Below are positions 1-64,000 of a stretch of 64,000 bases of DNA, one piece after another. The stretch spans positions 864 through 64,863 of the forward strand of contig JACQBR010000008.1 in assembly GCA_016194335.1 (NCBI GenBank), given 5' to 3'. Position 1 is the first letter of the stretch. Each line of letters starts with the position of its first letter. The notes beneath the pieces are model-generated. The model made no database searches. It was not told the DNA's origin and was given only the letters and a program-made list of their open reading frames with translations. The position numbers and the translations under genes were made by a program. Origin of the DNA: Candidatus Micrarchaeota archaeon. GTDB taxonomy: Archaea; Micrarchaeota; Micrarchaeia; Norongarragalinales; UBA97.

Positions 1-1
1 C

Positions 2-706
2 ATCAACCTGTTCCCGTCTGATGCCAACTACATCTTCAACAGCTCGACAACCGGAACCCTCACCACGCTTTACGCAAGCAGCGTGACTCCGGGCACCGCC
101 CTCGCGGCCGGCTACCCGTCTACGGGCGGAACGTCGTACGAAAAGGGATTCATCAGCCCCGGCGGCTTGGCCCTTAAGGACCTGACGCTCACGAGCGCGA
201 TAATCAACTACCCCAAGAAACTCGTCCACGCGAGGTACCAGTTCGGCGCTCCGTCAACGGTCAACGTGACCACGACCGGCGCGACGGTTACCGAGCGCAC
301 GATGGCGGAAGGCGAGGAGTTCGCACTCGGAGGCGGCTACAAGGTGAAGGTATCGTCCATCACCGCGACCGTGAGCTGCACCGGAGGCGCAGCCGGAGTT
401 GCCGCATGCACGCCCAACAAGGCTGCAGTCGTCACCCCGCTTAGCGCAACCGACCACCTCGTGGTCCTCGACAGCGATGCCGGCTCGACCGGACAGCTCG
501 TCGTGGTTGGAGGCCCGCTGGTCAACAGCGTCGCTGCTGACACCCCCGGCGTTGCCGACGTGACCAACACGCCCGGCAGTTCGGTCATCAAGGTGATTGG
601 CAGCAAGGTCGTCGTCGCGGGTTACACCGCACAGGACACCACCGACGCGGCCAACGCGCTGGTGAAGTGGCTTTCCGACAACAGGGACGCAGTCAGGGGA
701 GTTTAA
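2..706 (+). CDS. Secreted/surface protein, 5'-partial. The reading frame is open from the window edge; rich in T/G/A/V
   Basis: Frame 2 is open from position 2 and the first Met is at 83. Composition is low-complexity and Thr/Gly/Val-rich, typical of archaeal surface proteins. No catalytic motif recognised. Confidence 0.45.
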   Translation: MNLFPSDANYIFNSSTTGTLTTLYASSVTPGTALAAGYPSTGGTSYEKGFISPGGLALKDLTLTSAIINYPKKLVHARYQFGAPSTVNVTTTGATVTERTMAEGEEFALGGGYKVKVSSITATVSCTGGAAGVAACTPNKAAVVTPLSATDHLVVLDSDAGSTGQLVVVGGPLVNSVAADTPGVADVTNTPGSSVIKVIGSKVVVAGYTAQDTTDAANALVKWLSDNRDAVRGV

Positions 707-713
707 ATCCCTT

Positions 714-830
714 GGGGGGCTTAGCCCCTTTTTCCCCTTTTTTTTCTCTTTCTTCTTTTTTTCCCTTCTTTTCATATCTTTCGTTTTTGTTTTTCCCAGT
801 TTCACTCCTTGATTCTTTCCCATAAGCCTT
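714..830 (+). terminator. GC hairpin (ggggc-tta-gcccc) followed by a roughly 100-nt T/C-rich tract. Probable terminator of the upstream gene
   Basis: Inverted repeat at 716-728, then oligo-T runs (tttttt, ttttttttt). Archaeal terminators are oligo-T. Confidence 0.4.
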
Positions 831-910
831 TAGGGCTTCATACGGGCTATGGGGGGGGCAACGGTTTTTAATTCAGGCACGCGCATTAACTATCTCGGGT
901 TTAGGGCCAT

Positions 911-1390
911 ATGGCTGAAAAGAAGTTTTATCTCGAATCCGATTCCGAGCTGCAAAGGATAGGCCTGCGGGCGCAGGTCGTCTCGTTCCTAATCGCGCAA
1001 GGCATCGAGCGCGGAAATGCGCTTAACGACCCTGAGAACAAGAAGAGGGTGGTGGTAGCCATAGGCGCGGATGCCGATTCGCGCATTGAAGAGGTCAGGG
1101 ATGAGCTGGTCAAGTTCCTCAACAAGCTTCACGACGACGATCCTGCCTGCTACGGGCAGTTCCCCGCCGACATTCGCGCGAGCCAACTGCACGAATTGAG
1201 CAACCCGCATTCGATACGCCTGTTGGACCTCAACCACCTGGCAAATTCGCTCATGCTCGAACAGACGAGCAAGGGCGTGGGGGCGATGCTTTCGATTCCC
1301 GCTTCAATGGAGAAAGCCATGGTGAGGTCCCTGGAACCGCTGCATGGCCTTCCCCAGGCGATTGAGGCCCTGGCCAAGAGGCTGAAGTAG
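911..1390 (+). CDS. Hypothetical protein (159 aa)
   Basis: Clean ORF with balanced composition. No recognisable motif. Confidence 0.4.
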   Translation: MAEKKFYLESDSELQRIGLRAQVVSFLIAQGIERGNALNDPENKKRVVVAIGADADSRIEEVRDELVKFLNKLHDDDPACYGQFPADIRASQLHELSNPHSIRLLDLNHLANSLMLEQTSKGVGAMLSIPASMEKAMVRSLEPLHGLPQAIEALAKRLK

Positions 1391-1546
1391 CCATTGCATG
1401 TGCCCGGTGCCCGCACTTGAACGAGTGTGCGGCAGTGCCGGGGAAGTGTTAAAATTCATTACCTCCCCAAATCCTATTCCTGGGGTTTGATTTTCCCAAT
1501 ACCCTGAATGCCCGTGTTTTCCTTCCTGGAGTTGCCTTAGCCAAAG

Positions 1547-2392
1547 ATGCCGCAGAACAAGTTTCTCCACTACTTCACGCTTTTTCTCATAGCGTCGTTC
1601 ATCGTCTCCTCGTTTGCCGTCATCCTCTACCTTCCCGTCCAGCAGAACAACGGCCGGAATGGCAACAGCTCCGCCAATACCGGCCCGCAGGCCCAGGCGC
1701 AGCTTGAAGCGAGCGGCGTTGCGAAAAACGCCCGCGTGCTGGGGTTTTCAAACCAGCTTCTCGTGCTTTGCAATTCCACGCTGCCGGTGGACAGTTCCTC
1801 CATTGCGGGCGTGAAGGGCGTTCTCAACGCATTTCGGGTTTCTCCCTCCCTTTTCATCGCGCTTCTCAATTCAACCTCTCCCATAGTGCCCGTTGAAGAG
1901 GGGGAGGCGCAGGGTGTGGCAATCGGCATCCAAACGGCGCTCGAGCCATACTGCGCCGCTGCGGTTTACCGCAACGGGTTCGTTTCCATCGAATCGCCGG
2001 TCACCTTCGCCCTCAAGCCACCTGCAGGCACGCCGGTTTCGCTCAATGCGGCTTCCCAGCCTTCCAACGCCACGTTCTACCCCCTGGATTTCCGGGACTA
2101 TGCGGTGAAGAACAACCTCAGGGGAGTGCCCGCGGTTCTCGATGCCTTCACTTCCGGCAACCAGACGGTTGACTTGGTGATCTTCGCAACCGTGCAGGGA
2201 GACCAGCTTTCGCAAGTGAATTCCCAGCAGTCGGGCGGCGGCGGGCTGAAATTCTCCCAAGCCCGGGCGGAAGCTGTGGTGGTGAACTCCAGTTCAAACG
2301 CCTATTACCTCCAGGGTTTTTCCCCTTCGGCCAAAGGGCCGCAATCAACGGCACGGCGTGGCAGTGGCAGCTCAATTCCACCCCCAACGTGA
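1547..2392 (+). CDS. N-terminal-anchored extracellular glycoprotein, part 1. Probably one gene with 2389..2913, disrupted by a frameshift
   Basis: N-terminal TM helix and many NxS/T sequons (NSTLPV, NSTSPI, NATFYP, NQTVDL, NSSSN). The adjacent frame carries further sequons (NGT, NST, NVT) upstream of position 2389 and continues the same protein style. Confidence 0.5.
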   Translation: MPQNKFLHYFTLFLIASFIVSSFAVILYLPVQQNNGRNGNSSANTGPQAQAQLEASGVAKNARVLGFSNQLLVLCNSTLPVDSSSIAGVKGVLNAFRVSPSLFIALLNSTSPIVPVEEGEAQGVAIGIQTALEPYCAAAVYRNGFVSIESPVTFALKPPAGTPVSLNAASQPSNATFYPLDFRDYAVKNNLRGVPAVLDAFTSGNQTVDLVIFATVQGDQLSQVNSQQSGGGGLKFSQARAEAVVVNSSSNAYYLQGFSPSAKGPQSTARRGSGSSIPPPT

Positions 2393-2913
2393 CAATCGCG
2401 TCTTTCCTTCTCGAGCGCAACGACTACTTCAGCGTGAGAAACATTCCCGGCCGGACGCAAAAAATCGCAATCGCCGCCGCGCTCGAGTCCCTCTCGTTCG
2501 TGACCAACATACTTCCAGGGGAGGAGAATGGTTCCATCGGGAGGGTTGAGGTGAACGCCTCGTTTGAAAACGAATCCGCAGTGAGGGATGCAGTCGCAGC
2601 CGCGTCCCCCAACGGCACGGCAGAAGTCGTTTTCGCAAACACCACCCTCGACGCGGATGTCGTCATCGCGGATGCGACGGCGTTTGGCGCGGTGGCGTCG
2701 TTTGCCGGAAGCAATGGCCTGCTGTTGCGCAAGAGGGTGAAGGCGGCCCTGTCCAATCCCGCGGAAGTCCAGCGGCAGGTGCAGGCGGTGATTCCCACTC
2801 CCATCGACGCGGCGGTGTTCTACTACCACGGCAACGGCTCGGTTGTCAACCTCTCCATTTCGGTCCTCTCAAGCGGTGGAAGGGCCCTTAGCGTGAATGC
2901 GCGCGAGGATTGA
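2389..2913 (+). CDS. Extracellular glycoprotein, part 2. C-terminal continuation of 1547..2392 in a different frame
   Basis: NxS/T sequons NGSIGR, NASFENES, NGTAEV, NTTLDA, NGSVVNLS. The frame stays open upstream of the nominal start and overlaps the end of the previous ORF. Confidence 0.45.
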   Translation: MTIASFLLERNDYFSVRNIPGRTQKIAIAAALESLSFVTNILPGEENGSIGRVEVNASFENESAVRDAVAAASPNGTAEVVFANTTLDADVVIADATAFGAVASFAGSNGLLLRKRVKAALSNPAEVQRQVQAVIPTPIDAAVFYYHGNGSVVNLSISVLSSGGRALSVNARED

Positions 2914-2984
2914 GTGGGGTTAAAAACGGTTTTGGGGCTTAAGATTATTTTCCAGATGAGAAATTTGATTTTTGGGGGAATGAT

Positions 2985-3680
2985 TTGCGCATGTCTGTCC
3001 AACCAGTGAAGAAAGGCGATTTTGTCGAGCTTTCGTTCGAGGGGAGGCTCGCATCCGGCGGGGAGGTTTTCGAGAAGGCCCAGAGGCCAATCCTCGCGAT
3101 CGTGGGCGAAGGGCAGCTCGTGCCCGGCCTCGACTCGGCCTTGGTCGGCGCAATGCCGGGAGAGGAGAAGTCGGTTGAGATTGACGACCCGGCAATGGCG
3201 TTCGGCGTGAGGACGGAGGAGCTCGTGCGCCTCGTTCCCGCCGAGCAGTTCACCAAGCAGGGAGTCACCCCGGTTGCCGGAATGCAGGTGGAGCTTGACG
3301 GCGCGACGGCAAGAATCCAGTCGGTGAGCGGCGGCCGCGTGAGGGTTGACTTCAACCACCCCCTTGCAGGGAAGAAAATCGCCTACAGCTTCAAGGTCGA
3401 GAAGTCATTCCTCACTCCCGAGGAGAAGGTTTCCGCACTTGCCAAAAACTTCCTTTCCGGCTCGCCCGCAAAATTCGAGGCGGGCGTGGCGGCCGCAACG
3501 GCTGGCGAGGGGGTGCGCAAGGACGCGGAATACACCATTGGGAAAATGAGGTTCGTCAGCCTCGCGCTCAAGTTCGTGCCCGAAGTCAAACGCGTCACCG
3601 TGCTCGAGGAGTATGCAGCGACGGAAGGGAAGGCCGCGACGGAAGGGATGGCAGCAGCGGAAGGGACGCCCGGGCAGTAG
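2985..3680 (+). CDS. FKBP-type peptidyl-prolyl cis-trans isomerase, long archaeal type with an IF/chaperone insert
   Basis: VKKGDFVELSFEGRL...GEVFE, VPGLDSALVGM..GEEK, RVDFNHPLAGK. These are canonical FKBP/SlyD-family motifs. Confidence 0.85.
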   Translation: MRMSVQPVKKGDFVELSFEGRLASGGEVFEKAQRPILAIVGEGQLVPGLDSALVGAMPGEEKSVEIDDPAMAFGVRTEELVRLVPAEQFTKQGVTPVAGMQVELDGATARIQSVSGGRVRVDFNHPLAGKKIAYSFKVEKSFLTPEEKVSALAKNFLSGSPAKFEAGVAAATAGEGVRKDAEYTIGKMRFVSLALKFVPEVKRVTVLEEYAATEGKAATEGMAAAEGTPGQ

Positions 3681-3869
3681 GCCGCTTGCACGCCCCGCCG
3701 CTTTTGGGGGGATGAAGCGCCCTCCGGATGGGGGGGCAGTGAACCATTTAAATACTTTTGCGGATTCAATACTTTCGCAATCCACCTTGGCTTATTCGAG
3801 CCGTCAGCTTTTTTGGGGGTTCGAATTGTTTTCCATTCCTTAACGACTTTTTGCGGAGTTGATTTTTCC

Positions 3870-4499
3870 ATGGTTGAACTTGCCGACGAGCACAAGAATT
3901 TCAAGGGCACCACCACCGTCGGGATAGTGTACAGGGACGGCGTGATTCTCGCCGCGGACAAGCGCGCGACTATGGGATACTTCATCGCGAGCAAGGACGT
4001 GGAGAAGATAGTGTTCATTTCCGACAAGATAGCAATCACCACCGCGGGAGGCGTGGGTGACGCGCAGGCGCTCGCGCGCATGCTGCGTGCCGAACTGGAG
4101 CTGTACAAGTACGGCAATGCCCAGCCCCTTTCCGTGAAGGGAACGGCCACTCTCCTTGCGAACATCCTGCAGGGAAGCCGCTATTACCCCTACCTCGTGC
4201 AGATTATCGTAGGCGGGTTTGACGACGCCCCCCGCATTTTCGACATCGACCTCCTCGGCGGCCTTCTTGAGGAGAGGTACACCTCCACCGGAAGCGGCAG
4301 CGTAGTGGCTTACGGCATTCTCGACGAGGGGTTCAAGGACAGCCTATCGCAGGACGAGGCCGTCAAGCTTGCGGTGCGCGCGGTGCGGGGCGCCATCAAG
4401 CGCGACAGCGCCACCGGCGAGGGAGTCGACGTGGTGGTGATCACCAGGGATGCAGTGAAGAAATTGAGGCAGTCCGACGCCGCTGCAGGCGCTTCCTAA
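3870..4499 (+). CDS. psmB: Proteasome beta subunit
   Basis: Propeptide followed by GTTTVGI, which carries the mature N-terminal Thr. Ntn-hydrolase fold residues match. Start chosen at the ATG at 3870; the ORF-track start at 3813 is probably spurious. Confidence 0.9.
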   Translation: MVELADEHKNFKGTTTVGIVYRDGVILAADKRATMGYFIASKDVEKIVFISDKIAITTAGGVGDAQALARMLRAELELYKYGNAQPLSVKGTATLLANILQGSRYYPYLVQIIVGGFDDAPRIFDIDLLGGLLEERYTSTGSGSVVAYGILDEGFKDSLSQDEAVKLAVRAVRGAIKRDSATGEGVDVVVITRDAVKKLRQSDAAAGAS

Positions 4500-4584
4500 A
4501 GCCCCCCAATCGAGTCCAATGCCCGACCAGAATTTTTCTCAGTTCTTCCCAACCCCCCGGTGCCTTCTGCATCAAGCCGGAATC

Positions 4585-4726
4585 CCGTAATGGCAATCCC
4601 ATAGAGTCAAGCCCATAATGCAACGCAGTTTTTTCCCGCATTTGGCGGTCTTTCCGTGATGGCAATCCCAGAGGGTCAAACCTTTAATGCAGAGGGAGGT
4701 TTTTCTTGCCGCATTACGCGGTTTTC
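4585..4726. repeat. Two tandem copies of a roughly 70-nt direct repeat, about 80% identical, upstream of aCPSF1
   Basis: ccgtaatggcaatcccatagagtcaagcccataatgca... compared with ccgtgatggcaatcccagagggtcaaacctttaatgca..., directly abutting. Confidence 0.6.
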
Positions 4727-4791
4727 CCCCAGTGGGAAGACGAGCAACGTAACATATTTTTTTCAACCAACAACGCAGGTGCATCGATAGG

Positions 4792-7700
4792 ATGGTTAAC
4801 GACGTAAAGGATTTGGAAGAGCTTGTGAATTCCGTCTTGCCCCCCCAGTGCGAGCTTTCAAAAATAGAGCTCGAAGGCCCCCAGGTTGTGCTTTACCTCA
4901 AGAACATGCACGCGTTCTACGCCGACGTTAACCTCATCACGCGAATCGCTTCGAAAGTCCGCAAGAAGGTGCTCGTTCGTTCCGATTCCTCCATCCTAAT
5001 GCCTCCCGAAAGGGCGAAGGAAAAGGTCGCCGGCCTCATTCCCCCCGAGGCGGGAGTGAAGGAAATCCGTTTCGACCCGCATTTCAACGAGGTGCTCATC
5101 GAGGCCGCAAAGCCCGGGGTGGTAATCGGCAAGGGCGGAAGCGTGCTGAAAAGCATCACGCTCACCACCGGATGGTCCCCCCGCGTGCTCCGCGCGCCCA
5201 CGATGCCTTCCGAAATTGAGACTGCAATCCGAAACGCACTGCTTGCGGGCTCGGAGCAAAGGAAGAAATTCCTAGGGGTTTTTGGCAAGAGGATGCTGGG
5301 CGCCCCGGCCGCAACCGAGTGGGTGAAGATGACCGCGCTGGGAGGCTTTCGCGAAGTGGGCCGCAGCTGCTTTCTTTTGCAGACCCCGAAGAGCAACGTG
5401 ATTGTCGACTGCGGGCTCAACATCGACACCAGCGACGCCACGCGCGCCTATCCCTATCTCAACGCAATGGGGCTTTCGCTTGAGCAGATTGACGCGGTCA
5501 TCCTTTCGCACGCGCACCTCGACCACTGCCTCCATCCGGATTCCCTCATCCAGCTTGCAAACGGCGAAATAAGCAGCATTGAAGATTTGGCAGAACACGG
5601 CGGGGACGTCGTTTCTTACGATTTCGTTTCCGGCGCAACTGCAGGCGCTGTTGCAAGCAAGGGCGCTACTCAAAAGCCGGAAATGCTCAGGATCAAGACC
5701 AATTTATTCAGCATCCGCGCCACGCCAGAACACCGCTTTTTCGTCGTCAACGGCCTTGACGTGAGGGAAAAGCGCGCGGGAGAGCTGCGCGAGGGCGATT
5801 TCGTGGCGGCGCTGCGTTCAAGCAAATTCGAGGGAGCGGCAAACCAGCCTCTGCCCTTGGTGAAAGTGCAGGAGCTCGCTTTCATTTCGGGGGAAGGCAG
5901 GCTGAAAATGCGCCAAACGCGCGAGTCGTTCAAGCTGACCCGCAAGCAGGTTGCAGCAATTGCCGGAGTGCCGGCATGCCAATACGCATGGCTCGAATCG
6001 GGCAGGCACAAGCCGTCGAGGGAAAATTTGCAGAAATGCCTGCAGGCGCTGGGCCTGAAAACTCAGGATTTTGGGAATGAGGTTTCTGCAATCAAGTCGG
6101 CCGAGTTGCCCAAATTTTCAAGTGAGGAGTTCTGCCAGTTTTTGGGCTACGTCCTCGGCGACGGGAACGCGCACTATCAGGCGCACGATGCCAATTGCAA
6201 TGATTTGGCCGTGACGGACAAGGACGTGGCGAACCTCGAGTTTTACGCCCAGCTTGCAGAAAGGGTGTTCAATACAAAGCCGCGCTTTTCGCTCAAGGCG
6301 GGAACAAATGGCGGGAGAAACCGGGTGTTCTTCTCGTCCTACGTGACGAAGCTGATGTTCGCCTTGGACAAAGGGATTATTTGCCGCAGCCGCCAGCGCC
6401 GCGTACCCAAAATGATTCAGCGTGCGTCCAACGCCGAACTGGCCGCTTTCTTCCGCGGGCTTTTTGACGCCGAGGGGTCCGTGGGCCACCACTCGGTGAG
6501 GCTGGTCTCTTCAAGCGAGATGCTCTTGCGCGTGGCGCAGATGCTTCTATTGAGGCTGGGCGTGCAAAGCTGCATTGAAGAGCGCAAGGCGGTTTCGCAA
6601 AAAGCATTCTCCAAAGAGCCGTTCTACTGCCTTGCCATCACCCATCCCCGGTCGCTTTACGCATTCGGGGAGAAGATAGGCTTCTCATCAGAGGCGAAAT
6701 TGCAGAAATTCAAGGCGATGGCCGCCACCGTAGGCAATGCGCGCTCCGGAAAGGTTGACCTAATACCGATTGACGGTGCGGCGCTTAGGGCCGAATTGGC
6801 GGATGCGGGGTTGTTCGAAACCGATTTCGACTCCAGAATCTCCCGTTACTGGAACTGGAGCCACGCGCCGAGCAGGGAGGCAGTTGATGGAATCTGCGCG
6901 GGAATCGAAGCGCGTTTGCAGCTGCTGAAGACGGCTTCATCGCGGCAGGAGCTGCGAATAACGCAAGGGCAGGTCGGAAAGGCTTTGGGAGTGGACCAGT
7001 CGGTAGTTTCGGCAATCGAGCGCGGCAGAATCTCTTCGTGCAGCATTATCTACCGTGAGACGCAGGAGTTTTTGCACCTCTCCAGAGAAACCTGCATTTC
7101 AAAAGCGGAGCAACTTCTTCTCAAGTTGCGGATGCTCGTCTCGCAGGAGCTTGCGTGGGTGAAAATCAAGTCGATTGAAAATGAAACCCCGCCGGAGAAG
7201 GTTTACGACCTGAGCGTCCCCGGTTACGAGAACTTCGTTGCGGACGGTTTTGTCGTGCACAACTCCGGTTTCATCCCCTACCTCTACGCCTACGGCTACG
7301 AAGGCCCGGTCTACTGCACGCCCCCCACGCGGGACATGATGGTGCTTCTCCAGCAGGACTGCGTGAACGTGATGAATAGCGAGGGCGGCAAGGCCCCTTA
7401 CGGCGAGAGGGACATCAAGAAGGAGCTCATGCACGTGATCACCCGCGAGTACGGAGAGGTGACCGACGTGACGAGCGACATCCGCTTCACCTTCCACAAC
7501 GCGGGGCACATGATTGGAAGTTCCATCGTGCACATCCACATCGGCGAGGGCATGCACAACCTCATCTACTCCGGCGACATCAAGTTCGGCCGCACGAAAC
7601 TCTGCGACACCGCATCTACGCAATTCCCCCGCGCCGAGACGCTGATGATAGAGGCGACTTACGGCGGGCGCAACGACATCAAGCCGCGAATCGAGGATTG

Positions 7701-8424
7701 CGACGCGAAGCTCTCCGAAATCATCCGCACCGCAACCGGCCGCAGAGGCAAGGTCCTCATTCCCGTCCTCGCCTCTGGCCGCGCGCAGGAGCTGATGCTC
7801 ACGCTTGAGGAGCAGTTTTCCAACCCCGACTTCACCGTCTATATGGACGGCATGAGCCGCGAGGCAAGCGCAATCCACACTGTATATCCGGAATACCTGC
7901 GCCGCAACATCCAGCGCCGCATCCTGCAGAACGACTCGCCTTTCGACAAGCCGATGTTCAAGAACATACAGAACAACGACCACCGCAAGGCCATTGCCGA
8001 GTCGGACGAGCCCGCTGTGATTCTCGCGCCAAGCGGGATGCTCACCGGGGGGCCCAGTGTCGAGTTCCTCAAGCTGCTTGCCGACGACGCGCGCAATTCC
8101 CTCGTATTCGTGAGCTACCAGGGCGCACTCACGCTGGGCCGCAGGCTCCAGCAGGGGGAGAGGGAAGTGCCGGTGCTCAACCGCGCGAACAAGCAGGACT
8201 CGCTGAAGATTAACATGGCCGTGCAGAGCATCGAAGGCTACTCCGGCCACTCCGACCGCTCACAGCTCGTCGCGTGGACGCGCAACATCCGCCCCAAGCC
8301 CTCGCGCATCTTCACAATGCACGGCGAGGAAGGAAAGTGCGAGGAGCTCGTGCGCACGCTGGGCAAGATGCTCCACGTCCAGACGCAGGTGCCGATGAAC
8401 CTCGACAGCATCAGGCTGAAGTAG
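4792..8424 (+). CDS. aCPSF1/FttA (KH plus metallo-beta-lactamase plus beta-CASP ribonuclease), interrupted by a 579-aa intein
   Basis: N-terminal KH domains. MBL motif HAHLDH is followed directly by Cys. The extein resumes SGFIPYLYAYGYEGPVYC... The extein is 631 aa, a typical aCPSF1 length. Confidence 0.9.
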   Translation: MVNDVKDLEELVNSVLPPQCELSKIELEGPQVVLYLKNMHAFYADVNLITRIASKVRKKVLVRSDSSILMPPERAKEKVAGLIPPEAGVKEIRFDPHFNEVLIEAAKPGVVIGKGGSVLKSITLTTGWSPRVLRAPTMPSEIETAIRNALLAGSEQRKKFLGVFGKRMLGAPAATEWVKMTALGGFREVGRSCFLLQTPKSNVIVDCGLNIDTSDATRAYPYLNAMGLSLEQIDAVILSHAHLDHCLHPDSLIQLANGEISSIEDLAEHGGDVVSYDFVSGATAGAVASKGATQKPEMLRIKTNLFSIRATPEHRFFVVNGLDVREKRAGELREGDFVAALRSSKFEGAANQPLPLVKVQELAFISGEGRLKMRQTRESFKLTRKQVAAIAGVPACQYAWLESGRHKPSRENLQKCLQALGLKTQDFGNEVSAIKSAELPKFSSEEFCQFLGYVLGDGNAHYQAHDANCNDLAVTDKDVANLEFYAQLAERVFNTKPRFSLKAGTNGGRNRVFFSSYVTKLMFALDKGIICRSRQRRVPKMIQRASNAELAAFFRGLFDAEGSVGHHSVRLVSSSEMLLRVAQMLLLRLGVQSCIEERKAVSQKAFSKEPFYCLAITHPRSLYAFGEKIGFSSEAKLQKFKAMAATVGNARSGKVDLIPIDGAALRAELADAGLFETDFDSRISRYWNWSHAPSREAVDGICAGIEARLQLLKTASSRQELRITQGQVGKALGVDQSVVSAIERGRISSCSIIYRETQEFLHLSRETCISKAEQLLLKLRMLVSQELAWVKIKSIENETPPEKVYDLSVPGYENFVADGFVVHNSGFIPYLYAYGYEGPVYCTPPTRDMMVLLQQDCVNVMNSEGGKAPYGERDIKKELMHVITREYGEVTDVTSDIRFTFHNAGHMIGSSIVHIHIGEGMHNLIYSGDIKFGRTKLCDTASTQFPRAETLMIEATYGGRNDIKPRIEDCDAKLSEIIRTATGRRGKVLIPVLASGRAQELMLTLEEQFSNPDFTVYMDGMSREASAIHTVYPEYLRRNIQRRILQNDSPFDKPMFKNIQNNDHRKAIAESDEPAVILAPSGMLTGGPSVEFLKLLADDARNSLVFVSYQGALTLGRRLQQGEREVPVLNRANKQDSLKINMAVQSIEGYSGHSDRSQLVAWTRNIRPKPSRIFTMHGEEGKCEELVRTLGKMLHVQTQVPMNLDSIRLK
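5527..7263 (+). mobile_element. Intein (579 aa) with a LAGLIDADG homing endonuclease and an HTH domain, inserted in the aCPSF1 MBL motif HAHLDH|SG
   Basis: Begins with Cys (CLHPDSL), ends with ..VVHN and the +1 residue is Ser. Internal LAGLIDADG blocks FLGYVLGDGNAHY and FFRGLFDAEGSV. HTH segment LTRKQVAAIAGVP. Confidence 0.85.
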
Positions 8425-8429
8425 TTAAC

Positions 8430-8843
8430 TCAAACAATCGTGATGTCGCTGAACTTTTCGAAATCCCGGTCAGCCGTGACGATGCGGTTTATTCCTGCGC
8501 GTATGAGTGTGAGGTAGATGACGCAGTCGGTGTATTTCACGCCCAACCTGTCGCATAGAATCAGGGCGTCTTGGAAAATGTCGGCCGGTTCCGCCACCAC
8601 CCTGTTTTTCTCTTCCTCGTAGAGCTTGCTTATGACCTTGGCGCAAACCGCACGATTGTACCGGCGGTGGAGGATGTTTGCAAGCTCGACAATCACGGTA
8701 GTTGGAATTGCGACCGTAGCTTCGGCATAGGCTTTGTCGAGTTTTGACGCCGTCTTTTCGGCAATCCTTCTCTCTTCAGGAGTAAACCGTGAAGGGTCGC
8801 TCACATAGTAATAGAGTGCGCTAGTGTCTACTCCAATTTCCAA
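8430..8843 (-). CDS. vapC: PIN-domain toxin VapC
   Basis: PIN-like acidic residues in a roughly 135-aa protein. It overlaps the upstream antitoxin gene by 16 nt. Confidence 0.7.
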   Translation of the reverse strand: MEIGVDTSALYYYVSDPSRFTPEERRIAEKTASKLDKAYAEATVAIPTTVIVELANILHRRYNRAVCAKVISKLYEEEKNRVVAEPADIFQDALILCDRLGVKYTDCVIYLTLIRAGINRIVTADRDFEKFSDITIV

Positions 8844-9127
8844 TCGGCAGCACCTTCCGCCCTGAGAGTATCCAAATCGGCTCCGGGTTTTGCCGGGAGC
8901 GCCCCCCTCAATTTTCGGAAAGCCCCGGCTTTCTTTTCCTTGATGACGATTTCATTCTCAAACTTGAAGAGGACTAGGCGTTTGGACATCCCCTTACGCC
9001 ACGTTGCCGGAAGAACAATCCTGCCGGTGCCGTCAATCTCCCGGTATGCAACATCGATGTTTGCCATTTCAATCACGGTTCTGCCATAAGGATTAAGAAT
9101 ATGGCAGGTTATATTGCTTTCTGCCAA
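8828..9127 (-). CDS. vapB: AbrB/SpoVT-type antitoxin VapB
   Basis: GRIVLP swapped-hairpin motif. Small protein immediately upstream of and overlapping the PIN gene. Confidence 0.65.
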   Translation of the reverse strand: MAESNITCHILNPYGRTVIEMANIDVAYREIDGTGRIVLPATWRKGMSKRLVLFKFENEIVIKEKKAGAFRKLRGALPAKPGADLDTLRAEGAADWKLE

Positions 9128-9144
9128 ATCAGATTCGTGATGAC

Positions 9145-9780
9145 ATGAGAATCGGAATCACGGGAACGCCGTGCACGGGAAAGACCACGCTGGCCAAGGC
9201 GCTTGCGAAAAAATTGCGGGCAAAGTGCGTGAGTGCCAGCGACGTGGTGATGCGGAAGAAAGCGATTGAGAAGATTGAGGGCAGCGGCGAAATCGTTGCG
9301 GATTTGAGGAAACTCAAAAAAGAATTGGAGAAAATAATCGAAAAAAGCAAGAAGGTCGTCGTTGAGGGGCACCTGATTTGCGAGTTTTCCCTTCCCCTTG
9401 ACGTCCTGGTAATCCTGAGGGCGAACCCCCTTGTGCTTGAGAGGAGGATGAGGGCGAGGCGTTATGCGCAGGATAAGATTGACGAAAACCTTCTCGCGGA
9501 AATCATCGACTATTGCCTGATCAATTCGGAGCAGAATTACGCGGGCAGGCTCAAGGCCAAAAAGACCGCAATTCTGCAGGTGGACGCGAGCGGTGGAGGG
9601 GCGGCGAAGGTTTCATCCCAGTTGGTGGCGAGGTTCTCTCCATTCCCCCCTAAGCGCGGCGGCTCGAAAGGGAAGGCTGGCGGAGCGCTTAAAAACATTG
9701 TGCCCCCTAAGGAGAAGGGTATAGACTGGAGCAGGATGCTGCTGGAAGGGCAATTCTCTCGTTTGGCCCGCAGCAAATAA
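9145..9780 (+). CDS. P-loop kinase, Fap7/adenylate-kinase-6-like
   Basis: MRIGITGTPCTGKTTLAKALA is a Walker A motif. Size and layout resemble archaeal Fap7/AK6. It carries a C-terminal Gly/Lys-rich extension. Confidence 0.55.
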   Translation: MRIGITGTPCTGKTTLAKALAKKLRAKCVSASDVVMRKKAIEKIEGSGEIVADLRKLKKELEKIIEKSKKVVVEGHLICEFSLPLDVLVILRANPLVLERRMRARRYAQDKIDENLLAEIIDYCLINSEQNYAGRLKAKKTAILQVDASGGGAAKVSSQLVARFSPFPPKRGGSKGKAGGALKNIVPPKEKGIDWSRMLLEGQFSRLARSK

Positions 9781-9858
9781 TCCCGGCCCGCTTACAAAGG
9801 CTTATAAACGCGTTATGGTAATTATGTTGGCTTTAGGCCATTAGAGGTGCAAGCGATT

Positions 9859-9999
9859 ATGGAGATTGATTCGGTCCGCAAGGTCCAGCCCGTCTTCAAG
9901 CTCGGCGACGACGGTGATGACGACGAGTGGGAGGACGAGGACGACTGGGACGAGGACGAGGACTGGGAAGACGACGAGAGTTCGGAAGAAGGCGACTAA
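9859..9999 (+). CDS. Small (46 aa), extremely acidic DE/W-rich protein
   Basis: ATG is preceded by a TATA-like cttataaa about 50 nt upstream. MEIDSVRKVQPVFKLGDDGDDDEWEDEDDWDEDEDWEDDESSEEGD. Below the 60-aa ORF-track cutoff. Confidence 0.4.
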   Translation: MEIDSVRKVQPVFKLGDDGDDDEWEDEDDWDEDEDWEDDESSEEGD

Positions 10000-10122
10000 A
10001 CTCCTTCCCTTCCCAACCCGGTTTTTCCCAGGTTCTTCCCAAAGTTGCCCTCCTTTCCTCTTTAACCTTTTTTCCCCCATTTACCGCTTCTTTTATTTAC
10101 CGTCCATTCCCTAATCGCCTCC

Positions 10123-10644
10123 ATGAAAAAACTCCTTTCCCGCGCCCGTGGGCGGCTCAAAAAGCCGCTTGGAAGGCTGCTGGACAAAAGACAGGCAGCC
10201 GCGTTTTTGGAAAGTTGCAAAAAGCACAAGCCGTTCCTCGTCACTGTCGGCGACGCAACCACCGGCCTTGCGCTGGGGCGCGGGATTTCTCCCTCCGTCT
10301 CGGTTGTCGACCTCAAAATCGCGAGGGAGAAAGTCGAAGCCCACCACGTCAAGCAATTGCTTCTTGCCGGCGCGGTGCTGCTTGAGGCTAAAAATGCGCC
10401 GGGAACAATCTCGGTTGAATCGGAGAAGAAAATTGCAGAGGCAATAAAATTTTCAAGGAAGGGGAAGAAGGTAATCCTGCTCATTGACGGCGAGGAAGAC
10501 CTCCTAACCCTGCCCGCAATCGTTTCCGCGCCCGTTGGCGCGCTCGTGCTTTACGGCCAGCCGGGTGAGGGGCTGGTGGCGGTTGAAGTCACTGCGGGGA
10601 AGAAGGGGGAAATCCGTAAAATTCTCGGCACGGGATTCGGCTGA
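10123..10644 (+). CDS. DUF359/COG1909-like protein, possibly a GTP-dependent dephospho-CoA kinase
   Basis: Roughly 170 aa with a basic N-terminus, PFLVTVGDATT and LIDGEEDLLTLPA blocks. The family assignment is from memory, not verified. Confidence 0.35.
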   Translation: MKKLLSRARGRLKKPLGRLLDKRQAAAFLESCKKHKPFLVTVGDATTGLALGRGISPSVSVVDLKIAREKVEAHHVKQLLLAGAVLLEAKNAPGTISVESEKKIAEAIKFSRKGKKVILLIDGEEDLLTLPAIVSAPVGALVLYGQPGEGLVAVEVTAGKKGEIRKILGTGFG

Positions 10645-11340
10645 TTACCGCCTGCCCTTTCCCTTCTGCGCCTTTTCCATCTCGCCTGCCATCTGCAGGG
10701 TGATTACGTCGGTGGGAATGGCGTCCTCCTTCTTGAGGCCGAGCTTGGCAACCAGCTCGTAGGCGCGCTTTTCGCTCCTTTCCCGTTGGTGGACGAAGTT
10801 CGTTGCCGGAAGCGCAACTTCGAGAAAATCGCCGAACTCTTCGATGGAGAAGGCTGCGAGCGGGATTTCAAGCGAGGCGAAGCGCCAGACGGTGTATTCG
10901 CGGGCAAGCGCCTCTTCGTAGCCGAGTTCCTGGAGGTCTTCCATCATCTTGTACGCGCTTGTCACTTCAAGGCCCAGCTTTTCCTCCTCTTGCACCATGT
11001 ACGTCTCCGCAACGACGGTCTCCTCTTCGGTCTTCCTGTCCGTGCGCACGAGAAGGTAGGAGAACACGCCTTCGCCGAACTGCTTGGCGTGCACCACTTC
11101 GGAATACTCCCCGCCCCCGAGGAACTTGGCGTGCACTTTCTTCTCAAGGAGCCCCACCGTCTCTTCCGCGTCTTGCAGCGGGAAGGAAAGCCTCGCTTCG
11201 GGAAGCTTCCACTTGAGCTTGTGCTCCTTGCCCAAAGTTTTTTTCCTCACTCCCGCGAGCCTGTCAAGCGCGTTGAGGAGGGGGTTGGCGTCAATCATGT
11301 TCAAACATCTCTTGCAACAGGCGCACTTATGGCAAACCAA
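10645..11340 (-). CDS. CYTH-domain (triphosphate tunnel metalloenzyme) protein
   Basis: N-terminal HKLKWKL resembles ExExK. C-terminal ...FSIEEFGDFLEVAL matches the CYTH GxFxEIE motif. The true start may be the Met at 11298. Confidence 0.5.
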   Translation of the reverse strand: MVCHKCACCKRCLNMIDANPLLNALDRLAGVRKKTLGKEHKLKWKLPEARLSFPLQDAEETVGLLEKKVHAKFLGGGEYSEVVHAKQFGEGVFSYLLVRTDRKTEEETVVAETYMVQEEEKLGLEVTSAYKMMEDLQELGYEEALAREYTVWRFASLEIPLAAFSIEEFGDFLEVALPATNFVHQRERSEKRAYELVAKLGLKKEDAIPTDVITLQMAGEMEKAQKGKGRR

Positions 11341-11376
11341 GAAAGTCTTGCGGCAGTCTTATCTCGGTTTGCAACT

Positions 11377-11420
11377 AGCGGATTGCAATGTGGCATTCGC
11401 ATTACTTTTGCAATCCGCTA
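11377..11420. promoter_or_regulatory. Perfect 13-bp inverted repeat (tagcggattgcaa / ttgcaatccgcta) with an 18-nt spacer
   Basis: Lies between the truD 3' end and the CYTH gene 5' end. Could be a terminator or an operator. Confidence 0.4.
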
Positions 11421-11468
11421 TAAGTATTGAGGAAGCCTGACTAATTAAAAAGCAGCATCACCCCCGAT

Positions 11469-12749
11469 TTAAGGCCCGGCCTTTGCATCAATCTCCGAAG
11501 TTTGGCCACCAAGCAGAAACTCGAGGGCGGCGGTGGCATAGGCGCCCGGGGGCAGGCTGAATTTCAGGAGCACGGCGTTTCCCTCTTGAATTGTTTTGGC
11601 CTCAAAGCCCTTGATGGGAATGAATTGGGCGCGCAGCGTCCCCCTGCTGGCAAGCTCGGGCATCGGCGGCGTGGCGAAGTCCTCCTGCGCAACCCCCTCG
11701 TCGTGGAGGATCTTCCGCTCCAGTTCGTCCAGCTTCGATTCCGTGCCAATGAGGCTTGCGGCAATGAATGCCTTCCCGTCCGCAACCAATGCGCCAATCG
11801 CCTCAGCCTCCTCCCTGTTTTCAATTGTTCTAAACTCGGCGCTTGGAAAGCCGGTTATGGGACTTGCGTTGAAGTAATGGGCGCCCACTGCCGGAGACGC
11901 AATGCCGCGTTCAATCCTTTGCCTCAGGGCCTGGTTGAACAGTTTCGCCTCGAAGGCGTTGACGAACATCAGCTCAAGCGGCCGCGGGAGCTTCCGGATG
12001 GCCCCTACGAAATCAGTGGGGTTCCTCGCAAGGTGGGAGAGCATCATCCGTTCAAAGCGCAGGTGCTTGGGAAAGGCCGAGGCCGCCTTCCTGAAGTCCT
12101 TGCCCGTTGAAAGCTCCTGCCTTGCCCTCACGGCAGCCTCGTTCCTCTCCCCCTGCGTGCCGCAGAGGTATTCCATCGCCGCGGCCTCGAAGTCGCCCTT
12201 GAGCATGAGCCTTCCTACTTCGGCGGTGTTTCCCCTGCTGCCGAACCTCTGGCCCCCGAAAAAGTTAGGCACTACAAAACCGAATTCCTCCGCCCTTTTG
12301 CAGATGGCGCAGGCATCCGGCTCCACTCCGCAATTCCCCCGGTTGAGGGTGATTTCAAACCGGTTGCCCCCCACCGCGCCCAGCTTCACTTTTTCCCGCG
12401 CCTTCCACGCGCCGTTGATTGCAATGTCCTTCACGCGCGTTGCCGCCGCGATGAGGCGCCCGGGCTCGAGGGTGAATGCGCTTGCGAGCTGCACGCTTGT
12501 GGAGTTGCGGTCCTTCGTGCCGGCGAAGTCGAAGCGCCTCCTTGAAACTCCCGCCGCGCGCGCGAGGGCGTCGAGGGCGTCGGTGGTGTTCCAGCCCCGC
12601 TTTTGGAGGATGAAGTGGCAGAAATAGTCCCGCTCGAGGGCCTGGTCATCCTCCCTGCCGAGGGAGAGGGGCTTTCCCAGTTCGAGCAGCGTGCCGTTTG
12701 GCGTGATTTCCTCGACGATGAATTCCTCTGGAGAGAAGTTGAAGCGCAT
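11469..12749 (-). CDS. truD: tRNA pseudouridine synthase TruD/Pus10-like (Psi13)
   Basis: FAGTKDRNSTSVQ and FGGQRFG motifs. Start set at MRFNFSPEEF; the upstream 32 codons of the ORF-track are probably not translated. Confidence 0.8.
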   Translation of the reverse strand: MRFNFSPEEFIVEEITPNGTLLELGKPLSLGREDDQALERDYFCHFILQKRGWNTTDALDALARAAGVSRRRFDFAGTKDRNSTSVQLASAFTLEPGRLIAAATRVKDIAINGAWKAREKVKLGAVGGNRFEITLNRGNCGVEPDACAICKRAEEFGFVVPNFFGGQRFGSRGNTAEVGRLMLKGDFEAAAMEYLCGTQGERNEAAVRARQELSTGKDFRKAASAFPKHLRFERMMLSHLARNPTDFVGAIRKLPRPLELMFVNAFEAKLFNQALRQRIERGIASPAVGAHYFNASPITGFPSAEFRTIENREEAEAIGALVADGKAFIAASLIGTESKLDELERKILHDEGVAQEDFATPPMPELASRGTLRAQFIPIKGFEAKTIQEGNAVLLKFSLPPGAYATAALEFLLGGQTSEIDAKAGP

Positions 12750-12790
12750 AGTGAGAGGGGGGGGAGTGGGCACTTGAGATGGATGCCGGT

Positions 12791-13042
12791 TCACAGAAGC
12801 AGCATCGCGATTGCGAACACGACGAAAACGACTACCGAGAACCACGTGCTCACGTACGCAACCGCCGCCAGCACGAGCGGGACGGCAATGGCCCAGAGGA
12901 GCATCGTGGGGTTGTTCACGCTGAGGTGCGCCCCGTACGCCACGCCAAGGGCGAAGATTATGAAGATGAATGCCGCAAACCGCCTGAGAGTGAGGGTGAG
13001 GCTGTCGACGATGGAATATCCGATGTCCTCAAGCAGACCCAT
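12791..13042 (-). CDS. Small membrane protein (83 aa, 2-3 TM)
   Basis: Hydrophobic helices FAAFIFIIFALGVAYG and AIAVPLVLAAVAYV. Confidence 0.4.
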   Translation of the reverse strand: MGLLEDIGYSIVDSLTLTLRRFAAFIFIIFALGVAYGAHLSVNNPTMLLWAIAVPLVLAAVAYVSTWFSVVVFVVFAIAMLLL

Positions 13043-13163
13043 TCAAACCAGCCTTTTATCTCATCAAGTTTTCCATTGTTTTTTGCAAACCGCGGCCAGC
13101 AAAACTAATCCGGTGCCTTTGTGCAAATCGCGATTTCCATTACCTTAGCGCTTTCCCGCCTTT

Positions 13164-14861
13164 TTATCTGTATCGAAGGAACGCGCCGATGCCCTTGAAC
13201 GTTCCGTAGAACTGGTCGCCCTCTGCCGTTTCGCGCGATATCATCTCAACCACCACCCCCCTCTCCTCTGCAAGGCCGATGATGTCGTTGATGAGGTCCG
13301 TCTCTTTCTCAATCCTGAACTTTCCGCTCTTGCACTCGCTGCAGTCCTCCATGTGGGCGTTGTTGGTGCTTTGGATGGTCTTGGAAAAGCCGCACTGGCC
13401 GCACTTGAGCTGCAGTTCGTAGAGGTTCTGGTTTTCGCTTACGAGAAGCATCTTGGCCTGGTTGGCCTCAATTGCCTTTTTCACGTTGCCGTAGTTGGAG
13501 ACCACGAGCCCGCCGCGCACCGCCTCCTTGAGGAATTCGTCAAGAAGCTTCTTTTCCCTCACCGCCTCCTGCTCTGAAATCAGGTCCGAGGCCTTCTCCA
13601 TCACTTCCCTAAGGCCGTACTCGTCGGTATAGCCCGTGTCGACGATGCCGAGAATCTTGAGCTGGTAGTTGAACGGCGCGGCCTTCACCAAATCCTCCTT
13701 CGCCGGCCCCGGCCCTCCGACAATGACGCCCTTGAAGTTCTTCACCTCCAGAAACGCCGCCATCGCCTCGCCGATGCGCTCCTGGAAATACTCGATTCCC
13801 TCCTCGCGCAGCCGCGAGAAGCGCTGGGATGAGTTGTGCGCGACAATGCCGTTTGCGATGAAGTTCTCGTTCCCGGGTATTTCGAGGTCGTAGAAAAATG
13901 CCGTTGGATTGCGAATCACTTGAATAAAATCGATGGGGGAAATTGAGAGCTGGGAGAGAAGGGAGATTGAAGAGGTTGAGGCATTTTCCGCCGTAGAGTG
14001 GTTTAAATTCCCTTTTGAAAGCAGGCGTTCGCCGACGCTGAGGTCTTCTGCAAACCTTTCCCTCACCCTGCCGTTTTCGGAAACGAAGAAGCGGTGCTCT
14101 TTGGTGGCAATTATTTCTCCGCCGTTTCCAGTCTTGATTAGGAGCGCATCGTCAGAATTTCTCGCAAAAACATTGATGCATTCCTGTTCTTCAAATAGCT
14201 GGGTTTTCCAGTTGAACGAGAGCAGTTTATCTCCTGGCTTAACTTCCCGAATTTCCTTTATTTCCCCGCTGGCCATTTGCACCAACGTTTTTTCATGGAG
14301 GCACTGTCCACCTTTATGAGTCTTGGCATGCGCGGTCGAGTGGATTTGCTTGATGACTTTTATGTTCTTGCCCTTGAGCACCGCCACGGTCGCTTCCTTG
14401 CCGTCCATCACCACCAGCCCGTAAGCGCCGCTGTGCTCCACAAGCTCCTCAAGCGGCTCGAGGACGAAAGTGGATTCGCAGCGGTAGAACTGGGCGTTGA
14501 GGGGAACGGGCGGGACGATGGAATAGAGCTGCAAATCCTGCCTCCCTTCGGTTTCGGAGAGGTTGCCGCAGAAAATCGCCATTCCCGTCTTTGGCGTTTC
14601 GCGAAACGTCTTGAGGTACTGCACTATCTTTTCCAGCGCGGCAATCACGTTCTTGCGCGTGGAGGTGCTCTTGATGTTCGTCGCCGCGCCGGCCTCTTCC
14701 TTGAGCTTGCCGGCAATCTCGCTGATGGGATAGCCGGGAGTCATGTACACGCTGATGAGCTCGGTTCCCCTGCCCCGGAATTCCCTAAGCGACTTTATCT
14801 GCTTCTTGAACTCGTAAATCTCCCTGCTCTTCTGCGAGGAGAGGTCAGCACTGATTGCCAT
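13164..14861 (-). CDS. prf1: Peptide chain release factor aRF1, interrupted by a 157-aa mini-intein
   Basis: eRF1 domains. TAHAKTHKGGQ is followed by Cys, and the extein resumes SSQRFSRLRE. C-terminal zinc ribbon CGQCG...CSEC. Confidence 0.9.
   Translation of the reverse strand: MAISADLSSQKSREIYEFKKQIKSLREFRGRGTELISVYMTPGYPISEIAGKLKEEAGAATNIKSTSTRKNVIAALEKIVQYLKTFRETPKTGMAIFCGNLSETEGRQDLQLYSIVPPVPLNAQFYRCESTFVLEPLEELVEHSGAYGLVVMDGKEATVAVLKGKNIKVIKQIHSTAHAKTHKGGQCLHEKTLVQMASGEIKEIREVKPGDKLLSFNWKTQLFEEQECINVFARNSDDALLIKTGNGGEIIATKEHRFFVSENGRVRERFAEDLSVGERLLSKGNLNHSTAENASTSSISLLSQLSISPIDFIQVIRNPTAFFYDLEIPGNENFIANGIVAHNSSQRFSRLREEGIEYFQERIGEAMAAFLEVKNFKGVIVGGPGPAKEDLVKAAPFNYQLKILGIVDTGYTDEYGLREVMEKASDLISEQEAVREKKLLDEFLKEAVRGGLVVSNYGNVKKAIEANQAKMLLVSENQNLYELQLKCGQCGFSKTIQSTNNAHMEDCSECKSGKFRIEKETDLINDIIGLAEERGVVVEMISRETAEGDQFYGTFKGIGAFLRYR
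13833..14303 (-). mobile_element. Mini-intein (157 aa, no endonuclease domain) inserted immediately after the GGQ motif of aRF1
   Basis: CLHEKTL...IVAHN with +1 Ser. Removing it restores GGQSSQRF, which matches the consensus GGQSA.RF. Confidence 0.85.
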
Positions 14862-14931
14862 AAGAGGTAATTAGAAGGAGGAAGTTTAAAGGGGTGACTG
14901 ATTTAATCGCCTGCTTTGTCGGGGGTGGAAA

Positions 14932-15564
14932 CTACTCGATGCTCACGCGCCGGTATTTCCCGAGGCGGGGCGTGACTGCCTGGTGGGTATTTCCCAGCAG
15001 TATCACGACGTCAGGTTGCGCTTTTCCTATCCGCCGCACGATTGAGTCGTGGTAAATCCCGCGCAGCCTGCCCAATTTTTTCTCATGAGCTTCGGCTTGC
15101 AGCGAAGCGCGCTGGGAGTCTTGGGCAGTTTTGGCTTCACTGGCCTTCTGCCTTGAATTGAGGATGGCGGCTTGGAGGTAATCCATTTTTCTCATGCACG
15201 AGCCGCTCTGTATTCCGCGTATCTCCATGCCTAACTTCCTTGCGTGCAGGATGGCGTGAATCAGCGGAGGCATTCCGACGCCCGCCCCTTCCTGCTCGCC
15301 GTAATCCTCAAGGCCCCTTTCAATTTCCGGGATGTGTTCGGGGCGTATCTTGTCAGTCAGTTCCTTCGTGAATTCCACTGCCAATGTTCTTGCCCCGTTT
15401 TTGCGGGCCCGGTCGATCTCCGTTTCCAGCCGGCTTATCGTAGATTCGGATTGCGCAATGGCATGGCCTTTCGGTATCAAGCTCCCCAATAGCCCTATCG
15501 CTATTTTTTCAGGTTTTTTCTCCAGTTCCCCCGCCGTAAATCCCGCCACCGAACTCACCCTCAC
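14932..15564 (-). CDS. Hypothetical protein (210 aa) downstream of serS
   Basis: ORF co-directional with serS and overlapping it by 4 nt. No motif recognised. Confidence 0.35.
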   Translation of the reverse strand: MRVSSVAGFTAGELEKKPEKIAIGLLGSLIPKGHAIAQSESTISRLETEIDRARKNGARTLAVEFTKELTDKIRPEHIPEIERGLEDYGEQEGAGVGMPPLIHAILHARKLGMEIRGIQSGSCMRKMDYLQAAILNSRQKASEAKTAQDSQRASLQAEAHEKKLGRLRGIYHDSIVRRIGKAQPDVVILLGNTHQAVTPRLGKYRRVSIE

Positions 15565-16880
15565 GTCGTCTTCGGCCTTTTTACCGGCCGTAGTTTTTCA
15601 AGCCCGTTCATGTAGGGCTGGAGGGCCTTGGGAATAAGCACGCTGCCGTCCTTCTGCTGGCAGTTTTCCAGAATCGAGCGCATTGCCCTTGAAGTGGCAA
15701 CGGCAGTTGAGTTGAGCGTGTGGCAGTATTCCTTCTCCTCCCCTCCCTTGCGCGTGCGGTATTTCACGCTGAGGCCAACTGCCTGGTAATCGGTGCAGTT
15801 GCTGCAACTGACTGCCTCCTTGTACTCGGCCTCGCGGGGCATCCACACTTCGAGGTCGAGTTTTTTCGCCGCGACGGTGCCGATGTCGCCCGTGCAGATT
15901 GAAACGATGCGGTATGGAAGCCCTAGTTTCTGGAAAATAAGCTCCGCGTTGGCAATCAGCTCGTCGAAAATCTTCCAGCTTTCCTCCTGCTTGCAGAAGA
16001 CGAATTGCTCCACCTTGTTGAACTGGTGCATCCGGAAAAGCCCCCTCGTGTCAACCCCGTGGCTGCCGATTTCCTTCCTGAAGCACGGGCTCACCCCCGC
16101 GAGCCTGACGGGAAGGTCCTCCGGCTCGAAAATGTCGCCCGCGTGCATCGCGGCAATCGCGTGCTCGCTCGTCGCTATGAGATACTTGTCCATCCCCTCG
16201 ATTTTGTACATCATGGTCTCGAAATCGGCAAGGTCCGTGACGCCTTCATAAGGCGCCTTGTCAACCATGAGCGGGACCTCGATTATGGTGAAGCCCCTTT
16301 TTTCGAGGGTGTCAAGCGCGAAGAGCTGGAGGGCGAAGTCGAGACGCGCGAGGTCGCCCAATAGATAGGCGAATCCCGCGCCGCTTGCCTTTGCCGCGCG
16401 GGAGAAATCAGCCCAGCCGTTCTCCTCCGCCAGCTCGCCGTGCACCTTCAGCTCAAAGTGTGGCTTTTTGGGTTCCTTCCCTTCCGGCCATTTTCTCACA
16501 ACGGCGTTGTCGCTCCCGTCTTTCCCCACGGGGACGCTGTGGTGCAGGATGTTTGGAAATTTGCGGACCGCCACTGCAATTTCCTCGTCGAGATACTTGG
16601 CGCGGTCCTCGTTTTCCCTAATCAGCCCCGGGATTTTCGACGCTTCCTTCTTGAGCTCGTCCGCCTTTCTCTTCTCCCCCGCCTTTATCGCCTCGGAAAT
16701 GCCGCGCGTGACCTGGTTGCGCCTCGCGCGCAGCTCGTCGCCCTCCACCTGGAGCTTGCGCCTCTCCGAATCGTTGCTGAGCAATTCGTCAAGGACTTCG
16801 AGCTTTTCCTTCCGGCCCCTCTTCTGGAGGTCCCTCTTCACGATGTCGGGATTGTTGCGGATGAAGCGGAGGTCGAGCAT
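15561..16880 (-). CDS. serS: Seryl-tRNA synthetase
   Basis: N-terminal coiled coil. Class II motifs FRKE, GLFRMHQF, GLPYRIV. Confidence 0.92.
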   Translation of the reverse strand: MLDLRFIRNNPDIVKRDLQKRGRKEKLEVLDELLSNDSERRKLQVEGDELRARRNQVTRGISEAIKAGEKRKADELKKEASKIPGLIRENEDRAKYLDEEIAVAVRKFPNILHHSVPVGKDGSDNAVVRKWPEGKEPKKPHFELKVHGELAEENGWADFSRAAKASGAGFAYLLGDLARLDFALQLFALDTLEKRGFTIIEVPLMVDKAPYEGVTDLADFETMMYKIEGMDKYLIATSEHAIAAMHAGDIFEPEDLPVRLAGVSPCFRKEIGSHGVDTRGLFRMHQFNKVEQFVFCKQEESWKIFDELIANAELIFQKLGLPYRIVSICTGDIGTVAAKKLDLEVWMPREAEYKEAVSCSNCTDYQAVGLSVKYRTRKGGEEKEYCHTLNSTAVATSRAMRSILENCQQKDGSVLIPKALQPYMNGLEKLRPVKRPKTT

Positions 16881-16890
16881 GTGGTTTTTC

Positions 16891-17115
16891 CTACGAGTAT
16901 TTCAGGAAATCTTCGCGGCTTATGGCTAAATCCTTTCTTATCATCTTGTTGAGCGGCCCCCTGTCGATGTCTTCCCCGCCGTGGTTTGGAACAAGCGTGG
17001 TCCTTCCGTCCGCATGCCTGAAGAAAGCGTGGCTTCCTTCTTGGCGGATGAGCTCAAAACCCGTTTTATGAAGAATCTTTGTCAACTCTTTTGCATTAAG
17101 CAGTGGGAGTTTCAA
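16891..17115 (-). CDS. hicA: HicA mRNA-interferase toxin
   Basis: 74 aa, YcfA/HicA-like (..EGSHAFFRH..). Lies directly downstream of the hicB-like gene. Confidence 0.7.
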   Translation of the reverse strand: MKLPLLNAKELTKILHKTGFELIRQEGSHAFFRHADGRTTLVPNHGGEDIDRGPLNKMIRKDLAISREDFLKYS

Positions 17116-17334
17116 TCAAACCGCCACTTTTTGCACTCCTATAAACTTGTGAAGTTCTTCCCCCGCCCCTTCAACCTTGAGGTAAAGCGCAATAGCCTCT
17201 TTGGTTCTCCGCATGAGCTCGTAAAGCGTCTTGGTTTGAGTGTGGCAGCCGGGCAGTTCGACGACCTCAGAAATGAGGCAGCCGTCTTCCCCCTCTTCAA
17301 TAACGACGGTAAACTCGTTGGTCACTTTGCTCAC
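17116..17334 (-). CDS. hicB: HicB antitoxin (UPF0150)
   Basis: 72 aa with EEGEDGCLISEVVELPGCHTQTKTLYE, typical of HicB. Confidence 0.7.
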   Translation of the reverse strand: MSKVTNEFTVVIEEGEDGCLISEVVELPGCHTQTKTLYELMRRTKEAIALYLKVEGAGEELHKFIGVQKVAV

Positions 17335-17418
17335 CTTCTGAATTTCTTGTGATTAAATACCCTTAGCGCCAAAATGGTATAAGAAGCATTCGTCGAAAGA
17401 GAGTTGGCTGTTGCCGTG

Positions 17419-17994
17419 TTATTTTCGCAACATCTCGCTTCTCGCCGCCTCGAGCTGGCCGCGCAGCACGTCCTGCTTGTGCTTGAGGGGACCGACGAGG
17501 GAGGAGGAGAACTTCACGAGCATGAGGTTGTCGTAAAGCTCGTTCATCTTCCCGAAGTAGTATTCCGCCTGTTTTTTCTTTCCCGCCAAGAGCGAGTTTT
17601 GCAGCGCGCGGCGCAGTTCTCCGGAGCAGTCGGCAAGGCCGTTGAGGTACGCCACGGGCGTGACTTTGAGCTCTTCGTGCGTGGGGAATTCCCTGTGCTC
17701 GTACACCGCGAGGAGCGAGGAGATTTCGACGAACTCCTGGTAGCACTGGAAGCTTATGTTTTCAAGCCCGTGGTCGATTTCGCGCATGTGGGCCGCGAGG
17801 CCCCCGATTCTGGTCAGCCCTTCCTTCGCGCCGGCGATGTTCCCCGTGTGGATGTCTTTGATTGCCGAAGCGCTCTCGCGGATGATCTGCCTTGAGAGCT
17901 GGAGGACCTCATCCTGCCTCTTCTCCTTTTCGGCAAATTCCTTCACGATGAATTCGATGCAGTCGCGCCAGTTGGTTGCCTTGCTTTTTTCCAT
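17419..17994 (-). CDS. Translin-family protein
   Basis: Roughly 190-aa alpha-helical protein with translin-like blocks. Start set at MEKSK; the ORF-track extends to 18048. Confidence 0.4.
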   Translation of the reverse strand: MEKSKATNWRDCIEFIVKEFAEKEKRQDEVLQLSRQIIRESASAIKDIHTGNIAGAKEGLTRIGGLAAHMREIDHGLENISFQCYQEFVEISSLLAVYEHREFPTHEELKVTPVAYLNGLADCSGELRRALQNSLLAGKKKQAEYYFGKMNELYDNLMLVKFSSSLVGPLKHKQDVLRGQLEAARSEMLRK

Positions 17995-18149
17995 AACCAG
18001 ATTAGCGCTTAGCACATTTAAGTTACTTCCCAAAGGCCGGGAAGACACGGCTTTCCGCCAGCGCTTTCGATGCGGTGCGAAGCCAGCAAACCAAAGCAGC
18101 GTTTTACGCTAATCTGGCTTCACGCCGCAGAGCGACGAACGTAGCGAAT

Positions 18150-18320
18150 ATTTTCCGTAAACGCTTTTCGAGCGCGCCGAGGAGGCGAAGCCGACGAGCA
18201 AGCGAGGAAAAGGGTTTAGCGAGCGAAGAAAGGGTTGTGGTGGGGGGTCGTTCTCCGTCAACGCTTTCGAGAGCACCTTGACGAGCCCGTAGGCGAGGAG
18301 AGTGCTCGAAGAAAGGGTTG
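18150..18320. repeat. Imperfect tandem direct repeat of about 75 nt, two copies, purine-rich, in a 420-nt divergent intergenic region
   Basis: ...aaacgcttttcgagcgcgccgaggaggcgaagccgacgagcaagcgagg..gcgagcgaagaaagggttgtgg compared with ...caacgctttcgagagcaccttgacgagcccgtaggcgaggagagtgctcgaagaaagggttgttgg. Confidence 0.5.
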
Positions 18321-18471
18321 TTGGAAAAGAGGTGCACAGAGCACCAGACCGTTTGGAATTGCCTCCTTGGGGTTGCCTTGCTTTCCTCTTTTCCAAACTA
18401 AGTTCGTCCGTTTTTCCATAAATAGCTTGCGGCCCGTTTGGGCTGCGGTGATTTATATTTTGGCTCAAATA

Positions 18472-19167
18472 ATGAATCCGGCAATGAAGGCGAAAACCAA
18501 GGGCGGGGAGACCATCGCTTCGGCCGTGAGGCGCGCGGTGACTGGCAAGCCGGCAATCGCCGACGCCCTCAAGCTGGGCGTGGTGAACTACCACGCGCTC
18601 GCGAGGCTCGTTTCCGGCGAGGTGGGCGGGCCGGGCACCGATGCGGTGGTAAGCGCGCTCAAGCGGCTCCGGAGGGAGCTGGAATATTCCCGTTGGGATG
18701 AGGGGATAAGGGAGCTCGTGGCAAATTCCACCGTAAGCCTCAGGCCGGATGTTGCCGTGATTACCCTGCCCGCAGGGTTCGACTGGAAGAGCCTGCAGGC
18801 TTCCCTCAGGGCGTTCCAGGTGGTGGAAGGCCCCAACGCCACCATCATCGTGGTGGACGAGCGGGTGCTTGATTCCTCCAGCTCTCCCCTGACCAAGGGC
18901 TTTGGCGTGAGGCGCGGGCTTGCCGCCGTTACCCTCAAGTCGCCTTCGGAAATGATGGACACCCCCGGGGCGCTTTGCCACTTCCTCTTCCCCATAGGCC
19001 TCAACGGCATCAACATCGAGGAGGTGATGAGCTGCTATACCGACAAGATCATCATCTTCAAGCTCGAGGACGCGCAGAATGCATTCACCATCCTCAACGA
19101 CCTCATCAGGAAAACAAGGGAGGAACTCAAGTCCGGGGCGGGCAGGCTCGTGAAGGTCCCAAAATAG
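18472..19167 (+). CDS. Putative regulator with an N-terminal HTH and a C-terminal ACT-like domain (COG2150-like)
   Basis: HTH-like segment IASAVRRAV..IADALKLGVVNYHALARL. ACT-like C-terminus. Start taken at the ATG at 18472. Confidence 0.35.
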   Translation: MNPAMKAKTKGGETIASAVRRAVTGKPAIADALKLGVVNYHALARLVSGEVGGPGTDAVVSALKRLRRELEYSRWDEGIRELVANSTVSLRPDVAVITLPAGFDWKSLQASLRAFQVVEGPNATIIVVDERVLDSSSSPLTKGFGVRRGLAAVTLKSPSEMMDTPGALCHFLFPIGLNGINIEEVMSCYTDKIIIFKLEDAQNAFTILNDLIRKTREELKSGAGRLVKVPK

Positions 19168-19224
19168 GTTTCGGGGTTTTTATCAAAACGCATTTAACTT
19201 CCCTGCGCGTTAATCTGCATCAGG

Positions 19225-19953
19225 GTGGTGCTCTTGTCTTCAAAACTGGTCAACGGTTCTCAACCCGTGGTGATTTCCCTGGGCGGAAGCATGCTTTTCA
19301 GGCAGGGCGGGGAGATTGACGACGGTTACATAGCTGATTTTGCAGAGTTGGTTGGGGAGAACCATTCAAAGGGCCTCAAGTTTGCAATTCTCGTAGGGGG
19401 GGGCAAGACCAATTCCGAATACGCCAGGGCAGTCAGGGCGCTTGCGGACAACGAGTTCCTTGCCGACCGCGTTGGCATTTCCGTAACGCGGCTCAACGCC
19501 CAGCTGCTCATTGCCGCGATGGAGGGCATTGCCTACCCCCGCGTGCTTACCGACTTTGACAATGCGGTGGACGCCCTGCGCGAGGGGCTTACCCCCGTGA
19601 TGGGGGGGATGCTCGAGGGGATCACCACCGACACCGACGCAGTGCTTCTTGCGGAGAGGATAGGCGCAAAGACGCTTCTGAACCTCAGCAACGTGGAGGC
19701 GGTTTTCGACTCCGATCCCAAGGTCAACCCCAAGGCGAAGAAATACTCCTCGATGAGCCACGCGCAGCTGGTGGAACTTGCCAGCAGGAGCGACGACCGC
19801 AGGGCGCGGACGCATTTCGTCTTCGACCTCATCGCATGCAAGCTCGCGGCCCGCTCAGGAATTGCCGTGCACTTCATCCACGGAAGGAAGCTGGACGAGG
19901 TGCAGAAGGCCATTGACGGCAAGGGCCACTCTGGGACGGTGGTGAGGAGTTAG
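19225..19953 (+). CDS. pyrH: Amino-acid-kinase family protein, probably archaeal UMP kinase
   Basis: VVISLGGS, AILVGGGK and DRVGISVTRLNAQLL blocks fit UMPK better than isopentenyl phosphate kinase. Confidence 0.55.
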   Translation: MVLLSSKLVNGSQPVVISLGGSMLFRQGGEIDDGYIADFAELVGENHSKGLKFAILVGGGKTNSEYARAVRALADNEFLADRVGISVTRLNAQLLIAAMEGIAYPRVLTDFDNAVDALREGLTPVMGGMLEGITTDTDAVLLAERIGAKTLLNLSNVEAVFDSDPKVNPKAKKYSSMSHAQLVELASRSDDRRARTHFVFDLIACKLAARSGIAVHFIHGRKLDEVQKAIDGKGHSGTVVRS

Positions 19954-19959
19954 GGGGGA

Positions 19960-20721
19960 ATGGGAAGGAAAACGGCGAGGCGACTAAGCAGCAGCTCCAA
20001 CGGTAGAAAAATCCTAATTGTAAAAAACGCGCACCACGAAGGACCGGGCTTGATCGCGCAGTTCCTCAAGACGCATGGCGTCCCTCACGACGTTGTGGAC
20101 CTGGGCGAAACGGAATTCCCCAAGGTCAGGAATTACTCGGCAGTCATCGTTTTGGGCGGGCCGGACAGCGCCAATGACAACTCGCCTAAAATGAAGCTGG
20201 AGCTTGAGAGAATCAGGCAGGCGATAGCTTCCGGAAAACCGTTTTTGGGCGTGTGCCTTGGGATGCAGGCCCTTGTGAAGGCCGCCGGCGGGACTGTGGT
20301 TGCAAATAAGGTGAAGGAAATAGGCTTTCGCGACCACGAGCGCTCGATTTTTGGAATTGAAAAGACAATGGCGGGCAGGAAAGACCCTCTCCTTGCAGGG
20401 CTTGAAAACACGCTGAACATCTTCCACCTCCACGGCGAGACCGTCGCCCCCGCCGATGGAATGGCGGGCAGATTGACTGTCCTTGCGACCGGCAGGCACT
20501 GCCACCACCAAATCGTTCGGGTTGGAAGGAACGCGTGGGGAATCCAGGGCCACTTCGAACTCACGCCCGGGATGCTGCGCCAATGGCACAAGATAGATGG
20601 TGACTTGAATGCCAGGAACCTCGCTCAGTTGAGGAAGGACTACGCGGGCCTGAGGGAACAGCTCGAATCGAATTGCAATGCAATCGTGGGCAATTTCCTC
20701 AAGCGCGCCGGGGTTCTATAG
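19960..20721 (+). CDS. Class I glutamine amidotransferase-like protein
   Basis: GVCLGMQ contains the catalytic Cys. His is downstream in WGIQGHFE. Confidence 0.7.
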   Translation: MGRKTARRLSSSSNGRKILIVKNAHHEGPGLIAQFLKTHGVPHDVVDLGETEFPKVRNYSAVIVLGGPDSANDNSPKMKLELERIRQAIASGKPFLGVCLGMQALVKAAGGTVVANKVKEIGFRDHERSIFGIEKTMAGRKDPLLAGLENTLNIFHLHGETVAPADGMAGRLTVLATGRHCHHQIVRVGRNAWGIQGHFELTPGMLRQWHKIDGDLNARNLAQLRKDYAGLREQLESNCNAIVGNFLKRAGVL

Positions 20722-20732
20722 ACCGATTCCGC

Positions 20733-21311
20733 CTAACCTTTTCTTGCAACCGGCCGCCCGACCCGCCTTAGGGAAGCGGAGATTCTTTGCAGGCGTGCTT
20801 TTGCAATCGAGTCCTCCCGCAGTCGCTTCTCTTCTGAATCTTGTTTTTGCCTTAGTTGCTCCTCGAGCGTTTCGATTCTTGCCTGCAACTCTGCGTTGCG
20901 TCGCAGAGCATGGGCGCCTGCCGTTTTTTCCGCAGCAAAAGCGCGGCTTTCTGAAATGATTTTGGCAATGCCAAGTTGGTACTTGCTTAACGCGTAATCG
21001 CCGCCCAGCGTCCTGAGGCTGGGCTGGTGCCCTGCCATGTGGTCGAGGGGCCTGAGCCGGCCGGCGACTTCCTGCTCCAATTCCTCCATTCGATTGAATG
21101 CTTCCATGAACCCGCCGGGCGCGCCTTTGGGCGGTTTGGCATCCCAACCAAGCATTTTCCCTCCGTTGTGCCTGATGACTTCCTTCCGCGCCTTTTCGTA
21201 AGCGAGGCATTTGTCCCTGAACTCGCGCGTAATCCAGTCAGGAAAAGCCCTCTCGAACTCCGTGCCTCTGGCAGCCCCATTCCGCCTTCCGGGTATTTTT
21301 GTCCTCGCCAT
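20733..21311 (-). CDS. Hypothetical protein (193 aa) with a C-terminal coiled coil
   Basis: Start taken at MARTKIPG. The C-terminus ELQARIETLEEQLRQKQ... is heptad-like. Confidence 0.4.
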   Translation of the reverse strand: MARTKIPGRRNGAARGTEFERAFPDWITREFRDKCLAYEKARKEVIRHNGGKMLGWDAKPPKGAPGGFMEAFNRMEELEQEVAGRLRPLDHMAGHQPSLRTLGGDYALSKYQLGIAKIISESRAFAAEKTAGAHALRRNAELQARIETLEEQLRQKQDSEEKRLREDSIAKARLQRISASLRRVGRPVARKG

Positions 21312-21312
21312 C

Positions 21313-21534
21313 TTAAACCCACCCCTGGTGCCGAATGTAAAAGTAGAAGCTGATTGCGTAAAGCAGAACGCCAACAATTACCAATACTGGCATTGCAATC
21401 GAATCCTGCTTTGCAAGGAACATCCCGTAGCCAAGGCCGAGAAAACCCAGGCCAAGGGTGGCGAGGTAGCTCGCCTCGCCGAGAAGTTCATCCTTAACTA
21501 GTCTTGTTGTTAGCACCATCTGCTTTCCATCCAA
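21313..21534 (-). CDS. Small membrane protein, paralog A (73 aa)
   Basis: Shares the motif EASYLATLGLGFLGLGYGMF with the adjacent small ORF. Confidence 0.5.
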   Translation of the reverse strand: MDGKQMVLTTRLVKDELLGEASYLATLGLGFLGLGYGMFLAKQDSIAMPVLVIVGVLLYAISFYFYIRHQGWV

Positions 21535-21542
21535 TTTTTGTT

Positions 21543-21710
21543 TTAACCCATTGGAATATGCCCCAAATTAGAAAAACCGCCACCATACGCCGGGAATGTC
21601 GCATAGTTCTTGGATTCGTTTATGCCGAACATAGCATAACCTAATGCCAAAAATCCAATGCCGATTGTTGCAAGATAGGTTGCTTCTTCCAATGATTTTC
21701 CCGAATTCAT
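21543..21710 (-). CDS. Small membrane protein, paralog B (55 aa)
   Basis: MNSGKSLEEATYLATIGIGFLALGYAMF... is a paralog of 21313..21534. Below the ORF-track size cutoff. Confidence 0.45.
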   Translation of the reverse strand: MNSGKSLEEATYLATIGIGFLALGYAMFGINESKNYATFPAYGGGFSNLGHIPMG

Positions 21711-21734
21711 CTAACTCGCCTACGCATTTCTTAT

Positions 21735-24287
21735 TCACTCATCTTTCCTGCCCCTCTCCAAGAGCGCCCGCATCTCCGCGCTTGCCACGACCTTGCGCGT
21801 GAGGTCGACCACGTCGGGGTTGACGCTGATGGAGTCAATGCCGTAATCGACCAGCTTTTCGGCAAACTCTGGGTAGACGCTTGGCGCCTGGCCGCAGATT
21901 CCCACCTTCACCCCGTATTTGTGGCAGGTGACGATGACGTGCTTGAGGCTTTGGTAAATCGCGTCGTCCCGCTCGTCGAACTCCTCCGCGACGATGGGGT
22001 TGTCGCGGTCGATTCCAAGCGTGAGCTGCGTGAGGTCGTTGCTGCCGATTGAGAAGAAGTCGGCTCCGGCCTTGCAGAATTCCTCGGCGAGAATCACGTT
22101 TGAAGGCACTTCGCACATCATCCCCAGCTTGAAGTCGCGGCTCTTGTGAAGCCCGCTTGCCTCGACGAGCTTTTTCACCTGCGTAAACTCGTGCACCGTG
22201 CGCACCACGGGAATCATGAGGTGGAGGTTTTTCATTCCGTACTGCTCGCGCACTTTCTTGATTGCCTCGAGCTCGAGGGCGAATTCCTCCGGGTCCTTGA
22301 TGTAGCGGAAGCACCCTCGGTAGCCGATCATGGGATTCTCCTCGTGGGGCTCGAATTCCTCCCCGCCCTCGAGATTGCGGTATTCGTTTGTCTTGAAGTC
22401 GGTAGCGCGGTAGATTATGGGCCGGGGGTAGAATGCCGCGCAGACTTTGCGCAGGCCCTTGGCAAGCGAGTCGACGAATTCCTGTTGCCTCCCTTCCTTG
22501 ATGAGCTTCTTGGGGTGCACGCCGATTCCCGCGATCATGAATTCCGCGCGCAGCAGGCCCACGCCGTCAACCGCCAGGTCTGCGGTCCTGTCGGCAAGCT
22601 CCGGTTCGGCGATGTTGACGTAAATTTTAGTTCCCGTGATGATGGGAGATGCGCGCGTGACGTGTTCGGCAACCTGCTGTGCCGGCGTCTTGGCCTCGGC
22701 CATTTCCAGCTTCCCTTCGTAGATGATTCCGCGCTTGGCGTCCACAGTGACGATTTCGTCCTCGTGAAGGGCCGAGGTGCCGTTGCGCGTGCCGACGACG
22801 CAGGGGACGCCGAGCTCGCGCGAGACGATTGCCGCGTGGCAGGTCATCCCGCCCTCGTCTGTGATTATGGCCTTGGCGCGCTTCATTGCGGGCACGAAGT
22901 CGGGCGTGGTCATGTGGGTGACGAGCACGTCCCCGTTCTTGACCCTGTAGATTTCCTTGATGTCAAGGATGATTCGCACCGGTCCCGACGCGATGCCGGG
23001 TGCCGCGCCCAGGCCGTGCAGGAGCGCAACGTCGCCGCCCGCTTTGACCGCGGTGCTTTCCCCGCTTGGGGAGACCACGTGGATGGTGGGCGTTGAAGGA
23101 AGGTTTGACGACGGGAGACTTGAATCGCTTGGGGAGAAGCTGGAGCCTGTTGAATAAGTGGAGGAGAGGCCGCTTTGGGGGTTTGCCATCATCGCCATCG
23201 CGTCGGCTGAAGGGGATTGTGTCGAATCGGGGTTGGGCTGGCCATCGGCATTTTCCGGCGCGGCGTCGTCGGTCTTGCGGTCAAGCGTGGTGATCGGCCT
23301 GCTCTGGACGATGTAGGTCCTTCCGCCCTCGATTGCCCACTCGATGTCCTGAGGCGAGCCGTAGTGCCTCTCGATGCTTCGGCCGATTGAGGCGATTTCC
23401 ATCACCGCCCCGTCGCTCACCTTCTGCGCCTCGACGAGTTCCTGCGGCACGTCAAGCTCGTCGTTGCCCTGGCCGTCCCTGCGCCTGACAATCATTTTTT
23501 CCTGCGCGTTGACCTGCTTTGAGATTATTTGCAGCGAGTTCTTGTCCACCTCGAAATGGTCGGGCGTAATCATGCCGCTAACGATCGCCTCGCCCAATCC
23601 CAGCCCGCCTTCAATCACGATTCGGCCGTGGTCTTGCGAAATGGGGTCGACGGTGAACATCACTCCCGACGCGTCTGAATTGACCATCCTCTGCACGACC
23701 GCGCACAGCCCCACGCTGAGATGGTCGAACCCGTTTTGGATGCGGTAGTAAATCGCGCGTGCTTCGAAAAGCGACGCCCAGCATCGCTTCACGGCGTCCA
23801 CAACGCCGGCAGTGCCGCGGACGTTGAGGTAGGTGGACTGCTGGCCGGCAAAGCTCGCCTCGGGAACGTCCTCGGCAGTTGCGCTGCTTCGCACCGCAAC
23901 GTAAGCGCCGCCCTCAAAGCCGCTTATTGTGGGAAGGATTTGGTCCACTCCCGATGCCTGTGCGGAGAGTTTTTCGTAAGCCGCGCCGATGGCGTCGGAA
24001 ATTTCCTTCGGCATCTCCGCGCCCATCATTGCGGACTTGATGTCGTCACTCGCCTTCTGCAGGGCGGCGGAATCCTCCACGTCGAGGTTTTCTGTCTTTT
24101 TCTTAATGAAGGCGTCGAGGTTGTTCAGCAGTATGAATTGCCGGTAGCTCTCCACGCTGACGCAATACCCTTCGGGGACGGGAAAACCCGCGTTGGCCAT
24201 CTCGCCGAGGTTCGCGCCCTTGCCGCCCGCAATTGCGAGGGAGCCCTTGCCAAGCTCGCCAAACCAGTAAATGTGCTTGATAGCCAT
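21735..24287 (-). CDS. ppsA: Phosphoenolpyruvate synthase (pyruvate, water dikinase)
   Basis: ATP-grasp N-terminal domain, mobile His domain (GGMTCHAAIVSRELG) and PEP-utilizer C-terminal domain. Carries an unusual 85-aa S/T/P-rich linker. Confidence 0.92.
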   Translation of the reverse strand: MAIKHIYWFGELGKGSLAIAGGKGANLGEMANAGFPVPEGYCVSVESYRQFILLNNLDAFIKKKTENLDVEDSAALQKASDDIKSAMMGAEMPKEISDAIGAAYEKLSAQASGVDQILPTISGFEGGAYVAVRSSATAEDVPEASFAGQQSTYLNVRGTAGVVDAVKRCWASLFEARAIYYRIQNGFDHLSVGLCAVVQRMVNSDASGVMFTVDPISQDHGRIVIEGGLGLGEAIVSGMITPDHFEVDKNSLQIISKQVNAQEKMIVRRRDGQGNDELDVPQELVEAQKVSDGAVMEIASIGRSIERHYGSPQDIEWAIEGGRTYIVQSRPITTLDRKTDDAAPENADGQPNPDSTQSPSADAMAMMANPQSGLSSTYSTGSSFSPSDSSLPSSNLPSTPTIHVVSPSGESTAVKAGGDVALLHGLGAAPGIASGPVRIILDIKEIYRVKNGDVLVTHMTTPDFVPAMKRAKAIITDEGGMTCHAAIVSRELGVPCVVGTRNGTSALHEDEIVTVDAKRGIIYEGKLEMAEAKTPAQQVAEHVTRASPIITGTKIYVNIAEPELADRTADLAVDGVGLLRAEFMIAGIGVHPKKLIKEGRQQEFVDSLAKGLRKVCAAFYPRPIIYRATDFKTNEYRNLEGGEEFEPHEENPMIGYRGCFRYIKDPEEFALELEAIKKVREQYGMKNLHLMIPVVRTVHEFTQVKKLVEASGLHKSRDFKLGMMCEVPSNVILAEEFCKAGADFFSIGSNDLTQLTLGIDRDNPIVAEEFDERDDAIYQSLKHVIVTCHKYGVKVGICGQAPSVYPEFAEKLVDYGIDSISVNPDVVDLTRKVVASAEMRALLERGRKDE

Positions 24288-24498
24288 CGCATCCCCCTGG
24301 GGAAGATTAGGCGGGTGGAATTTAAAAAGAGGGGTGGCGGGCGCGAAAGCGAAAGGCGTGGCGCAGGGGGGGGAAGAGGAAAATGATGCGATTAAGGGAC
24401 CAAAGGTAGGAACTAGTCAGAATCAAGAAACTCAATAAAAGTTCTAAGGAAAAAAAGGTTAGAAAAACGGAAGTTGATGGGCGTCTGAAGTTAGCGCC

Positions 24499-25209
24499 TT
24501 ACTTCTTCTTTCCCGCCGCGGGCTTGGCCTCTTCCGCCTTTGCGGGAGCGGCGCCTTCCTTGCCCGCCGGCGCGGCGGCTACGGCGCCTTCTGCGGTTGG
24601 GGCCGCAGCGGCCTCTTCAACCTTGACTTCCTCGACTTTCTTCTTCATCTTCCTGCCCACGAGGGAGCGGAGGAGGTTTACCGAGTCGGCAGTGATGTCG
24701 CGGCTCACCACGGTGTAAGTGCCTGAGAGTTTTGTATGCGCCTTCCTGAGCGCTTCCTTCATTTCGGGAAGCTGCGCCGAGGCGATGCGGCCGCGGAAAA
24801 TTGCCTCGCCTGCGCGCACGCGCGCCATCCTCCCCTTGGGCTTGCCAAACGCGCGCTTCATCCCCTTGGAAATGCGGTCTGCCCCCGCCACGCCCAGCGC
24901 GGAGTGCTCGCGAAGCACGAGGTGGGGGAATGCGACCACTTGGAAGAAGTAGTTGTCAAGGAGCTTTTTCTCGAGGTATTTGTTAGCCGCCTGGCGCGCG
25001 GCTTCAATGGCGTTGTCGCGAAGTTGGATGTTTCCGTCGGCAACCAGCTCGACTTCAATGTCGAACCGCTTGTCCGTGCCCATGTTGTACTGGCGCACCT
25101 TCACGTGCGGTGCTCCCTTGACGTAGGACTTGCGGGGCTTTCGCCTGCTCATGCGTGCCCAAGGCTGCCCCTTCCAGTCCCTGCATGCCAGTGCCGGCCT
25201 GATTCCCAT
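24499..25209 (-). CDS. rpl10e: 50S ribosomal protein L10e (uL16), with a C-terminal A/K/E-rich tail
   Basis: Blocks RPA.CYR, Y.KG.P..K and MG...F match L16/L10e. Confidence 0.85.
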   Translation of the reverse strand: MGIRPALACRDWKGQPWARMSRRKPRKSYVKGAPHVKVRQYNMGTDKRFDIEVELVADGNIQLRDNAIEAARQAANKYLEKKLLDNYFFQVVAFPHLVLREHSALGVAGADRISKGMKRAFGKPKGRMARVRAGEAIFRGRIASAQLPEMKEALRKAHTKLSGTYTVVSRDITADSVNLLRSLVGRKMKKKVEEVKVEEAAAAPTAEGAVAAAPAGKEGAAPAKAEEAKPAAGKKK

Positions 25210-25289
25210 TTCTAGCCACTTGCATAAGCGTTTATAATTCGCGCTGCGTTAAGGAGTTTTACCTGCAAATGGTATAAAAAACCCATTGC

Positions 25290-25889
25290 ATGGCCGAAGT
25301 GAAAAACATGGCGATTATCGAGGATTTCCTGCGGGCTTTCATCGGCCTTGTCGTAATCATGGACCCGCTTGCGAGCATTCCCGCCTACCTCGCGCTCACG
25401 AGGAATTTCAGCCCCAAGAGGATGTTCGAGGCGGCCAACATCGCAAGCATCTCGGCGGGGGCTACCCTCATCGCATTCATTTTCGTAGGTCCCGCCCTGT
25501 TTTCGTTCCTCTCAATCACCATTGCCAACTTCAAGGTGGCGGGGGGAATCGTTCTCCTCATCATGGGAATCGAGCACGTGCTCGGCCTGAGACTGGACAG
25601 CGGGGGGAGCAAGAAGCACTATTCCCTTTCCCTCGTAATCATCGGCGTCCCGCTCATCACCGGCCCCGGCGCGCTCACCGCCGCAACGCTGCTGGCGGAC
25701 TCCGCCGGACTTTGGGTCACTGTCGCCGCCGCCCTCTGCGCAATCATCCTCACGAGAATCATCCTCGGCTACGCCGACAGGATAAGCTCCAAAGTCGGCC
25801 CTCTCGGGCTTGAAGTGTTCTCGCGCATCATGGGCCTGCTGCTCGCGGCGATTGCCGTGGCGTTCATTCGGAGCGGGCTGGTTGGCTAA
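25290..25889 (+). CDS. MarC-family (UPF0056) integral membrane protein
   Basis: Six TM helices with MarC-like conserved blocks. Confidence 0.75.
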   Translation: MAEVKNMAIIEDFLRAFIGLVVIMDPLASIPAYLALTRNFSPKRMFEAANIASISAGATLIAFIFVGPALFSFLSITIANFKVAGGIVLLIMGIEHVLGLRLDSGGSKKHYSLSLVIIGVPLITGPGALTAATLLADSAGLWVTVAAALCAIILTRIILGYADRISSKVGPLGLEVFSRIMGLLLAAIAVAFIRSGLVG

Positions 25890-25913
25890 AGCTGATATTC
25901 AATTCCCGGCCTT

Positions 25914-26912
25914 TTACGCGAACTGCAGTTCCGTGAGGAATTCGCACGCCTTGCACAACCCCCCTGTTGAGCGGCCCGAATGCTTCTCCCCGCAGCGGGT
26001 GCATTGTGCCATGGGGATTTCCCGACTCGCGGCAATCGCGCTTTTTTGTGATTTACCTCCATTCAATCCTTTCTGGATTTCAAGAAACGAGTGGAGCAGA
26101 TTGAACTTCGTGCCCGGATAGTTTTTCTCCGCGCCGTTGAGGAAGTCCTTCACATAGCCGCGGAATGACTCGCCAGCGTATGGGCAACCGCCCAGGTGGA
26201 AAGGCAGGTTTTTGAGCTTGCAGAAAAGCGCGCATTCGATTTCAAGGTTGTAGACGAGGGGCTTGACGCGGCGGGCGAATCCCTCTTGCGGCTCTTCCTC
26301 CCCTCCCGCCGAGCCCATCGGGCCGTTCCTTGCCGGCTCGCTGCGCATGAGGTTCATCATAAAAGTCTGTGCCGTGTCGTCGGCATTGTGCCCGACTGCC
26401 AGCTTGTTCGCGCCCACCCCGAGCGCCGCCTTGTTCAGCGCCTGCTTGCGGAAAACCCCGCAGTAAGTGCAGGAAATTCGAGGAGTGAATCCCTCCTTTC
26501 CTTCTTGGGCCAGCTCGTCCCTGCGCGCCATCACCTCATCCATGCTTGCGGAAAAAAGTTCTTTGTAGCTGAAGGTTTGTAGAGTGTAGCCAAGCTGGCT
26601 GCAAAGTTCCTGTGCTTTGAGTGCAGCGACGTTGCGGTAGCCCTCAATCCCCTCGTCAATGAGGATGGGCTTTAGCGTGATGCCTCCAATGCGCTTCGCC
26701 ATCTTGTCAAGGCAATAGAGCATCGCGGCGCTGTCCTTCCCGCCGCTCACCCCCACCGCAACTATGTCCCCCCTGCGCAGGAGCGAGAAATCGCGGTTGG
26801 TTTTCGCAACGCGGCGTTCGAACTGCGCCGTAAAGCACCCGCCGCACAGGTCCTGCATGGTGTATTCCATTCGCATTGCCGCAGGCAGGCCGCACTTGAG
26901 ACAAGCGGACAT
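25914..26912 (-). CDS. ttuA: TtuA/NcsA-type PP-loop tRNA 2-thiolation ATPase
   Basis: SGGKDS PP-loop flanked by CxxC zinc fingers at the N- and C-termini. Adjacent to a ubiquitin-like sulfur carrier. Confidence 0.75.
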   Translation of the reverse strand: MSACLKCGLPAAMRMEYTMQDLCGGCFTAQFERRVAKTNRDFSLLRRGDIVAVGVSGGKDSAAMLYCLDKMAKRIGGITLKPILIDEGIEGYRNVAALKAQELCSQLGYTLQTFSYKELFSASMDEVMARRDELAQEGKEGFTPRISCTYCGVFRKQALNKAALGVGANKLAVGHNADDTAQTFMMNLMRSEPARNGPMGSAGGEEEPQEGFARRVKPLVYNLEIECALFCKLKNLPFHLGGCPYAGESFRGYVKDFLNGAEKNYPGTKFNLLHSFLEIQKGLNGGKSQKSAIAASREIPMAQCTRCGEKHSGRSTGGLCKACEFLTELQFA

Positions 26913-26949
26913 TAGGTTCGCATCACGTTCTTTTCCCGTTTCACTGTTT

Positions 26950-27153
26950 TCAACCGCCGTAAATGACTCCCAAGAGTTCGAGCTCGTCGCCTTCCTTCAA
27001 TTCGGTGGAGGGATGGGCGATTTTCCCGTTGACGGAAATGAGGAGTGTCTGGCCGTTGAGATTGCGCGAATCAATCACGTCTTGAACCGTAGTGCCTAAC
27101 TCCAGTCCCTCGTCTTCGGTCTTACCAAGGCCGTTTGAAACCCTTATTTTCAT
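26950..27153 (-). CDS. Ubiquitin-like small archaeal modifier/sulfur carrier (MoaD/ThiS fold) ending in GG
   Basis: 67 aa ending ...GVIYGG. Lies next to the ttuA-like gene. Confidence 0.75.
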   Translation of the reverse strand: MKIRVSNGLGKTEDEGLELGTTVQDVIDSRNLNGQTLLISVNGKIAHPSTELKEGDELELLGVIYGG

Positions 27154-27279
27154 GTGCCGAAACGCCTTCTCCTTCTCTTTAAATCCTTTTTGCCTCTAAA
27201 GAGTTAATTACCGTTATTGAAGATGTGGGACCGAATCCTTTCCCAAAAGGGTTGCCCGAATTATTGAGGTGTTGTCATA

Positions 27280-27711
27280 ATGGGTATGTTCAAGTACGTC
27301 AGGGAATCGTTCCAGCAATCCGTTTCAAAGCATTCCGACACGTTCAAGGCCCGCCTGCAGAAGTGGAGAAAGCAGCCTAGCATCGTGCGGGTTGAGAATC
27401 CCACCAACACCGTGAGGGCCCACGAGCTGGGCTACAAGGCGAAGAAGGAGTTCGTCGTGGTGCGCATCCGCGTTTCGAAGGGAAAGCGCACGAGGCCCGC
27501 CGCGGCCCTTGGCCGCAAGCCCGGCAAGAACGTCAAGCGCGTTTCCCCCGGATTCAGCCTCCAGAATCTGGCGGAGCAGCGCACGGCGGTGAAGTACCCC
27601 AACCTCAAGGTGGTCAATTCCTACCTTGCGGGGATGGACGGCACGCACAAGTACTTCGAGGTCATCCTTCACAACGATTTTATTGCCTCCAAGCCTAATA
27701 GGCCACGCTGA
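27280..27711 (+). CDS. rpl15e: 50S ribosomal protein L15e
   Basis: YKAKKEFVVVRIRVSKGKRTRP and YFEVIL match L15e. Confidence 0.85.
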   Translation: MGMFKYVRESFQQSVSKHSDTFKARLQKWRKQPSIVRVENPTNTVRAHELGYKAKKEFVVVRIRVSKGKRTRPAAALGRKPGKNVKRVSPGFSLQNLAEQRTAVKYPNLKVVNSYLAGMDGTHKYFEVILHNDFIASKPNRPR

Positions 27712-27716
27712 AAAAT

Positions 27717-28268
27717 ATGGAGTTCTGCGACCTCAACCTGGCAAACCCCGCGCTGGAAAAACGGGCTTTGGAACTGGGCTTTTCCCGCGCCAGGCCCGCG
27801 GCTGTTTTTGCAGTCAATTCAAGGCCCGCGCTGAGGGCATTGAGGAATTCCAATTCCGGAACAGTCGCAGTCGAGGGGAGTTCCGGAGACCTGCTCAAGG
27901 ACTGCATCCGCGAATGCAGGGATAAAATCCTTCTGATAAATCCCCATTCCGTCCCGCGCTATTTTCTCGACGACGGCCTCGTCCGTTCCGTTGCATCCGC
28001 GGCCCCAAGCCAGAGGGTCGCGTTTGAAATCCAACTGCGACCGCTGCTTCTCTCCAGTTTTGCGCAGAGGGCGAAGATAATCTCGCAAACTTCCGAATTC
28101 CTCCGCCGCTGCCTCAAGCTCGGCGCGCCTTTCGTCCTCACCTCCCGCGCGTCTAGAGAGTGGGAGCTCAAATCCCCCCGCGAAGTGATTGCAATCGGGA
28201 CTCTTTTCGGGCTCAATCACGGCCAGGCGGGAATGGCGGTTGGGAGGACTCCCGGCATCTTGTCATAA
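27717..28268 (+). CDS. rnp3: RNase P protein component 3 (Rpp30-like)
   Basis: Conserved position after rpl15e in the exosome/RNase P superoperon. Size fits a TIM barrel. Confidence 0.5.
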   Translation: MEFCDLNLANPALEKRALELGFSRARPAAVFAVNSRPALRALRNSNSGTVAVEGSSGDLLKDCIRECRDKILLINPHSVPRYFLDDGLVRSVASAAPSQRVAFEIQLRPLLLSSFAQRAKIISQTSEFLRRCLKLGAPFVLTSRASREWELKSPREVIAIGTLFGLNHGQAGMAVGRTPGILS

Positions 28269-28282
28269 GCGATGGTGTGAAA

Positions 28283-28807
28283 ATGGGGCGGTTGGTAATC
28301 AGGCGTGCGGTGCTTCCGGAACTCAGGAAGTTTCTCGAGGACTATCCCGAGCCGGAGGAAGGAGGCGAACGGCGTGCGCTTTCGGCCCACTTTGAAAAGC
28401 TGGAAGAAAGGCCGGAGGGCCGGTCGGAACTCTCAGCGCTCGTGGCGGAAATCGAGAATGGCGGCGGAAGGGCCAGGGTGGGTTTTCGGACGGTTATTTA
28501 CCCAAAGGACGACAACCCGTATTTCGGGCTGGTATACGCCCATCCTGCCTATAGGCGCAGGAATCTTTCCAAAGTCCTTAATGCCGCTGCATTGCGCGAC
28601 GCTTTCGACAATAAGGGCGCTAACTACGTAGTAGGCTCTTTTGCCGCCGACGACAGGCAAACGCTTGAATCCGCAAAAAGGGCGTATGAAGAACTGGGAT
28701 TCAAAGTGAGCATCAGGGACCGGCTCTTTTCCATGGACAGGCGCCAGTATGACCGGTCACGGGAGAAGCACGCGCGGTTGCTCGATGGAGTCAAGCTGGA
28801 AATTTAG
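28283..28807 (+). CDS. GNAT-family N-acetyltransferase (first of two)
   Basis: Acyl-CoA binding-like block VYAHPAYRRRNLSKVL. Confidence 0.5.
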   Translation: MGRLVIRRAVLPELRKFLEDYPEPEEGGERRALSAHFEKLEERPEGRSELSALVAEIENGGGRARVGFRTVIYPKDDNPYFGLVYAHPAYRRRNLSKVLNAAALRDAFDNKGANYVVGSFAADDRQTLESAKRAYEELGFKVSIRDRLFSMDRRQYDRSREKHARLLDGVKLEI

Positions 28808-28847
28808 CCGCCAGCCTCCCATCCGCCCTTTGGGAAAAACATTGAAG

Positions 28848-29354
28848 ATGGTGAAACTTATGCGTTCCAACAGGCCGGTAATCCGACTGGCGAGGGAGGA
28901 AGACCTGCCGGGCATTGCCGCGCTTGCCGGCGAGGCGCTTAGGTCCAAGGAGCTTTACCCCAAGCCCGCCGAATTTGAAGCCGCAGCCAAGGGCGAATCT
29001 AAAGGCATCCTCTTCTTCACCGCGCATCAGGGCGGCCGCGTGGTGGGCTCGTGCTCGGTGAATCTTTCCGGAGAAGAGCCGCAAGTGGGCCACGTTTTCA
29101 CCACCGCACAGCTTCGCGGGAAAGGCATCGCGACGCGCCTCTACCTCCACGCGTTCAGGCACGTTTTTGAAAAGCTGAAAAGGAAGTCGATCGTTCTCAA
29201 TATCAACATAGCCGACTTGGAAAGGCGGCAGAAGGCGAGGGAACGCTTCAAGGCGCTTGGTGCGGATATTGTTGGCGGCGAATTCGGCCACGTCCGCTAC
29301 ACCAAAGAGCAGTACGAAAAGTGGAGACTGGAGATGTCGGGCCGCCAATGGTAA
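28848..29354 (+). CDS. GNAT-family N-acetyltransferase (second of two)
   Basis: Motif A QLRGKGIATRL. Confidence 0.7.
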   Translation: MVKLMRSNRPVIRLAREEDLPGIAALAGEALRSKELYPKPAEFEAAAKGESKGILFFTAHQGGRVVGSCSVNLSGEEPQVGHVFTTAQLRGKGIATRLYLHAFRHVFEKLKRKSIVLNINIADLERRQKARERFKALGADIVGGEFGHVRYTKEQYEKWRLEMSGRQW

Positions 29355-29935
29355 AAATCCTTTTCGCAACTTCAAACGCAGGCAAGGTCCGCGAGGCGAG
29401 GTTTGCCCTTGCGCCCCTTGGAATTGGTGTGGAGCGGGTTGAGGTTGAGTTGCGCGAGGAGCAGGGCGAGAGCGTGGAGGAAGTGGCGAGGGCCAAGGCA
29501 ATCGACGCGTTTGAAATCGTGGGCCGGCCGGTTGCTGTTGAGGACACGGGCTTTTTCATAACGGCGTTCAAGGGGTTTCCAGGCGTCTATTCCAAGCCAG
29601 TGATGAAGGCAATCGGCAGGTCGGGGATTCTCAAATTGGTTGATGGGACGGACGGGAAGGCAGAATTCCGCACGGCAGTTGCGTTTGCGAAAAACCGGGC
29701 GGATGTGGAAATTTTTTCCGGAGCCGCGGCCGGCCGCGTTGCCGATGCGGCGATGGGGGAAAGCGCCGATTCGCTTCCCTACGACTCCCTTTTCATCCCC
29801 GCGGGCGCCCGAAAGACCTACGCGCAGATGGGCGAGGGGGAAAAGCTCTCCAACTCGTCGAGGGCAGTGGCTTTTAGAAAGCTGGGCGAGTTTATTCTAT
29901 CCGGAAAAAAAACCAGGGGATTTGAGTTGAAATGA
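29348..29935 (+). CDS. Non-canonical purine NTP pyrophosphatase (Ham1/RdgB/ITPase)
   Basis: ILFATSNAGK, VEDTG and FKGFPG motifs. Confidence 0.85.
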   Translation: MVKILFATSNAGKVREARFALAPLGIGVERVEVELREEQGESVEEVARAKAIDAFEIVGRPVAVEDTGFFITAFKGFPGVYSKPVMKAIGRSGILKLVDGTDGKAEFRTAVAFAKNRADVEIFSGAAAGRVADAAMGESADSLPYDSLFIPAGARKTYAQMGEGEKLSNSSRAVAFRKLGEFILSGKKTRGFELK

Positions 29936-30261
29936 TTCGTGAAAAGAAAAGGTATCTCCTCATCAAGTTCGAGAGGGAAGGCGGCGTTGCGTTCAGCGCC
30001 GACGAGGCGAAGAAATGCCTCTACCAGGCAATCTTCTCCCTCTTGGGCGAGCAGGGAGCCGCACAGGCCCGCGCGTCGCTTGAGTCGTTTGACGAGAAGG
30101 GCCAACTCGGCATGGTCAAGTGCACCCTCGAGCCCCTCGACCGCGTGATTGCCGCCCTTGCGCTCAAGACGACTTTTGACGGGAAGCCCGTGGCGCTGAG
30201 GCTGCAGAAAATCAGCGGGATGGCGGGGAAGATCGCGGGAAAGAGAGGGCGGTTGCCCTGA
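29932..30261 (+). CDS. rnp2: RNase P protein component 2 (Pop5-like)
   Basis: RYLLIKFE N-terminus. Roughly 110 aa. Conserved position immediately upstream of psmA. Confidence 0.55.
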   Translation: MIREKKRYLLIKFEREGGVAFSADEAKKCLYQAIFSLLGEQGAAQARASLESFDEKGQLGMVKCTLEPLDRVIAALALKTTFDGKPVALRLQKISGMAGKIAGKRGRLP

Positions 30262-30470
30262 AACCCAACGGGCGGGAAATGGCCTCTGCGCAAAAAAGTG
30301 CCAAAAGTTCCCCGATGTTTTCAGCACCTTTTTATACCCTTCCGCCCCGTAATCTTGTTGTAAAGAGACAAGAGATTCGCAAGCTTCCCGGACTGCGCGC
30401 CGGGCTTGTTGTGGCTTTAATAATTTGCAGTGATTAACGCTTTGAGAACTTGCTTGAGGGTGGTCTAGTT

Positions 30471-31184
30471 ATGTATCCAATGTCCCAGTCAGCTTACGAC
30501 AGGACGATTACGGTCTTCTCGCCCGACGGCAGGCTTTTCCAGGTGGAATACGCCCGCGAGGCGGTCAAGACCGGCAGCACGAGCATCGGAATCATCTGCG
30601 CCGACGGCATCGTGATGGCCGCGCACAAGCGCATCGCCTCGCCCCTCGTGGTGGGCGATTCGCACGAGAAGATTTTCCAGGTGGACTCCCACATTGCCGC
30701 CGCATCAAGCGGGCTGGTGGCCGACGCGCGCAAGCTCGTCGACTTCGCCCGGCTCACTGCCCAGCGCCACCGGCTGCTTTACGACGAGCCGATGCAGGCC
30801 GACGCGATTGCCAAGGACGTTGGCGACCACATCCAGTTTTTCACCCAATATGCGGGCGTGCGGCCTTACGGCGTGTCGCTGCTCATTGCGGGGGTGAACA
30901 GCGAGCCGAGGCTTTTTGAGACCGACCCGTCGGGGGCGCTTTTCGAATACAAGGCAACGGCGATAGGCGCGGGGAAAAAGGCGGTTGACGAGATGCTCGA
31001 GAAGGAGTACAAGGACGGCATGACCATGGACGATGGCGTGGCGTTTTGCGTAAAGGCCTTGCGCAAGGTCGTTGAGCAGAAGCTTTCCCCAAAGATAGTC
31101 GACATCGCAAAAATCCCGCTCAAGACCAGGAAGGTGGAACTCCTCACGCAACAGGAGGTTTCGAAGTTCATAGGCGAAAAGTAG
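30471..31184 (+). CDS. psmA: Proteasome alpha subunit
   Basis: YDRTITVFSPDGRLFQVEYA alpha-subunit signature. Confidence 0.93.
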   Translation: MYPMSQSAYDRTITVFSPDGRLFQVEYAREAVKTGSTSIGIICADGIVMAAHKRIASPLVVGDSHEKIFQVDSHIAAASSGLVADARKLVDFARLTAQRHRLLYDEPMQADAIAKDVGDHIQFFTQYAGVRPYGVSLLIAGVNSEPRLFETDPSGALFEYKATAIGAGKKAVDEMLEKEYKDGMTMDDGVAFCVKALRKVVEQKLSPKIVDIAKIPLKTRKVELLTQQEVSKFIGEK

Positions 31185-31205
31185 TTTTTCTTCAAGTGAG
31201 ACAAA

Positions 31206-31895
31206 TTGCCGGGAATTGAAAACACCATTGTCGCTCGGTTGGAGAAGGGCGGCGACCGGTTCGAACTGCTCGTCGACCCAAAGCTTTCCTACGAGTACAA
31301 GACGGGCGCGAAAAAGGACCTCGCGAATGTCCTACTGGTGGATGAGGTTTTCAAGGACGCGCAGCGCGGCGAGAGGCAGTCGCCTTCCGAAATCAGGAAA
31401 GTGTTCGGCACCCTTGAGATAAACGAGATTGCGAGGAGGATTTTTTCCGACGGGGAATTGCAGCTCACCACCGACCAGAGGAGGAAGGTGCTGGAGGAGA
31501 AGAGGCTCAAGATCATAGATCTGATATGCAGGAACTGCGTGGACCCCCGCACGAAGGCGCCGCACCCCCCCGCCCGCGTTGAGAAGGCCCTTGACGAGGC
31601 GCGCTTCACCCCGCAGGCCTTCAAGAGCGCAGAGGAGCAGATGGAGGACGCAATCGAGTCGATTAGGGAAATCATTCCCATCTCGATGGAAAAGGCGCGC
31701 ATTGCCGTGAAGGTGCCCGGGCAGTACGCTCCCAAGTGCTACGGGATGCTCAAGGAATACGGAATCAGGCAGGAGGAGTGGCTCTCCGACGGCTCGCTTG
31801 CCGCGATTGTTGAAATGCCTGCGGGAATCACGTCGCAGTTTTTCGACAGGCTCAACAAGCTCACCGGCGCGACGGCGCAGACCAAGTCGCTTTGA
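31206..31895 (+). CDS. Ribosome maturation protein SBDS/Sdo1
   Basis: N-terminal FYSH domain VARLEKGGDRFELLVDP. Conserved superoperon position. Confidence 0.8.
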   Translation: MPGIENTIVARLEKGGDRFELLVDPKLSYEYKTGAKKDLANVLLVDEVFKDAQRGERQSPSEIRKVFGTLEINEIARRIFSDGELQLTTDQRRKVLEEKRLKIIDLICRNCVDPRTKAPHPPARVEKALDEARFTPQAFKSAEEQMEDAIESIREIIPISMEKARIAVKVPGQYAPKCYGMLKEYGIRQEEWLSDGSLAAIVEMPAGITSQFFDRLNKLTGATAQTKSL

Positions 31896-31959
31896 TCAAA
31901 GCGGATTGATTTGAGGAAAGATTGTTCTTGGGACTTTTTGCCGGTTGCAAAGTCGCTTT

Positions 31960-32130
31960 GACAAGTCATGGGCTTTGCATTGGTGTGGATTGGATTGGGT
32001 TTAAAAAAAATTTAAAGAAATTGGGTTTAAAAAAAATTTAAAGATTGGGTCTGGAAAATTTAGGGAATTGGATTCTAAAAAATTCAAAAATTTATTGGCA
32101 TCGCGTTCGCGTCGTTCTGAAATCATAGGG
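31960..32130. promoter_or_regulatory. AT-rich island with two direct repeats (ttgggtttaaaaaaaatttaaaga) between SBDS and rrp4
   Basis: Local GC is far below the genome average. Repeats at about 32000-32023 and 32028-32051. Confidence 0.45.
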
Positions 32131-32145
32131 AGTTGAAGCCAACTA

Positions 32146-32811
32146 ATGGAATCAGTTGATTTTAATGAAAATGGGGAGCAGGCTCCGGCCGGGCGCGTGC
32201 AGCGCGAGCCGGGCCGCATCGTCCTTCCCGGCGAGATGGTGGCGGACCGCCCCACCGACATGGAGGGGTGCTTCGTGGCAGCGGGCAGGACCTACGTGGG
32301 GGTAATAAGCCTCCTGCGCGAGGGCAAGGTCATCCCCCTCAAGGGCCATTACCTTCCCACGCCGGGCGATTACGTCGTTGGAATCGTCACGGAAGAGCGC
32401 TTTTCGGGCTACAACATCGACCTGCATTCCGCTTACGAGGGGACTTTCTCCACCCGCGACGTGCGCGAGGAATTCAAGGTCGGCGAGGTCATCAGCGCCA
32501 AGATTCTCGACGTGAACGAGGTTAACGAGGCGACGCTTGGCGAGCCGCGCAAGTTCTCCGGCGGGCAGCTTCTCGAGGTGGATTTCGTGAAGGTCCCGCG
32601 CATCATCGGCCGCGGGGGAAGCATGCTGGAGATGATCCGCAGCTACACGGGGACGGACTTGTTCATCGGGAAGAACGGCCGCATCTACATGCGGGGCGGC
32701 AACACCGCGCTTGCCACGCTTGCAATCCTCAAGATAGACCGCGAGGCCCACGTGCAGGGGCTCACCGACCGGCTCAAGGAATTCCTCGAGGTCGAGAGCA
32801 AGCGCGCGTAG
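32146..32811 (+). CDS. rrp4: Exosome RNA-binding subunit Rrp4 (S1 plus KH)
   Basis: S1 and KH domains, the latter with IIGRGGSMLEMI. Confidence 0.88.
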   Translation: MESVDFNENGEQAPAGRVQREPGRIVLPGEMVADRPTDMEGCFVAAGRTYVGVISLLREGKVIPLKGHYLPTPGDYVVGIVTEERFSGYNIDLHSAYEGTFSTRDVREEFKVGEVISAKILDVNEVNEATLGEPRKFSGGQLLEVDFVKVPRIIGRGGSMLEMIRSYTGTDLFIGKNGRIYMRGGNTALATLAILKIDREAHVQGLTDRLKEFLEVESKRA

Positions 32812-32866
32812 GATGAAGTGGGTTACGGAATTGTGTTTGAAGAAAATTTGGAAGTGATTTTGAAAA

Positions 32867-33616
32867 ATGGCAGGAAACAACAACAATCCCAACAAGCCCA
32901 AGCTCCGCGACGGCGGAAGGCGCATCAGCGGCCGCGGCGACGACGAGCTGCGCCCGATGAGCATCGAGGTGGGGCCCATGGTGCGGCCGGAGGGAAGCGC
33001 TATTGTCAACTGGGGCCGCAACAAGGTCCTTGCGGCGGTGTACGGCCCGCGCGAGGTTTTCCCCAAGCACCTCACCGACCCGCACAAGGCGCTGATAAAC
33101 GCCCGTTACATAATGGCGCCGTTCTCGGGCCAGGAGGAGCACGGCAGGGCCGGGCCCAACCGCAGGAGCATCGAAGTCTCCAAGGTCATCAAGCACGTTT
33201 TTGAAAACAACGTCCTTGTCCATTCGTTCCCCAAGACCACCGTTGACCTCATGCTCGAGGTGCTCCAGAGCGACGGGGGCACGCGCGTTTCGGCAATCAA
33301 CGCCGCTTCAGTGGCCCTCGTGGACGCGGGCATCCCCATCCGGGACATCGTGAGCGCGGTTTCGGTTGGCAAGGCCGACGGGAAGATGGTGGTTGACCTC
33401 GACAAGGACGAGGACAATTGGGGGGAGAGCGACATGCCCCTGGCGTTCAGCGTCCGCACGGGCGAGATGCTGCTTTTCCAGATGGACGGCATGCTCACCA
33501 TCGAGGAGCTCTCAACCGGCATTGACCTGGGTTTCGAGGCGGCCAAAAAGGTGCGCGCCATCCAGACTGACGCGCTTGTGAGGAAATACGCCATTCCAGG
33601 GGAGTCGGCGCAATAA
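32867..33616 (+). CDS. rrp41: Exosome catalytic subunit Rrp41 (RNase PH-like)
   Basis: RNase PH fold blocks GRR..GR.DELRP and QSDGGTR. Confidence 0.9.
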   Translation: MAGNNNNPNKPKLRDGGRRISGRGDDELRPMSIEVGPMVRPEGSAIVNWGRNKVLAAVYGPREVFPKHLTDPHKALINARYIMAPFSGQEEHGRAGPNRRSIEVSKVIKHVFENNVLVHSFPKTTVDLMLEVLQSDGGTRVSAINAASVALVDAGIPIRDIVSAVSVGKADGKMVVDLDKDEDNWGESDMPLAFSVRTGEMLLFQMDGMLTIEELSTGIDLGFEAAKKVRAIQTDALVRKYAIPGESAQ

Positions 33617-33691
33617 TCCATTCCGATTGGAAGTTCGGCAAATTGTTTTTTGCGGATAATTGTTTTTGACTGAAGAGAGTGATGCTGAGAA

Positions 33692-34486
33692 ATGGACATG
33701 GACAAGATGATTTTGGAGCAGGTCAAGGAAGAGTACGTCAAGGAGCTTCTCAAGGCAGGCAAGCGCACCGACGGCCGGGCGCTGGACCAATACCGCGAGA
33801 TTTCCGTCACGAAAGGCTATTTGAGAAACGCCGAAGGCAGCGCCCTCGCGTGCATCGGCGCCACGAAGGTGCTTGCGGGAGTGAAGTTTGACATGCTCGA
33901 GCCGTTTGCCGACAGGCCCGCCGAGGGCGTGGTGATGGTGAACTGCGAGTTTTCCCCCGCGGCCCATCCCGGTTTCAACCCCGGCCCGCCTGACGAGAAC
34001 AGCATCGAGCTCGCGCGCGTGGTTGACAGGGGCATCCGCAGTGCCGAGGCGGTTGACGTTGCGGCACTCGGTGCGACGGGCTCGCCAGACGGCAAGGTGC
34101 TTGGCGTCTTCATCGACCTCTACGTGCTTGACCACTCCGGAAACCTCACCGACTGCGCCGCGCTCGCCGCGATGGCCGCGCTCAAGGACGCCAAGGTCCC
34201 CCAACTCAAGGCAGGCAAGATCGTGCGCGGCTCTGACGCCGGAAGGCTCTCCCTGCGCCGCAACGTGGTCACCTGCACTTTCGAGAACGTGGCGGGCAGC
34301 TACCTTCTCGACGCCAATTTCGAGGAGGAAGTGGCCAGCGACGGCAGGCTCACCATCGGCGTGAGCGACGACGGGTTCGTCTGCGCGGGGCAGAAAAGCG
34401 GCGCGGCGTCGATAACCAAGGACGCCCTGCTCGGCCTTGCGCGGGCGACGATGAAAAAGAGCGGGGAACTGTTCGCCCACATTTGA
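33692..34486 (+). CDS. rrp42: Exosome subunit Rrp42
   Basis: RNase PH-like protein, non-catalytic, in the conserved order after rrp41. Confidence 0.88.
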   Translation: MDMDKMILEQVKEEYVKELLKAGKRTDGRALDQYREISVTKGYLRNAEGSALACIGATKVLAGVKFDMLEPFADRPAEGVVMVNCEFSPAAHPGFNPGPPDENSIELARVVDRGIRSAEAVDVAALGATGSPDGKVLGVFIDLYVLDHSGNLTDCAALAAMAALKDAKVPQLKAGKIVRGSDAGRLSLRRNVVTCTFENVAGSYLLDANFEEEVASDGRLTIGVSDDGFVCAGQKSGAASITKDALLGLARATMKKSGELFAHI

Positions 34487-34542
34487 ATTTTTATTTTCAG
34501 TGCATATTGGTTGCAACTTGAACAACAGGAGTTGAAGGAGAA

Positions 34543-34785
34543 ATGGTTTCACGCTACGGTGTCAAGACAAGGAAGCTCCACGCGGCCGCGGTGCGCACTT
34601 CTCGCGCCAAGCACGCCTGCCCCAAGTGCGGCAAGCGCAGCGTGAGGCGCGACGGCTATGCCGTGTGGCACTGCCTCTCGTGCAAGGTGCGATTCGCCGG
34701 CGGGGCCTACTCGCCCGAAACGATGGTAGGCGCGGCCGCCAAGAGGGCACTGAGGCAGGCGCCGGCCGTTTCGAAGGAAGAGTAA
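34543..34785 (+). CDS. rpl37ae: 50S ribosomal protein L37ae
   Basis: Zinc ribbon CPKCGK...CLSCK. Conserved position after rrp42. Confidence 0.9.
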   Translation: MVSRYGVKTRKLHAAAVRTSRAKHACPKCGKRSVRRDGYAVWHCLSCKVRFAGGAYSPETMVGAAAKRALRQAPAVSKEE

Positions 34786-34860
34786 TTTCCTTTATTTTCT
34801 GAACTTGAGTTTCCCTTTATTTCCTGGATTTGAAGAACTGGGGGGGGCGCTTAGGGAATA

Positions 34861-35724
34861 ATGCGTGCTGATTTCGTCACTTTCCGCGCCTTCCTTCCGG
34901 ACAAGTCGCTTGTTTTGCACAGCGACGGCAATGGTGCCGCGCAGGTCGTCGCGGGCGCGATGCACGCGGCGCTTGAGCTTTCCTACGAGTTTTCACCCCT
35001 TGACGCCAAAGGCATCGGGCAATGGGCGCAAAAGGACGCCCAGGCCATCCGCACCGCCTCGGATTTTGCTTCAGTAATCAGGTCAAAGAAGCAGGCGGCA
35101 CTCGAACAGCAGCTTTCCCAATTCGTCAGCCTGCCTTCCGCTGCCCCGGACGCGAATGCCGAAAATTACAAGGCGTCCAAGGCGAGCCCGGTTGAATTTG
35201 CATTCTCGTGCTGCCTCAATTCCCTTGCCGATCCCATGTTCCCCCCGCGTAGAGTTGCGTGGTCCGGGCCCGGCGGCGAAAGGAGCGAAGTGCGCCTGGC
35301 GGCGAACATTTCCGGCTGGATGGCGGTGAAGAAGGCCGACGCGGAAAAGGCCGGGCGCAGGGAAGTGATGGCCGCGTGCGCGGGCATTTTCGAATCGTGC
35401 AGGAGAAAGCTTCCACACCTGCTTTGCGGCGATGCGAAAATTGCGGAGTACGAATCCGCCCTCGACGCCTTCCTCTCCAAATTCCCGGAACGCAAGTCGT
35501 TCTCGCGGCTTCCCGAAATTCTTGAATCCGCAGATAGGGAGAAGATTGCGGACAAGCTCGAGGCCATTTCAGGCTCTCCCCTTGCCCGCGAGCTTTTCTA
35601 CTACGAATGCTTCTCCCGCGCCGGCTTCACCCCGTTCATCCAGCAGGAAACCATCGGCCTGGTGTATCCCGAACTCAAGATTCCAAAACCGCGCGGCAAT
35701 TTCGGGAAGAAGAAAAGGAAGTAG
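34861..35724 (+). CDS. Hypothetical protein (287 aa)
   Basis: Long ORF co-directional with the operon. No motif recognised. Confidence 0.35.
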   Translation: MRADFVTFRAFLPDKSLVLHSDGNGAAQVVAGAMHAALELSYEFSPLDAKGIGQWAQKDAQAIRTASDFASVIRSKKQAALEQQLSQFVSLPSAAPDANAENYKASKASPVEFAFSCCLNSLADPMFPPRRVAWSGPGGERSEVRLAANISGWMAVKKADAEKAGRREVMAACAGIFESCRRKLPHLLCGDAKIAEYESALDAFLSKFPERKSFSRLPEILESADREKIADKLEAISGSPLARELFYYECFSRAGFTPFIQQETIGLVYPELKIPKPRGNFGKKKRK

Positions 35725-35815
35725 ATGCCAAAAGCCGCCGGCTATTCTTTCCGCTTCAGACTCCCCTAATTTTAACATCCTCCATCCACTATAATTCACG
35801 CCATTACTTCAGGGC

Positions 35816-35888
35816 GGGGGATTGGGGTAGCCTGGCATCCTACCAGCTTTGGGAGCTGGTGACCTGAGTTCGAATCTCAGATCCCCCA
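35816..35888 (+). tRNA. tRNA-Pro (anticodon TGG)
   Basis: Acceptor gggggat/atccccc, U8, anticodon loop tTTGGga, T-arm ctgag-ttcgaat-ctcag. 73 nt with no encoded CCA. Confidence 0.75.
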
Positions 35889-35941
35889 CTAAACCTTTTC
35901 TGCGGTGCTCCTCACTTCGTTCGTCCGCCCCTTGAAACGCG

Positions 35942-35994
35942 GCGTGAAGCAAGCAAATTAAAGCGGAGTTTCAGATACTCTTGCTTCACACCGC
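35942..35994. terminator. 10-11-bp inverted repeat (gtgaagcaag / cttgcttcac) with a 26-nt loop, downstream of tRNA-Pro
   Basis: ggcgtgaagcaagc...gcttgcttcacaccgc. Confidence 0.4.
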
Positions 35995-36080
35995 GAAGCT
36001 TTACCAGAAGCTGCGATGAAGAAAAGCCCTTGGGGAAAAGAAAGAACAATTTTTTTTACGAAAAGAATTTTTTTGACAGG

Positions 36081-36527
36081 ATGTCGATTCTCTTGGACGT
36101 TGACCTTGCGAAAGTGAATTTCCGCGCGACTTCCTGCGACGCGATTGTCGTTGAGGCTGGGAGGGTTCTCCTTGCCAGGCGGAAGTTCCCCCCGTTTGCC
36201 GGCTTCTACTGCCTTCCCGGCGGGAGGGTTGACCGGAACGAGACGACCCGGCAGTGCGTGCTTCGCGAGCTTTTTGAAGAGACGGGCCTGAAGGGGAAGG
36301 TCGTGAGGATGCTCGGGGTTTACGACGAGCCCGGCCGTGACGAGCGGCAGACTATAGCCGTGGCGTTCATCGTGGAGCTTGAAAAGGGCCAGTCGCCACT
36401 GAATGAGACGAAAGAAACCGAGGGCATCGCGTTCTTTCCTCTTGACGCCCTTCCAGAAAAAATCGCTTTCGACCACCGCAGGATGATTGCCGACGCTGCG
36501 GGGGCTGACGGCTTATATAGAGATTAA
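36081..36527 (+). CDS. NUDIX hydrolase
   Basis: Nudix box GGRVDRNETTRQCVLRELFEETGL. Confidence 0.85.
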   Translation: MSILLDVDLAKVNFRATSCDAIVVEAGRVLLARRKFPPFAGFYCLPGGRVDRNETTRQCVLRELFEETGLKGKVVRMLGVYDEPGRDERQTIAVAFIVELEKGQSPLNETKETEGIAFFPLDALPEKIAFDHRRMIADAAGADGLYRD

Positions 36528-36556
36528 GGCAAAAAAACCCTGCAGGCAGTATATTC

Positions 36557-38218
36557 CTACTTCCTGCCATCCTGCAGCTTTTCAATCGGCACTTCCGTGT
36601 TTGCCTTTGTGCGTGCCGCGTCGCGGTTTGCCTTGAGCTTGCGCAGGAGGGTAAATCCGCCCGCGAGCGCTGCGAGGATGAGGATGACTCCCGCAATGAG
36701 CGTGAGGTCGATTTCGTTCTCGCGGCCCCGGAGGGAAACGAGCCGCGTGGAGAGGGCGGTTGCGTTCTGGCCCGCATTCTTGAACTGTTCGGCGGTGACG
36801 GGCCGGGCGGACTTGAGGTCCTGCTCGCTGAGCTGGAACGACTCGCGCAGTTGGGTGACCTGCTTCCGCATTTCGGCAACGCGCGGGTCGTTGGTGCCGA
36901 ATTTCTTCGTGGCGGTGGCGAGCGTCGCGGAGGCGTTGTTGATTGCGGATAGCGAGGCGGAGTAGTCGGCCAGGACTGCATTCTGGCTTTCGTAAGCGAG
37001 GGACGCGTCCGTTATTGCCTTGTCCGCGTCGGCAGCTGCGGTCGCGACGATGCTGGCGTTGGTCTGGTTGCCTATCGCGCCCAGCTTGGCGCGGGCGTCG
37101 GCGACTTTCTTGCCCAATCCCGGCAGGTCCATGTTCCTGTTGGCCTTCTTGAACGAGGAGGAGAGCCGTGCGTAATTGGCTTCAAGCGCGGCCACCTTGC
37201 CCTCCCTAAGCGCGGTTGCCTTCCTTATCGAGGCGGGAAGCGTCCTGCCCGCAGTGAAGGAGAGGATTGCATTTCCTATTGCTTGGGCGTTGGGGAACGA
37301 CGAGCCGGCGCTGGCCTGGCTGTCGATGTTGCCCATCGCGTTCACGTCGATGTTGCACCTGCCGAGCCCGCCGTCGTGGGCGAATTCGTATTGCGTGAGC
37401 ATCGAGGAGTGTGCCGAGTTGAACTGGTCGTAACCCGCCTTGAACGAGGTGATGTTGGACTTGATGTCTGAAAGTATGGGCGTTAGGCCTCCGACAGACG
37501 CCTGCTGGAATTCCCCGTCGAGGTCGGCAACGCGGCTGTTGATGTTGCGGAGGGAGCCGTTCATGGATGCGAATCCGGAGTTTATGGCGGCCTTTGCGGG
37601 GCCTATTGCCACCGAGAGGTTGAGGATGGAGCTCAGGTCGGTTGAATAGATGAGGGAGCACAGCCACGCCCTGCCGGCAGCGAGGATGAAGCAGAAGCTG
37701 CCCCGGTTGCCCTGGGTGAAGTTGTAGTAAACCTGGCTGCAGTAGTCCGTGCTGGACTTGAGGGAAGCGTAGTTGGTCTTTATCGCGTCAAGGTTGGCTT
37801 GCTTGAACGGGATGTCAAGCTGCGAAACGTATGCGGGGACTGCCGCGTTGATGTCCGAAAGCGTCGTGAGGGCGTTTTCGTTCTCGTCAAAGACGATTGC
37901 CTCGCTCCCGCCCACCTTCACCAGCGTGTATTTCCTGCCCCCCGCCGTGACGGGAACCTTTTCGGGCGTCTCGCCGGAGTTGAGGTAATAGCCTATTTCC
38001 GCATCCACGCCGGTGAGCGCGGGCTTTGCGGGGGTTGCGTTCACCGTGGCATTGCCGCCCGTTGGGGGTGCGCCCGCGGTCGCGTTTGCCGAGGCGTTAA
38101 GGGCGGCGCTGCCCGAAGCGTTTGCCGAGGCGGAACCGTTGGCCAGCGCCGAGGCAAAACCCGCGCTTAGCAGCAGGAACATCAACGGGAGGAGCAAAGC
38201 CTTCCTGGCAAAAAGCAT
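36557..38218 (-). CDS. Surface glycoprotein with a signal peptide, many N-glycosylation sequons, and a C-terminal TM anchor with a basic tail
   Basis: N-terminal signal. NGS, NAS, NAT, NQT and NIT sequons throughout. C-terminus LIAGVILILAALAGGFTLLRKLKANR. Confidence 0.65.
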   Translation of the reverse strand: MLFARKALLLPLMFLLLSAGFASALANGSASANASGSAALNASANATAGAPPTGGNATVNATPAKPALTGVDAEIGYYLNSGETPEKVPVTAGGRKYTLVKVGGSEAIVFDENENALTTLSDINAAVPAYVSQLDIPFKQANLDAIKTNYASLKSSTDYCSQVYYNFTQGNRGSFCFILAAGRAWLCSLIYSTDLSSILNLSVAIGPAKAAINSGFASMNGSLRNINSRVADLDGEFQQASVGGLTPILSDIKSNITSFKAGYDQFNSAHSSMLTQYEFAHDGGLGRCNIDVNAMGNIDSQASAGSSFPNAQAIGNAILSFTAGRTLPASIRKATALREGKVAALEANYARLSSSFKKANRNMDLPGLGKKVADARAKLGAIGNQTNASIVATAAADADKAITDASLAYESQNAVLADYSASLSAINNASATLATATKKFGTNDPRVAEMRKQVTQLRESFQLSEQDLKSARPVTAEQFKNAGQNATALSTRLVSLRGRENEIDLTLIAGVILILAALAGGFTLLRKLKANRDAARTKANTEVPIEKLQDGRK

Positions 38219-38272
38219 GAAATAAATAGGCTTCTTCTTTTAAAATAGTGATATACGCGACATGCGCGACCC

Positions 38273-38399
38273 CCCGCTGTAGCTCAATCTGGCAGAGCAC
38301 CTGACTGTAGCCAAAAAGCGCGCTTGCACGAATGCGATGAATGCAAGCCAGTCCTCGTCAGAAATCAGGGTGTTGGGAGTTCAAATCTCCCCAGCGGGA
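38273..38399 (+). tRNA. tRNA-Tyr (anticodon GTA) with a 53-nt intron at the canonical 37/38 position (38311..38363)
   Basis: Acceptor cccgctg/cagcggg, D-arm gctc..gagc, anticodon stem cctga/tcagg, loop cTGTAg then the intron, T-arm gggag-ttcaaat-ctccc. Confidence 0.75.
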
Positions 38400-38470
38400 C
38401 CTTTTTTGTCAATAAGCCGGCTGGTTTCTTGGCCGAATTCCTTTTTCCCAAGGCATTTGCTTGAGCCGCC

Positions 38471-38695
38471 TTAAGTCTTGTCCTTCCTGAATGGGGCGCC
38501 GATTGTTCCGTTGCGTGTTTCTTCAAAGGTTGGCGGGTTTGAAACCACTTGTGTCAAGTCGCGGTTCCGTCTTTCCTCGTGTAACAGGAGCCTTGCTTCG
38601 AACGAACTTTCCTCCAAGCTTGTTGAAAGCGGCTTGAGTTTTTCTTCAATCAGTTCATAGTCGGGCTTTATCCCGTTTTCCAGAAGGTATGCCAA
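38471..38695 (-). CDS. Hypothetical small protein (74 aa)
   Basis: ORF only. Confidence 0.2.
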   Translation of the reverse strand: MAYLLENGIKPDYELIEEKLKPLSTSLEESSFEARLLLHEERRNRDLTQVVSNPPTFEETRNGTIGAPFRKDKT

Positions 38696-38827
38696 GTCGC
38701 AGGCGTCACGCGGCTTTGGCCGGTGGTAGATGGCGCGTATTTTTTTGATTCTTTATTGCGAAAGTTAGCTTAAGTCCTCTCCGGAACCCAACTTTTTTCC
38801 GGTTCACCCAGTGTGGCCTTTGCCGAT

Positions 38828-39046
38828 TCAGTTCGAAACCCCGATTACTTTCCTTTTCGACGCGCGGCCCCGCATTATCGCAACCCGATTCTTCGGGACT
38901 TTGAGAAAATCGGCAACCAGCCCGATTACTTCCGCATTCGCCTTCCCCTCAATCGGCTTTGCCCTCACGCGCACCTTAAGCCCGCCTTCAAACCTCTCGA
39001 CCCCGGGCTTGGATGAGTTTGCAACGACGCGGATTTCGATTAGCAT
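38828..39046 (-). CDS. DUF167/YggU-family protein
   Basis: MLIEIRVVANSSK...G.LKVRV.A.P..GKAN.E and a roughly 75-aa size fit YggU/UPF0235. Confidence 0.6.
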   Translation of the reverse strand: MLIEIRVVANSSKPGVERFEGGLKVRVRAKPIEGKANAEVIGLVADFLKVPKNRVAIMRGRASKRKVIGVSN

Positions 39047-39114
39047 TTTCCAACAAACCATATGTCGCCGATTTTTTAACCCTTCTCCATGAATATACTA
39101 TTCTGGTTAGTTCT

Positions 39115-39187
39115 GCCTTGGTGGTGTAGCGGTCTAGCATAATGGCCTGTCACGCCGTTGACTCGGGTTCGAATCCCGACCAGGGCG
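39115..39187 (+). tRNA. tRNA-Asp (anticodon GTC)
   Basis: GCCTTGGTGGTGTAGC...CTGTCAC...TCGGGTTCGAATCCCGACCAGGGCG closely matches archaeal tRNA-Asp. Confidence 0.85.
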
Positions 39188-39220
39188 CCTCTTCTTCTTT
39201 CCAGCCCTCTCGCGCGAGGG
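39177..39220. repeat. Direct repeat copy 1 (44 nt), starting with the last 11 nt of tRNA-Asp. att-like
   Basis: cgaccagggcgcctcttcttctttccagccctctcgcgcgaggg is identical to 40412..40455. Confidence 0.8.
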
Positions 39221-39426
39221 CATCCAGCTTGGAGTTCACATCCCCTAACGGGGCGCTTAACCGCATGCGCCGAAATAGGGGTTCACTCAATGTTCAGTCC
39301 GCACAGCTTACTTTACAATCGATTGTTAGGGCGTGTGCCTAAGAGTTCTACCCGCATGTTTTAGGCATACTTTTTATAGACTAAATGTGTGCTAAGCCTT
39401 AAATAGTCCGCCTGCCTATTACTCGC

Positions 39427-40359
39427 ATGCGCACGCGGCTCAAGGTGGTGAACGGCCGGCAGTATTACTATCTGGAGGAGTCCATCCGGCTTGAGAAGCC
39501 AGTGGTCTACTCTGTTTTTTTGGGCAAGCGGATTCCCGCAAAAAAAGAGCTTGAAGCGAAGAAGGAGGGGTTGCTCGCCAAGATGTACGGCTCGCTTCTG
39601 GCTGGAGCAGAACGCCTCTTCCTTTCGCGGGAGCAGCTCGTTGAAGCCGAGAAGCTGCGTAGGCGATACGTGCAAAAAGTCAGGAAACTCGGCAAGGTTG
39701 CGCGGGATGAGAGGGAGGAAGTGGATGCAGTCAATTTCGTCTACACCACGCTTACCACCGAAGGCGTTCCTATTACCAGAGAGGACGCCAATCTTGCCTA
39801 CAAGTTCGACAGAAAGAATGTCAAGAACCTGCGCGACGAGAACCTGCGCGTTGCGCTCGACATGATCAAGGGCCTCAGGTTCGTCAAGGAAGGCAAGAAA
39901 GGGCTAACGCTTGATTTCCTAGCCAGGCTGCACGGCATCATCATGGCGCAGTACGGTGAACGAGCGCCTGGAGAATTCCGTTCAAAGCAGGCATACATTT
40001 ACCTCAAGAGCTACCAGCGGGCTGAAGAAATAGGCTTTCGGCCTCCAGCCCACCAAGAGGTAACGAAAAAACTCCGTGAGCTCGTCGAATGGTACAACGC
40101 CAACGAGGGAACGCTAAACGCCATCGAACTGGCCGCCCTGCTGCACCTGCGCTTTTACATGATTCACCCGTTCGAGGACGGCAACAAACGCGTTTCAAGG
40201 CTCTTGCTCAACAAGGCCCTCTTCGACAAGGGCTATCCCCTGCTAAACATCTCGAAAGACTCCCGAAGCTATTTCGACGCGCTCATAACCGCGGTCGAAC
40301 GGAGGGACGAAAAAGCCTTCGTGCAATTCGTCTACGAACAATTCATCGCACGCAAGTAG
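39427..40359 (+). CDS. fic: Fic/Doc-family protein (putative AMPylator)
   Basis: HPFEDGNKRVSRLL is a variant of the Fic motif HxFx(D/E)GNGRxxR. It sits between the att-like direct repeats. Confidence 0.8.
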   Translation: MRTRLKVVNGRQYYYLEESIRLEKPVVYSVFLGKRIPAKKELEAKKEGLLAKMYGSLLAGAERLFLSREQLVEAEKLRRRYVQKVRKLGKVARDEREEVDAVNFVYTTLTTEGVPITREDANLAYKFDRKNVKNLRDENLRVALDMIKGLRFVKEGKKGLTLDFLARLHGIIMAQYGERAPGEFRSKQAYIYLKSYQRAEEIGFRPPAHQEVTKKLRELVEWYNANEGTLNAIELAALLHLRFYMIHPFEDGNKRVSRLLLNKALFDKGYPLLNISKDSRSYFDALITAVERRDEKAFVQFVYEQFIARK

Positions 40360-40411
40360 TCGGGAGTTCCTTTTCCGTTCTCGGGGACGGCCCATCTGAC
40401 GGCCAGCCATG

Positions 40412-40455
40412 CGACCAGGGCGCCTCTTCTTCTTTCCAGCCCTCTCGCGCGAGGG
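40412..40455. repeat. Direct repeat copy 2 (44 nt), att-like
   Basis: Identical to 39177..39220. It is followed by ggcgtgtgcctaa, which also occurs at 39329-39342 about 110 nt downstream of copy 1. Confidence 0.8.
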
Positions 40456-40709
40456 GGCGTGTGCCTAACCTTTGGCGCGTAGCCCTTTCAAGGCGCTCCA
40501 ACTCCCGTCTGCCCGCCGATGGCATTTCGGAAGCGGAACGTTTAACCTTTTTTTAAAACGGCCGCGCATAGACTATCGTGCCGCTCCCCTAGAAGGCACC
40601 CCTGAAAACGCGCCTTTTTCCCCTTCTTTCTTTATTGGCTTTCTTTCGGGATTATTGTAGTGCCTAACTCTTTCCGGTTGAGTGCAAAACGCCCGGTCAT
40701 GCCAATCGC

Positions 40710-41780
40710 TCAGCCTGCGTTTTCGTAGTTGTACATCGCCGCGATTTCCGTTGCTGAAAGGGCGCGGGCGTACACGTGCGCCTCGTCGATCTGCCCGTTG
40801 AGGTTTTCGGCGTTGTAGTCAGTTCCCCCTCCGGCATACCAGTTGCGCGAGCCGGTGATTGCGTTGGCGTTTCCTGCGGAGTAGACTGGCGCGCCATTGA
40901 GGTAGAGCGTCACCGTTCCTGAAGACCTCACCCACGCGACGTGGTACCATTGGTTCGCGCTAAGAACCGGCCCGCCGCTTGTGGCTGCGGTGGCGTAATA
41001 GTTGACAATGCCGTTGTAGACATATAATTCAACCCCGCCGGCATTTCCAGAGCCGTAGTTGCCCATCACAAAATTAGCGACAGCTGGATTGACGAGATTC
41101 ACCCACGCGGTTGCCGTGAAATCCCCCGTGCCGGTTATCAACGGGGTTGAAAGGCCGATTTTCTGGCTTGAGCTTGGCCCGGCAAACGAATAGCACCCTC
41201 CCTTCTTGCAGGATGGAACGAATGTCGGCGGGCCGTTGAGGTTGCCGTTGTTGCCGCTGGGGCTCGCGTCAAGGGCGTTGTTTTCAAGGTGCAGCGAGAG
41301 CACCGCGGTGGAGTCCACCCAAGGGAGCCATGCGCCTTCGTACCTTCCGCGGATTGTCCCGGAAAGCGTGTGGTTGATTCCGCTCCGGGCGTTCACGTAC
41401 CATCCCCTTACCGCGCCTTGGTATGTGCTTCCGGGCGCACCTGAAGGCAATGCCCCGGACGCCTTGCACGTCGTGTTCCCCCCGGCTGCGACGGAGGCGG
41501 GGCTGCATGAGCCCCCTGCGACGGAGATGTTGCTTATGGCGTTTCCGAGCTGGTTGTTCAGAATGATCGTGAGCTTTCCGAGCGGGTCGACTGAAAAATC
41601 GCTTGCCAGCATTCCGGAGAACCCCGATGCGCTTTTGACGCCGATGAAGGACTCGGGGCTGAAGACGCCGGTGTACCACAAGGCCGCGCCGATGATGACG
41701 ATTGCGAGGATGGCCCAGCCGTAAGTGACGAGGTATTCGAGTGCGGACTGTCCCCTCGGGCGTGCAGGTTGCAATGCCAT
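40710..41780 (-). CDS. Type IV pilin-like protein (class III signal peptide) with a C-terminal LamG/ConA-like lectin domain
   Basis: PRGQSALEYLVTYGWAILAIVIIG is an archaeal prepilin peptidase site followed by a hydrophobic helix. C-terminal domain with W.HVAWV....LYLNG resembles Laminin_G_3. Confidence 0.65.
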   Translation of the reverse strand: MALQPARPRGQSALEYLVTYGWAILAIVIIGAALWYTGVFSPESFIGVKSASGFSGMLASDFSVDPLGKLTIILNNQLGNAISNISVAGGSCSPASVAAGGNTTCKASGALPSGAPGSTYQGAVRGWYVNARSGINHTLSGTIRGRYEGAWLPWVDSTAVLSLHLENNALDASPSGNNGNLNGPPTFVPSCKKGGCYSFAGPSSSQKIGLSTPLITGTGDFTATAWVNLVNPAVANFVMGNYGSGNAGGVELYVYNGIVNYYATAATSGGPVLSANQWYHVAWVRSSGTVTLYLNGAPVYSAGNANAITGSRNWYAGGGTDYNAENLNGQIDEAHVYARALSATEIAAMYNYENAG

Positions 41781-42016
41781 GGGATGAATCTCCAATGGAC
41801 TACTGTTTGGAGGTTTATAAAGCGGCATCAAACCGCACTTTGTCTCGTCAACCGCCGGCCTTATTTCAAGGGCTGGTTTGGTTCAGAAGGAAATCACTTC
41901 CTGCCCGGATATTGCCGCAGCATCCCTTACTCTCACCGCCCGCCTTTGCTCACTCTTTTATACCGATGATTCCTTACTTTAGTTGCAAAGTTCGTTTTTG
42001 GAGGATTGATTTGAAA

Positions 42017-42295
42017 ATGGGAATGCATGGAACGTGCAAGAAGGTAATGGGCGTTTTGGTTTTGGCATCGGGCGTCGCCTTGGCAATGGGCGGGTGGGGC
42101 TATCTCACCGTCACCGGCGCGCTTAAGGTGGCCGGCGTTCTCTTCGTGCTCAAGGGCCTTTCTGCACTTGCCCACTCGATGAACATGTGCCCCCAGTGCA
42201 GCGAGGCTTGCGGCCACGGCGGCAATTGCGACTGCGGCCACGGGGGATGCTGCATGCAGGAAAAGGCGGCCGCGCACAGGGGCAGGCGCAGGTAA
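42017..42295 (+). CDS. Small 2-TM membrane protein with a C-terminal Cys/His-rich metal-binding tail
   Basis: MGMHGTCKKVMGVLVLASGVALAMGGWGYLTVTGALKVAGVLFVLKGL then CPQCSEACGHGGNCDCGHGGCC. Confidence 0.4.
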   Translation: MGMHGTCKKVMGVLVLASGVALAMGGWGYLTVTGALKVAGVLFVLKGLSALAHSMNMCPQCSEACGHGGNCDCGHGGCCMQEKAAAHRGRRR

Positions 42296-42440
42296 GTTCC
42301 AACCGGAAACAGGAGGCAAGCCCCCAGGGGGATGTTGGGGGCTAAAGCTTCCCATTTCACTTCAGATAGCCTTTTAATCTTTTCTTTTCTAATAACTACT
42401 GTCGCAGTCAAGCGTAGCGTATTCTTGGGTTGGTATAAGG

Positions 42441-42680
42441 TTGGGGACCGCAGAGCATATACTCGTGCCTAAGCATTCCATTGCCACCGAGCAGGAGGTG
42501 GCGGGTTTGCTCGAGAAATTCGGCAAGCCAGTGCAGGCCCTGCCCCTCATCGCAACCGACGACCCGGCAATCAAGGAATTGGGCGCAAGGGAGGGCGACG
42601 TGATCCGCATCGACCGCAACAGCCCCACGACCGGCAAGGTCGAGCCTTACTACCGCCTGGTTTCAGAGCTTGACGACTAG
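42441..42680 (+). CDS. rpoH: DNA-directed RNA polymerase subunit H (Rpb5-like)
   Basis: HILVPKH motif. 79 aa. Immediately upstream of rpoB. Start codon TTG or GTG. Confidence 0.8.
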   Translation: MGTAEHILVPKHSIATEQEVAGLLEKFGKPVQALPLIATDDPAIKELGAREGDVIRIDRNSPTTGKVEPYYRLVSELDD

Positions 42681-42798
42681 GGATTTGCATTACTCGCCCA
42701 TTCGCCGCAATGGCGATTCGGGAAAATCTACAAACGGACCCCTGCGGGCCATCTGCTCTTCGGGGCCGCAGTTGGGTTTTTCGGAGCGTGGTGGGAAG

Positions 42799-44268
42799 AT
42801 GGCCTTTGAGGAAATCACGGCTGATTATCTGCGGGAAAACAGCCTGGTCAAGCAGTTCATAGAGTCTTACGACAAGTTCGTCGAGACGGGCTTGCAGGAA
42901 GTGGTGGACAGCCAGCAGGTCATCGAGCCGCAGATTGAGGGGCTCGTGCTGCGCCTGGGCCGCATCCGCGTGGAGAAGCCGCGCGTGATCGAGGTGGACG
43001 GGTCTTCCCGCGTTTTCTACCCGGCCGAAACGCGCGCGCGCGACCTTTCGTACACCGCGCCGCTCTTTCTGGAAATCACTCCCGTCATCCACGGGAGCGA
43101 AAAGCGCACTGAAGAGGTGTTCGTGGGCGAACTGCCCGTGATGGTGAAGAGCAAGCTCTGCTACCTCAACGGGAAGTCCGCACAGGAGCTTGTCGAACTT
43201 GGCGAGGATGCCAAGGATCCGGGGGCGTATTTCGTCATCAACGGGACGGAAAAGACGCTCGTCACCCTCGAGGACCTTGCGCCAAACCGCATTCTGGTCT
43301 CGCGGGAGAAGGACGGCAAGTCGGTTCAGTCCAAGATTTTCTCCACCCGACTGGGATTCCGCGGCCGCTGCACCGTCGACCGCAGCACGGAAGGCAAGCT
43401 GAGCGTGACGATGCCCAGCTACGGCAAGCCCCTCGAGCTCACCCTCACGCTCAAGGCGTTGGGCATGGACAAGGTGGAGAAAATCGTCGAGGCGTTTTCG
43501 CAGGACCCCGAAGTGCAGAACGACATTGCCCTCAACCTCGAGATTGACGAGGCCAAAAACCGGCGCGAGGCCCTTGAGATAATCGGGAAGCGCGCGGCCC
43601 CCGGCCAGCCTGTTGAGTACCAGGTGCGGCGCGCGGAACTGCTTCTTGACCGTTATCTCCTTCCCCACATCGGCATCGACGAGAGCGCGCGCATCCCCAA
43701 GGCGTATTTCCTCACGCGCATGGCAGAACGCGCCACGATGGTGGCGTACAGGAAGCGCGCGCCCGAGGACAAGGACCACTATGCCAACAAGCGCCTCAAA
43801 ATAAGCGGAATGCTCATGGAAGAGCTGTTCCGCTATTCCTTCCAGTTCCTCGTCAAGGACGTGGCGTACCAGATGGAGCGCGCGAACGTGCGCGGCCGCA
43901 AGATGTCGATGTTCGCCGTCGTTCGCCCCGACGCCCTCACCGAGAGGCTGAAGTATTCAATGGCAACCGGCAACTGGGTGGGCGGGCACACGGGCGTTTC
44001 CCAGCCGCTTGACCGCTACAACTACATCAGCGCAATGAGCTTCCTGCGCCGCGTCACTTCCCCCTTGGCAAAGAAGCATCCCCACTACAAGGCGCGCGAC
44101 CTCAACGGCACGCACTTCGGCAGGCTCGACCCCAACGAAACGCCGGAAGGCCCCAACTGCGGCCTGGTAAAGGCGCTCGCTCTCTTCAGCGAAGTCACCA
44201 CGGGCACTCCCGAGGAGGAAGTGGAGCATTTGCTCAAGAAGATGGACGTCAGCCTCAGGCTGGACTAG
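42799..44268 (+). CDS. rpoB2: DNA-directed RNA polymerase subunit B'' (N-terminal half of split RpoB)
   Basis: Rpb2 N-terminal domains. Start at MAFEEITADYL. Confidence 0.92.
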   Translation: MAFEEITADYLRENSLVKQFIESYDKFVETGLQEVVDSQQVIEPQIEGLVLRLGRIRVEKPRVIEVDGSSRVFYPAETRARDLSYTAPLFLEITPVIHGSEKRTEEVFVGELPVMVKSKLCYLNGKSAQELVELGEDAKDPGAYFVINGTEKTLVTLEDLAPNRILVSREKDGKSVQSKIFSTRLGFRGRCTVDRSTEGKLSVTMPSYGKPLELTLTLKALGMDKVEKIVEAFSQDPEVQNDIALNLEIDEAKNRREALEIIGKRAAPGQPVEYQVRRAELLLDRYLLPHIGIDESARIPKAYFLTRMAERATMVAYRKRAPEDKDHYANKRLKISGMLMEELFRYSFQFLVKDVAYQMERANVRGRKMSMFAVVRPDALTERLKYSMATGNWVGGHTGVSQPLDRYNYISAMSFLRRVTSPLAKKHPHYKARDLNGTHFGRLDPNETPEGPNCGLVKALALFSEVTTGTPEEEVEHLLKKMDVSLRLD

Positions 44269-44374
44269 CGCAGTTCCATTTTGGTTTTTCGTTTTGTTTT
44301 TTTTTTGGTGCGGGAATCAAAAAAGATATTTTCAGGAAATCAAGGTCGTCATCAACTTCAGGGTGGTAGGGCAG

Positions 44375-46189
44375 ATGGCAAACAAGGCTTCGGTTTATCT
44401 CAACGGCCGCTTCGTCGGCTTCAGCGACAACGGCGAGAAGCTCGCGAGGGAATTGCGCGAGAAGAGGCGCGAGGGCGCGGTCCATTACCACACCAACGTC
44501 GCGTTCTACAAGAACACCAACGAGGTGTTCGTAAACAGCGACGAGGGAAGGCCGGTGAGGCCGCTTATAGTGGTGAAGGGAGGCAAGCCGGCAGTCACTC
44601 CCGAAATGCGCGAAAAGGTCCGCGCGGGCTCGCTTCACTTCAACGATTTGGTCAAGCAGGGCTCGATTGAATTCCTCGATTCGGAAGAGGAGGAGAACGC
44701 CCGCGTTGCGATGGACGAGTTGGTCATAGGGGAGAAGACCACGCATCTCGAAATCGACCCCCTCGGCATCCTCGGCTACGCAAGCGCCCAAGTCCCGTTC
44801 CCCGAGTACAACATGGCCCCACGCGTGCTGATGGCAGCCCAGCACACGAAACAGGCAATGGGGCTTTACGCGTCCAACTTCAACCTGCGCACCGACACGC
44901 GCGGCCACATCCTTTTCTACCCCCAGCGCCCGCTCGTCCAGACGAGGGCATACCGGGTGCTGGGGCAGGAGAAGCGGGCAAGCGGGCAGAACTTCGTCGT
45001 CGCGATCCTTTCGTACAAGGGCTTCAACATGAACGACGCGGTGGTGCTCAGCCAGAGCGCAATCGAGCGCGGGCTTGGCCGCAGCGCATTCCTGCGGACA
45101 TACACGGCCGAAGAGCGCCGCTACCCCGGGGGCCAGCGCGACAGGTTTGAAAACCCGCAGGAATTCGTGCAGGGGTACATGGGCGAGGAGACGTACAGGC
45201 ATCTTGACGAGGACGGCATCATCAGCCCGGAAACGCAGGTTGCCGGCGACGCGGTGCTCGTGGGAAAAACCTCCCCGCCCCGTTTTCTCAAGGAGGTTTC
45301 GGCCCTTGACGTGGAGACCGAACGCAGGCGCGAGTCCAGCGTGACGGTGCGCAGCAACGAGAGCGGCGTTGTCGACGCGGTCATCATGAGCCAGACCACC
45401 AGCGGAAACAGGCTTGCGAAAATCCGCGTGAGGAACACCTGCATTCCCGAAATCGGCGACAAGTTCGCATCCCGCTTCGGCCAGAAGGGAGTAATCGCCC
45501 TTGTCGCAAAGCAGGAGGACCTCCCATTCACCAAGGACGGCGTCACTCCCGACCTCATCATCAACCCCCACGCCATCCCCGGCCGCATGACTGCCGGCCA
45601 CCTTCTCGAGATGATCGGGGGCAAGGCATCGTGCGTCGACGGGGCGCTCAAGGACGGCACGGCATTTACCGGCGCGAAGCAGGAGGACTTCGAAAAGGCG
45701 CTTCTGGCATCCGGCATGTCCCCCGCGGGGCAGGAATACCTCTACGACGGCAGCACCGGAAAGATGATGGCAGCGAAAATCTTCGTGGGCGTCATTTACT
45801 ACCAGCGCCTCCACCACCTCGTCCAGCTCAAGATGCACGCGCGCAGCCGCGGGCCCGTGCAGATGCTCACCCACCAGCCCACGGAAGGCCGCGCCCGCGA
45901 GGGAGGCCTGAGGCTGGGGGAGATGGAACGCGACTGCTTCATCGGCTTCGGCGCGGCCCTTCTCCTGCGCGAGAGGATGATCGACGCTTCGGACAAGACC
46001 GTGGAGCTGATTTGCAACCCCTGCGGCGGCGCGGGCGTGTACGACAAGGTCAAGAAAATCAAGTACTGCTCGCTCTGCGAATCCGGCGACGTGGAGGAAG
46101 TGGAGATGTCCTACGCCTTCAAGTTGCTGCTTGACGAGATGAAGAGCATCGGAATCAGCCCCAAGATAAAGCTGAAGGCCAGGGGATGA
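44375..46189 (+). CDS. rpoB1: DNA-directed RNA polymerase subunit B' (C-terminal half of split RpoB)
   Basis: Rpb2 C-terminal domains GDKFASRFGQKG and C-terminal zinc ribbon CNPCGG...CSLC. Start at MANKASVYLNG. Confidence 0.92.
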   Translation: MANKASVYLNGRFVGFSDNGEKLARELREKRREGAVHYHTNVAFYKNTNEVFVNSDEGRPVRPLIVVKGGKPAVTPEMREKVRAGSLHFNDLVKQGSIEFLDSEEEENARVAMDELVIGEKTTHLEIDPLGILGYASAQVPFPEYNMAPRVLMAAQHTKQAMGLYASNFNLRTDTRGHILFYPQRPLVQTRAYRVLGQEKRASGQNFVVAILSYKGFNMNDAVVLSQSAIERGLGRSAFLRTYTAEERRYPGGQRDRFENPQEFVQGYMGEETYRHLDEDGIISPETQVAGDAVLVGKTSPPRFLKEVSALDVETERRRESSVTVRSNESGVVDAVIMSQTTSGNRLAKIRVRNTCIPEIGDKFASRFGQKGVIALVAKQEDLPFTKDGVTPDLIINPHAIPGRMTAGHLLEMIGGKASCVDGALKDGTAFTGAKQEDFEKALLASGMSPAGQEYLYDGSTGKMMAAKIFVGVIYYQRLHHLVQLKMHARSRGPVQMLTHQPTEGRAREGGLRLGEMERDCFIGFGAALLLRERMIDASDKTVELICNPCGGAGVYDKVKKIKYCSLCESGDVEEVEMSYAFKLLLDEMKSIGISPKIKLKARG

Positions 46190-46321
46190 GCCCCCCATTC
46201 ATCCCTTGATTTTTTTTCCCGTTGATGAATTGTTTTTTTTTGTTTTTTGTTTTCGTCAAGTAGATTCTTCAGATTGTTTTGCGGTTCTCAAATCCGTTCA
46301 AACGCCGGCTGGTGGTAAAAA

Positions 46322-49300
46322 ATGAAGGTCATTGGTGCGATTGAGTTCGGCGTTTTCTCCCCCGAGCAGGTGCGCAAGATGTCGGCCGTGAAGATCACCG
46401 TGCCCGACACTTACGACGAGGACGGCTACCCCATCAACGGCGGGCTTGCCGACCAGCACCTCGGCGTCATCGACCCGGGCCTGCGCTGCAAGTCCTGCGG
46501 CGGCCGCATGAAAAGCTGCTCGGGCCACTTCGGCCACATTGAGATGGTGCGGCCCGTCATCCACGTGGGGTTCGCAAAGGCCGTTTACCACCTGCTCAAG
46601 GCGACGTGCCGCAAGTGCTCCCGCCTGCTTGTCGAGGACAGCACTTTTGAGAAGCCCAAGAAGGCCGCGGTCTGCCCCCACTGCGCCGAGCAGCAGGGCG
46701 CGATAAAGTTTGTCAAGCCCACGAGCTTTTTCGAGGACGTGGGCGGCAAGGAAAGGAGGCTTTTGCCCAACGAAGTTCGCGAGAGGATGGAGCACATTTC
46801 CGACGAGGACCTCAACACCCTCGGCGTGAAAATCAGGCCCGAGTGGATGGTCCTTACCGTCCTCATCGTCCCTCCGGTCACCGTGCGCCCCAGCATCACC
46901 CTTGAGACGGGCGAGCGCAGCGAGGACGACCTCACCCACAAACTCGTGGACGTGCTGCGCATCAACCAGCGCCTCGGCGAGAACATCGACGCCGGCGCCC
47001 CGCAGCTCATCATCGAGGACTTGTGGGAGCTTCTCCAATACCACGTCGCGACTTTCTTCGACAACGAGACCGCAGGCATCCCGCCTGCAAGGCACCGCAG
47101 CGGAAGGCAGCTCAAGACGCTCTTCCAGCGCCTCAAGGGCAAGGAAGGCAGGTTCCGCTACAACCTTTCGGGCAAGCGCGTGAACTTCAGCGGCCGCACC
47201 GTCATTTCCCCCGACCCCACCCTCGGCATCAACGAGCTCGGGGTTTCCGAGCACATCGCAAGGGAGCTTACAGTCCCGATTTTCGTCACCGAATGGAATC
47301 TCGAGCCCATCAAGGAGCTTGTCAAGGGCCATCCGGAAAAAATCAATTACGTCATCCGCCCCGACGGCAAGCGCAAGAAGCTCATCGGCCTCAACATCGA
47401 GGAAGTGACGGCGGAAATCGTCCCCGGCTACACTGTGGAGCGGCAGCTTATGGATGACGACATCGTGATTTTCAACCGCCAGCCCAGCCTCCACCGCGTG
47501 AGCATGATGGCCCACCACGTCAAGGTCCTTCCGGGAAAGACTTTCCGCTTCAACTCCGCCGTCTGCAAGCCGTACAACGCCGACTTCGACGGGGACGAGA
47601 TGAACATCCACGTTCCGCAGAACGAGGAGGCGCAGGCCGAGGCGGAAATCCTCATGAAGGCCCAGGAGCAGATCCTCTCCCCCCGCAACGGCGAGCCCAT
47701 AGTAGTTCCCGAGCTCGATCAGATTTCCGGCCTTTACATGCTTACCGCCAAGGGCGTGGAATTCCCCCGTTCGGAAGCGGCGATGATGCTTTCCCGCGCC
47801 GGCGTCAACGACGCCGAGTTCAAGGGGGAGAAGGTTTCAGGACGGGAAATCCTCTCCGCGATTCTCCCCAAGGAATTCGACTTCGAATGCGCCAGCCTCG
47901 CGTTCCACCAGAAGTGCAAGGAGTGCCCCGGGGGCAAGTGCGCCGAGCACGACTCCACCGTAGTGGTGAAGAACGGCAAGTTTTTGCGCGGCCATCTCGA
48001 CGGCCGCTCGAGCGACAAGCTCGTCCGCGCGCTATTCAAGGAATTCGGAAGCGACGCGGCGGCGAAATACCTCGACGCGGCAACCAAGATTTCCGTCGAC
48101 GTTGCCACCGACTTCGGCATCTCCCTCTCGCTTGACGACTACGCCATTACGGACAAGACCCGCGGGGAGCTCGGCGAGCTTTACCTCACGGCGCACAAGG
48201 GGGTGCGCAAGCTCATCCAGAAATACCGCATGAAGAGGCTCGCGCGGCTGCCCGGCAAGACGCTCAAGGAGACGCTGGAGGAGCAGGTGATGGACATCCT
48301 CGAGGCGGTTCGCCACGACGCGTGGGGCATAATCAAGACCCACGTGCGCAAGCACCCCGTGAAGTTCGGCGGGGCGGAAATAATGCACAACTCCGCGCTT
48401 CTCATGGCCGACTCCGGCGCGAGGGGCAAGCCCATCAACGTCGTGCAGATGGCTGGCATCGTCGGCCAGCAGGCCGTGCGCGGAAAGCGCATGCGCTCAG
48501 GGTACAAGGGCCGCATCCTTTCCCACTTCGCAAAGGGCGACCTTTCCGACCTCGCGCGCGGGTTCGTGCGCGACAGTTACGTCCGCGGCCTTTCCCCCCA
48601 CGAGTACTTCTTCCACGCCGCAGGAGGCAGGGACAGCGTCGTTGACAAGGGAGTCAACCCCGCCAAGACGGGTTACATGCAGCGCAGGCTCATCAACGCC
48701 CTTCAGGACATCGTGGTGCAGAAGGACCTCACCGCAAGCGACGCGGAGGGGAAAATCATCCAGTTCAAGTACGGCGACGACGGGATGCACCCGGCGGGGA
48801 ACGCCGTGGCATACGGCGAGCCCGTGGGAGTGATCGCGGCTCAGAGCATCGGCGAGCCCGGAACGCAGATGTCCATCCCTTCGGGTGAAAAAGTGGTCGT
48901 AAGCATTGACGGCGCGATGAAACCCGTGGCAATCGGGGAGTTCGTGGACGGGCTCATCGAGAAGCATGGCTCGATCAAAATAGGCGGGGCTTCGGTTGTG
49001 GACCTTCCCCAAAGCGCAGGCATTTGCGTCCCCAGCCTCTCGCAGGAAGGCAAGGTTGTTTTCAAGAGGCTCATTTCCGCCAGCAGGCACGAGTGCGGAA
49101 AGAAAATCCTCGAGATAACCACGCGTTCGGGAAGGAAAATCCGCGCGACCGACAACCACTCCTTCGTCATCCGCAAGGACAACAGAATCATTCCCGTCAT
49201 GGGAAGTTCCCTCAAGGTCGGCCAGAGGATTCCCGTTGTCAAGTCCATGCCCTCCCCCGCACTGTTTGCCCAAGGTGCCGAGAGCCTTGATTTGCAGCAA

Positions 49301-51334
49301 CACCTTCCAAAGAGCACCCACTGGTTTGGAAGCGAACTCAAAAAGGCGCTTGCGCCGGGCGTGATAAGCCGCGCGGGCCACAATGTTTCGTACACTATTC
49401 CCGTGGGCGCGGATGCGTTAAGGCACTACGCGGGGCATGGGAATTCATTCGAAATCGAGGACGGCTTTGTCTATCCAGTGCAGAACCACGGCAACGCGAG
49501 GATTCCCGAATCAATGCCCCTCGACTCGAAATTCGGCTGGTTTGTCGGGGCCTACCTTTCCGAAGGCAGCCTGAGCAGGTACAACGTGGGCATTTCAAAC
49601 ACTGACTCCGAGTTCATCGCAAGGACGAAGGGATTCGCCGACTCCCTCGCGCTCAAATACGCGGAGAAGGCCAACAGCCGCGGCTTTGCCTTGGGCAACG
49701 GCCTTACCATCAATTCAACCCTGCTTTCCGAACTGTTGCAAAAGACCTGCGGCAAGGGCTCGTCAAGCAAGCGCGTTCCTGAATTCGCCTTCAGCGCAAA
49801 CGAAAAGTTCATCTCATCGCTTCTTTCGGCGTATTTCGATGGCGACGGCAACGTGACGATGGAGCGCAATGCGATTCGCGCCTCTTCCAACTCGAAGGAA
49901 CTGATTGACGGGGTTGCACTGCTGCTCTGCAGGCTTGGCATCTTCTGCACCAAGCACTTCGCTTCGGGCCAGCACTGCCTCTCCATTCCGGGGGCGTACG
50001 CAAACCGCTTCAGGGAGAAAATCGGCTTCGTGTGGGCCAAGAAGTCTTCCTTACTTGGGAAACTTTGCACCAAGGAAACCAAGCGCATCTCTTACGACAT
50101 TCTCGACATGAAAGTCGGGTTCGGAAGCGTGATAGGCGACGCCGCCAGGAAGCTCGGAGTGCCCTCCCGTTTGGTCAGCAAGTTCACCAAGAAGCAGGAA
50201 ATCGGCGTGAAGACGCTTGCGAAATACGTTGACAAGTTCGGGGAACTCTCGCGCCAAAATAGCATCAACGTGGATAAAGAGCTTTCCGTAATGAAAGCCA
50301 TGCTTGAGGAAGACGTGGCGTGGGACGAGATTGTCGAGGTGAAGTTCGTCGACTCCACGCCCCTGGTCTACGACTTTTCCGTCGAGGGGCTCGAGACGTT
50401 CGCCACCTTCGACGGCGTGATTACGCACAACACGCTGCGCACCTTCCACTACGCCGGAGTCGCCTCGCTCGCGCAGCTCGGCTTCACCCGACTGGTGGAA
50501 ATCGTCGACGCGACCAAGAAGCCGAAGAGCCCCGTGATGGAAGTCTACCTTCGCAAGGAGCTTTCCAAGGACTTCGAGAAGGTCAAGAAGTTCGCCGCTT
50601 CTCTTGAGCAGCTCACGCTGGAGCAGGTTGCCGATGTGAGGGAGAATTTCGACCGCAAGAGCATCCGCGTCACCTGGGACGAGAAGTCGCTTCACGACAA
50701 GGCGGTGAAGGAAGACGAGATTTTCGAGAAGGTCAAGCTCGTCGCCCCCGCGGAGAAGACCCAGACTGGAATCACCGTCCGCCCCAAGGCAGACAGCATC
50801 CGCAACACCCGCAAGATCACCAACAAGCTTCGCGAAATCATCCTGCGGGGAGTGGCGAACATTTCCCGCGCCATCATCATCGAAAAGGCAGGGGAGTACG
50901 TCGTGGCGACGGAAGGGAGCAACCTCGAAGGCTTGCTGAAGATTCCCGAAGTGGACTCCTCGCGCACCACCACCAACGACATTACCGAAACCTACCACGT
51001 GCTCGGGGTGGAGGCCGGCCGCAACTCCATAATGAACGAGATGCTCAAAGTGCTCACCGCCCAGGGGCTCAAGGTCGACGCGAGGCACATCATGCTCATT
51101 GCCGACTCGATGACCTCCAAGGGCAAGCTCACTTCAGTCGGAAGGCACGGCCTTGCGGGGGAGAAGAGATCCGTCCTCGCGCGCGCGGCCTTTGAAGAGA
51201 CTGCCAAGCACCTCCTCAACGCCTGCATCAAGGGCGAGGAAGACCCCCTTCAGGGAATTGCCGAGAACATCATCATCGGCCAGACCATCCCCTGCGGGAC
51301 GGGCAAGGTCAAGCTCGAGATGACCATTGAGTAG
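46322..51334 (+). CDS. rpoA: DNA-directed RNA polymerase subunit A with the A' and A'' portions fused in one ORF, interrupted by a 520-aa intein
   Basis: Rpb1 zinc ribbon and the NADFDGD active site lie in the N-terminal part. GEPGTQM is followed by the intein, then TLRTFHYAGVA of the A'' region. There is no stop codon between the A' and A'' regions. Confidence 0.9.
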   Translation: MKVIGAIEFGVFSPEQVRKMSAVKITVPDTYDEDGYPINGGLADQHLGVIDPGLRCKSCGGRMKSCSGHFGHIEMVRPVIHVGFAKAVYHLLKATCRKCSRLLVEDSTFEKPKKAAVCPHCAEQQGAIKFVKPTSFFEDVGGKERRLLPNEVRERMEHISDEDLNTLGVKIRPEWMVLTVLIVPPVTVRPSITLETGERSEDDLTHKLVDVLRINQRLGENIDAGAPQLIIEDLWELLQYHVATFFDNETAGIPPARHRSGRQLKTLFQRLKGKEGRFRYNLSGKRVNFSGRTVISPDPTLGINELGVSEHIARELTVPIFVTEWNLEPIKELVKGHPEKINYVIRPDGKRKKLIGLNIEEVTAEIVPGYTVERQLMDDDIVIFNRQPSLHRVSMMAHHVKVLPGKTFRFNSAVCKPYNADFDGDEMNIHVPQNEEAQAEAEILMKAQEQILSPRNGEPIVVPELDQISGLYMLTAKGVEFPRSEAAMMLSRAGVNDAEFKGEKVSGREILSAILPKEFDFECASLAFHQKCKECPGGKCAEHDSTVVVKNGKFLRGHLDGRSSDKLVRALFKEFGSDAAAKYLDAATKISVDVATDFGISLSLDDYAITDKTRGELGELYLTAHKGVRKLIQKYRMKRLARLPGKTLKETLEEQVMDILEAVRHDAWGIIKTHVRKHPVKFGGAEIMHNSALLMADSGARGKPINVVQMAGIVGQQAVRGKRMRSGYKGRILSHFAKGDLSDLARGFVRDSYVRGLSPHEYFFHAAGGRDSVVDKGVNPAKTGYMQRRLINALQDIVVQKDLTASDAEGKIIQFKYGDDGMHPAGNAVAYGEPVGVIAAQSIGEPGTQMSIPSGEKVVVSIDGAMKPVAIGEFVDGLIEKHGSIKIGGASVVDLPQSAGICVPSLSQEGKVVFKRLISASRHECGKKILEITTRSGRKIRATDNHSFVIRKDNRIIPVMGSSLKVGQRIPVVKSMPSPALFAQGAESLDLQQHLPKSTHWFGSELKKALAPGVISRAGHNVSYTIPVGADALRHYAGHGNSFEIEDGFVYPVQNHGNARIPESMPLDSKFGWFVGAYLSEGSLSRYNVGISNTDSEFIARTKGFADSLALKYAEKANSRGFALGNGLTINSTLLSELLQKTCGKGSSSKRVPEFAFSANEKFISSLLSAYFDGDGNVTMERNAIRASSNSKELIDGVALLLCRLGIFCTKHFASGQHCLSIPGAYANRFREKIGFVWAKKSSLLGKLCTKETKRISYDILDMKVGFGSVIGDAARKLGVPSRLVSKFTKKQEIGVKTLAKYVDKFGELSRQNSINVDKELSVMKAMLEEDVAWDEIVEVKFVDSTPLVYDFSVEGLETFATFDGVITHNTLRTFHYAGVASLAQLGFTRLVEIVDATKKPKSPVMEVYLRKELSKDFEKVKKFAASLEQLTLEQVADVRENFDRKSIRVTWDEKSLHDKAVKEDEIFEKVKLVAPAEKTQTGITVRPKADSIRNTRKITNKLREIILRGVANISRAIIIEKAGEYVVATEGSNLEGLLKIPEVDSSRTTTNDITETYHVLGVEAGRNSIMNEMLKVLTAQGLKVDARHIMLIADSMTSKGKLTSVGRHGLAGEKRSVLARAAFEETAKHLLNACIKGEEDPLQGIAENIIIGQTIPCGTGKVKLEMTIE
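48872..50431 (+). mobile_element. Intein (520 aa) with a LAGLIDADG homing endonuclease, inserted at GEPGTQM|TLRTFH of RpoA''
   Basis: Starts with Ser (SIPSGEKVVV), ends VITHN with +1 Thr. Internal LAGLIDADG blocks GWFVGAYLSEGSL and LLSAYFDGDGNV. Confidence 0.8.
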
Positions 51335-51375
51335 GAAAGCGCGGGGTTAAGAACCCGACTTGAGTAGATGGTTTC

Positions 51376-51609
51376 ATGAAACGTCGTGCAACTTCAATCG
51401 TTCGGGGCCGCGTCCAGGGCGTCGGATACCGCGACAGGGTGTTGGAGAAGGCTCTGGAGCTCGGCATTGCGGGTTTTGTTGAGAACGAGCCCGACGGCAG
51501 CGTCAAGGTTGTTTGCGAAGCAGAGGAAGGAGTTCTCCAAAAATTTCCTTCCTCAATCGAGATAAAACACGAGCCGGACAAAGGAATCATTCTTGTCAAG
51601 TCGGTCTAA
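51376..51609 (+). CDS. acyP: Acylphosphatase
   Basis: VRGRVQGVGYR is the acylphosphatase signature. Confidence 0.8.
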   Translation: MKRRATSIVRGRVQGVGYRDRVLEKALELGIAGFVENEPDGSVKVVCEAEEGVLQKFPSSIEIKHEPDKGIILVKSV

Positions 51610-51651
51610 ACCTTTTTTTCCCAACCAACCGGAGAGTTCTCTTATTCTGAA

Positions 51652-51909
51652 GTGAAAATGGGAGAACTTCCTTCCGAAATTCGCGAAGGCTTCCGCACGG
51701 CATACAACTACTTCGGCCTTTTCAGCGAACGCACCGACGAAAATTTCAACCGGGTTGATGCCAAGTATGGCGTTATCCATCAGGAAATGATGGCGTTTCA
51801 GGCCACGATGAAGGAACTCGTCACGGCTCTGCGCGAAGACCGGGAAGAAATCAAAAGAATAAGCAAAGGCATCACAAAGATTGCCGACCGGCTCGCGCCC
51901 GAAGCTTAG
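51652..51909 (+). CDS. Hypothetical small protein (85 aa)
   Basis: ORF only. Confidence 0.3.
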   Translation: MKMGELPSEIREGFRTAYNYFGLFSERTDENFNRVDAKYGVIHQEMMAFQATMKELVTALREDREEIKRISKGITKIADRLAPEA

Positions 51910-51921
51910 CGTGCGTTCATG

Positions 51922-52332
51922 TCAGCTTTTCTTCAGCACCGTGAACGACTCCGTCTCCATCACGCCTTCAGTCCGCCTTATTTTTTCGAGAAGCTCGTTG
52001 AGGATGGGCAGCGCCGGGGAGTGAACGAGGCAAATGACGTCGAACCTTCCAGTCACTTCGAGCAGTTCCTCCACGCCCGCGTAGTGCTTGAGCTTCTCGA
52101 CGATTTTCCCGGTGGGCTTGTGCGAGTCGGTCTTCAGCCCGATTATCGCGCTCACGCCCTCGTAGCTCCCCTCGTAGGTGAAGCGCCTTACCGTCCCTTC
52201 GGAAACGAGCCTCGCGATGCGGTTGCGCACCGTCCCCTCGCTCACGCCGATTTCCTCTGCGATTTCGCTAAGCGGCGCGCGTGCGTTTTCCTTCAGGATT
52301 GAGAGGATGCTGCGGTCAGTAGCGTCAACCAT
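51922..52332 (-). CDS. lrp: Lrp/AsnC-family transcriptional regulator
   Basis: N-terminal HTH (ILSILKENARAPLSEIAEEIGVSEGTV) and a C-terminal RAM domain. Confidence 0.85.
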   Translation of the reverse strand: MVDATDRSILSILKENARAPLSEIAEEIGVSEGTVRNRIARLVSEGTVRRFTYEGSYEGVSAIIGLKTDSHKPTGKIVEKLKHYAGVEELLEVTGRFDVICLVHSPALPILNELLEKIRRTEGVMETESFTVLKKS

Positions 52333-52641
52333 GTGCCCACCAAAAAAGCGTCTTGCCCGAAGGCAATTACGCGAAAAGGATTAATTATGCTTTCGGTAGC
52401 AAAAATGCGGAAAACGCAATGGAAGCACCGAGTGAGGGGTATTGTTGGCAATATGTTTTTTGATAAAAGTCGCTTCAAATATTCCCGCTTTCCGTCGTTG
52501 CGATAAAGTTTCTTTCCCGCAAAGCATCCAAATGGTTATAAACAATTCCCGGCCTATTTCTTGTTGTTGCAGTCCTCATTTTGAAGTGGGGAGTTATCCC
52601 GCCTGACGGCGCCGGATAGAGAACCATAGGTTGGATTACTC

Positions 52642-52944
52642 ATGGACGTTTCACGTTCAATCAGGCTTGCGGTGGATTCGGGCAGGGTAGTGCTGGGCAG
52701 CCAGAAGGCCGTCACGCTGGTGAAGAGCGGCGGTTGCAAGCTCCTTGTCCTTTCCCAGAACGCCCCGGCCGACCTTTCGCGGGACATCACGCACTACGCG
52801 AAGATGTCGGGCATCCCGTTGATAGTTTACGAAGGCACGAGCATCGAGCTCGGCGCGGTGTGCGGAAAGCCGTTCACGGTAAGCGCGCTGTGCGTGCTTG
52901 ATGAGGGCAATTCGGACATCCTCAAGGCGTCACGGGGCGCGTAA
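52642..52944 (+). CDS. rpl30e: 50S ribosomal protein L30e
   Basis: L30e/L7Ae fold blocks. Confidence 0.8.
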   Translation: MDVSRSIRLAVDSGRVVLGSQKAVTLVKSGGCKLLVLSQNAPADLSRDITHYAKMSGIPLIVYEGTSIELGAVCGKPFTVSALCVLDEGNSDILKASRGA

Positions 52945-52955
52945 GAGAGATTTTA

Positions 52956-53378
52956 ATGCCAGTAACGCTGAGCAACGAAGACCTCCAGGCGATCAACCTG
53001 CTCGAAAGGAGCACCGGCGCGCGGGCCACCGACGTGGTTTTCGGCGAGGGTTCGGTCATCTTCGTCGTGGCAAAGGGGGACCTCGGCCGCGCGATAGGGA
53101 AGGGCGGCGCGAGCATAACGAAGTTGGAAAGGGCGTTTGACAAGGCAGTCGAGGTCGTCGAGGACGACGGGACGATGCAGGGTTTCCTCGCAAACCTCTT
53201 CAGGCCCGTTGCCCTTAGCGAAGTGCGCGAGTCGGGCTCGCCCGAGCGCAGGACCGTCACGGTTGCGGTAAACCCCGCCGACAAGGGCAGGGCGATTGGA
53301 AGGGGCGGCGAGCGCATAAAGAAGGCGAGGATGCTGCTGAAAAGGAAATTCGGGATTGAGGACGTAAAGATAGTGTAA
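52956..53378 (+). CDS. nusA: Transcription elongation factor NusA (archaeal, two KH domains)
   Basis: Two KH GxxG blocks, IGKGGASI and IGRGGERI. Confidence 0.85.
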   Translation: MPVTLSNEDLQAINLLERSTGARATDVVFGEGSVIFVVAKGDLGRAIGKGGASITKLERAFDKAVEVVEDDGTMQGFLANLFRPVALSEVRESGSPERRTVTVAVNPADKGRAIGRGGERIKKARMLLKRKFGIEDVKIV

Positions 53379-53440
53379 TGAAATCTCAAAATGTCTTCGG
53401 TTAAAATTTCAAAAAAAAAACTGTTGAAGGTTTTCAAACT

Positions 53441-53869
53441 ATGGCACGAGGAGAATTTGCAGGCAGGACACTGGCGCGCAGCAGGAAGAAGCGGCGCTGG
53501 CTCAAGAAATGGTGGAAGAGAAAGGAGCTGGGCCTGAAGGAAAAGTACGACCCCCTTGAAGGGACGGCGCGCGCAAGCGGCATCGTCATTAAGAAAGTCG
53601 GGATTGAGCAGAAGCAGCCGCACTCCGGAATCATCAAGGGAGTGGTGGTGCAGCTTCTCAAGAACGGGAAGAAAGTGACGGCGCACGTCCCCCGCGACAA
53701 GGCGATTGGGAAGATTGACGAGCACGACGAGGTCACAATCGAGGGGCTCGGCGGCTCTCAGCGCGGGCAGATGGGTTCCATCCCCGGCGTCCGCTACAAG
53801 GTCGTGGCTGTAAACGGCGTTTCGCTCGAGATGCTCCGCAAGGGCAAAAAGGAGAAGCCGAAGAGGTAA
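53441..53869 (+). CDS. rps12: 30S ribosomal protein S12 (uS12)
   Basis: Conserved S12 blocks ([22 protein letters not shown]...LGG.QRGQ). Confidence 0.9.
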
Positions 53870-53900
53870 GCCGCATAAAATTTGAAGAGTGGGTTTTTAC

Positions 53901-54575
53901 ATGGCTGAAGATGAATCTGCAAAAGTCGAGGCGGCAAGGCCCGAGCACAAGCCGGACGGGCACGTTGAGGCCGAGGTGAAGCTCTTCGGCAAGTATCCCT
54001 ACACCGGGCTTGTGATTAACGACGGCAGCCTGCGGCAATACGTGTCGCTCAACCCGCTGCAGATTCCCCACTCGTTCGCGCGGCACGCCAACAAGCAGTT
54101 TGCCAAGTCGAAGGTCAACATCGTCGAGCGGCTTGCCAACAAGCTCATGAGGGGAGGCACTGGCGAGAAGCTCGGCGGCAAGGTCATCCGAACGCACGGG
54201 AAGCTGCAGGGCAAGAAGAGCAAGGCAATCAAGATCATCGAGGCGGCTTTTGAAGTGGTCGAGAGGAAGACCAAGCAAAACCCCATCCAGATGCTCATCA
54301 GGGCTCTTGAGAACAGCGCCCCGCGCGAGGACGTCACGCGCGTCCGGTTCGGTGGCATCGCGTACCAGGTGGCCACCGACGTGAGCGCGCAGCGCAGGCT
54401 CGACCTCGCGCTCAGGAACATCACCCTCGCGGCCATACTCGTCGCCTTCAACAAGAAAACCACGCTGGCCGAAGCGCTCGCGGACGAAATCATCCTCGCC
54501 GCAAACGGCGACCTTGCAAGCTTTTCGGTCAAGCGCCGCAACGAGACCGAACGGATGGCGAGGAGCGCAAGGTAA
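53901..54575 (+). CDS. rps7: 30S ribosomal protein S7 (uS7)
   Basis: S7 family blocks. Confidence 0.88.
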   Translation: MAEDESAKVEAARPEHKPDGHVEAEVKLFGKYPYTGLVINDGSLRQYVSLNPLQIPHSFARHANKQFAKSKVNIVERLANKLMRGGTGEKLGGKVIRTHGKLQGKKSKAIKIIEAAFEVVERKTKQNPIQMLIRALENSAPREDVTRVRFGGIAYQVATDVSAQRRLDLALRNITLAAILVAFNKKTTLAEALADEIILAANGDLASFSVKRRNETERMARSAR

Positions 54576-54647
54576 GGCCCAGCTTGTGTTTTGATTTTTT
54601 TTTTGGCTTTTGTTTGCAGGCAATTCATAGGGGATTAGTGGATCACA

Positions 54648-56870
54648 ATGGCACGAAAGGAAGTTGTCGTCGACGAAGTCGTCCGCCTCATGGGCGCGCG
54701 GGAATACATCCGCAACATGGGCATAGTCGCGCACGTGGATCACGGAAAAGGCTAAAGCCACATTGCGGGCTTTGCTTACGGTCAGACCACGCTGAGCGAC
54801 TCTCTCGTAGCAGTAGCGGGGCTCATTTCCCGCGACCTGGCCGGGGAGCAGCGCGTGCTCGATTACGACCCTCAGGAGCAGGCGCGCGGAATCACGATCA
54901 AGGCCGCGAACATCTCCCTTGGGTTCAACTACGAGAACCAGGATTACATCATCAACATGATTGACACTCCCGGCCACGTGGACTTCGGCGGCCACGTCAC
55001 GCGCGCCATGCGCGCCGTTGACGGCGTGATTCTCGTCATTGACAGCGTGGAGGCCATCATGCCGCAGACAGAGACGGTGCTGCGCCAGGCGCTCAAGGAG
55101 AAAGTGCGCCCCGTGCTCTTCATCAACAAGATAGACCGGCTCATCAACGAGCTCAAGCTCGACTCGAAGGGGATGCAGGAGAGGTTCCTCAAAATCATCA
55201 GCGGGGTGAACAAGCTCATCGCCACCTACGCGCCCGACGAGTTCAAGCAGGAGTGGCAGCTCAGCGTGGAAAAGGGCAACGTGGCTTTCGGAACCGGCTT
55301 TCACAAGTGGGCCGTTTCGTACCCCATCATGAAAAAGACGGGAATGAACTTCAAGGAGCTTTACGACTTATGCGCCGCTGACAACCACGCCGAACTGCGC
55401 AAGAAGGCGCCGCTTGAGGAAGTCATTCTCGAAATCGTCGTGAGGAACCTCCCGTCGCCCATCACGGCGCAGAAATACCGCATTCCCGTCATCTGGCACG
55501 GGGACAAGGGGAACGCGTGGGGCAGGGGAATGCTCACCTGCGACCCGAAGGCGCCCGCCTGCTTCATGGTAACGGCGGTGCAGGTGGACGAGCACGCCGG
55601 CGAAGTGGCAATCGGCCGCCTCTACTCCGGAACGATACGGAAAGGGACCGAACTCTATCTCGCGGGCCAGTTCAAGAACCAGAAGGTGCAGAGCGTCGCG
55701 ATTTACATGGGCCCCGACCGCGTGCTCGTGGACGAAGTGCCTTCGGGCAACATCGTCGCCGTCATCGGGCTCAAGGACGTGTTTGCAGGCGAGACGGCAA
55801 GCGAAGGCCAGATGGACGCATTCGAAAAGATCAAGCACCACTCCGTGCCCGTCGTGACCAAGAGCGTGGAGGCTAAAAACCCCCGCGACCTCGTCAAGCT
55901 CATCGAAGTCCTACAGAAATTGGGCAAGGAAGACCCCACCATCCGGGTTGAAATCAACCAGCAGACGGGCGAGCACCTCATTTCCGGAATGGGTGAGCTG
56001 CACCTCGAAATCATCGAGTACAAGATTGCCAAGGAAAGGGGCGTGGAGATCGAGACGTCCCCGCCGATTGTGGTCTACCAGGAGGCCGTCCTCGAGCGCG
56101 GGCCCGAGCTTGAGGGCAAGTCGCCGAACAAGCACAACAAGTTCAAGCTCGAAGTGATGCCTCTTGAGGAAGGCGTGCGCAAGGCCATCGAGGAAGGCAC
56201 GATTGACGAGCGCACGAAGGGCAAGGAGCTTGTCGAGAAGCTCATCGCAGCGGGGCTGGAGCGGGATGAGGCGAAGAAAATCATCTGCATCCACCGCGAC
56301 AACATCTTCATCGACGCGTCGAAGGGAGTGCAGTTCCTCCAGGACATCAAGGAGCTGCTCATCCAGGCTTTCGAGGAGGCCGTCGAGCAGGGGCCGCTTG
56401 CCAAGGAGAAAGTCGTGGGGCTAAAAGTGCTTCTCAACGACGCGGTGATCCACGTCGACCCGGCCCACCGCGGGCCCGCGCAGGTCTTCCCCGCAATCAA
56501 GCGCCCGCTCTACGCAGGCATGGTCATGGCGAAGTGCGTGCTTTTCGAACCCAAGCAGAAGCTCGTGGTCAACGCTCCCGCCGAGTACATGAGCAACATA
56601 ATCCAGAGCATCCAGGGAAGGCGCGGGCAGGTGCTTGACATCGCGCAGGACGGCGAGCTCATCAACGTGACGGCCAAAGTCCCAGTCGCCACCATGTTCG
56701 GCTTTGCCTCCGACATCCGCGGGGCGTCGCAAGGCCGCGCCGCGTGGTATTACGAATACGCCGGTTACGAACAGCTGCCCTCGAGCTTGCAGGGACCGAC
56801 GATCGCGGCCATCCGCAAGCGCAAGGGCGAGAACGAAACCCCGCCGACGGCGAAGGACTTTCTGGACTAA
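54648..56870 (+). CDS. fusA: Elongation factor 2 (aEF-2), interrupted by a 36-nt in-frame insertion (54750..54785) that carries a TAA stop
   Basis: [34 protein letters not shown], then the insertion encoding [11 protein letters not shown], then [12 protein letters not shown].... Deleting exactly 36 nt restores the consensus G1 motif AHVDHGKTTLSD. Everything downstream through [11 protein letters not shown] and the C-terminus is EF-2. Confidence 0.85.
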
Positions 56871-57031
56871 TAGCGGATTGCATTATAATGAAACATTTGC
56901 AGCAATTGCAAAACGCACTTCTAGAGTTCCATAATCAATGCGATTTGCTTCTATGAGAAAAGCCGCCTTGTTCAGTAATGTTTTTGTATCACCCTGGTTT
57001 TAAGGATCTGGTGGAGGAGGGAGGGAGTTGC

Positions 57032-58264
57032 CTAATTCCAGCTTGCCATCCTTACGGCCTTCTTTCCCCTGCGGCTCGGCCTTCGCTTGCCCGGCCTCCT
57101 GCGCAATGCCACCGCGGCGTAATTGAGGCCGAGCGGGACGGCCTTGGCTATTTCGGGAAGCGCAGCGCCGGCAGAGGCAGCGCCGGCATAGCCTAAAACC
57201 GGGACGGAATACGGCGGGGTGAACTCCGGCCTTGCGGCAAGGCGTACTGTCTTTGCCGCCTGCACCGCCGCCAGTGCCTTCCGCCTGTTGGCAATGTATT
57301 TCCTGTCGCTGGCGCTTAGGTAGTTTCTCCGAAACCTTCGAAAGGCGCCCCAGCCGCCGTCCTTGTACGAGAGATTGAGGTAGTCCTGCAGCTTTTTGTG
57401 GTTGATGTTATTGTAGTTTGTCCCTCTGTTGATGAGGTTTCGAAGAAGACGGTTGGCGTTGAAGAAAGCCGTGTGCACGGCGTTGGTGACGTTGAGGCGA
57501 ATGCGCCTTTCATTCTCCGCCCCGATTTCCCCGGGCGTGAGCTCGCGGGGCGTCTTTCCCTTCATCCGGGCGAATCTCTCCAAGTCCTTTTGGTAGACCT
57601 CTTCAAATTCGGAAGTGTCAAGCCTCGTGGAAACGGAGCGGAGCGCGTCCCCAACCGCCTTCGGGGGGATTAATGGCCGCATTTCAAAAAGTTTAGTTCC
57701 CGCCGGCACCGCCCCGTCCTTGATTGCCTGGCTGAGAGATTCATCCGTGACTTGGCCGAGGCCGTTTGCAAAAATCTCGCCATTCCTGTTTCGCAAAGGC
57801 ACGACCGCCTTGTCGCCGCCGCCTTTGACAACCCTGAAGTTGGCGTCCCAAGGAGCCAGTCCGCTTTCGGCAATCAGAATAGCGTGGATGAAATCGGGGG
57901 TGACGAACCTCGAGGCATCGGCGTAATTGAGGTCGGCATTGTGCCTTGCAACTTCGGCCCGAATGGCTTCGTTGATCAGTCCGCTCGCGTCGGGGATGCC
58001 CGTGTGCCGCTCGGTAAGATAGTATTCGGGATGCCCCAAAATTTCTGCAGCTTTGCGGTGGTCCACTTTTTCCCTTCGTTCGAACATTCCGGCAGCAGAC
58101 TGCGCGGCCACCTTCCGCTCGAATTCCTGGCGCGGGGCGCTGTTGAACTTCACTTCGCCCGCCTTGAGGAGCCCCATCAGTGCCAGGGCCGGCAGGAGCC
58201 TCTTTGCGATTCTGGCGGTTCCACCGACTCCCTGCCTTCTTGAATTTTCCGACGCGCGGGTCAT
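57032..58264 (-). CDS. Secreted protein with a lytic-transglycosylase (SLT/lysozyme-like) domain
   Basis: Signal peptide RLLPALALMGLLKAG. IAESGLAPWDAN...ANGLGQV resembles the SLT motif ES..P.A.S..GA.GLMQ. Start taken at MTRASENS. Confidence 0.45.
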   Translation of the reverse strand: MTRASENSRRQGVGGTARIAKRLLPALALMGLLKAGEVKFNSAPRQEFERKVAAQSAAGMFERREKVDHRKAAEILGHPEYYLTERHTGIPDASGLINEAIRAEVARHNADLNYADASRFVTPDFIHAILIAESGLAPWDANFRVVKGGGDKAVVPLRNRNGEIFANGLGQVTDESLSQAIKDGAVPAGTKLFEMRPLIPPKAVGDALRSVSTRLDTSEFEEVYQKDLERFARMKGKTPRELTPGEIGAENERRIRLNVTNAVHTAFFNANRLLRNLINRGTNYNNINHKKLQDYLNLSYKDGGWGAFRRFRRNYLSASDRKYIANRRKALAAVQAAKTVRLAARPEFTPPYSVPVLGYAGAASAGAALPEIAKAVPLGLNYAAVALRRRPGKRRPSRRGKKAVRMASWN

Positions 58265-58352
58265 AATTATGCTTTTGTCCGTCCGCCTCTTTAAAACCTC
58301 CCGCGCCGATGGGGAGTCGGCCTTAAATATCTCCGGCAGCGTTCTGTTTCCG

Positions 58353-59090
58353 ATGGACCGCAAAACCGCTCGCAAGCTCGCCCACGCCGAGATGGAGATG
58401 CGGCGTTCGGACGAAGGGTCGTTCCTAAGGCAGATCATCCTCGGCGGCCAGGATGGCCTTGTGAATGTGTTGGGCGTGCTTCTCGGAGTCGCGTCGGGCA
58501 CTTCCGACACCGGCATCGTAATCATCGCCGGGCTTGCCGCGACTTTTGCGGAGAGCATTTCCATGGCCGCAGTCGCCTACACCTCCTCGAAGGCAGAGCA
58601 GGATTTCTACCGCAAGGAGTTCGAGAGGGAAAAGCGGGAAATAAGGGAGCTTCCCGAGGTGGAGACCGAGGAGATTCGCCTCATTTACATGAAAAAGGGG
58701 TTCCGGGGCAGCCAACTCAATTCCATCGTGAAGAAAATCACTTCCGACCAGAAGGTCTGGCTGCAGGTGATGATGCAGGAGGAACTCGGCCTTTCCGAGT
58801 CGGAGAAGGTTAACCCCCTGCGCGAGGGAATCGTAGTGGGTCTTGCGGCTTTGGCCGGCTCGCTCGTCCCCCTCATCCCGTTCTTCCTCCTTCCCCTCCA
58901 GTCCGCGGTAATCGCCTCGCTGGCGGTTTCGATAATGGCGCTTTTCGCCATGGGCGCATACAAGGGCAAGCTCACGCTTGGCGACTGGATGCGAAGCGGG
59001 TTTGAGATTGCAGTCATCGGCATGATAGCCGCCATTGCGGGCTACGCAATCGGCGCGGCTGCCGGAAACGCCAAACTGGGCACGGGATAG
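58353..59090 (+). CDS. VIT1/CCC1-family Fe/Mn transporter
   Basis: Cytoplasmic N-terminal helix then GGQDGLVNVLGVLLGVASG. Five TM helices. Start at MDRKTARKL. Confidence 0.7.
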   Translation: MDRKTARKLAHAEMEMRRSDEGSFLRQIILGGQDGLVNVLGVLLGVASGTSDTGIVIIAGLAATFAESISMAAVAYTSSKAEQDFYRKEFEREKREIRELPEVETEEIRLIYMKKGFRGSQLNSIVKKITSDQKVWLQVMMQEELGLSESEKVNPLREGIVVGLAALAGSLVPLIPFFLLPLQSAVIASLAVSIMALFAMGAYKGKLTLGDWMRSGFEIAVIGMIAAIAGYAIGAAAGNAKLGTG

Positions 59091-59171
59091 GGGAGTGTGG
59101 GGGTCGGGGAAGGCGCAAACTCTTTTTCCCCCATCAAACGGTCTTTCCGAAAAAGCCCCAATCGCCAGGTT

Positions 59172-59723
59172 TTATTTCCAGAAGGAGCCCAGCCAGCTGA
59201 AGAAGCCTGAAAGAAAGTCGTAGATTCCGTTGCCTTGCGTGACGGCGAGGCCGGTAACGGGGGCCGGTTCGCCTGAAGAAGCGGGTTGGCCTGCGCCTTC
59301 AGTTTCGGCCAACTCTATTTTCGCTTCCGCCCTCGCCTCCGCCCCTCCCGAATCCGAGGCAACCGCCCTCACCGTAATCGTGCCCGGCGCCTGCACGAGT
59401 TTGAGCCTGCAGGAATATTCGCAGGAAATCCCGCCGCATTCGCCCCGGCCCATTCTTTCAAACTCCAGCAAAACCCCTTTCGGATCGTAAGCCGAGCATT
59501 GCGCCGACTTTTCCACAACGTCGCCGGCGCCGTTGTTGTCCGAAATGGAGAAAACCGCCTCGAGCCCGCCCCCCCGCGCAACTGCGCTCTCAAAACGGAT
59601 TTCGGGAGGCGAGTTGGCGATGCTCACGCTCGTGCCCACCGCGTCGGCTGCGACAAAATTGGCCGGGAGGACGAGCATCAAGACTGCAATTGCTGCGGCA
59701 ATGAGGTTCAAACTTTTTTTCAT
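59172..59723 (-). CDS. Secreted hypothetical protein with a signal peptide
   Basis: MKKSLNLIAAAIAVLMLVLPA signal peptide. Cys pairs. Confidence 0.4.
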   Translation of the reverse strand: MKKSLNLIAAAIAVLMLVLPANFVAADAVGTSVSIANSPPEIRFESAVARGGGLEAVFSISDNNGAGDVVEKSAQCSAYDPKGVLLEFERMGRGECGGISCEYSCRLKLVQAPGTITVRAVASDSGGAEARAEAKIELAETEGAGQPASSGEPAPVTGLAVTQGNGIYDFLSGFFSWLGSFWK

Positions 59724-59740
59724 GTCGTTTTCCATCTCCT

Positions 59741-60121
59741 CTAGCTTCGTCTCGCGCCGGCAAGGCGTTTGAATTTAACGTGAATCATCGTGACCGTGCG
59801 CGCCTCATTCATCACGCTCGTGCGGTAGACGGTCTGGATGTCGTGAATGGCGAGGCCCGCGAGCCTGCACGCCTCTTCCAACGGCTCGTGGTCCCTGATG
59901 TTGAGCGCGGTGATGCCTGCGGCCGTGATTATGGAATCCGATATATTGGGTGCGTGGTCTATCGCTATGTAAATGCCGCTTCCGTCGTTTGGGACCAGCA
60001 CCTTGCTCCGATGGAATGCCGATTGGTCGACTACCGACTTGATTATGGGCCTGAACTTCCGCAAGATAACGGCATCAACCCGCGAAGCCGCACTTTCCGC
60101 AACGCGCCTTGTTTCGTTCAT
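59741..60121 (-). CDS. Hypothetical protein (126 aa) upstream of agmatinase
   Basis: ORF co-directional with speB. No recognisable motif. Confidence 0.3.
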   Translation of the reverse strand: MNETRRVAESAASRVDAVILRKFRPIIKSVVDQSAFHRSKVLVPNDGSGIYIAIDHAPNISDSIITAAGITALNIRDHEPLEEACRLAGLAIHDIQTVYRTSVMNEARTVTMIHVKFKRLAGARRS

Positions 60122-60179
60122 TTCCCTTACCGCCTCCCGTCCTTAAATTTCACGGCCCCGTCACCCGCAAGTTCCTCCT

Positions 60180-61193
60180 CTACCGCATTGATTTCGCAAA
60201 AGCGCTTGCCGCAATGAAATAGGCCAGCTTTGCCGCGAGAAAATCCGGGGCGGCCAAGCCCGGAATGGGCGAGAGTTCCACGACGTCCGCGCCGACGATG
60301 TTGCGGGCCATTGCGACTTCACGAATTATTTTCGTCACCTGCCACCAGAGGAGGCCGTTGGGTTCGGGCGTTCCCACCGAGGGCATGATTGACGGGTCGA
60401 GGCCGTCGAGGTCGAAAGAAAGGTAAACGTCCCTCTTGAGTTTGGGAAGGATTCTTTTCTGAATGATCTTGTCGAGATTTGCGCCGTTTCCTTTCCCGCC
60501 ATCGTTGAACTCGTGCGCAAAAACAATCTCCACGCCCGCCTTCCCTGCGTTTGCAAGCTCCTGCTCCCCCGCGCTCCTCACCCCCACAATAACTTCGCCG
60601 ATTTTTTCATTCGCGATTGACGGGGTGATGTCGGCAATCTTTTCGCCCCGCAGGGTCGCGGCGACTCGCTTGGCTCCGCCCGAGTTTCCCGCATCTGCAA
60701 TCCTCGCGCCGACCGAAGCGTGGGAATAGCCGGAGCCTTCGTACTCGTCCCACCAGTCGGCGTGCGCGTCGAAACACAGAACGGAAGCGTCTTTTGCGTG
60801 AAAATGCTGTGCGATTGCCTGAACCGCGCCGATGGTGATGGAATGTTCGCCTCCCAGCATCAGCGGGAATTTCTTTTTCTCAAGAACCTGCCCGACAACG
60901 TCCTTCACGCGCCCGACCGTTTCCTTCGAGTCACCACGCGCGGGTTCCAGCTCGTTGAGGGTGAAAAAACCGACTTGCTTTTCGGCGTTGAACTTCAGTT
61001 CCGAATCGTATGGCTCGAGAAACCTCGAGGCGGAAATGATTGCGTGCGGGCCTTCGCGCGCGCCCGTCCCGTAGGTGGCGGTGGAGTCGAAAGGCACTGG
61101 GAGAACCGCCACTCGCGCGCGTTCAAACGCCTTTTCGCCGTCCTGCCCGCTTCCGCAGAAGTTGTACGGCGGGAGGGAATGGAGGAGCTTCAT
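60180..61193 (-). CDS. speB: Agmatinase/arginase-family ureohydrolase
   Basis: GGEHSIT, DAHADW and SFDLDGLDP manganese-ligand motifs. Confidence 0.85.
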   Translation of the reverse strand: MKLLHSLPPYNFCGSGQDGEKAFERARVAVLPVPFDSTATYGTGAREGPHAIISASRFLEPYDSELKFNAEKQVGFFTLNELEPARGDSKETVGRVKDVVGQVLEKKKFPLMLGGEHSITIGAVQAIAQHFHAKDASVLCFDAHADWWDEYEGSGYSHASVGARIADAGNSGGAKRVAATLRGEKIADITPSIANEKIGEVIVGVRSAGEQELANAGKAGVEIVFAHEFNDGGKGNGANLDKIIQKRILPKLKRDVYLSFDLDGLDPSIMPSVGTPEPNGLLWWQVTKIIREVAMARNIVGADVVELSPIPGLAAPDFLAAKLAYFIAASAFAKSMR

Positions 61194-61499
61194 TTCGATA
61201 ATTATCTATGGCCGGAGCGCCTATTATTGGATGAGGGTGCGTGCGGGTTCGGGAATGTGCCTCTGCACACCTCAACGCTTTTAAAGCATTTGCGCCCTAA
61301 AAGTTATGTTGGCTGATAGGCTTATCATGGCTGATTGTAAGTTGCGCATGCAAGTGCGTTTGGTCTGAATCGATTTTGGTTGGGCAAGTCCTAAGCTCGC
61401 GCTATTGCCATCAATTTGAATGCATTTTTTCCAGCGATTGTTTTTTTTTTTTAGCGAAAATGGGAAAACAAAAAATTCCAATAGGGGTGTTTTGAGAAA

Positions 61500-62777
61500 A
61501 TGTCTGACAAACCGCACTTGAACCTGATTTTCACCGGCCACGTCGACCACGGCAAGTCCACTTCGGTCGGCAGGCTGCTTTACGAAACCGGCGCGCTTAG
61601 CGAAAACGAGCTGCGCAAGCTCAAGGAAGAGGCGGTCAAGGTGGGCAAGGCGACTTTCGAATTCGCCTTCGCAATGGACAAGCTCAAGGAGGAACGCGAG
61701 CGCGGGGTCACCATCGACATCGCCCACCGCGACTTCACAACCAACAAGTTTTACTTCACCATCATCGACGCGCCGGGGCACAAGGACTTCGTGAAGAACA
61801 TGATTACCGGCGCGAGCCAAGCCGACGCGGCGGTGCTGGTCTGCTCGGCAAAGGAAGGCATCCAGGCCCAGACGATTGAGCACGCGTTCCTCCTCAAGGT
61901 GCTTGGAGTGAGCCAGTTCATCATCGGCGTTAACAAGATGGACGCGGTCAACTACGACAGGCAGGCTTTCGAGAAGACCAAGATGGAGCTTTCCGCCAAG
62001 CTCAAGCCCATGGGCTACCCGGTTGACAAGATTAACTTCATCCCCTACAGCGCCTACCAGGGCGACAACGTCGCGAAGAAGAGCGACAAGATGGCGTGGT
62101 ACACCGGCCCGACCCTGCTTGAGGCCCTTGACCTGCTTGTCGAGCCGAAGAAGCCCACCGACAAGCCCCTGCGACTGCCGATTCAGGAAGTTTTCACCAT
62201 CACCGGCCAGGGGACCGTTCCCGTTGGCCGCGTGGAGTCGGGCATCCTCAAGCCCAACATGGCAGTAATCATCATGCCTGCGAACAAGACGGGTGAGGTG
62301 AAGACGATTGAAATGCACCACCAGCAGCTAACGCAGGCCATTCCCGGCGACAACGTCGGCTTTGCCCTCAAGGGAGTTGACAAGAAGGACATCACCCGCG
62401 GCAACGTGCTAGGGGACCCCAAGAGCCCGCCCACCGTCGCCGAGGAATTCACCGCGCAAATCGTGGTGCTCAACCACCCCACCGCAATAGGGAAGAACTA
62501 CGCGCCCGTCTTCCACATCCACACGGCCCAGCTGGCGTGCTCGATTACCGAACTGGTCGAGAGGAAGGACCCCAAGACCGGCCAGACGGCGCAGAAGAAC
62601 CCCGAGTTCATCAAGACCGGCGACGTCGCAATCATCAAGGTCAAGCCCACCAAGCCCGTGGTTGTCGAGAAATACGGCGACTTTCCCGCTTTGGGGAGGT
62701 TCGCCATCCGCGACATGGGACAGACCGTCGCCGCTGGCATCGTGCTCGAAGTGGTCCCCAAGAAGGACCTCAAGTAA
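61500..62777 (+). CDS. tuf: Elongation factor 1-alpha
   Basis: GHVDHGKST, DAPGH and NKMD G-motifs. 425 aa. Confidence 0.95.
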   Translation: MSDKPHLNLIFTGHVDHGKSTSVGRLLYETGALSENELRKLKEEAVKVGKATFEFAFAMDKLKEERERGVTIDIAHRDFTTNKFYFTIIDAPGHKDFVKNMITGASQADAAVLVCSAKEGIQAQTIEHAFLLKVLGVSQFIIGVNKMDAVNYDRQAFEKTKMELSAKLKPMGYPVDKINFIPYSAYQGDNVAKKSDKMAWYTGPTLLEALDLLVEPKKPTDKPLRLPIQEVFTITGQGTVPVGRVESGILKPNMAVIIMPANKTGEVKTIEMHHQQLTQAIPGDNVGFALKGVDKKDITRGNVLGDPKSPPTVAEEFTAQIVVLNHPTAIGKNYAPVFHIHTAQLACSITELVERKDPKTGQTAQKNPEFIKTGDVAIIKVKPTKPVVVEKYGDFPALGRFAIRDMGQTVAAGIVLEVVPKKDLK

Positions 62778-62895
62778 GGGCGGTTTTGGAAAATGCCGGC
62801 ATTTCCGTTTTTTTGCCGGCAAAACAAATTCTTTTGATTGAACCAGACGGACATTCTTTCGCTTTTAAACCTCACAAAAAGGCATTTGAACAAAA

Positions 62896-63201
62896 ATGAG
62901 CAAGGCCCGCATCAAGCTCGAGAGCCAGGAAGTGGCCGACATCGACGAAGTCTGCAGCCAGATCAAGGGCATTGCTGAGAAGGCGGGCGTGGAGATGAAG
63001 GGCCCCGTGCCCCTGCCCACCAAGAAGCTCAAGATTTCCACGCGCAAGACCCCGTGCGGCGACGGGAGCGACACTTACGAAAAGTGGGAGATGCGCATCC
63101 ACAAGCGCCTGATTGAAGTGTTCGCCGACGACCGCGTGCTGCGCGAAGTGATGCGCATCAGAATCCCCCCTTCGGTCAACGTCGAAATGACGCTTGGCTG
63201 A
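62896..63201 (+). CDS. rps10: 30S ribosomal protein S10 (uS10)
   Basis: S10 family. Conserved position after tuf. Confidence 0.88.
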   Translation: MSKARIKLESQEVADIDEVCSQIKGIAEKAGVEMKGPVPLPTKKLKISTRKTPCGDGSDTYEKWEMRIHKRLIEVFADDRVLREVMRIRIPPSVNVEMTLG

Positions 63202-63230
63202 GAAACAAGCGAATTCCTCTTGCGGCCTTT

Positions 63231-63986
63231 TCACCCGGCATCCCTCTTTCTGTTCACGTAAGCCGGTTTTTCGGTATGCAGCAGGTTTGGCATCAAGGTT
63301 ACCATCCCAACCTTGCCCGAAAGGAGGATGTTGGCATAAGTTCTTCCCGCACACCCGCCGCTGATGGGAATGTAACCTTCAGGCATTCCATTCTTTACCC
63401 ACTTGCCCTCGATTGCTGCGATACGGCTGTTTCTTTCCCTATCGCTTGCATCTTCCATTGAATACATCCCGCCCACCTGAAGGCGCTTCACTCCAAGCTC
63501 TTGCAGGAGTTCGCAAAGTTTTTTCAGCTTCCTGTCAACGAGAAAAGGATTTTTGGCGTAGAGGATCGGTTCCTGGCTTTCGCCCGTCAATAAAACCAGC
63601 CTGTTTCTCTTTCCCCCAGTCACACGGCTTATTGTTTGAGGGTTTGACAGGATGAAATCCAATTCATCCTCGCCCCAAGTGTTGTGGAGGACGAACACGG
63701 GCAGTTTGGAGTGGTTCAGAAAGTAAGCCACGCGCCTTTGGAAATCCTTCTCTGCGGGATAATCTGCGCTGCGGAAGTAGTACGGGTGCACCAGGATTGC
63801 CGCCCTGCCCCCGCTTTCCCTTATCAATTTACTCATTTCGGCTTTCCGTTCCTGCGGTATCGAACCGATTAACACCGCGGAATTTTCCTTCTCCCTCCGG
63901 CGGGGGCCAAAAAAACGCTCCAACATCCTTGAGAGAGCCACATTCGCCACTTTAATAACCTTGATGAAGGGAATTTTAATAAACAA
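63231..63986 (-). CDS. Hypothetical protein (251 aa)
   Basis: ORF only. Confidence 0.3.
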   Translation of the reverse strand: MFIKIPFIKVIKVANVALSRMLERFFGPRRREKENSAVLIGSIPQERKAEMSKLIRESGGRAAILVHPYYFRSADYPAEKDFQRRVAYFLNHSKLPVFVLHNTWGEDELDFILSNPQTISRVTGGKRNRLVLLTGESQEPILYAKNPFLVDRKLKKLCELLQELGVKRLQVGGMYSMEDASDRERNSRIAAIEGKWVKNGMPEGYIPISGGCAGRTYANILLSGKVGMVTLMPNLLHTEKPAYVNRKRDAG

Positions 63987-64000
63987 GCCGGGATGGCAGA

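Follow-up and report, generated by a model that had tools for sequence, protein, structure and literature searches.

[quoted passage not shown] The published survey of such modular pilins, which searched for the IPR012902 motif, lists bacterial examples alone and makes no mention of archaea (PMC9934059; PMC8179133). In archaea, the 373-residue TafC subunit of the Tat-fimbriae of Haloarcula hispanica resembles the major subunit over residues 1-146 and is laminin-G-like over residues 203-360 (PMC11821415; NCBIfam NF052521), and it has been modelled at the filament end with the LamG portion facing outward (PMC11821415). LamG proteins are also encoded by 'Ca. Mancarchaeum acidiphilum' Mia14, and for a part of them a link with type IV pili loci and genomic islands is described (PMC5498576). 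The design principle discussed below is thus not new, having precedents both in bacterial pili and in another archaeal filament.

Our analysis concerns a single gene in a 64-kb stretch of DNA from a Micrarchaeota archaeon (the window). The gene is complete, occupies positions 40710..41780 on the minus strand and encodes 356 residues followed by a stop (ATG at 41780-41778, stop codon at 40712-40710), as seen from the open reading frame list and the sequence, and as supported by an identical database entry and by an ortholog in a sibling assembly. The protein is already deposited as MBI3587913.1 (100% identity) under the title 'LamG domain-containing protein [Candidatus Micrarchaeota archaeon]', that is, annotated as a LamG protein and nothing further. 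A TATA-like box, TTTATAAA, located 34-41 nt 5' of the ATG at 41780 (41814..41821, minus strand), may act as an archaeal promoter, and a GGAG on the same strand (41790..41793), 10-13 nt 5' of the ATG, is a possible Shine-Dalgarno element. A longer frame beginning with TTG at 41831 would place the TATA-like box within the open reading frame, so we favour the ATG and regard the TTG as an unlikely start. In composition, the gene has a GC content of 0.60 versus 0.58 for the window, and its GC3 of 0.73 is below that of core genes (0.84) and close to that of other non-core genes; a foreign origin based on composition was rejected on these grounds.

The N-terminus, which reads MALQPARPRGQSALEYLVTYGWAILAIVIIGAALWY, had been taken in a sequence-only reading for an archaeal class III (prepilin) signal, and both its layout and the conservation of its motif agree with that assignment. 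A basic leader of 10 residues, MALQPARPRG (aa 1-10; 41751..41780, minus strand), ends in R-G and is followed by Gln at +1, Glu at +5 and about 25 hydrophobic residues. Written as MALQPARPRG followed by QSALEYLVTYGWAILAIVIIGAALWY, it has the features expected of archaeal class III signals, namely a short basic leader with [KR]-[GA] at its end, a +1 residue that is small or polar, and about 20 hydrophobic residues, and a six-frame regular-expression search found such an N-terminus at only one site in the 64-kb window, at this gene. When aligned with 52 family members, the leader motif R-G/Q-S-A-L-E matches a G-Q...E motif that varies little or not at all, and the residues Q, L, E, Y, L, T, Y, G, W, A, I and L of the following QxxLEYLxTYGWAIL block (with Q at +1, L at +4 and E at +5) are invariant across the 52 aligned relatives. 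Prepilin peptidase is predicted to cut after Gly10, between Gly10 and Gln11. The spacing of Gln+1 and Glu+5, typical of an EppA/DUF361-like subclass and the point on which the earlier assignment could have failed, is present and is kept among the relatives. The mature N-terminus and the hydrophobic helix that would serve as polymerisation and membrane-anchor segment span aa 11-37 (41670..41750, minus strand), and in the AlphaFold model aa 13-37 form a helix, most of it with a pLDDT of about 90.

This helix leads into a pilin body of Ig-like beta-sandwich type (aa 38-148; 41337..41669, minus strand), delimited by homology to stand-alone pilins and by the AlphaFold model, which ends with the residues GRYE and carries three N-x-S/T sequons (N84, N102 and N136) as well as the pair Cys92/Cys105. 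The model of the pilin module has a pLDDT of 90 (above 90 in the body) and consists of one long N-terminal helix and a beta-sandwich with eight strands between aa 50 and 146. As a query, the module (aa 1-148) matches 157 proteins at E<=1e-3, with identities of up to 54%; among the matches listed, nearly all relatives are 130-170 residues long, contain no Pfam domains and come from Micrarchaeota/Norongarragalinales. More than 150 stand-alone proteins of about 145 residues, from Micrarchaeota and other DPANN archaea, are approximately 50% identical to it, and they terminate at GKYE, exactly at the junction with the LamG extension. A metagenome scan returned stand-alone pilin relatives and no further pilin-LamG fusions. 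The stalk of the protein is derived from this family of stand-alone DPANN pilins. Curated pilin models gave no match to the module (PF04021 gives weak matches to only 7 of the 52 relatives and none to this protein), Foldseek returned generic Ig-like sandwiches only, none at E<=0.001, and the sole sequence match in the PDB, the Aap pilin of S. acidocaldarius (8q30), is marginal at E=0.038, with hhalign aligning the hydrophobic helix alone at a probability of 22%.

The relatives of the stalk are linked to pilus assembly genes in other genomes. In a genome collection that does not contain the source genome, T2SSE is found next to stand-alone pilin relatives in 36 of 79 loci. In most of these it immediately precedes the pilin gene, and the two T2SSF genes are nearly always present as well. 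P0008, the best stand-alone homolog, directly follows T2SSE, T2SSF and T2SSF and is divergent from three more small class-III-type proteins and a VWA protein of 1172 residues, while a locus in Woesearchaeota holds a class III protein with two LamG domains in one operon with the ATPase, the platform genes and three small pilins. Because the pilin module matches pilins that end at the LamG junction and that are linked to T2SSE/T2SSF, we consider the protein a true archaeal type IV pilin made of two modules; the sequence-only reading of a type IV pilin-like protein was well placed in this respect. The 64 kb of the window and some 45 kb on sibling contigs contain no gene for the ATPase, the platform protein or a prepilin peptidase, and we assume that the machinery is encoded elsewhere in the genome of this organism.

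A short linker, GAWLPWVDS (aa 149-157; 41310..41336, minus strand), joins the pilin body to the second module; its boundary is approximate and is drawn from the end of the stand-alone homologs just 5' of it and from the low pLDDT of this region in the AlphaFold model. The remainder of the protein (aa ~158-356; 40713..41309, minus strand) is a LamG/concanavalin A-like jelly-roll head, as indicated by Pfam, library matches and Foldseek. It contains the stretch NQWYHVAWVRSSGTVTLYLNGAPVYS, a Cys191/Cys196 loop and a C-terminal 'RALSATEI' helix, and its Pfam core (aa 205-347; 40740-41168, minus strand) matches Laminin_G_3 (PF13385) with E=6.4e-22 and a score of 78.8 bits (cut-off, 27.6), covering model positions 4-151 of 151, a match far beyond chance. 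An exhaustive search found 24,127 library proteins matching the full-length query at E<=0.001, dominated by giant multi-LamG proteins; in most of the best 150 of these 24,127, the best-matching stretch has its start near query residues 165-200, in the LamG half, and only P0002 and P0162 are related over the full length. A word-indexed search with the LamG half as query gave a single hit and added little. Foldseek on the AlphaFold model gave ConA-like proteins as top matches at a probability of 1.00, namely a trans-sialidase lectin domain, AbnA domain 4 (5hon_A; TM 0.65, rmsd 3.3), BoNT HCN and the pentraxin PTX3, with the LamG half modelled at a moderate confidence (pLDDT ~50-87). The LamG/ConA-like domain proposed from the sequence is thus borne out by the Pfam match and by the predicted fold, although it was given as about 150 residues and is nearer 200. 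We rejected a long disordered linker: aa 151-183 have the canonical N-terminal sequence of LamG_3 and align with LamG proteins from about aa 165, and the low pLDDT there is due to a shallow alignment and does not reflect disorder. PF13385 domains are lectins in part only, and since the family is not uniform in this regard, an adhesive or carbohydrate-binding role of the head is suggested by analogy.

For comparison we used a sibling assembly (GCA_016212415.1) that is 99-99.6% identical, in which the ortholog is 99% identical and has the same neighbours. This assembly encodes at least four intact pilin-LamG paralogs and one broken copy, and the gene analysed here is one of at least four intact ones in the lineage. 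The same pilin/LamG junction is shared by P0162, P0280 and L158:6737-7936, one paralog having a (Thr-Pro)n linker at this position, and the paralogs in which the junction is conserved are only 37-38% identical overall. Across the paralogs, the stalks are 38-58% identical and the heads 27-34%; the 5' region encoding the helix is 91% identical in nucleotides over 100 nt to that of a paralog. Within this pilin subfamily, LamG fusions amount to three clusters at 90% identity in the databases searched and one paralog recognised by reading of open reading frames, all from one groundwater lineage. On the strength of these sequences, the fusion is real and conserved.

The surroundings of the gene differ in part from what had been proposed, an accessory stretch bounded by tRNAs. 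The gene has all three tRNA genes (Pro, 35816-35889; an intron-containing tRNA, 38273-38399; Asp, 39115-39189) to one side and the rpoH-rpoB''-rpoB'-rpoA' operon to the other. A 44-nt direct repeat (39177-39220 / 40412-40455) encloses the Fic gene alone; the pilin-LamG gene lies outside this repeat and does not form part of the Fic islet.

Taken together, we propose that the gene encodes a bimodular type IV pilin of a Micrarchaeota (DPANN) archaeon that displays a LamG head on the pilus for attachment, a reading to which we assign a probability of roughly 0.7. The precursor would be inserted into the membrane by means of its class III signal, and a prepilin peptidase of the FlaK/PibD type would remove the 10-residue leader between Gly10 and Gln11. 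Through its hydrophobic N-terminal helix, with Glu+5, and its Ig-like body, the mature protein could then be incorporated into a type IV pilus built by an ATPase of the T2SSE family and platform proteins of the T2SSF family, whose genes would be located elsewhere in the genome. The jelly roll on its short linker would be exposed on the filament as a binding head, most likely on a low-abundance subunit located at the tip or occurring sporadically, and could bind a glycan or glycoprotein ligand of a host cell or surface, leading to attachment of the cell.

Class III signals also occur on archaeal surface proteins that are not pilins, and some proteins with such signals, for example the sugar-binding proteins of Sulfolobus, are anchored at the surface and are not pilus subunits. 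The protein might similarly be a surface-anchored LamG protein that does not polymerise, the signal and helix acting as a tether to the membrane or S-layer in a bindosome- or pseudopilus-like arrangement without a long filament (the bindosome is discussed in Makarova 2016, PMC4858521). Such an arrangement would fit a solitary gene, with no assembly genes near it in the window, and a pilin module that the curated pilin models do not match. However, the resemblance to the small pilins of T2SSE/T2SSF operons goes beyond the signal and takes in the whole body (aa 38-148) at about 50% identity, and the motif of Glu+5 and helix, used for subunit packing, is invariant, which makes a mere anchor unlikely in our view. 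Far less probable, to the point where we give it hardly any weight, is that the gene is an artefact, either a chimera of the assembly or a gene fusion that has no function and is decaying. Members of the family do decay, since a neighbouring paralog in the sibling assembly (L158:9989-10629) is split by a frameshift, but the gene studied here is an intact open reading frame recovered at 99% identity from an independent assembly with the same neighbours, its junction persists in paralogs that are otherwise strongly diverged, and it has a TATA-like box at the expected distance and a genome-like GC content of 0.60.

If the protein is a pilus subunit, it could in principle be the major rather than a minor one, in which case the shaft would consist wholly of LamG-headed pilins, the filament would be sheathed in lectin-like domains and the paralogs would provide alternative coats. 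In five loci from this population, all class-III-type genes are LamG fusions and stand-alone pilins are absent, Glu+5 is kept, and the distance of the pilin module from stand-alone pilins is no greater than that among the paralogs; large major pilins exist in bacteria, for example in M. xanthus (bioRxiv 10.1101/2023.07.22.550172). Yet the data span about 100 kb of the genome of this lineage, so that a stand-alone pilin may be encoded elsewhere, about 95% of the class-III-type open reading frames in related loci are shorter than 200 residues, and the bulky modular pilins characterised so far are predicted at the tip (PMC9934059; PMC8179133). We therefore find a major subunit very doubtful, and retain a minor, LamG-headed pilin as the preferred reading.

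DPANN archaea, Micrarchaeota among them, are believed to live in attachment to host cells, and few of the molecules that make this contact are known. A predicted protein that combines a stalk from the organism's own type IV pilus family with a lectin-like head is a specific candidate for such contact that can be tested, and would extend to archaeal pilins the modular principle that has been demonstrated in Streptococcus and surveyed in bacteria only. The presence of at least four paralogs with a common stalk and diverged heads suggests that the lineage has a small set of alternative adhesive heads; in a genome of about 1 Mb, several such heads for a single stalk family hint at diversification of ligand or host range. 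Could these heads form a cassette-like repertoire on one type IV pilus that determines the host or ligand specificity of an episymbiont? The polymerisation helix is nearly identical at the nucleotide level, stalks and heads have diverged, and recombination through the conserved 5' region may reshuffle the heads. We put this forward as a tentative and rather speculative idea; if true, the repertoire would correspond in archaea to the variation of adhesins or pilins in bacteria.

The nearest analogues of the protein are PilC of S. sanguinis and the haloarchaeal TafC. The stand-alone pilins of Micrarchaeota and other DPANN archaea, recorded as 'hypothetical protein', are 45-54% identical to the stalk over the entire pilin module and share its signal motif, its Cys pair and the C-terminal G(K/R)YE; in contrast to this gene, they have no C-terminal domain and many lie beside T2SSE/T2SSF. 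In phylum and lifestyle, the LamG surface proteins of DPANN archaea are similar, in that jelly-roll LamG proteins are expanded in Mia14 (PMC5498576) and Undinarchaeales (PMC7414124) and a role in host interaction has been proposed. In those accounts, however, the LamG proteins either lie close to pilus loci or carry ordinary signal peptides, a direct pilin-LamG fusion is not described, and the role is a prediction in both cases. TafC is an archaeal filament subunit of nearly equal size, and the LamG halves of the two proteins are weakly similar (E=8.9e-8), but it is exported by the Tat pathway and assembled by donor-strand exchange, and is not a type IV pilin. Membership in the Tat-fimbriae was rejected for our protein, which scores 31.6 bits against the NF052521 cut-off of 410 bits, over aa 270-356 (~87 residues) only, and has a leader ending in RPRG without an RR motif. 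As regards PilC, there is no Pfam match to the bacterial prepilin N-methylation motif (IPR012902/PF07963, G/F or M-x-x-x-E) and the +1 residue is Gln, so a bacterial-type pilin was discarded. Instead of this N-methyl-Phe motif, the pilin here is archaeal, with GQSALEYL across the predicted cleavage site and an Ig-like beta-sandwich, and there is no detectable sequence homology to PilC, which also has an extra Ig-like module and is encoded in a pil locus with its partners, unlike the solitary gene described here. Glycan binding, demonstrated for PilC, would apply to the present head by analogy. The design is nevertheless the same as in PilC and PilB (PMC9934059; PMC8179133), where a class III signal and a small pilin module are followed by a short linker and a C-terminal module of the ConA-like lectin/glucanase superfamily; in our protein the same order of pilin module, linker and C-terminal module is found, and the GRYE boundary coincides with the C-terminus of stand-alone pilins. 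Since it lacks the N-methylation motif and has an archaeal-type Gln+1, we regard the protein as an analogue in working of the PilC class, and not as a member of it, the two having in common the logic of a binding module grafted onto a pilin.

The archaeal protein that the sequence-only reading described as a pilin with a lectin-like head is encoded by an intact ORF of 356 aa at 40710-41780 on the minus strand, as seen in both the ORF list and the sequence, and its translation reproduces exactly the N-terminus and LamG-like stretch quoted there. It is identical (100%) to MBI3587913.1 at NCBI, annotated as [quoted passage not shown] on a contig of 124.8 kb. Its source is thus a DPANN archaeon, in keeping with the split rpoB, the adjoining rpo operon and the archaeal tRNAs. 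Translation probably starts at the ATG at 41780, since a TATA-like box (TTTATAAA, 41814-41821, minus strand) and a GGAG can be read from the sequence 34-41 and 10-13 nt upstream of it, respectively; an alternative TTG start was rejected, as it would place the TATA-like box within the ORF. The N-terminus (MALQPARPRG followed by QSALEYLVTYGWAILAIVIIGAALWY) comprises a basic leader that ends in R-G, followed by Gln+1, Glu+5 and a hydrophobic stretch, the layout of a class III (prepilin) signal. A six-frame regular-expression search of the window gives no second site with this pattern.

The LamG/ConA-like fold proposed for the C-terminal part is borne out by both profile and structure searches. 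Laminin_G_3 (PF13385) covers aa 205-347 over the whole Pfam model (E=6.4e-22, 78.8 bits vs a 27.6-bit cut-off), and Foldseek against the PDB, with the full-length AlphaFold model, finds ConA-like jelly rolls at probability 1.00. These include AbnA domain 4 (5hon_A; TM 0.65, rmsd 3.3 A over 184 columns), the lectin-like domain of trypanosomal trans-sialidases, a clostridial neurotoxin HCN domain, PTX3 and PAPP-A. An exhaustive HMMER search returns 24,127 proteins at E<=0.001; nearly every one of the best 150 matches is a large protein with multiple LamG domains, and for most of these 150 the region of best match starts around query aa 165-200, which places the start of the LamG domain at about aa 158-168 rather than at 205. 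The model has a mean pLDDT of 73, with the pilin half above 90 and the LamG half at 50-87, the latter because the alignment is shallow.

With aa 1-170 as the query, 157 matches are found at E<=1e-3, with identities of up to 54% over ~83% of the query. Among the listed matches, almost all are proteins of 130-170 aa from Micrarchaeota/Norongarragalinales MAGs that carry no Pfam domain, and they often occur as tandem paralogs. In an alignment of 52 members of this pilin family, Q+1, L+4, E+5 and a YLxTYGWAIL block are invariant, and every stand-alone member ends in G(K/R)YE, at the same point where the LamG part of the fusion begins. Modelled by itself, the pilin module (pLDDT 90) is predicted to form a single long helix spanning aa 13-37 and a sandwich of eight strands; it also contains three sequons for N-glycosylation and the cysteine pair Cys92/Cys105. 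Curated models fail to capture the family: PF04021 matches 7 of the 52 members weakly and does not match the pilin-LamG protein, similarity to solved pilins in a family-profile search of the PDB is marginal (Sulfolobus acidocaldarius Aap pilin 8q30, E=0.038, with hhalign aligning only the helix), and Foldseek returns generic Ig-like folds for the module. Assignment to the pilin class is thus based on signal motif, predicted architecture and gene neighbourhood, and not on a curated signature.

That neighbourhood links the family to pilus machinery. Among the stand-alone relatives the closest is P0008, whose gene is found immediately downstream of those for a T2SSE ATPase (Pfam E=3e-33) and two T2SSF proteins. 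This is the canonical T4P locus of Micrarchaeota, on a groundwater contig (L003), where a divergent operon (1-4847, minus strand) encodes three further proteins with class-III-type N-termini (148, 128 and 382 aa) and a 1172-aa VWA-domain protein. The make-up of this operon recalls a tip complex in which minor pilins are joined by a vWA adhesin such as PilY1 or PilB. A family-profile scan of one genome per GTDB species gives 79 loci, mostly from Micrarchaeota, with some from Woese-, Nano- and Nanohaloarchaeota. When the ATPase and platform proteins of L003 were used as tblastn queries, T2SSE was found in 36 of the 79, nearly always together with both T2SSF genes, and most of these loci show the order ATPase, T2SSF, T2SSF, pilin. 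Within the 64-kb window itself, no T2SSE, T2SSF or A24-peptidase-like genes were found.

In libraries of 5.8 billion clusters and 1.8 billion representatives, only P0002 (377 aa) and P0162 (409 aa) match the fusion end to end (37-40% identity), and a metagenome scan adds no further full-length relatives. Cluster and contig look-ups show such relatives to be paralogs within one population. The sibling assembly GCA_016212415.1, 99.6% identical to window 39299-51839, has a 99%-identical ortholog with the same neighbours, as well as P0162, an adjoining 399-aa paralog whose stalk is joined to a LamG-like head by a (Thr-Pro)n linker, and a frameshifted copy that lacks the pilin beta-sandwich; three such genes, including the latter two, are adjacent at L158 6737-10629. 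Further loci lie at L160 6231-7349 and L159 10001-11086 of the same assembly. In a fourth locus there, P0280 has as its neighbours HEPN/MNT and HicB toxin-antitoxin genes and the gene for a LamG protein longer than 1000 aa. It is very probable that P0162-type and P0002-type paralogs are also present in the window's own assembly (MBI3588648.1 and MBI3588756.1), given accession numbers close to MBI3587913.1. Among the paralogs, stalks are 38-58% and heads 27-34% identical, and the 5' helix-coding 100 nt are 91% identical between two of them. This multi-paralog family, with one stalk and several heads, is to us the most interesting remaining point. Class III signals fused to LamG also occur on other DPANN pilin scaffolds, in Nanoarchaeota (L047, 354 aa), Micrarchaeota (L066, the protein P0006, 288 aa) and Woesearchaeota (L054, 1139 aa, two LamG domains), the last sharing an operon with the ATPase, the platform genes and a set of three small pilins. 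In 157 loci there are 239 distinct complete class-III-type ORFs, of which 227 are shorter than 200 aa and four have a detected LamG domain.

The pilin-LamG gene is monocistronic, convergent with a Fic/DOC-family gene (39427-40359), and abuts rpoH, of the adjoining rpoH-rpoB''-rpoB'-rpoA' operon (split rpoB), and a divergent gene (~42017-42295, plus strand) for a 92-aa two-TM membrane protein with a Cys/His-rich tail (CPQCSEACGHGGNCDCGHGGCC), which has no Pfam match and is kept in the sibling assembly. To place the pilin-LamG gene in an accessory stretch bounded by tRNAs was inaccurate, as the tRNAs occur on one side only: tRNA-Pro (35816-35889), a 127-nt intron-containing tRNA (38273-38399, plus strand; Rfam only, 54.7 bits, missed by ARAGORN) and tRNA-Asp (39115-39189). 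These three tRNA genes fall within 3.4 kb. A perfect 44-nt direct repeat (39177-39220 and 40412-40455), made up of the last 13 nt of tRNA-Asp and 31 nt downstream, brackets only the Fic gene, and the pilin-LamG gene begins 255 nt past it. The 1.2-kb islet, of lower GC (~0.54) and without an integrase, resembles the att-type scar that a tRNA-targeted insertion would leave, or else a duplication; the sibling contig ends ~80 nt from the first repeat copy. The pilin-LamG gene has a GC of 0.60 vs 0.58 for the window, and its GC3 (0.73) is below that of core genes (~0.84) and close to that of Fic (0.70), which at most argues weakly for an accessory origin.

Elsewhere in the window, Pfam matches of same-length genes at the corresponding positions in 99%-identical sibling contigs indicate inteins with LAGLIDADG homing-endonuclease domains in the RNA polymerase A' subunit (46322-51334, plus strand, 1670 aa) and a KH/beta-CASP (CPSF-like) nuclease (4792-8424, plus strand, 1210 aa). 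The stretch between tRNA-Pro and the intron-containing tRNA encodes a predicted surface protein of 553 aa (36557-38218, minus strand) that matches no family significantly. It combines a signal sequence at the N-terminus and a transmembrane anchor at the C-terminus with a long helical region and numerous N-x-S/T sequons. Positions 83-706 (plus strand) probably encode the C-terminal end of an S-layer protein, judging from contig L006 (98.3% identical to window 3-5699), in which a 933-aa S_layer_N/S_layer_C protein ends just upstream of the common 159-aa gene (window 911-1390).

We propose that the precursor would insert in the membrane and be cleaved after Gly10 by a FlaK/PibD-type peptidase, and that the helix and Ig-like body would be built into a type IV pilus whose machinery is encoded in trans, as documented for Haloferax PilA pilins (PMC4858521). 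Carried on a linker of ~10-20 aa, the LamG head would then be displayed for binding; the subunit that bears it is probably of low abundance and would mediate attachment. This reading draws on analogy with Streptococcus sanguinis PilC, a pilin with a ConA-like lectin module that is modelled at the tip and binds sialylated glycans and heparin oligosaccharide probes (PMC9934059, PMC8179133), and on a second analogy with Haloarcula TafC, in which a major-subunit-like domain and a LamG domain are modelled at the filament end (PMC11821415). The protein is not TafC itself (31.6 bits vs a 410-bit cut-off, and no Tat motif). Since Glu+5 is retained and the module is close to the presumed major pilin, the protein may instead be incorporated into the shaft or even act as a major subunit.

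A role in host interaction has already been suggested for the expanded LamG proteins of Micrarchaeota, some of which are linked to T4P loci (PMC5498576). A direct archaeal pilin-LamG fusion appears to be undescribed in the searchable literature, as the published survey of modular pilins searched for the bacterial IPR012902 motif, covers bacteria only and makes no mention of archaea, and a survey of archaeal T4P mentions DUF2341 adhesins but not LamG. The fusion is nonetheless a predictable combination of known parts, in a protein already deposited. Because the N-methylation motif is absent, it falls outside the bacterial modular-pilin class, although it would work in a manner like that of its members.

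Follow-up and report, generated by a model that had tools for sequence, protein, structure and literature searches.

A single-chain Rpo1 gene with a compact A'/A'' junction and an RpoA'' intein in a Micrarchaeota archaeon

An RNA polymerase operon with a single rpoA frame

The DNA analysed here (the window) is a 64-kb stretch of a metagenome-assembled Micrarchaeota genome, and it carries an RNA polymerase operon that opens with rpoH and runs through the two halves of rpoB into one long rpoA frame (Table 1). Between rpoB'' and rpoB' lie a TAG stop and a T-rich spacer of 106 nt, which, together with the matches of the two halves to NF007175 and TIGR03670, bear out the split rpoB proposed for this operon in the initial annotation. 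The genes after rpoA encode acylphosphatase, a small ORF, Lrp/AsnC, L30e, NusA, S12, S7 and EF-2. Within the window we found no separate rpoA2 after the fused gene, nor any second rpoA.

The EF-2 gene at the end of this series has a peculiarity of its own, a 36-nt insertion with a stop codon inside the P-loop, between positions 54747 and 54784, that adopts a bulge-helix-bulge intron-like fold; the EF-2 product is 671 aa long. This insertion may outweigh the rpoA finding in importance.

Table 1. Genes and sequence features of the rpo operon, in window coordinates
Feature	Position	Strand	Evidence
rpoH (Rpo5/Rpb5 C-terminal domain), first gene of the operon	42441..42680	+	Pfam PF01191, E 7e-21
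rpoB'' (N-terminal half of the split second-largest subunit)	42799..44268	+	NF007175, 627 bits; Pfam Rpb2 domains 1-3
rpoB' (C-terminal half of split subunit B)	44375..46189	+	TIGR03670, 883 bits; Pfam Rpb2 domains 4-7
Fused rpoA (A'+A'', single-chain Rpo1), precursor ORF of 1670 codons including the intein	46322..51334	+	ORF listing, Pfam, NCBIfam
N-extein, 850 aa: entire A' equivalent, compact junction and first trigger-loop residues	46322..48871	+	NCBIfam, sequence
Catalytic Mg-binding motif NADFDGDEMN, residues 419-428	47576..47605	+	Sequence
Bridge helix FFHAAGGRDSVVDKGVNPAKTGYMQRRLINALQD, residues 763-796 (Pro780 at 48659..48661)	48608..48709	+	Alignment to Rpb1 746-876
Compact A'/A'' junction YGDDG-MHPAGNAVAY-GEPVG	48770..48829	+	PDB alignments; cluster spacing; AF2 model of P0421
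Trigger-loop N-terminal base AAQSIGEPGTQM, ending at the intein insertion point	48836..48871	+	Sequence, Rpb1 alignment
Intein, 520 aa, residues 851-1370, with LAGLIDADG homing-endonuclease domain	48872..50431	+	PF14890, PF14528, TIGR01445
Intein block B RATDNHSF, with TxxH motif	49142..49165	+	Sequence
LAGLIDADG motif 1 GWFVGAYLSEGSL	49535..49573	+	Sequence
LAGLIDADG motif 2 LLSAYFDGDGNV	49820..49855	+	Pfam LAGLIDADG_3, residues 1164-1235; sequence
Intein blocks F/G VYDFSVEGLETFATFDGVITHN	50366..50431	+	Sequence; conserved in homologues
C-extein, 300 aa plus stop codon: begins TLRTFHYAG (trigger loop), then jaw, cleft and clamp parts of A''	50432..51334	+	TIGR02389, NF011491

The rpoA gene is one open reading frame of 1670 aa without an internal stop, in which Pfam places Rpb1 domains 1-5 in order, along with the Intein_splicing and LAGLIDADG_3 domains. 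Among NCBIfam models, the A' equivalog NF006336 matches residues 109-828 with 1153 bits and reaches position 863 of 883 in the model, while the intein-containing A'' equivalog NF011491 matches residues 832-1668 with 854 bits, starting from model position 57; the rpoC model scores 374 bits on the same frame. Both libraries therefore find A' and A'' in a single frame, in keeping with the 1670-codon fusion that the initial annotation had read from the ORF. In the public record the gene is annotated only as "subunit A'". The catalytic NADFDGD motif is intact, as are the bridge helix and the motifs of the trigger loop, with AAQSIGEPGTQM and TLRTFHYAG rejoined on removal of the intein. The bridge helix is invariant across the roughly 80 clusters of compact-junction RpoA and is modelled by AF2 as one unbroken helix in a relative (P0421).

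As the window comes from a metagenome-assembled genome (MAG) and was judged from assembled sequence alone, the fusion might be an assembly or sequencing artefact in which a stop codon and a new start between A' and A'' are masked, a concern already raised in the initial annotation. The DNA from 48740 to 48900 reads through in frame, and the identical 1670-aa protein is found as MBI3587918.1 and MBI5176949.1 in two strain-level Micrarchaeota MAGs; in the DNA downstream of the gene, these MAGs differ from each other at 11 positions in 4.8 kb. Other assemblies of the locus were reached via the neighbouring S12 gene, and a separate Logan assembly contig with the identical protein shows 100% identity over 8737 nt. 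The recurrence of one protein in two MAGs that differ elsewhere, and in an independent assembly, indicates that the fused rpoA is not an assembly error. Moreover, the in-frame junction has a constant length in 23 species representatives and some 80 protein clusters drawn from many studies, and conservation is strong in the sequences on both sides of the linker. Given the identical proteins and the conserved in-frame junctions of relatives, we rejected a hidden stop or frameshift, and an artefact is vanishingly improbable. The frame is very probably the genuine gene for the single-chain Rpo1 (A'+A'') of a Micrarchaeota archaeon, encoding a 1670-aa precursor, and A' and A'' would be made as a single polypeptide.

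A compact junction at the Rpb1 foot position and an intein in the trigger loop

Alignment to solved structures defines what is missing at the junction. A 10-residue linker (48785..48814), which runs from the end of the YGDDG strand to the trigger-loop helix, replaces about 83 aa of split archaea, or residues 877-1057 of Rpb1, such that residue 135 of the junction query aligns with Rpb1 876 and residue 139 with Rpb1 1058. The A' of T. kodakarensis aligned up to residue 880 of 906 and its A'' from residue 58 of 391, and the A' C-terminal tail is also absent from the fused gene. These alignments agree with the initial annotation, in which the roughly 50-aa N-terminal leader of A'' was reported absent and about 10 residues were counted at the junction. 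The A'' N-terminus has been described as an archaea-specific added domain (PMC11515920). Bacterial beta' chains, by comparison, align across the junction without interruption and at the same length, 5tw1_D residues 959-1050 against query residues 11-102 being one example. The spacing from GYMQRR to AQSIGEP is 55 in this rpoA and 52-57 in the 80 clusters (90% identity). The AF2 model of P0421, a 76%-identical relative, has a pLDDT of 85-92 over the junction, and its best structural matches, Rpb1 and RPC1, extend over the full length with TM scores of 0.65-0.68.

By alignment, the missing segment is at the position of the eukaryotic Rpb1 foot, an assignment based on the gap at Rpb1 877-1057 and on the description of W954 as a foot residue, with boundaries that do not come from a structure paper. 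The compact junction is the somewhat new point of this locus. An entire clade would have dispensed with the archaeal equivalent of the Rpb1 foot. Association of Rpb6 and of Rpb4/7 in yeast requires the foot (PMC5389574), and foot-less enzymes may therefore serve as natural minimal variants for studies of assembly.

Downstream of the junction, the rpoA frame contains a 520-aa intein in which all splicing residues are present (Ser851, T943-D-N-H946, H1369-N1370 and Thr1371). It has the features of a class 1 intein, namely an N-terminal Ser, a block B TxxH, a C-terminal His-Asn and a +1 Thr (PF14890, TIGR01445), and the acidic residues are kept in both LAGLIDADG motifs (PF14528). The GTQM/T insertion site, the termini and both LAGLIDADG blocks lie where the initial annotation had placed them. 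Homologues that are 42-58% identical occupy the same site in A'' proteins and have the same termini (GTQM/S...HN/T in all examined), and NCBI uses the name "intein-containing DNA-directed RNA polymerase subunit A''"; the intein is a member of this widespread RpoA'' allele. Only 7 of the 80 compact-junction clusters carry it, and it is absent from the closest relatives (L002-L005). GC3 is 74% in the intein versus 85-86% in the exteins.

Lying inside the trigger-loop base (GEPGTQM/TLRTFH), the intein is predicted to splice itself out of the protein by way of Ser1, the block B Thr and His, the terminal His-Asn and the +1 Thr. Splicing would leave a 1150-aa subunit with an intact trigger loop, and the LAGLIDADG endonuclease would let the intein home into empty alleles. 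LAGLIDADG inteins frequently degenerate, and this one, whose splicing is predicted from its motifs, could be a decayed, non-splicing remnant, which would make the rpoA copy non-functional. We consider this very unlikely, given that every splicing block is intact, that the endonuclease motifs retain their acidic residues, that homologous inteins at 42-58% identity share the termini, and that the window holds no other rpoA.

Distribution and history of the fused gene

A genome scan seeded by 8-mers from this protein, and thereby biased towards close relatives, returned 23 GTDB species representatives of Micrarchaeota whose open frames, 1134-1171 aa long, match continuously over the junction; rpoB is split in all 23. 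At the protein level, about 80 clusters (90% identity) carry the same fused compact junction, the full-length fused homologues having been retrieved with the whole 1150-aa extein as query (a 320-aa junction query gave proteins of at most 560 aa). Altiarchaeota and some Woese-/Pacearchaeota have a fused rpoA too, as do Hel- and Baldrarchaeia and TACK lineages, where taxon names are the submitters' own. The fusion is fixed in a large Micrarchaeota clade and is not private to this genome. The rarity implied by the initial annotation does not hold, since the survey recovered fused rpoA in close relatives, the very finding which that annotation had said would make it a lineage trait. In at least one genome labelled as Micrarchaeota (L034) rpoA is split, and the fused trait is thus not universal in the named phylum.

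Unsplit RpoA has been published for Thaumarchaeota, Aigarchaeota and Korarchaeota (PMC3082918), and a later study reports it for Bathyarchaeota and notes a "secondary fusion in Pacearchaeota" (PMC5484517). Our literature searches found no description of fused RpoA in Micrarchaeota. The arrangement is shared throughout the lineage, and fusions of this kind have been published before for other archaea. As a single locus the fused rpoA matters little, being normal for its lineage. Fused RpoA is common in uncultured archaea, and such genomes will be scored wrongly by marker-gene pipelines that look for rpoA1 and rpoA2 as two genes.

Junction spacing in fused relatives forms a series, from 125 (P0502) through 91 and 63-71 (Micrarchaeales, Altiarchaeota) to 52-57. 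In a neighbour-joining tree of Rpo1, the split L034 falls among fused P0500 and P0512, with fused P0502 and Altiarchaeota outside; this is a rough single-protein tree of few taxa and without support values, and the order of events rests on it. The A' and A'' ends of L034 are short Lys/Glu-rich tails, 11 nt apart. Taken together, the junction-length series and the split relative among fused ones suggest that the split/fused character is labile in DPANN, as it appears to be.

Most probably, A' and A'' were fused secondarily and the surface-exposed foot segment was then lost step by step, in a lineage whose genomes are reduced; we infer this order from sequence comparison. One could instead take the compact, unsplit, foot-less subunit for an ancestral bacterial-like state kept in DPANN, as the junction is co-linear with and equal in length to that of bacterial beta' and several deep archaeal lineages have unsplit genes. 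We find this highly improbable. The deeper-branching fused P0502 retains a full-length, TACK/Asgard-like segment of about 85 aa, and intermediates with spacings of 63-91 exist. Furthermore, the compact forms of Woese-/Pacearchaeota are 54-56% identical to a split Nanoarchaeia sequence and 45-48% identical to Micrarchaeota forms; their being closer to split Nanoarchaeia than to Micrarchaeota implies that the compact state arose at least twice. The Pacearchaeota case is also treated as secondary by Da Cunha et al. (PMC5484517).

The fusion may be ancestral to the Micrarchaeota and Altiarchaeota clade, with the foot lost later and split genes such as that of L034 arising as secondary re-splits. 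The position of L034 among fused relatives in the tree fits this account, and its Lys/Glu-rich tails 11 nt apart would be expected had a stop and a start arisen inside a flexible linker. However, the tree is a single-gene one of few taxa without bootstrap, and independent fusions in each lineage fit the data nearly as well, leaving re-splitting a possible but somewhat doubtful explanation. Rather less likely still, and put forward tentatively, is the wider proposal that an unsplit gene is ancestral to this large DPANN clade (Micrarchaeota and Altiarchaeota) and that the A'/A'' boundary has been repeatedly lost, shortened and, as in L034, re-created within a foot segment that is dispensable and exposed at the surface. 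If true, the split or fused state of RpoA would change readily, instead of being the rare genomic change that has served to argue for a root of the archaeal tree, and a cellular archaeal RNA polymerase could also function with a link of bacterial length where others have the foot. That fused RpoA is common, and had more than one origin or change within DPANN, in itself weakens the argument (PMC5484517) that such events are sufficiently rare to polarise the archaeal root.

Comparison with known RNA polymerases and inteins

The closest published counterparts are the unsplit RpoA proteins of Thaumarchaeota, Aigarchaeota, Korarchaeota and Bathyarchaeota (Nunoura 2011, PMC3082918; Da Cunha 2017, PMC5484517; "subunit A'/A''" at NCBI), which have all A' and A'' domains in one ORF and in the same order as here. 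They differ in length (1270-1340 aa) and in keeping an 80-100 residue segment at the split site, with a spacing of 125-138 versus 52-57 in Micrarchaeota, and their rpoB is unsplit, whereas that of the present locus is split. The TACK/Asgard-type segment of 80-100 aa between YGEDG and GEAVG is not kept in our protein, whose spacing of 55 compares with 125-138 in Bathy-, Hel-, Baldr- and Hecatellales proteins.

The secondary fusion in Pacearchaeota noted by Da Cunha et al. 2017 (PMC5484517) likewise concerns a fused A subunit in a lineage of DPANN; the data set of that study did not include Micrarchaea. Woese-/Pacearchaeota loci (L025, L028-L031) have a compact junction of the same kind as Micrarchaeota, but the identities given above mark theirs as an independent event, and rpoB is unsplit in those genomes, unlike the split rpoB of Micrarchaeota.

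Bacterial beta' (rpoC) has, from its CYGxDL motif to the trigger-loop base, the same direct link of about 10 residues from the YGxD strand to the GEAVG..AAQSIGEPGTQ helix, and the two proteins align there without gaps. The rest of our protein is archaeal/eukaryotic in character, as its A' and A'' scores far exceed that of the rpoC model and its best structural matches are Rpb1 and RPC1. Finally, the RpoA'' inteins of Euryarchaeota and DPANN (NF011491/PRK14898) share with ours the GTQM/T site, Ser1, HN, +1 Thr and LAGLIDADG endonuclease at 42-58% identity. Their typical host is a separate A'' gene, whereas here it is the fused subunit, a host that the intein also has in 6 further Micrarchaeota clusters and one Helarchaeota protein.

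Architecture of the fused subunit and its junction

The fused rpoA is a single open reading frame, stop-free over 1670 codons, in which Pfam places Rpb1 domains 1–5 in order, with intein splicing and LAGLIDADG domains inside domain 5. Without the intein the subunit comprises 1150 aa. The NCBIfam A' equivalog (NF006336, 1153 bits) matches residues 109–828 and ends at model position 863 of 883, and the equivalog for intein-containing A'' (NF011491, 854 bits) matches residues 832–1668 from model position 57; therefore the last A' positions (about 20) and the first A'' positions (about 56) have no counterpart. The initial annotation, which described A' and A'' in one 1670-codon frame, was right on the identity of the locus, and all its statements about the sequence, including an rpoB split in the same operon, proved correct.

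Two database entries labelled Candidatus Micrarchaeota archaeon, MBI3587918.1 and MBI5176949.1, contain the exact 1670-aa protein. A Logan contig (run SRR12113409) matches 8737 nt of the window with 100% identity, whole rpoA gene included, and a second MAG (GCA_016212415.1) encodes an identical RpoA; because the latter has 11 differing positions and two indels in the 4.8 kb downstream, it represents a different strain. Given the identical protein in both and the conservation of the junction in relatives, we dismissed a hidden stop or frameshift.

Alignment of a 320-aa piece around the A'/A'' junction (the junction query) with solved structures agreed with the proposed absence of the A'' leader, as did the NCBIfam matches. 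With yeast Rpb1 the alignment breaks off after residue 876 and picks up again at 1058; with T. kodakarensis it covers A' up to residue 880 of 906 and takes up A'' (391 residues) at residue 58. The linker MHPAGNAVAY, about 10 residues long, stands in for about 83 residues of a split archaeal enzyme and for 181 in Rpb1. PMC5389574 places Rpb1 W954 in the foot domain and describes that domain as needed for association of Rpb6 and Rpb4/7; PMC11515920 describes beta'-aD3, at the Rpo1C N-terminus, as a domain added specifically in archaea. Over the junction, bacterial beta' chains align as a single segment of the same length (M. smegmatis 959–1050 with query 11–102; T. thermophilus 1183–1271 with query 8–98), and thus in solved bacterial enzymes a comparably short link joins the same two structural elements. 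Across the clade the linker varies in sequence and is constant in length, which points to a structural constraint. For P0421, a relative with 76% identity, an AF2 model built from a 107-sequence alignment reached a mean pLDDT of 80.4, with 85–92 over the junction; its bridge helix is unbroken, and it matches chains of Rpb1 and RPC1 from one end to the other (TM 0.65–0.68).

The bridge helix of the window protein reads DKGVNPAKTGYMQRR and carries Pro780 where M. jannaschii A' has T821; this proline does not vary among about 80 Micrarchaeota clusters. In Woese-/Nanoarchaeia the sequence is DTALRTPKSGY, with the proline one position later, at A822. In Tan et al. 2008, activity remained clearly detectable in T821P and A822P.

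Coordinates of features in the window
Feature	Coordinates	Strand	Remarks
Full-length Rfam tRNA match	38273..38399		127 nt, no ARAGORN report; probably an intron-containing tRNA gene
373-aa protein	40710..41831	minus	C-terminal concanavalin/LamG-like domain; hydrophobic N-terminus of archaeal pilin/class III signal type (QSALEYLVTYGWAILAIVIIGAALW)
rpoH	42441..42680		upstream of fused rpoA
rpoB''	42799..44268		upstream of fused rpoA
Spacer after rpoB''	44269..44374		106 nt
rpoB'	44375..46189		upstream of fused rpoA
Spacer after rpoB'	46190..46321		132 nt
Fused rpoA	46322..51334	plus	
Bridge helix	48608..48709		
Pro780	48659..48661		
Junction linker	48785..48814		
Intein	48872..50431		residues 851–1370, 520 aa
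Insertion between rpoA and rpl30e	51376..52332		acylphosphatase, 85-aa ORF, minus-strand Lrp/AsnC regulator
Segment absent from sister strain	51479..51527		49 nt, inside acylphosphatase gene
EF-2 start	54651		MARKEVV...
Predicted EF-2 fold	54722..54812		-32.1 kcal/mol, z-score -2.3
Predicted bulge AAA	54746-54748		3 nt
EF-2 insertion	54748..54783		36 nt
Predicted bulge UCA	54782-54784		opposite strand of the fold

Distribution and proposed history of the fusion

Scanning one genome per GTDB species, we found 23 Micrarchaeota loci (some labelled Norongarragalinales or just archaeon) with a continuous match to the junction query. Their open frames span 1134–1171 aa where complete, and in all 23 the distance from GYMQRR to AQSIGEP (the spacing) is 56–58 residues and rpoB is split. 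A search with the full extein gave about 80 clusters (90% identity) of the same compact spacing, 52–57 by regular expression, named Micrarchaeota, Micrarchaeia, Norongarragalinales and, once, Marsarchaeota. The rarity that the initial annotation had implied for a fused rpoA did not hold up, as these 23 species loci and about 80 clusters share it; this survey of relatives makes the fusion a clade-wide trait.

Longer fused junctions occur in Micrarchaeales (68) and Altiarchaeota (63–91), and a Micrarchaeota-labelled protein, P0502, is fused with a full-length segment and a spacing of 125. Proteins of Bathyarchaeota, Hecatellales, Helarchaeota and Baldrarchaeia are fused with spacings of 132–138, and those of Korarchaeota are fused too. 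Five Woese-/Pacearchaeota genomes combine a compact fused rpoA with an unsplit rpoB, and in two related Nanoarchaeia/Woesearchaeota genomes A' is split in the ordinary way; L033, the one of these two checked for it, has a split rpoB as well. Within A', identity of the Woese-/Pacearchaeota fused proteins is 54–56% with the split Nanoarchaeia protein and 45–48% with Micrarchaeota proteins; therefore, the compact fused state arose at least twice. At three Woese-/Pacearchaeota loci (L025, L028 and L030) the unsplit RpoB measures 1084–1096 aa and the compact fused RpoA 1165–1169 aa.

A split rpoA within a standard operon was found in the Micrarchaeota-labelled genome CG1_02_47_40 (L034, 6840..7110). 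Its A' ends in ...YGGDGVDPSKVSSLAESEEKEKED, followed by 11 nt and an A'' beginning MKKEKSEKKESKALVDIGEAVG..., which carries an intein at the usual site. Both ends are short Lys/Glu-rich tails only; the structured foot is already gone, with charged tails remaining. A rough neighbour-joining tree places the L034 sequence among fused ones, with P0502 and Altiarchaeota outside, and so it may be a secondary re-split. The simplest reading of these sequences would be an old fusion in the group, stepwise shortening of the junction (125, 91, ~66, ~55) and occasional re-split; independent fusions in each lineage, instead of one old fusion, would account for this tree almost as well.

The intein and the surrounding gene cluster

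Sequence motifs bear out the proposed 520-aa intein at GTQM/T: a Ser at the start, block B (RATDNHSF), two LAGLIDADG motifs, blocks F/G and a terminal HN followed by Thr. All homologues found lie in A'' proteins at the same GTQM/S...HN/T site, with 42–58% identity, in Woesearchaeota, Aenigmarchaeota, Micrarchaeota and Euryarchaeota, and intein-containing A'' is an existing NCBI name. The intein occurs in 7 of the 80 compact-junction clusters, being absent from the window's closest relatives (L002–L005, 76–81% identity in the junction-region match) and present in L026 and L027. Its GC3 is 74%, versus 85–86% in the exteins. These features are typical of a homing intein at a conserved site in an essential protein. 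As the insertion lies within the trigger loop, we infer that the polymerase should be inactive until splicing.

Downstream of rpoA follow genes for an acylphosphatase, a small ORF, an Lrp/AsnC regulator (opposite strand), L30e, NusA, S12, S7 and EF-2; in L034, L30e directly follows A'', versus three intervening genes here. In the sister strain, the absence of 49 nt of the acylphosphatase gene leaves a 46-aa product (L036 484..624). Both rpo spacers carry long oligo-T runs right after the rpoB'' and rpoB' stop codons, resembling archaeal termination signals and unexpected between subunits of one enzyme. In L026, a 686-aa open frame (2..2059) contains the end of rpoB'', and only its first 126 residues match RpoB'' (window protein 329–454); an insertion such as an intein may be present.

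The EF-2 gene, which closes the cluster, carries an insertion with an in-frame TAA inside its P-loop codons, between AHVDHGK and TTLSD. L002–L004 lack it and read uninterrupted AHVDHGKTTLSD; the Logan contig has it, as does the second strain, with one substitution in a predicted hairpin loop. The predicted fold comprises a 13-bp exon1/exon2 helix, a four-position central helix and a 10-bp intron hairpin. Its canonical register lies 3.2 kcal/mol above the minimum, with a central helix of two Watson-Crick pairs between A.G and G.A. An ARMAN-2 endonuclease-RNA structure places the cut between bulge nucleotides 2 and 3 (PMC12397907), and such cuts in each bulge would remove exactly the 36 nt, restoring CAC GGA AAG ACC ACG (HGKTT). 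Micrarchaeota have the broad-specificity epsilon2 splicing endonuclease. The insertion looks like a relaxed bulge-helix-bulge candidate intron. According to PMC7714728, introns of this type have been reported from just one archaeal coding sequence, cbf5 of Crenarchaeota; the EF-2 candidate seems to be a second example, this time in a DPANN archaeon and in a translation factor that is essential.

Comparison with described archaeal polymerases

Our literature search found no description of RpoA fusions in Micrarchaeota or Altiarchaeota or of the loss of the foot segment, and public annotation names the fused proteins 'subunit A''. Unsplit RpoA has been tabulated for Thaumarchaeota, Korarchaeota and Caldiarchaeum (PMC3082918). 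Da Cunha et al. distinguished A-type from A'A''-type enzymes, treated fusion and split events as rare, mentioned a secondary fusion in Pacearchaeota and removed Micrarchaea from their data set (PMC5484517). The main interest lies in the cross-lineage pattern rather than the single window locus, and the distinctive feature of the variant described here is its compact junction, common to the whole clade.

Follow-up and report, generated by a model that had tools for sequence, protein, structure and literature searches.

The interrupted fusA locus

The window, by which we mean the whole 64-kb stretch of DNA that was analysed, carries fusA, the gene for EF-2, on the + strand, with its ATG at 54648 and its stop codon at 56868-56870. 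Thirty-six extra bases with an in-frame TAA split the AHVDHGK and TTLSD portions of EF-2 and sit inside the codon of the catalytic P-loop lysine, while translation shows the gene to be open downstream of them. The sequence proved to be as the preliminary description of this DNA had claimed, and the Logan assembly of run SRR12113410, an independent one, equals the window across the whole region, with the identical insert included. Joining 54648..54747 to 54784..56870 (Table 1) gives a single ORF of 728 aa with an intact AHVDHGKTTLSD motif. The gene had been described as single-copy, which is correct within the 64-kb window, where tblastn found no second fusA. It had also been placed in an rps12-rps7-fusA-tuf-rps10 operon, and of this arrangement the order L7Ae, NusA-KH, S12, S7, fusA was recovered; tuf is not adjacent and lies 4.6 kb downstream of fusA (61500-62777), past ORFs on the opposite strand.

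A search of the window for the 36-mer gave a single occurrence, with 0 expected by chance, and blastn-short searches of the window and about 90 loci returned chance-level matches only, so that the insert is not a repeated element. Nothing relevant was found in Rfam at the insert site, with no match even at E<=10. A group I or group II self-splicing intron was rejected, given that match-free Rfam result and inserts of 31-39 nt here and in relatives (see below) compared with a catalytic core of hundreds of nucleotides.

Table 1. Positions of the fusA exons, the proposed intron and the predicted structural elements in the window
Feature	Position	Strand	Basis or remark
fusA exon 1	54648..54747	+	ATG to first base of P-loop Lys codon (...CAC GGA A); translation
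Proposed BHB-type intron AAGGCUAAAGCCACAUUGCGGGCUUUGCUUACGGUC, 36 nt, phase 1 in Lys codon	54748..54783	+	boundary common to four alleles and best BHB score
fusA exon 2	54784..56870	+	AG ACC ACG ... to stop; 694 open codons; EF-2 domains in homologues
In-frame TAA within proposed intron	54753..54755	+	unspliced translation would end after 35 residues
Predicted exon-exon helix h, 5' strand (GUCGCGCACGUGG A UC)	54726..54741	+	pairs with 54785-54800 in minimum-free-energy fold
Predicted central helix H, 5' strand (ACGG)	54742..54745	+	BHB model
Predicted bulge B1 (AA|A), 5' splice site between 54747 and 54748	54746..54748	+	bulge cleavage rule
Predicted intron hairpin h' (AGGC-U-AAAGCC / loop ACAUUGCG / GGCUUU-GCUU)	54749..54777	+	minimum-free-energy folds
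Predicted central helix H, 3' strand (ACGG)	54778..54781	+	BHB model
Predicted bulge B2 (UC|A), 3' splice site between 54783 and 54784	54782..54784	+	AA|A in three relatives
Predicted exon-exon helix h, 3' strand (GA CCACG C UGAGCGAC)	54785..54800	+	folds and pair counts

Inserts in related alleles and the position of the boundary

Three further Micrarchaeota fusA alleles (L001, L002 and L003), obtained from Logan SRR22388059, ENA ERZ978281 and GenBank FWPU01009192, have inserts at the same spot. The inserts share the site and differ in sequence, being 36 nt long in the window and 31, 36 and 39 nt in the relatives. An early in-frame stop is present in all four, and the 31 nt of L001 are not a multiple of three, so none of the inserts can be translated through. 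All four have a GGCUU(U) motif in common (P ~1e-4 to 3e-3 by shuffling), which suggests homology and which in the window is part of the predicted hairpin h'. An assembly or sequencing artefact, for which one could cite the apparent origin of the window in a metagenome-assembled genome and which the preliminary description had listed as an option, has practically no probability left: the identical insert in an independent assembly is joined by analogous inserts in three other datasets, and in total five contigs from at least four datasets carry inserts at the site.

On the EF-2 tree, the intron-bearing alleles are interspersed with intronless relatives. Among GTDB species representatives, a set that does not include the window's own genome, the fusA P-loop was readable in 33 of 36 loci, with 31 intronless, 2 containing an intein and none (0/33) containing a mini-insert. 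A metagenome scan with a degenerate P-loop...gap...TTLSD pattern recovered only the already known L003 (as contig L055), the remaining matches being due to chance or to eukaryotic genes that have GT..AG introns, and a protein search seeded with P0086 gave no additional interrupted alleles. Several candidates for interruption were discarded, two (P0125 and P0123) because they are merely cut by contig ends and six (P0074, P0055, P0034, P0038, P0059 and P0082) because their P-loops are normal.

The alleles together fix the boundary. Excision of 36 nt had been thought possible at one place only, 54750-54785, but at the protein level three excisions in the window each restore H-G-K-T-T, namely 54748-54783, 54749-54784 and 54750-54785, leaving AAG, AAG and AAA respectively as the Lys codon. 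The point GGA A| is the only one that restores DHGKTTLSD in all four alleles, and comparison with the three relatives thus places the intron at 54748-54783, 2 nt upstream of the earlier assignment. The same boundary has the best BHB score in each of the window, L001, L002 and L003. This shift also explains why the preliminary description did not arrive at a canonical BHB, since the aaa|acc boundary alone had been tried; with that boundary, or with a shift of -1, the central helix has 0-2 pairs and there is no adjacent h/h' pairing, whereas a relaxed BHB of correct geometry results when the two splice sites are each moved upstream by 2 nt (GGA A | ... GGUC | AG ACC).

Predicted RNA structure and selection on the interrupted gene

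In unconstrained minimum-free-energy folds, the four pre-mRNAs form a common rod made up of the exon helix, the central helix, the splice-site bulges and the hairpin, with fold z-scores of -3.2, -4.0, -4.1 and -3.5. Folding with relaxed BHB models, as had been recommended, gave the same relaxed motif and splice phase in all four alleles. Of the pairs that a BHB requires (H plus the first four pairs of h'), 23/32 are formed across the four alleles (P=4e-5 with shuffled introns). The central helix has 3/4 pairs in each of L001-L003, with a CGG/CYG core, and 2/4 standard pairs in the window, namely C-G and G-C with A.G and G.A on either side. A strict canonical BHB (3-nt bulges and a 4-bp central helix) is not matched and a relaxed motif of the hBH/HBh' type is. 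Spacing is the same in all four alleles, with 4 positions between bulges and symmetric cuts, and there are departures in detail: in L002 and L003 one "bulge" belongs to a larger internal loop, and around the central helix the minimum-free-energy fold of the window pairs in a register slightly shifted from that of the BHB model. The ggct-aa-agcc palindrome noted earlier is not the relevant hairpin, which is predicted to pair AAAGCC with GGCUUU. Cleavage of BHB motifs falls between the second and third bulge nucleotides (PMC12397907; PMC2738675). Cuts placed by this rule restore the ORF in 4/4 alleles, and no other site does so for all.

We consider it very probable, from these comparisons, that the 36-nt insert is an archaeal BHB intron inside the fusA coding sequence, most likely removed from the mRNA. 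A protein-coding mini-intron excised at the RNA level was already the leading candidate in the preliminary description, and the comparative evidence across four alleles supports it. The splicing event itself and the identities of the enzymes are what we infer, and the course of events might be as follows. Transcription of fusA would include the 36 nt. In the pre-mRNA, the V-A-H-V-D codons would pair with the T-T-L-S-D codons to give a 13-bp exon-exon helix, adjoined by the short central helix (ACGG/ACGG in the window) and the intron hairpin, leaving one small bulge on either strand. Cleavage by the tRNA-splicing endonuclease would fall between nucleotides two and three of each bulge, after 54747 and after 54783, and an RtcB-type ligase would join the exons to give ...CAC GGA A-AG ACC ACG..., which reads H-G-K-T-T and restores the P-loop. 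The spliced junction expected in the mRNA is ...CACGGAA|AGACCACG..., and translation of any unspliced mRNA would halt at the TAA after 35 residues.

The window provides a control for this model in its tRNA-Tyr(GUA) gene (38273-38399), which has a 53-nt intron (38311-38363) at position 37/38 and implies that splicing machinery exists. The BHB of this intron fits the fusA model, with 3/4 central pairs and a bulge AA|A. Archaeal pre-tRNA BHB introns and the fusA insert have the same layout of h, 3-nt bulge, 4-position central helix, 3-nt bulge and h', and the same cleavage rule, and the central helix of the window's own tRNA-Tyr is likewise imperfect. The fusA insert differs from them in that the host RNA is an mRNA and in that helix h is composed of two coding segments rather than the anticodon stem. 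A broad-specificity epsilon2 endonuclease is documented in Micrarchaeum (ARMAN-1/2) and the related Mancarchaeum and only there, these belonging to another order (PMC12397907; PMC5829648). ARAGORN, run on 39 loci, found no further tRNA-intron controls. A naive search for BHB-like motifs whose removal would fuse ORFs, run over the full window, gave more than 1200 hits and so has no discriminating power, and one candidate from an inverted-repeat scan for exon-exon helices (18071-18129) was set aside as an intergenic hairpin beside a spurious antisense ORF.

An alternative explanation could be RNA-level excision without the tRNA-splicing endonuclease, for example by another structure-specific RNase and a ligase acting on the same rod. 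The central helix is indeed weaker than that of a textbook BHB, but the predicted cuts are at the exact second/third bulge positions in 4/4 alleles and in the tRNA-Tyr intron; moreover, the splicing endonuclease is the sole archaeal route for excising and religating that reviews list (PMC10485636), and we judge such a pathway very unlikely.

Evidence from the exons comes from helix h, in which the intron alleles form 12, 13, 13 and 13 of 13 pairs (the window having 12/13 in fixed register), whereas 31 intronless species average 9.8 (sd 1.2, max 12); for at least 12 pairs in the intron alleles, P is ~1e-4 by a hypergeometric test. In the four intron alleles, the third base of Val pairs with that of the first Thr as G-C, C-G, A-U and G-C, with Watson-Crick pairing at these positions in 10/31 intronless alleles. 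The closest intronless relative of L003 (L094) has 10/13 helix pairs and Gly=GGC. For the structure as a whole, pairing is present in 87% of cells and falls to 23-40% once the partner is slid, and changes on both sides are seen in five pairs, four of them in h', whose outer 4 pairs have compensatory changes between the window and L002, although these covariation statistics rest on four alleles only and are thin.

The interrupted fusA is under purifying selection. Its dN/dS against relatives is 0.13-0.15, matching comparisons among intronless genes, the intron-bearing lineages are divergent (dS > 1), and each intron allele keeps an open frame of 694 codons downstream. Inactivation of the gene, whether by decay into a pseudogene or through a scar from repair after cleavage by an intein homing endonuclease, with EF-2 supplied from elsewhere, is a prospect to which the site lends some plausibility, being 2 nt from the intein insertion point of relatives, and a second copy could lie beyond the 64 kb of genome that is visible. 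This would not be consistent, however, with 694 open codons and such dN/dS values in four divergent lineages, and second copies of fusA are as absent from the relatives' contigs as from the window. Furthermore, only selection acting on the interrupted allele as such could have perfected the exon helix through its synonymous positions, and inactivation is highly improbable.

We attach about the same small likelihood to programmed translational bypassing, in which the ribosome would hop over the insert and the mRNA would keep the 36 nt. In phage T4 gene 60, the type case, the ribosome bypasses between matched take-off and landing codons and the gap stays in the mRNA; it resembles fusA as a short untranslated gap with a stop codon and a hairpin in an essential gene. 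In L002 and L003, GGA...GGA flanks the insert and a Gly-tRNA hop would yield H-G-K-T-T, and in all alleles stops follow soon after a possible take-off and there is a hairpin in the gap. The window, in contrast to gene 60, offers no matched pair of codons for take-off and landing by which the P-loop would be restored, which weighs against the bypass option raised in the preliminary description: GGA to GGU gives H-G-Q-T-T without the invariant Lys, AAA is without an AAR landing codon before ACC, and GGC to GGC retains six additional residues within the P-loop. In L001 a GGA for landing is lacking, and the hop would have to be from AAA to AAG in another frame. Bypassing also leaves unexplained why synonymous sites in both exons, 20-50 nt away, are adjusted to pair with each other.

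Known mRNA introns and the intein at the same motif

Archaeal protein-coding genes are generally regarded as intron-free. In the literature that we found, cbf5 of Crenarchaeota is the sole family with archaeal introns in coding sequence, together with one case in a 5' UTR (Haloferax), and the fusA mini-intron, if correctly read from the alignments and folds, adds to what is a very rare class, previously cbf5 only for coding sequence. The cbf5 pre-mRNA introns of Desulfurococcales and Sulfolobales (Watanabe 2002, Yoshinari 2006, Yokobori 2009; PMC2738675) are 16-44 nt long, in phase 1 in the codon of the catalytic Asp, with a relaxed BHB and a patchy distribution that has been read as gain and loss (PMC2738675). 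The inserts in fusA (31-39 nt) are similarly short, lie in coding sequence in phase 1 of a catalytic-residue codon (Lys in this case), and share with cbf5 the relaxed BHB, the cuts at the second/third bulge nucleotides, the patchy distribution and a partial conservation of sequence among introns that suggests common origin; the cbf5 case is also likened to that of fusA by a host lineage with a broad-specificity endonuclease. There are differences. The fusA gene encodes an essential translation GTPase and its hosts are DPANN Micrarchaeota and not TACK, the expected enzyme is of the epsilon2 type rather than (alpha-beta)2, the 13-bp exon-exon helix would come from a naturally self-complementary P-loop coding sequence, and the inserts are rare within the clade (0/33 GTDB representatives). 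Splicing of cbf5 has been shown experimentally, whereas that of fusA is predicted.

The Haloferax volcanii HVO_1309 mRNA has a BHB intron in its 5' UTR (PMC7714728; PMC10485636) and is, as proposed for fusA, an mRNA on which the archaeal splicing endonuclease acts; unlike in fusA, the intron is in an untranslated leader, the reading frame is uninterrupted, the BHB is canonical and the enzyme is of the alpha2 type. A 2023 review anticipated that more archaeal mRNA introns "remain to be discovered". If our reading of fusA is true, mRNA splicing by the tRNA endonuclease would not be a crenarchaeal oddity, there being a second case in coding sequence, in another superphylum and in a highly conserved, essential gene, and such introns would be expected in any lineage in which coding sequence complementary to itself encounters an endonuclease of broad specificity. 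A eukaryotic parallel is the unconventional cytoplasmic splicing of HAC1/XBP1 mRNA by the Ire1 endonuclease and a tRNA ligase or RtcB, in which, as in our proposal, a small structured mRNA intron is removed by a structure-specific endonuclease and the exons are religated without a spliceosome, with a change of frame, but with a different nuclease and stem-loop motif and as part of a regulated stress response.

Other Micrarchaeota have an intein in the P-loop of EF-2 (GK|C...HN|TT; e.g. P0008, P0080, L029 and L030), inserted 2 nt downstream of the intron site. Like the mini-intron, it breaks up the P-loop motif of EF-2 and is sporadically distributed; unlike the mini-intron, it is removed at the protein level, is 170-520 residues long and in frame, and often includes a LAGLIDADG endonuclease. 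The mini-intron is devoid of coding capacity and bears no similarity to intein DNA. Inteins are in-frame inserts that begin with Cys, Ser or Thr, end in His-Asn and contain splicing blocks. The insert was rejected as an intein or intein remnant on the grounds of its stop codon, the 31-nt length in L001 and the lack of resemblance to intein ends or DNA, and no allele seen has both elements. It is conceivable, though in our view rather unlikely, that the mini-intron descends in degenerate form from a mobile BHB intron that homed to the P-loop site, or is kept as an "immunity" allele that breaks the site of the intein endonuclease, or that splicing couples EF-2 synthesis to tRNA-splicing activity. 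With an RNA intron and a protein intron only 2 nt apart, the motif would be a natural system for the study of competition between selfish elements and host over conserved sites. Gene callers report the interrupted fusA as two pieces, a stub of 35 residues and an EF-2 truncated at its N-terminus, and, EF-2 being a standard marker in phylogenetics and in estimates of completeness, interrupted alleles are thus mis-annotated or scored as broken.

The fusA insert and its boundary

The insert that interrupts fusA at the P-loop is very probably a bulge-helix-bulge (BHB) intron, judging from comparison of alleles and from predicted RNA folds. Translation reproduced exactly the interrupted reading frame with its in-frame taa given in the preliminary description, i.e. 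ggc taa agc cac att gcg ggc ttt gct tac ggt cag at 54750-54785, after which EF-2 resumes. The host belongs to the Micrarchaeota (DPANN), with best EF-2 matches at most 81% identical and labelled Micrarchaeota or Norongarragalinales. Within the 64-kb window, the stretch over which the earlier single-copy call can be assessed, tblastn detected no other fusA. The operon described earlier holds for S12, S7 and fusA in order but not for adjacent tuf, which lies beyond opposite-strand open reading frames (ORFs; see table). Two of these lack any Pfam match and sit between fusA and an arginase-family gene plus tuf, breaking the usual str-operon order.

Features of the window discussed in the text
Feature	Position	Strand	Remark
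Hairpin	18071-18129		16-nt arms
Hairpin	35938-35995		16-nt arms
tRNA-Tyr(GUA)	38273-38399	+	
tRNA-Tyr(GUA) intron	38311-38363	+	53 nt, canonical 37/38 position
RNA polymerase subunit A	46322-51334	+	1670-residue ORF, Rpb1 domains 1-5 in one frame
L7Ae	starts 52642	+	upstream of fusA
NusA-like KH protein	starts 52956	+	upstream of fusA
S12	starts 53441	+	upstream of fusA
S7	starts 53889	+	next before fusA
T-rich tract	54590-54615		S7-fusA spacer
fusA (EF-2)	ATG 54648, open to 56870	+	starts MARKE; interrupted at P-loop
Central helix strands	54742-45 and 54778-81		both ACGG
Putative fusA intron	54748-54783	+	+1 boundary
ORF	57032-58564	-	510 residues, no Pfam match
ORF	59172-59735	-	187 residues, no Pfam match
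tuf	61500-62777		

An identical insert occurs in a separate Logan assembly of SRR12113410, whose contig L092 equals the window over 4.5 kb, which argues against the mis-assembly raised earlier. Three proteins (P0011, P0075, P0086) out of the 120 best EF-2 homologues begin just past the P-loop; on their contigs, as in the window, a stub ORF of 35-43 residues is followed after a short gap by the remainder of EF-2. The preliminary description had suggested searching relatives for the same insert, and three other Micrarchaeota do have inserts at the P-loop, of 31 nt (contig L001), 36 nt (L002) and 39 nt (L003), each with an early in-frame stop, but these differ in sequence from that of the window and from one another. 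Such recurrent, differing inserts exclude assembly error. Given the in-frame stops, and in L001 a length of 31 nt that is not a multiple of three, the inserts cannot be read through.

The excision boundary had been called unique, but it is not so at the protein level, because 36-nt removals from 54748, 54749 or 54750 each restore H-G-K-T-T. All excisions of the observed length restoring DHGKTTLSD were therefore listed per allele, with positions counted from where the Gly codon ends; those allowed were +1 to +3 in the window, -1 to +4 in L001, -4 to +1 in L002 and -4 to +4 in L003. Only +1 (GGA A|) is allowed in every one of the four, and on this comparison the window intron should be placed two nucleotides upstream of its earlier position, giving the join CAC GGA AAG ACC ACG and a single 728-residue ORF.

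Predicted RNA structure and its conservation

In the ARMAN-2 endonuclease-RNA structure paper (PMC12397907) and the cbf5 paper (PMC2738675), the BHB rule comprises two 3-nt bulges, one on each strand, that are separated by four central pairs and are each cut between the second and third nucleotide. The model was checked on the tRNA-Tyr(GUA) intron of the same window, a gene detected by Rfam but missed by ARAGORN because of that intron, and gave 5/5 pairs in the helix corresponding to the anticodon stem, 3/4 in the central helix and an AA|A bulge. This intron fits a relaxed BHB, and the host organism therefore processes relaxed motifs. The fusA motif as modelled is likewise relaxed and not canonical. 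At the +1 boundary of the window, C-G and G-C form in the central helix, flanked by A.G and G.A, the bulges are AA|A and UC|A, the intron hairpin starts directly at the second intron base and the exon-exon helix directly past the 3′ bulge. L001-L003 have 3/4 central pairs and AA|A or AA|U bulges, with one bulge belonging to a bigger loop in the predicted folds of L002 and L003. No other allowed boundary gave comparable geometry, and BHB-adjacent pairs numbered 23/32 at +1 (P=4e-5 against shuffled introns). Relaxed-BHB folding around the site had been proposed as a check, and all four alleles share one predicted architecture, common also to unconstrained folds of the four pre-mRNA segments (z = -3.2, -4.0, -4.1, -3.5). 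A self-splicing intron does not fit the small size of the insert and the lack of an Rfam match at the site.

The exon-exon helix pairs GUCGCNCACGUNG (V-A-H-V-D codons) with CNACG-YUGAGYGAY (T-T-L-S-D codons). This coding sequence is naturally self-complementary, with 9.8 +/- 1.2 of 13 pairs (maximum 12) in 31 intronless Micrarchaeota alleles, and this may be what allows an intron to exist here at all. The four intron alleles have 12, 13, 13 and 13 of 13 pairs, and at least 12 pairs were found in 4/4 of them versus 1/31 intronless alleles (hypergeometric P ~1e-4), the excess sitting at synonymous positions. The third bases of the Val and first Thr codons are G-C, C-G, A-U and G-C in intron alleles and Watson-Crick in just 10/31 intronless ones; CAC-GGA-A is present in 4/4 versus 5/31, and Leu YUG with Ser AGY in 4/4 intron alleles. 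L094, the intronless relative closest to L003 (87% identical at the protein level), carries GGC and ACA-ACC and forms just 10/13 pairs. In the four-sequence alignment 87% of cells were paired versus 23-40% with partners slid, and five pairs had changed on both sides, four of them within the intron hairpin. Because dS between intron alleles is saturated (0.9-1.7), the agreement in pairing is not inherited identity. Selection of this kind on the predicted RNA structure is understandable only if the insert leaves the RNA.

Excision of a mini-intron from the mRNA, the leading reading of the preliminary description, is thus supported by the shared boundary, the common predicted fold and the covariation. 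A gene-60-type ribosomal hop over the insert would suit L002 and L003, where GGA...GGA is present, but the window has no matched take-off/landing pair restoring the lysine and exon-exon covariation is left unexplained, making a hop very improbable. It is just as hard to credit that the interrupted gene is a pseudogene or repair scar, because four lineages show purifying selection and the interrupted allele is itself tuned at synonymous sites: dN/dS is 0.13-0.15 among intron alleles, no different from the values obtained against intronless ones, and 694 codons are open downstream of the insert in 4/4, so that the interrupted genes are functional. RNA-level excision by an enzyme other than the splicing endonuclease is unlikely, as no pathway of that kind is known (PMC10485636).

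Distribution, inteins and known mRNA introns

Of 33 GTDB species representatives with a readable P-loop region, 31 were intronless, two had an intein and none (0/33) had a fusA mini-insert, while the 120 closest EF-2 proteins included four from intron alleles and about nine with inteins. Intron alleles were not monophyletic on the neighbour-joining EF-2 tree, the window grouping with intronless L004, L002 with fusA loci L007/L009/L036 and L003 with L031. GGCUU(U) nevertheless recurs in the introns, about equally far from their 3′ ends (shuffling P ~1e-4 to 3e-3), and the window and L002 introns are laid out alike over 36 nt, their outer stem covarying. Common motif and layout despite a scattered tree point to common origin with many losses, or to lateral spread, a pattern similar to that of cbf5 introns (PMC2738675). 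Directly downstream of the intron-bearing fusA in L002 (5463-6493, minus strand) are a DDE_3/HTH transposase pair and PIN/MazE toxin-antitoxin genes. The T-rich tract before fusA contains TTTTTGGCTTTTG, has an 11-mer in common with the L002 intron and is similar to the intron motif GGCUUUG, probably by chance (blastn E ~3).

Many Micrarchaeota EF-2 genes contain an intein at GK|C...HN|TT, exactly between the P-loop Lys and Thr; the intron site lies 2 nt upstream of this point (P0008, P0010, P0025, P0049, P0063, P0070, P0072 of about 1247 aa, P0080 and the mini form P0083; loci L029 and L030). That the insert is an intein remnant is contradicted by the stop codons, the 31-nt length in L001 and the lack of similarity to intein ends. 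No allele examined had both intron and intein, and their proximity may reflect competition, immunity or common homing history. RNA polymerase subunit A of the window contains an intein with a LAGLIDADG endonuclease domain (about residues 904-1370), so that homing-type inteins exist in a genome whose fusA has the mini-intron instead. In eukaryotic EF-2/EFL1-like GTPase genes (metagenome loci L040/L084, L049/L075, L052, L056, L069), GT...AG spliceosomal introns of 27-51 nt fall between the Gly and Lys codons of the same P-loop (AHVDHGK|TTL), unrelated in mechanism but strikingly similar in position.

BHB splicing of archaeal mRNA was found in the literature only for cbf5 of Crenarchaeota, inside the coding sequence (PMC2738675), and the 5′ UTR of Haloferax HVO_1309 (PMC7714728, PMC10485636), and a 2023 review considered that further cases are probably still to be discovered. 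The present case was not found described in literature on Micrarchaeota/DPANN BHB introns and EF-2 P-loop inteins or introns. Like the cbf5 intron, the fusA intron is short, in phase 1 and inside a catalytic-residue codon, with a relaxed BHB (predicted for fusA), conserved intron motifs, patchy distribution and a host lineage with broad-specificity endonuclease, of the epsilon2 type in Micrarchaeum and Mancarchaeum (PMC12397907, PMC5829648). What sets it apart from cbf5 is the gene and phylum, the type of enzyme expected and its long exon-exon helix. Provided that splicing and enzymes are as predicted, the insert would join this known, very rare class.

A small structured repeat matching no Rfam family is formed by the two related long hairpins, GCGGCGTGAAGC[C/A]AG ... 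CT[G/T]GCTTCAC[A/G]CCGC, with 26-27 nt between arms; one is found immediately 3′ of tRNA-Pro, while divergent genes flank the other.
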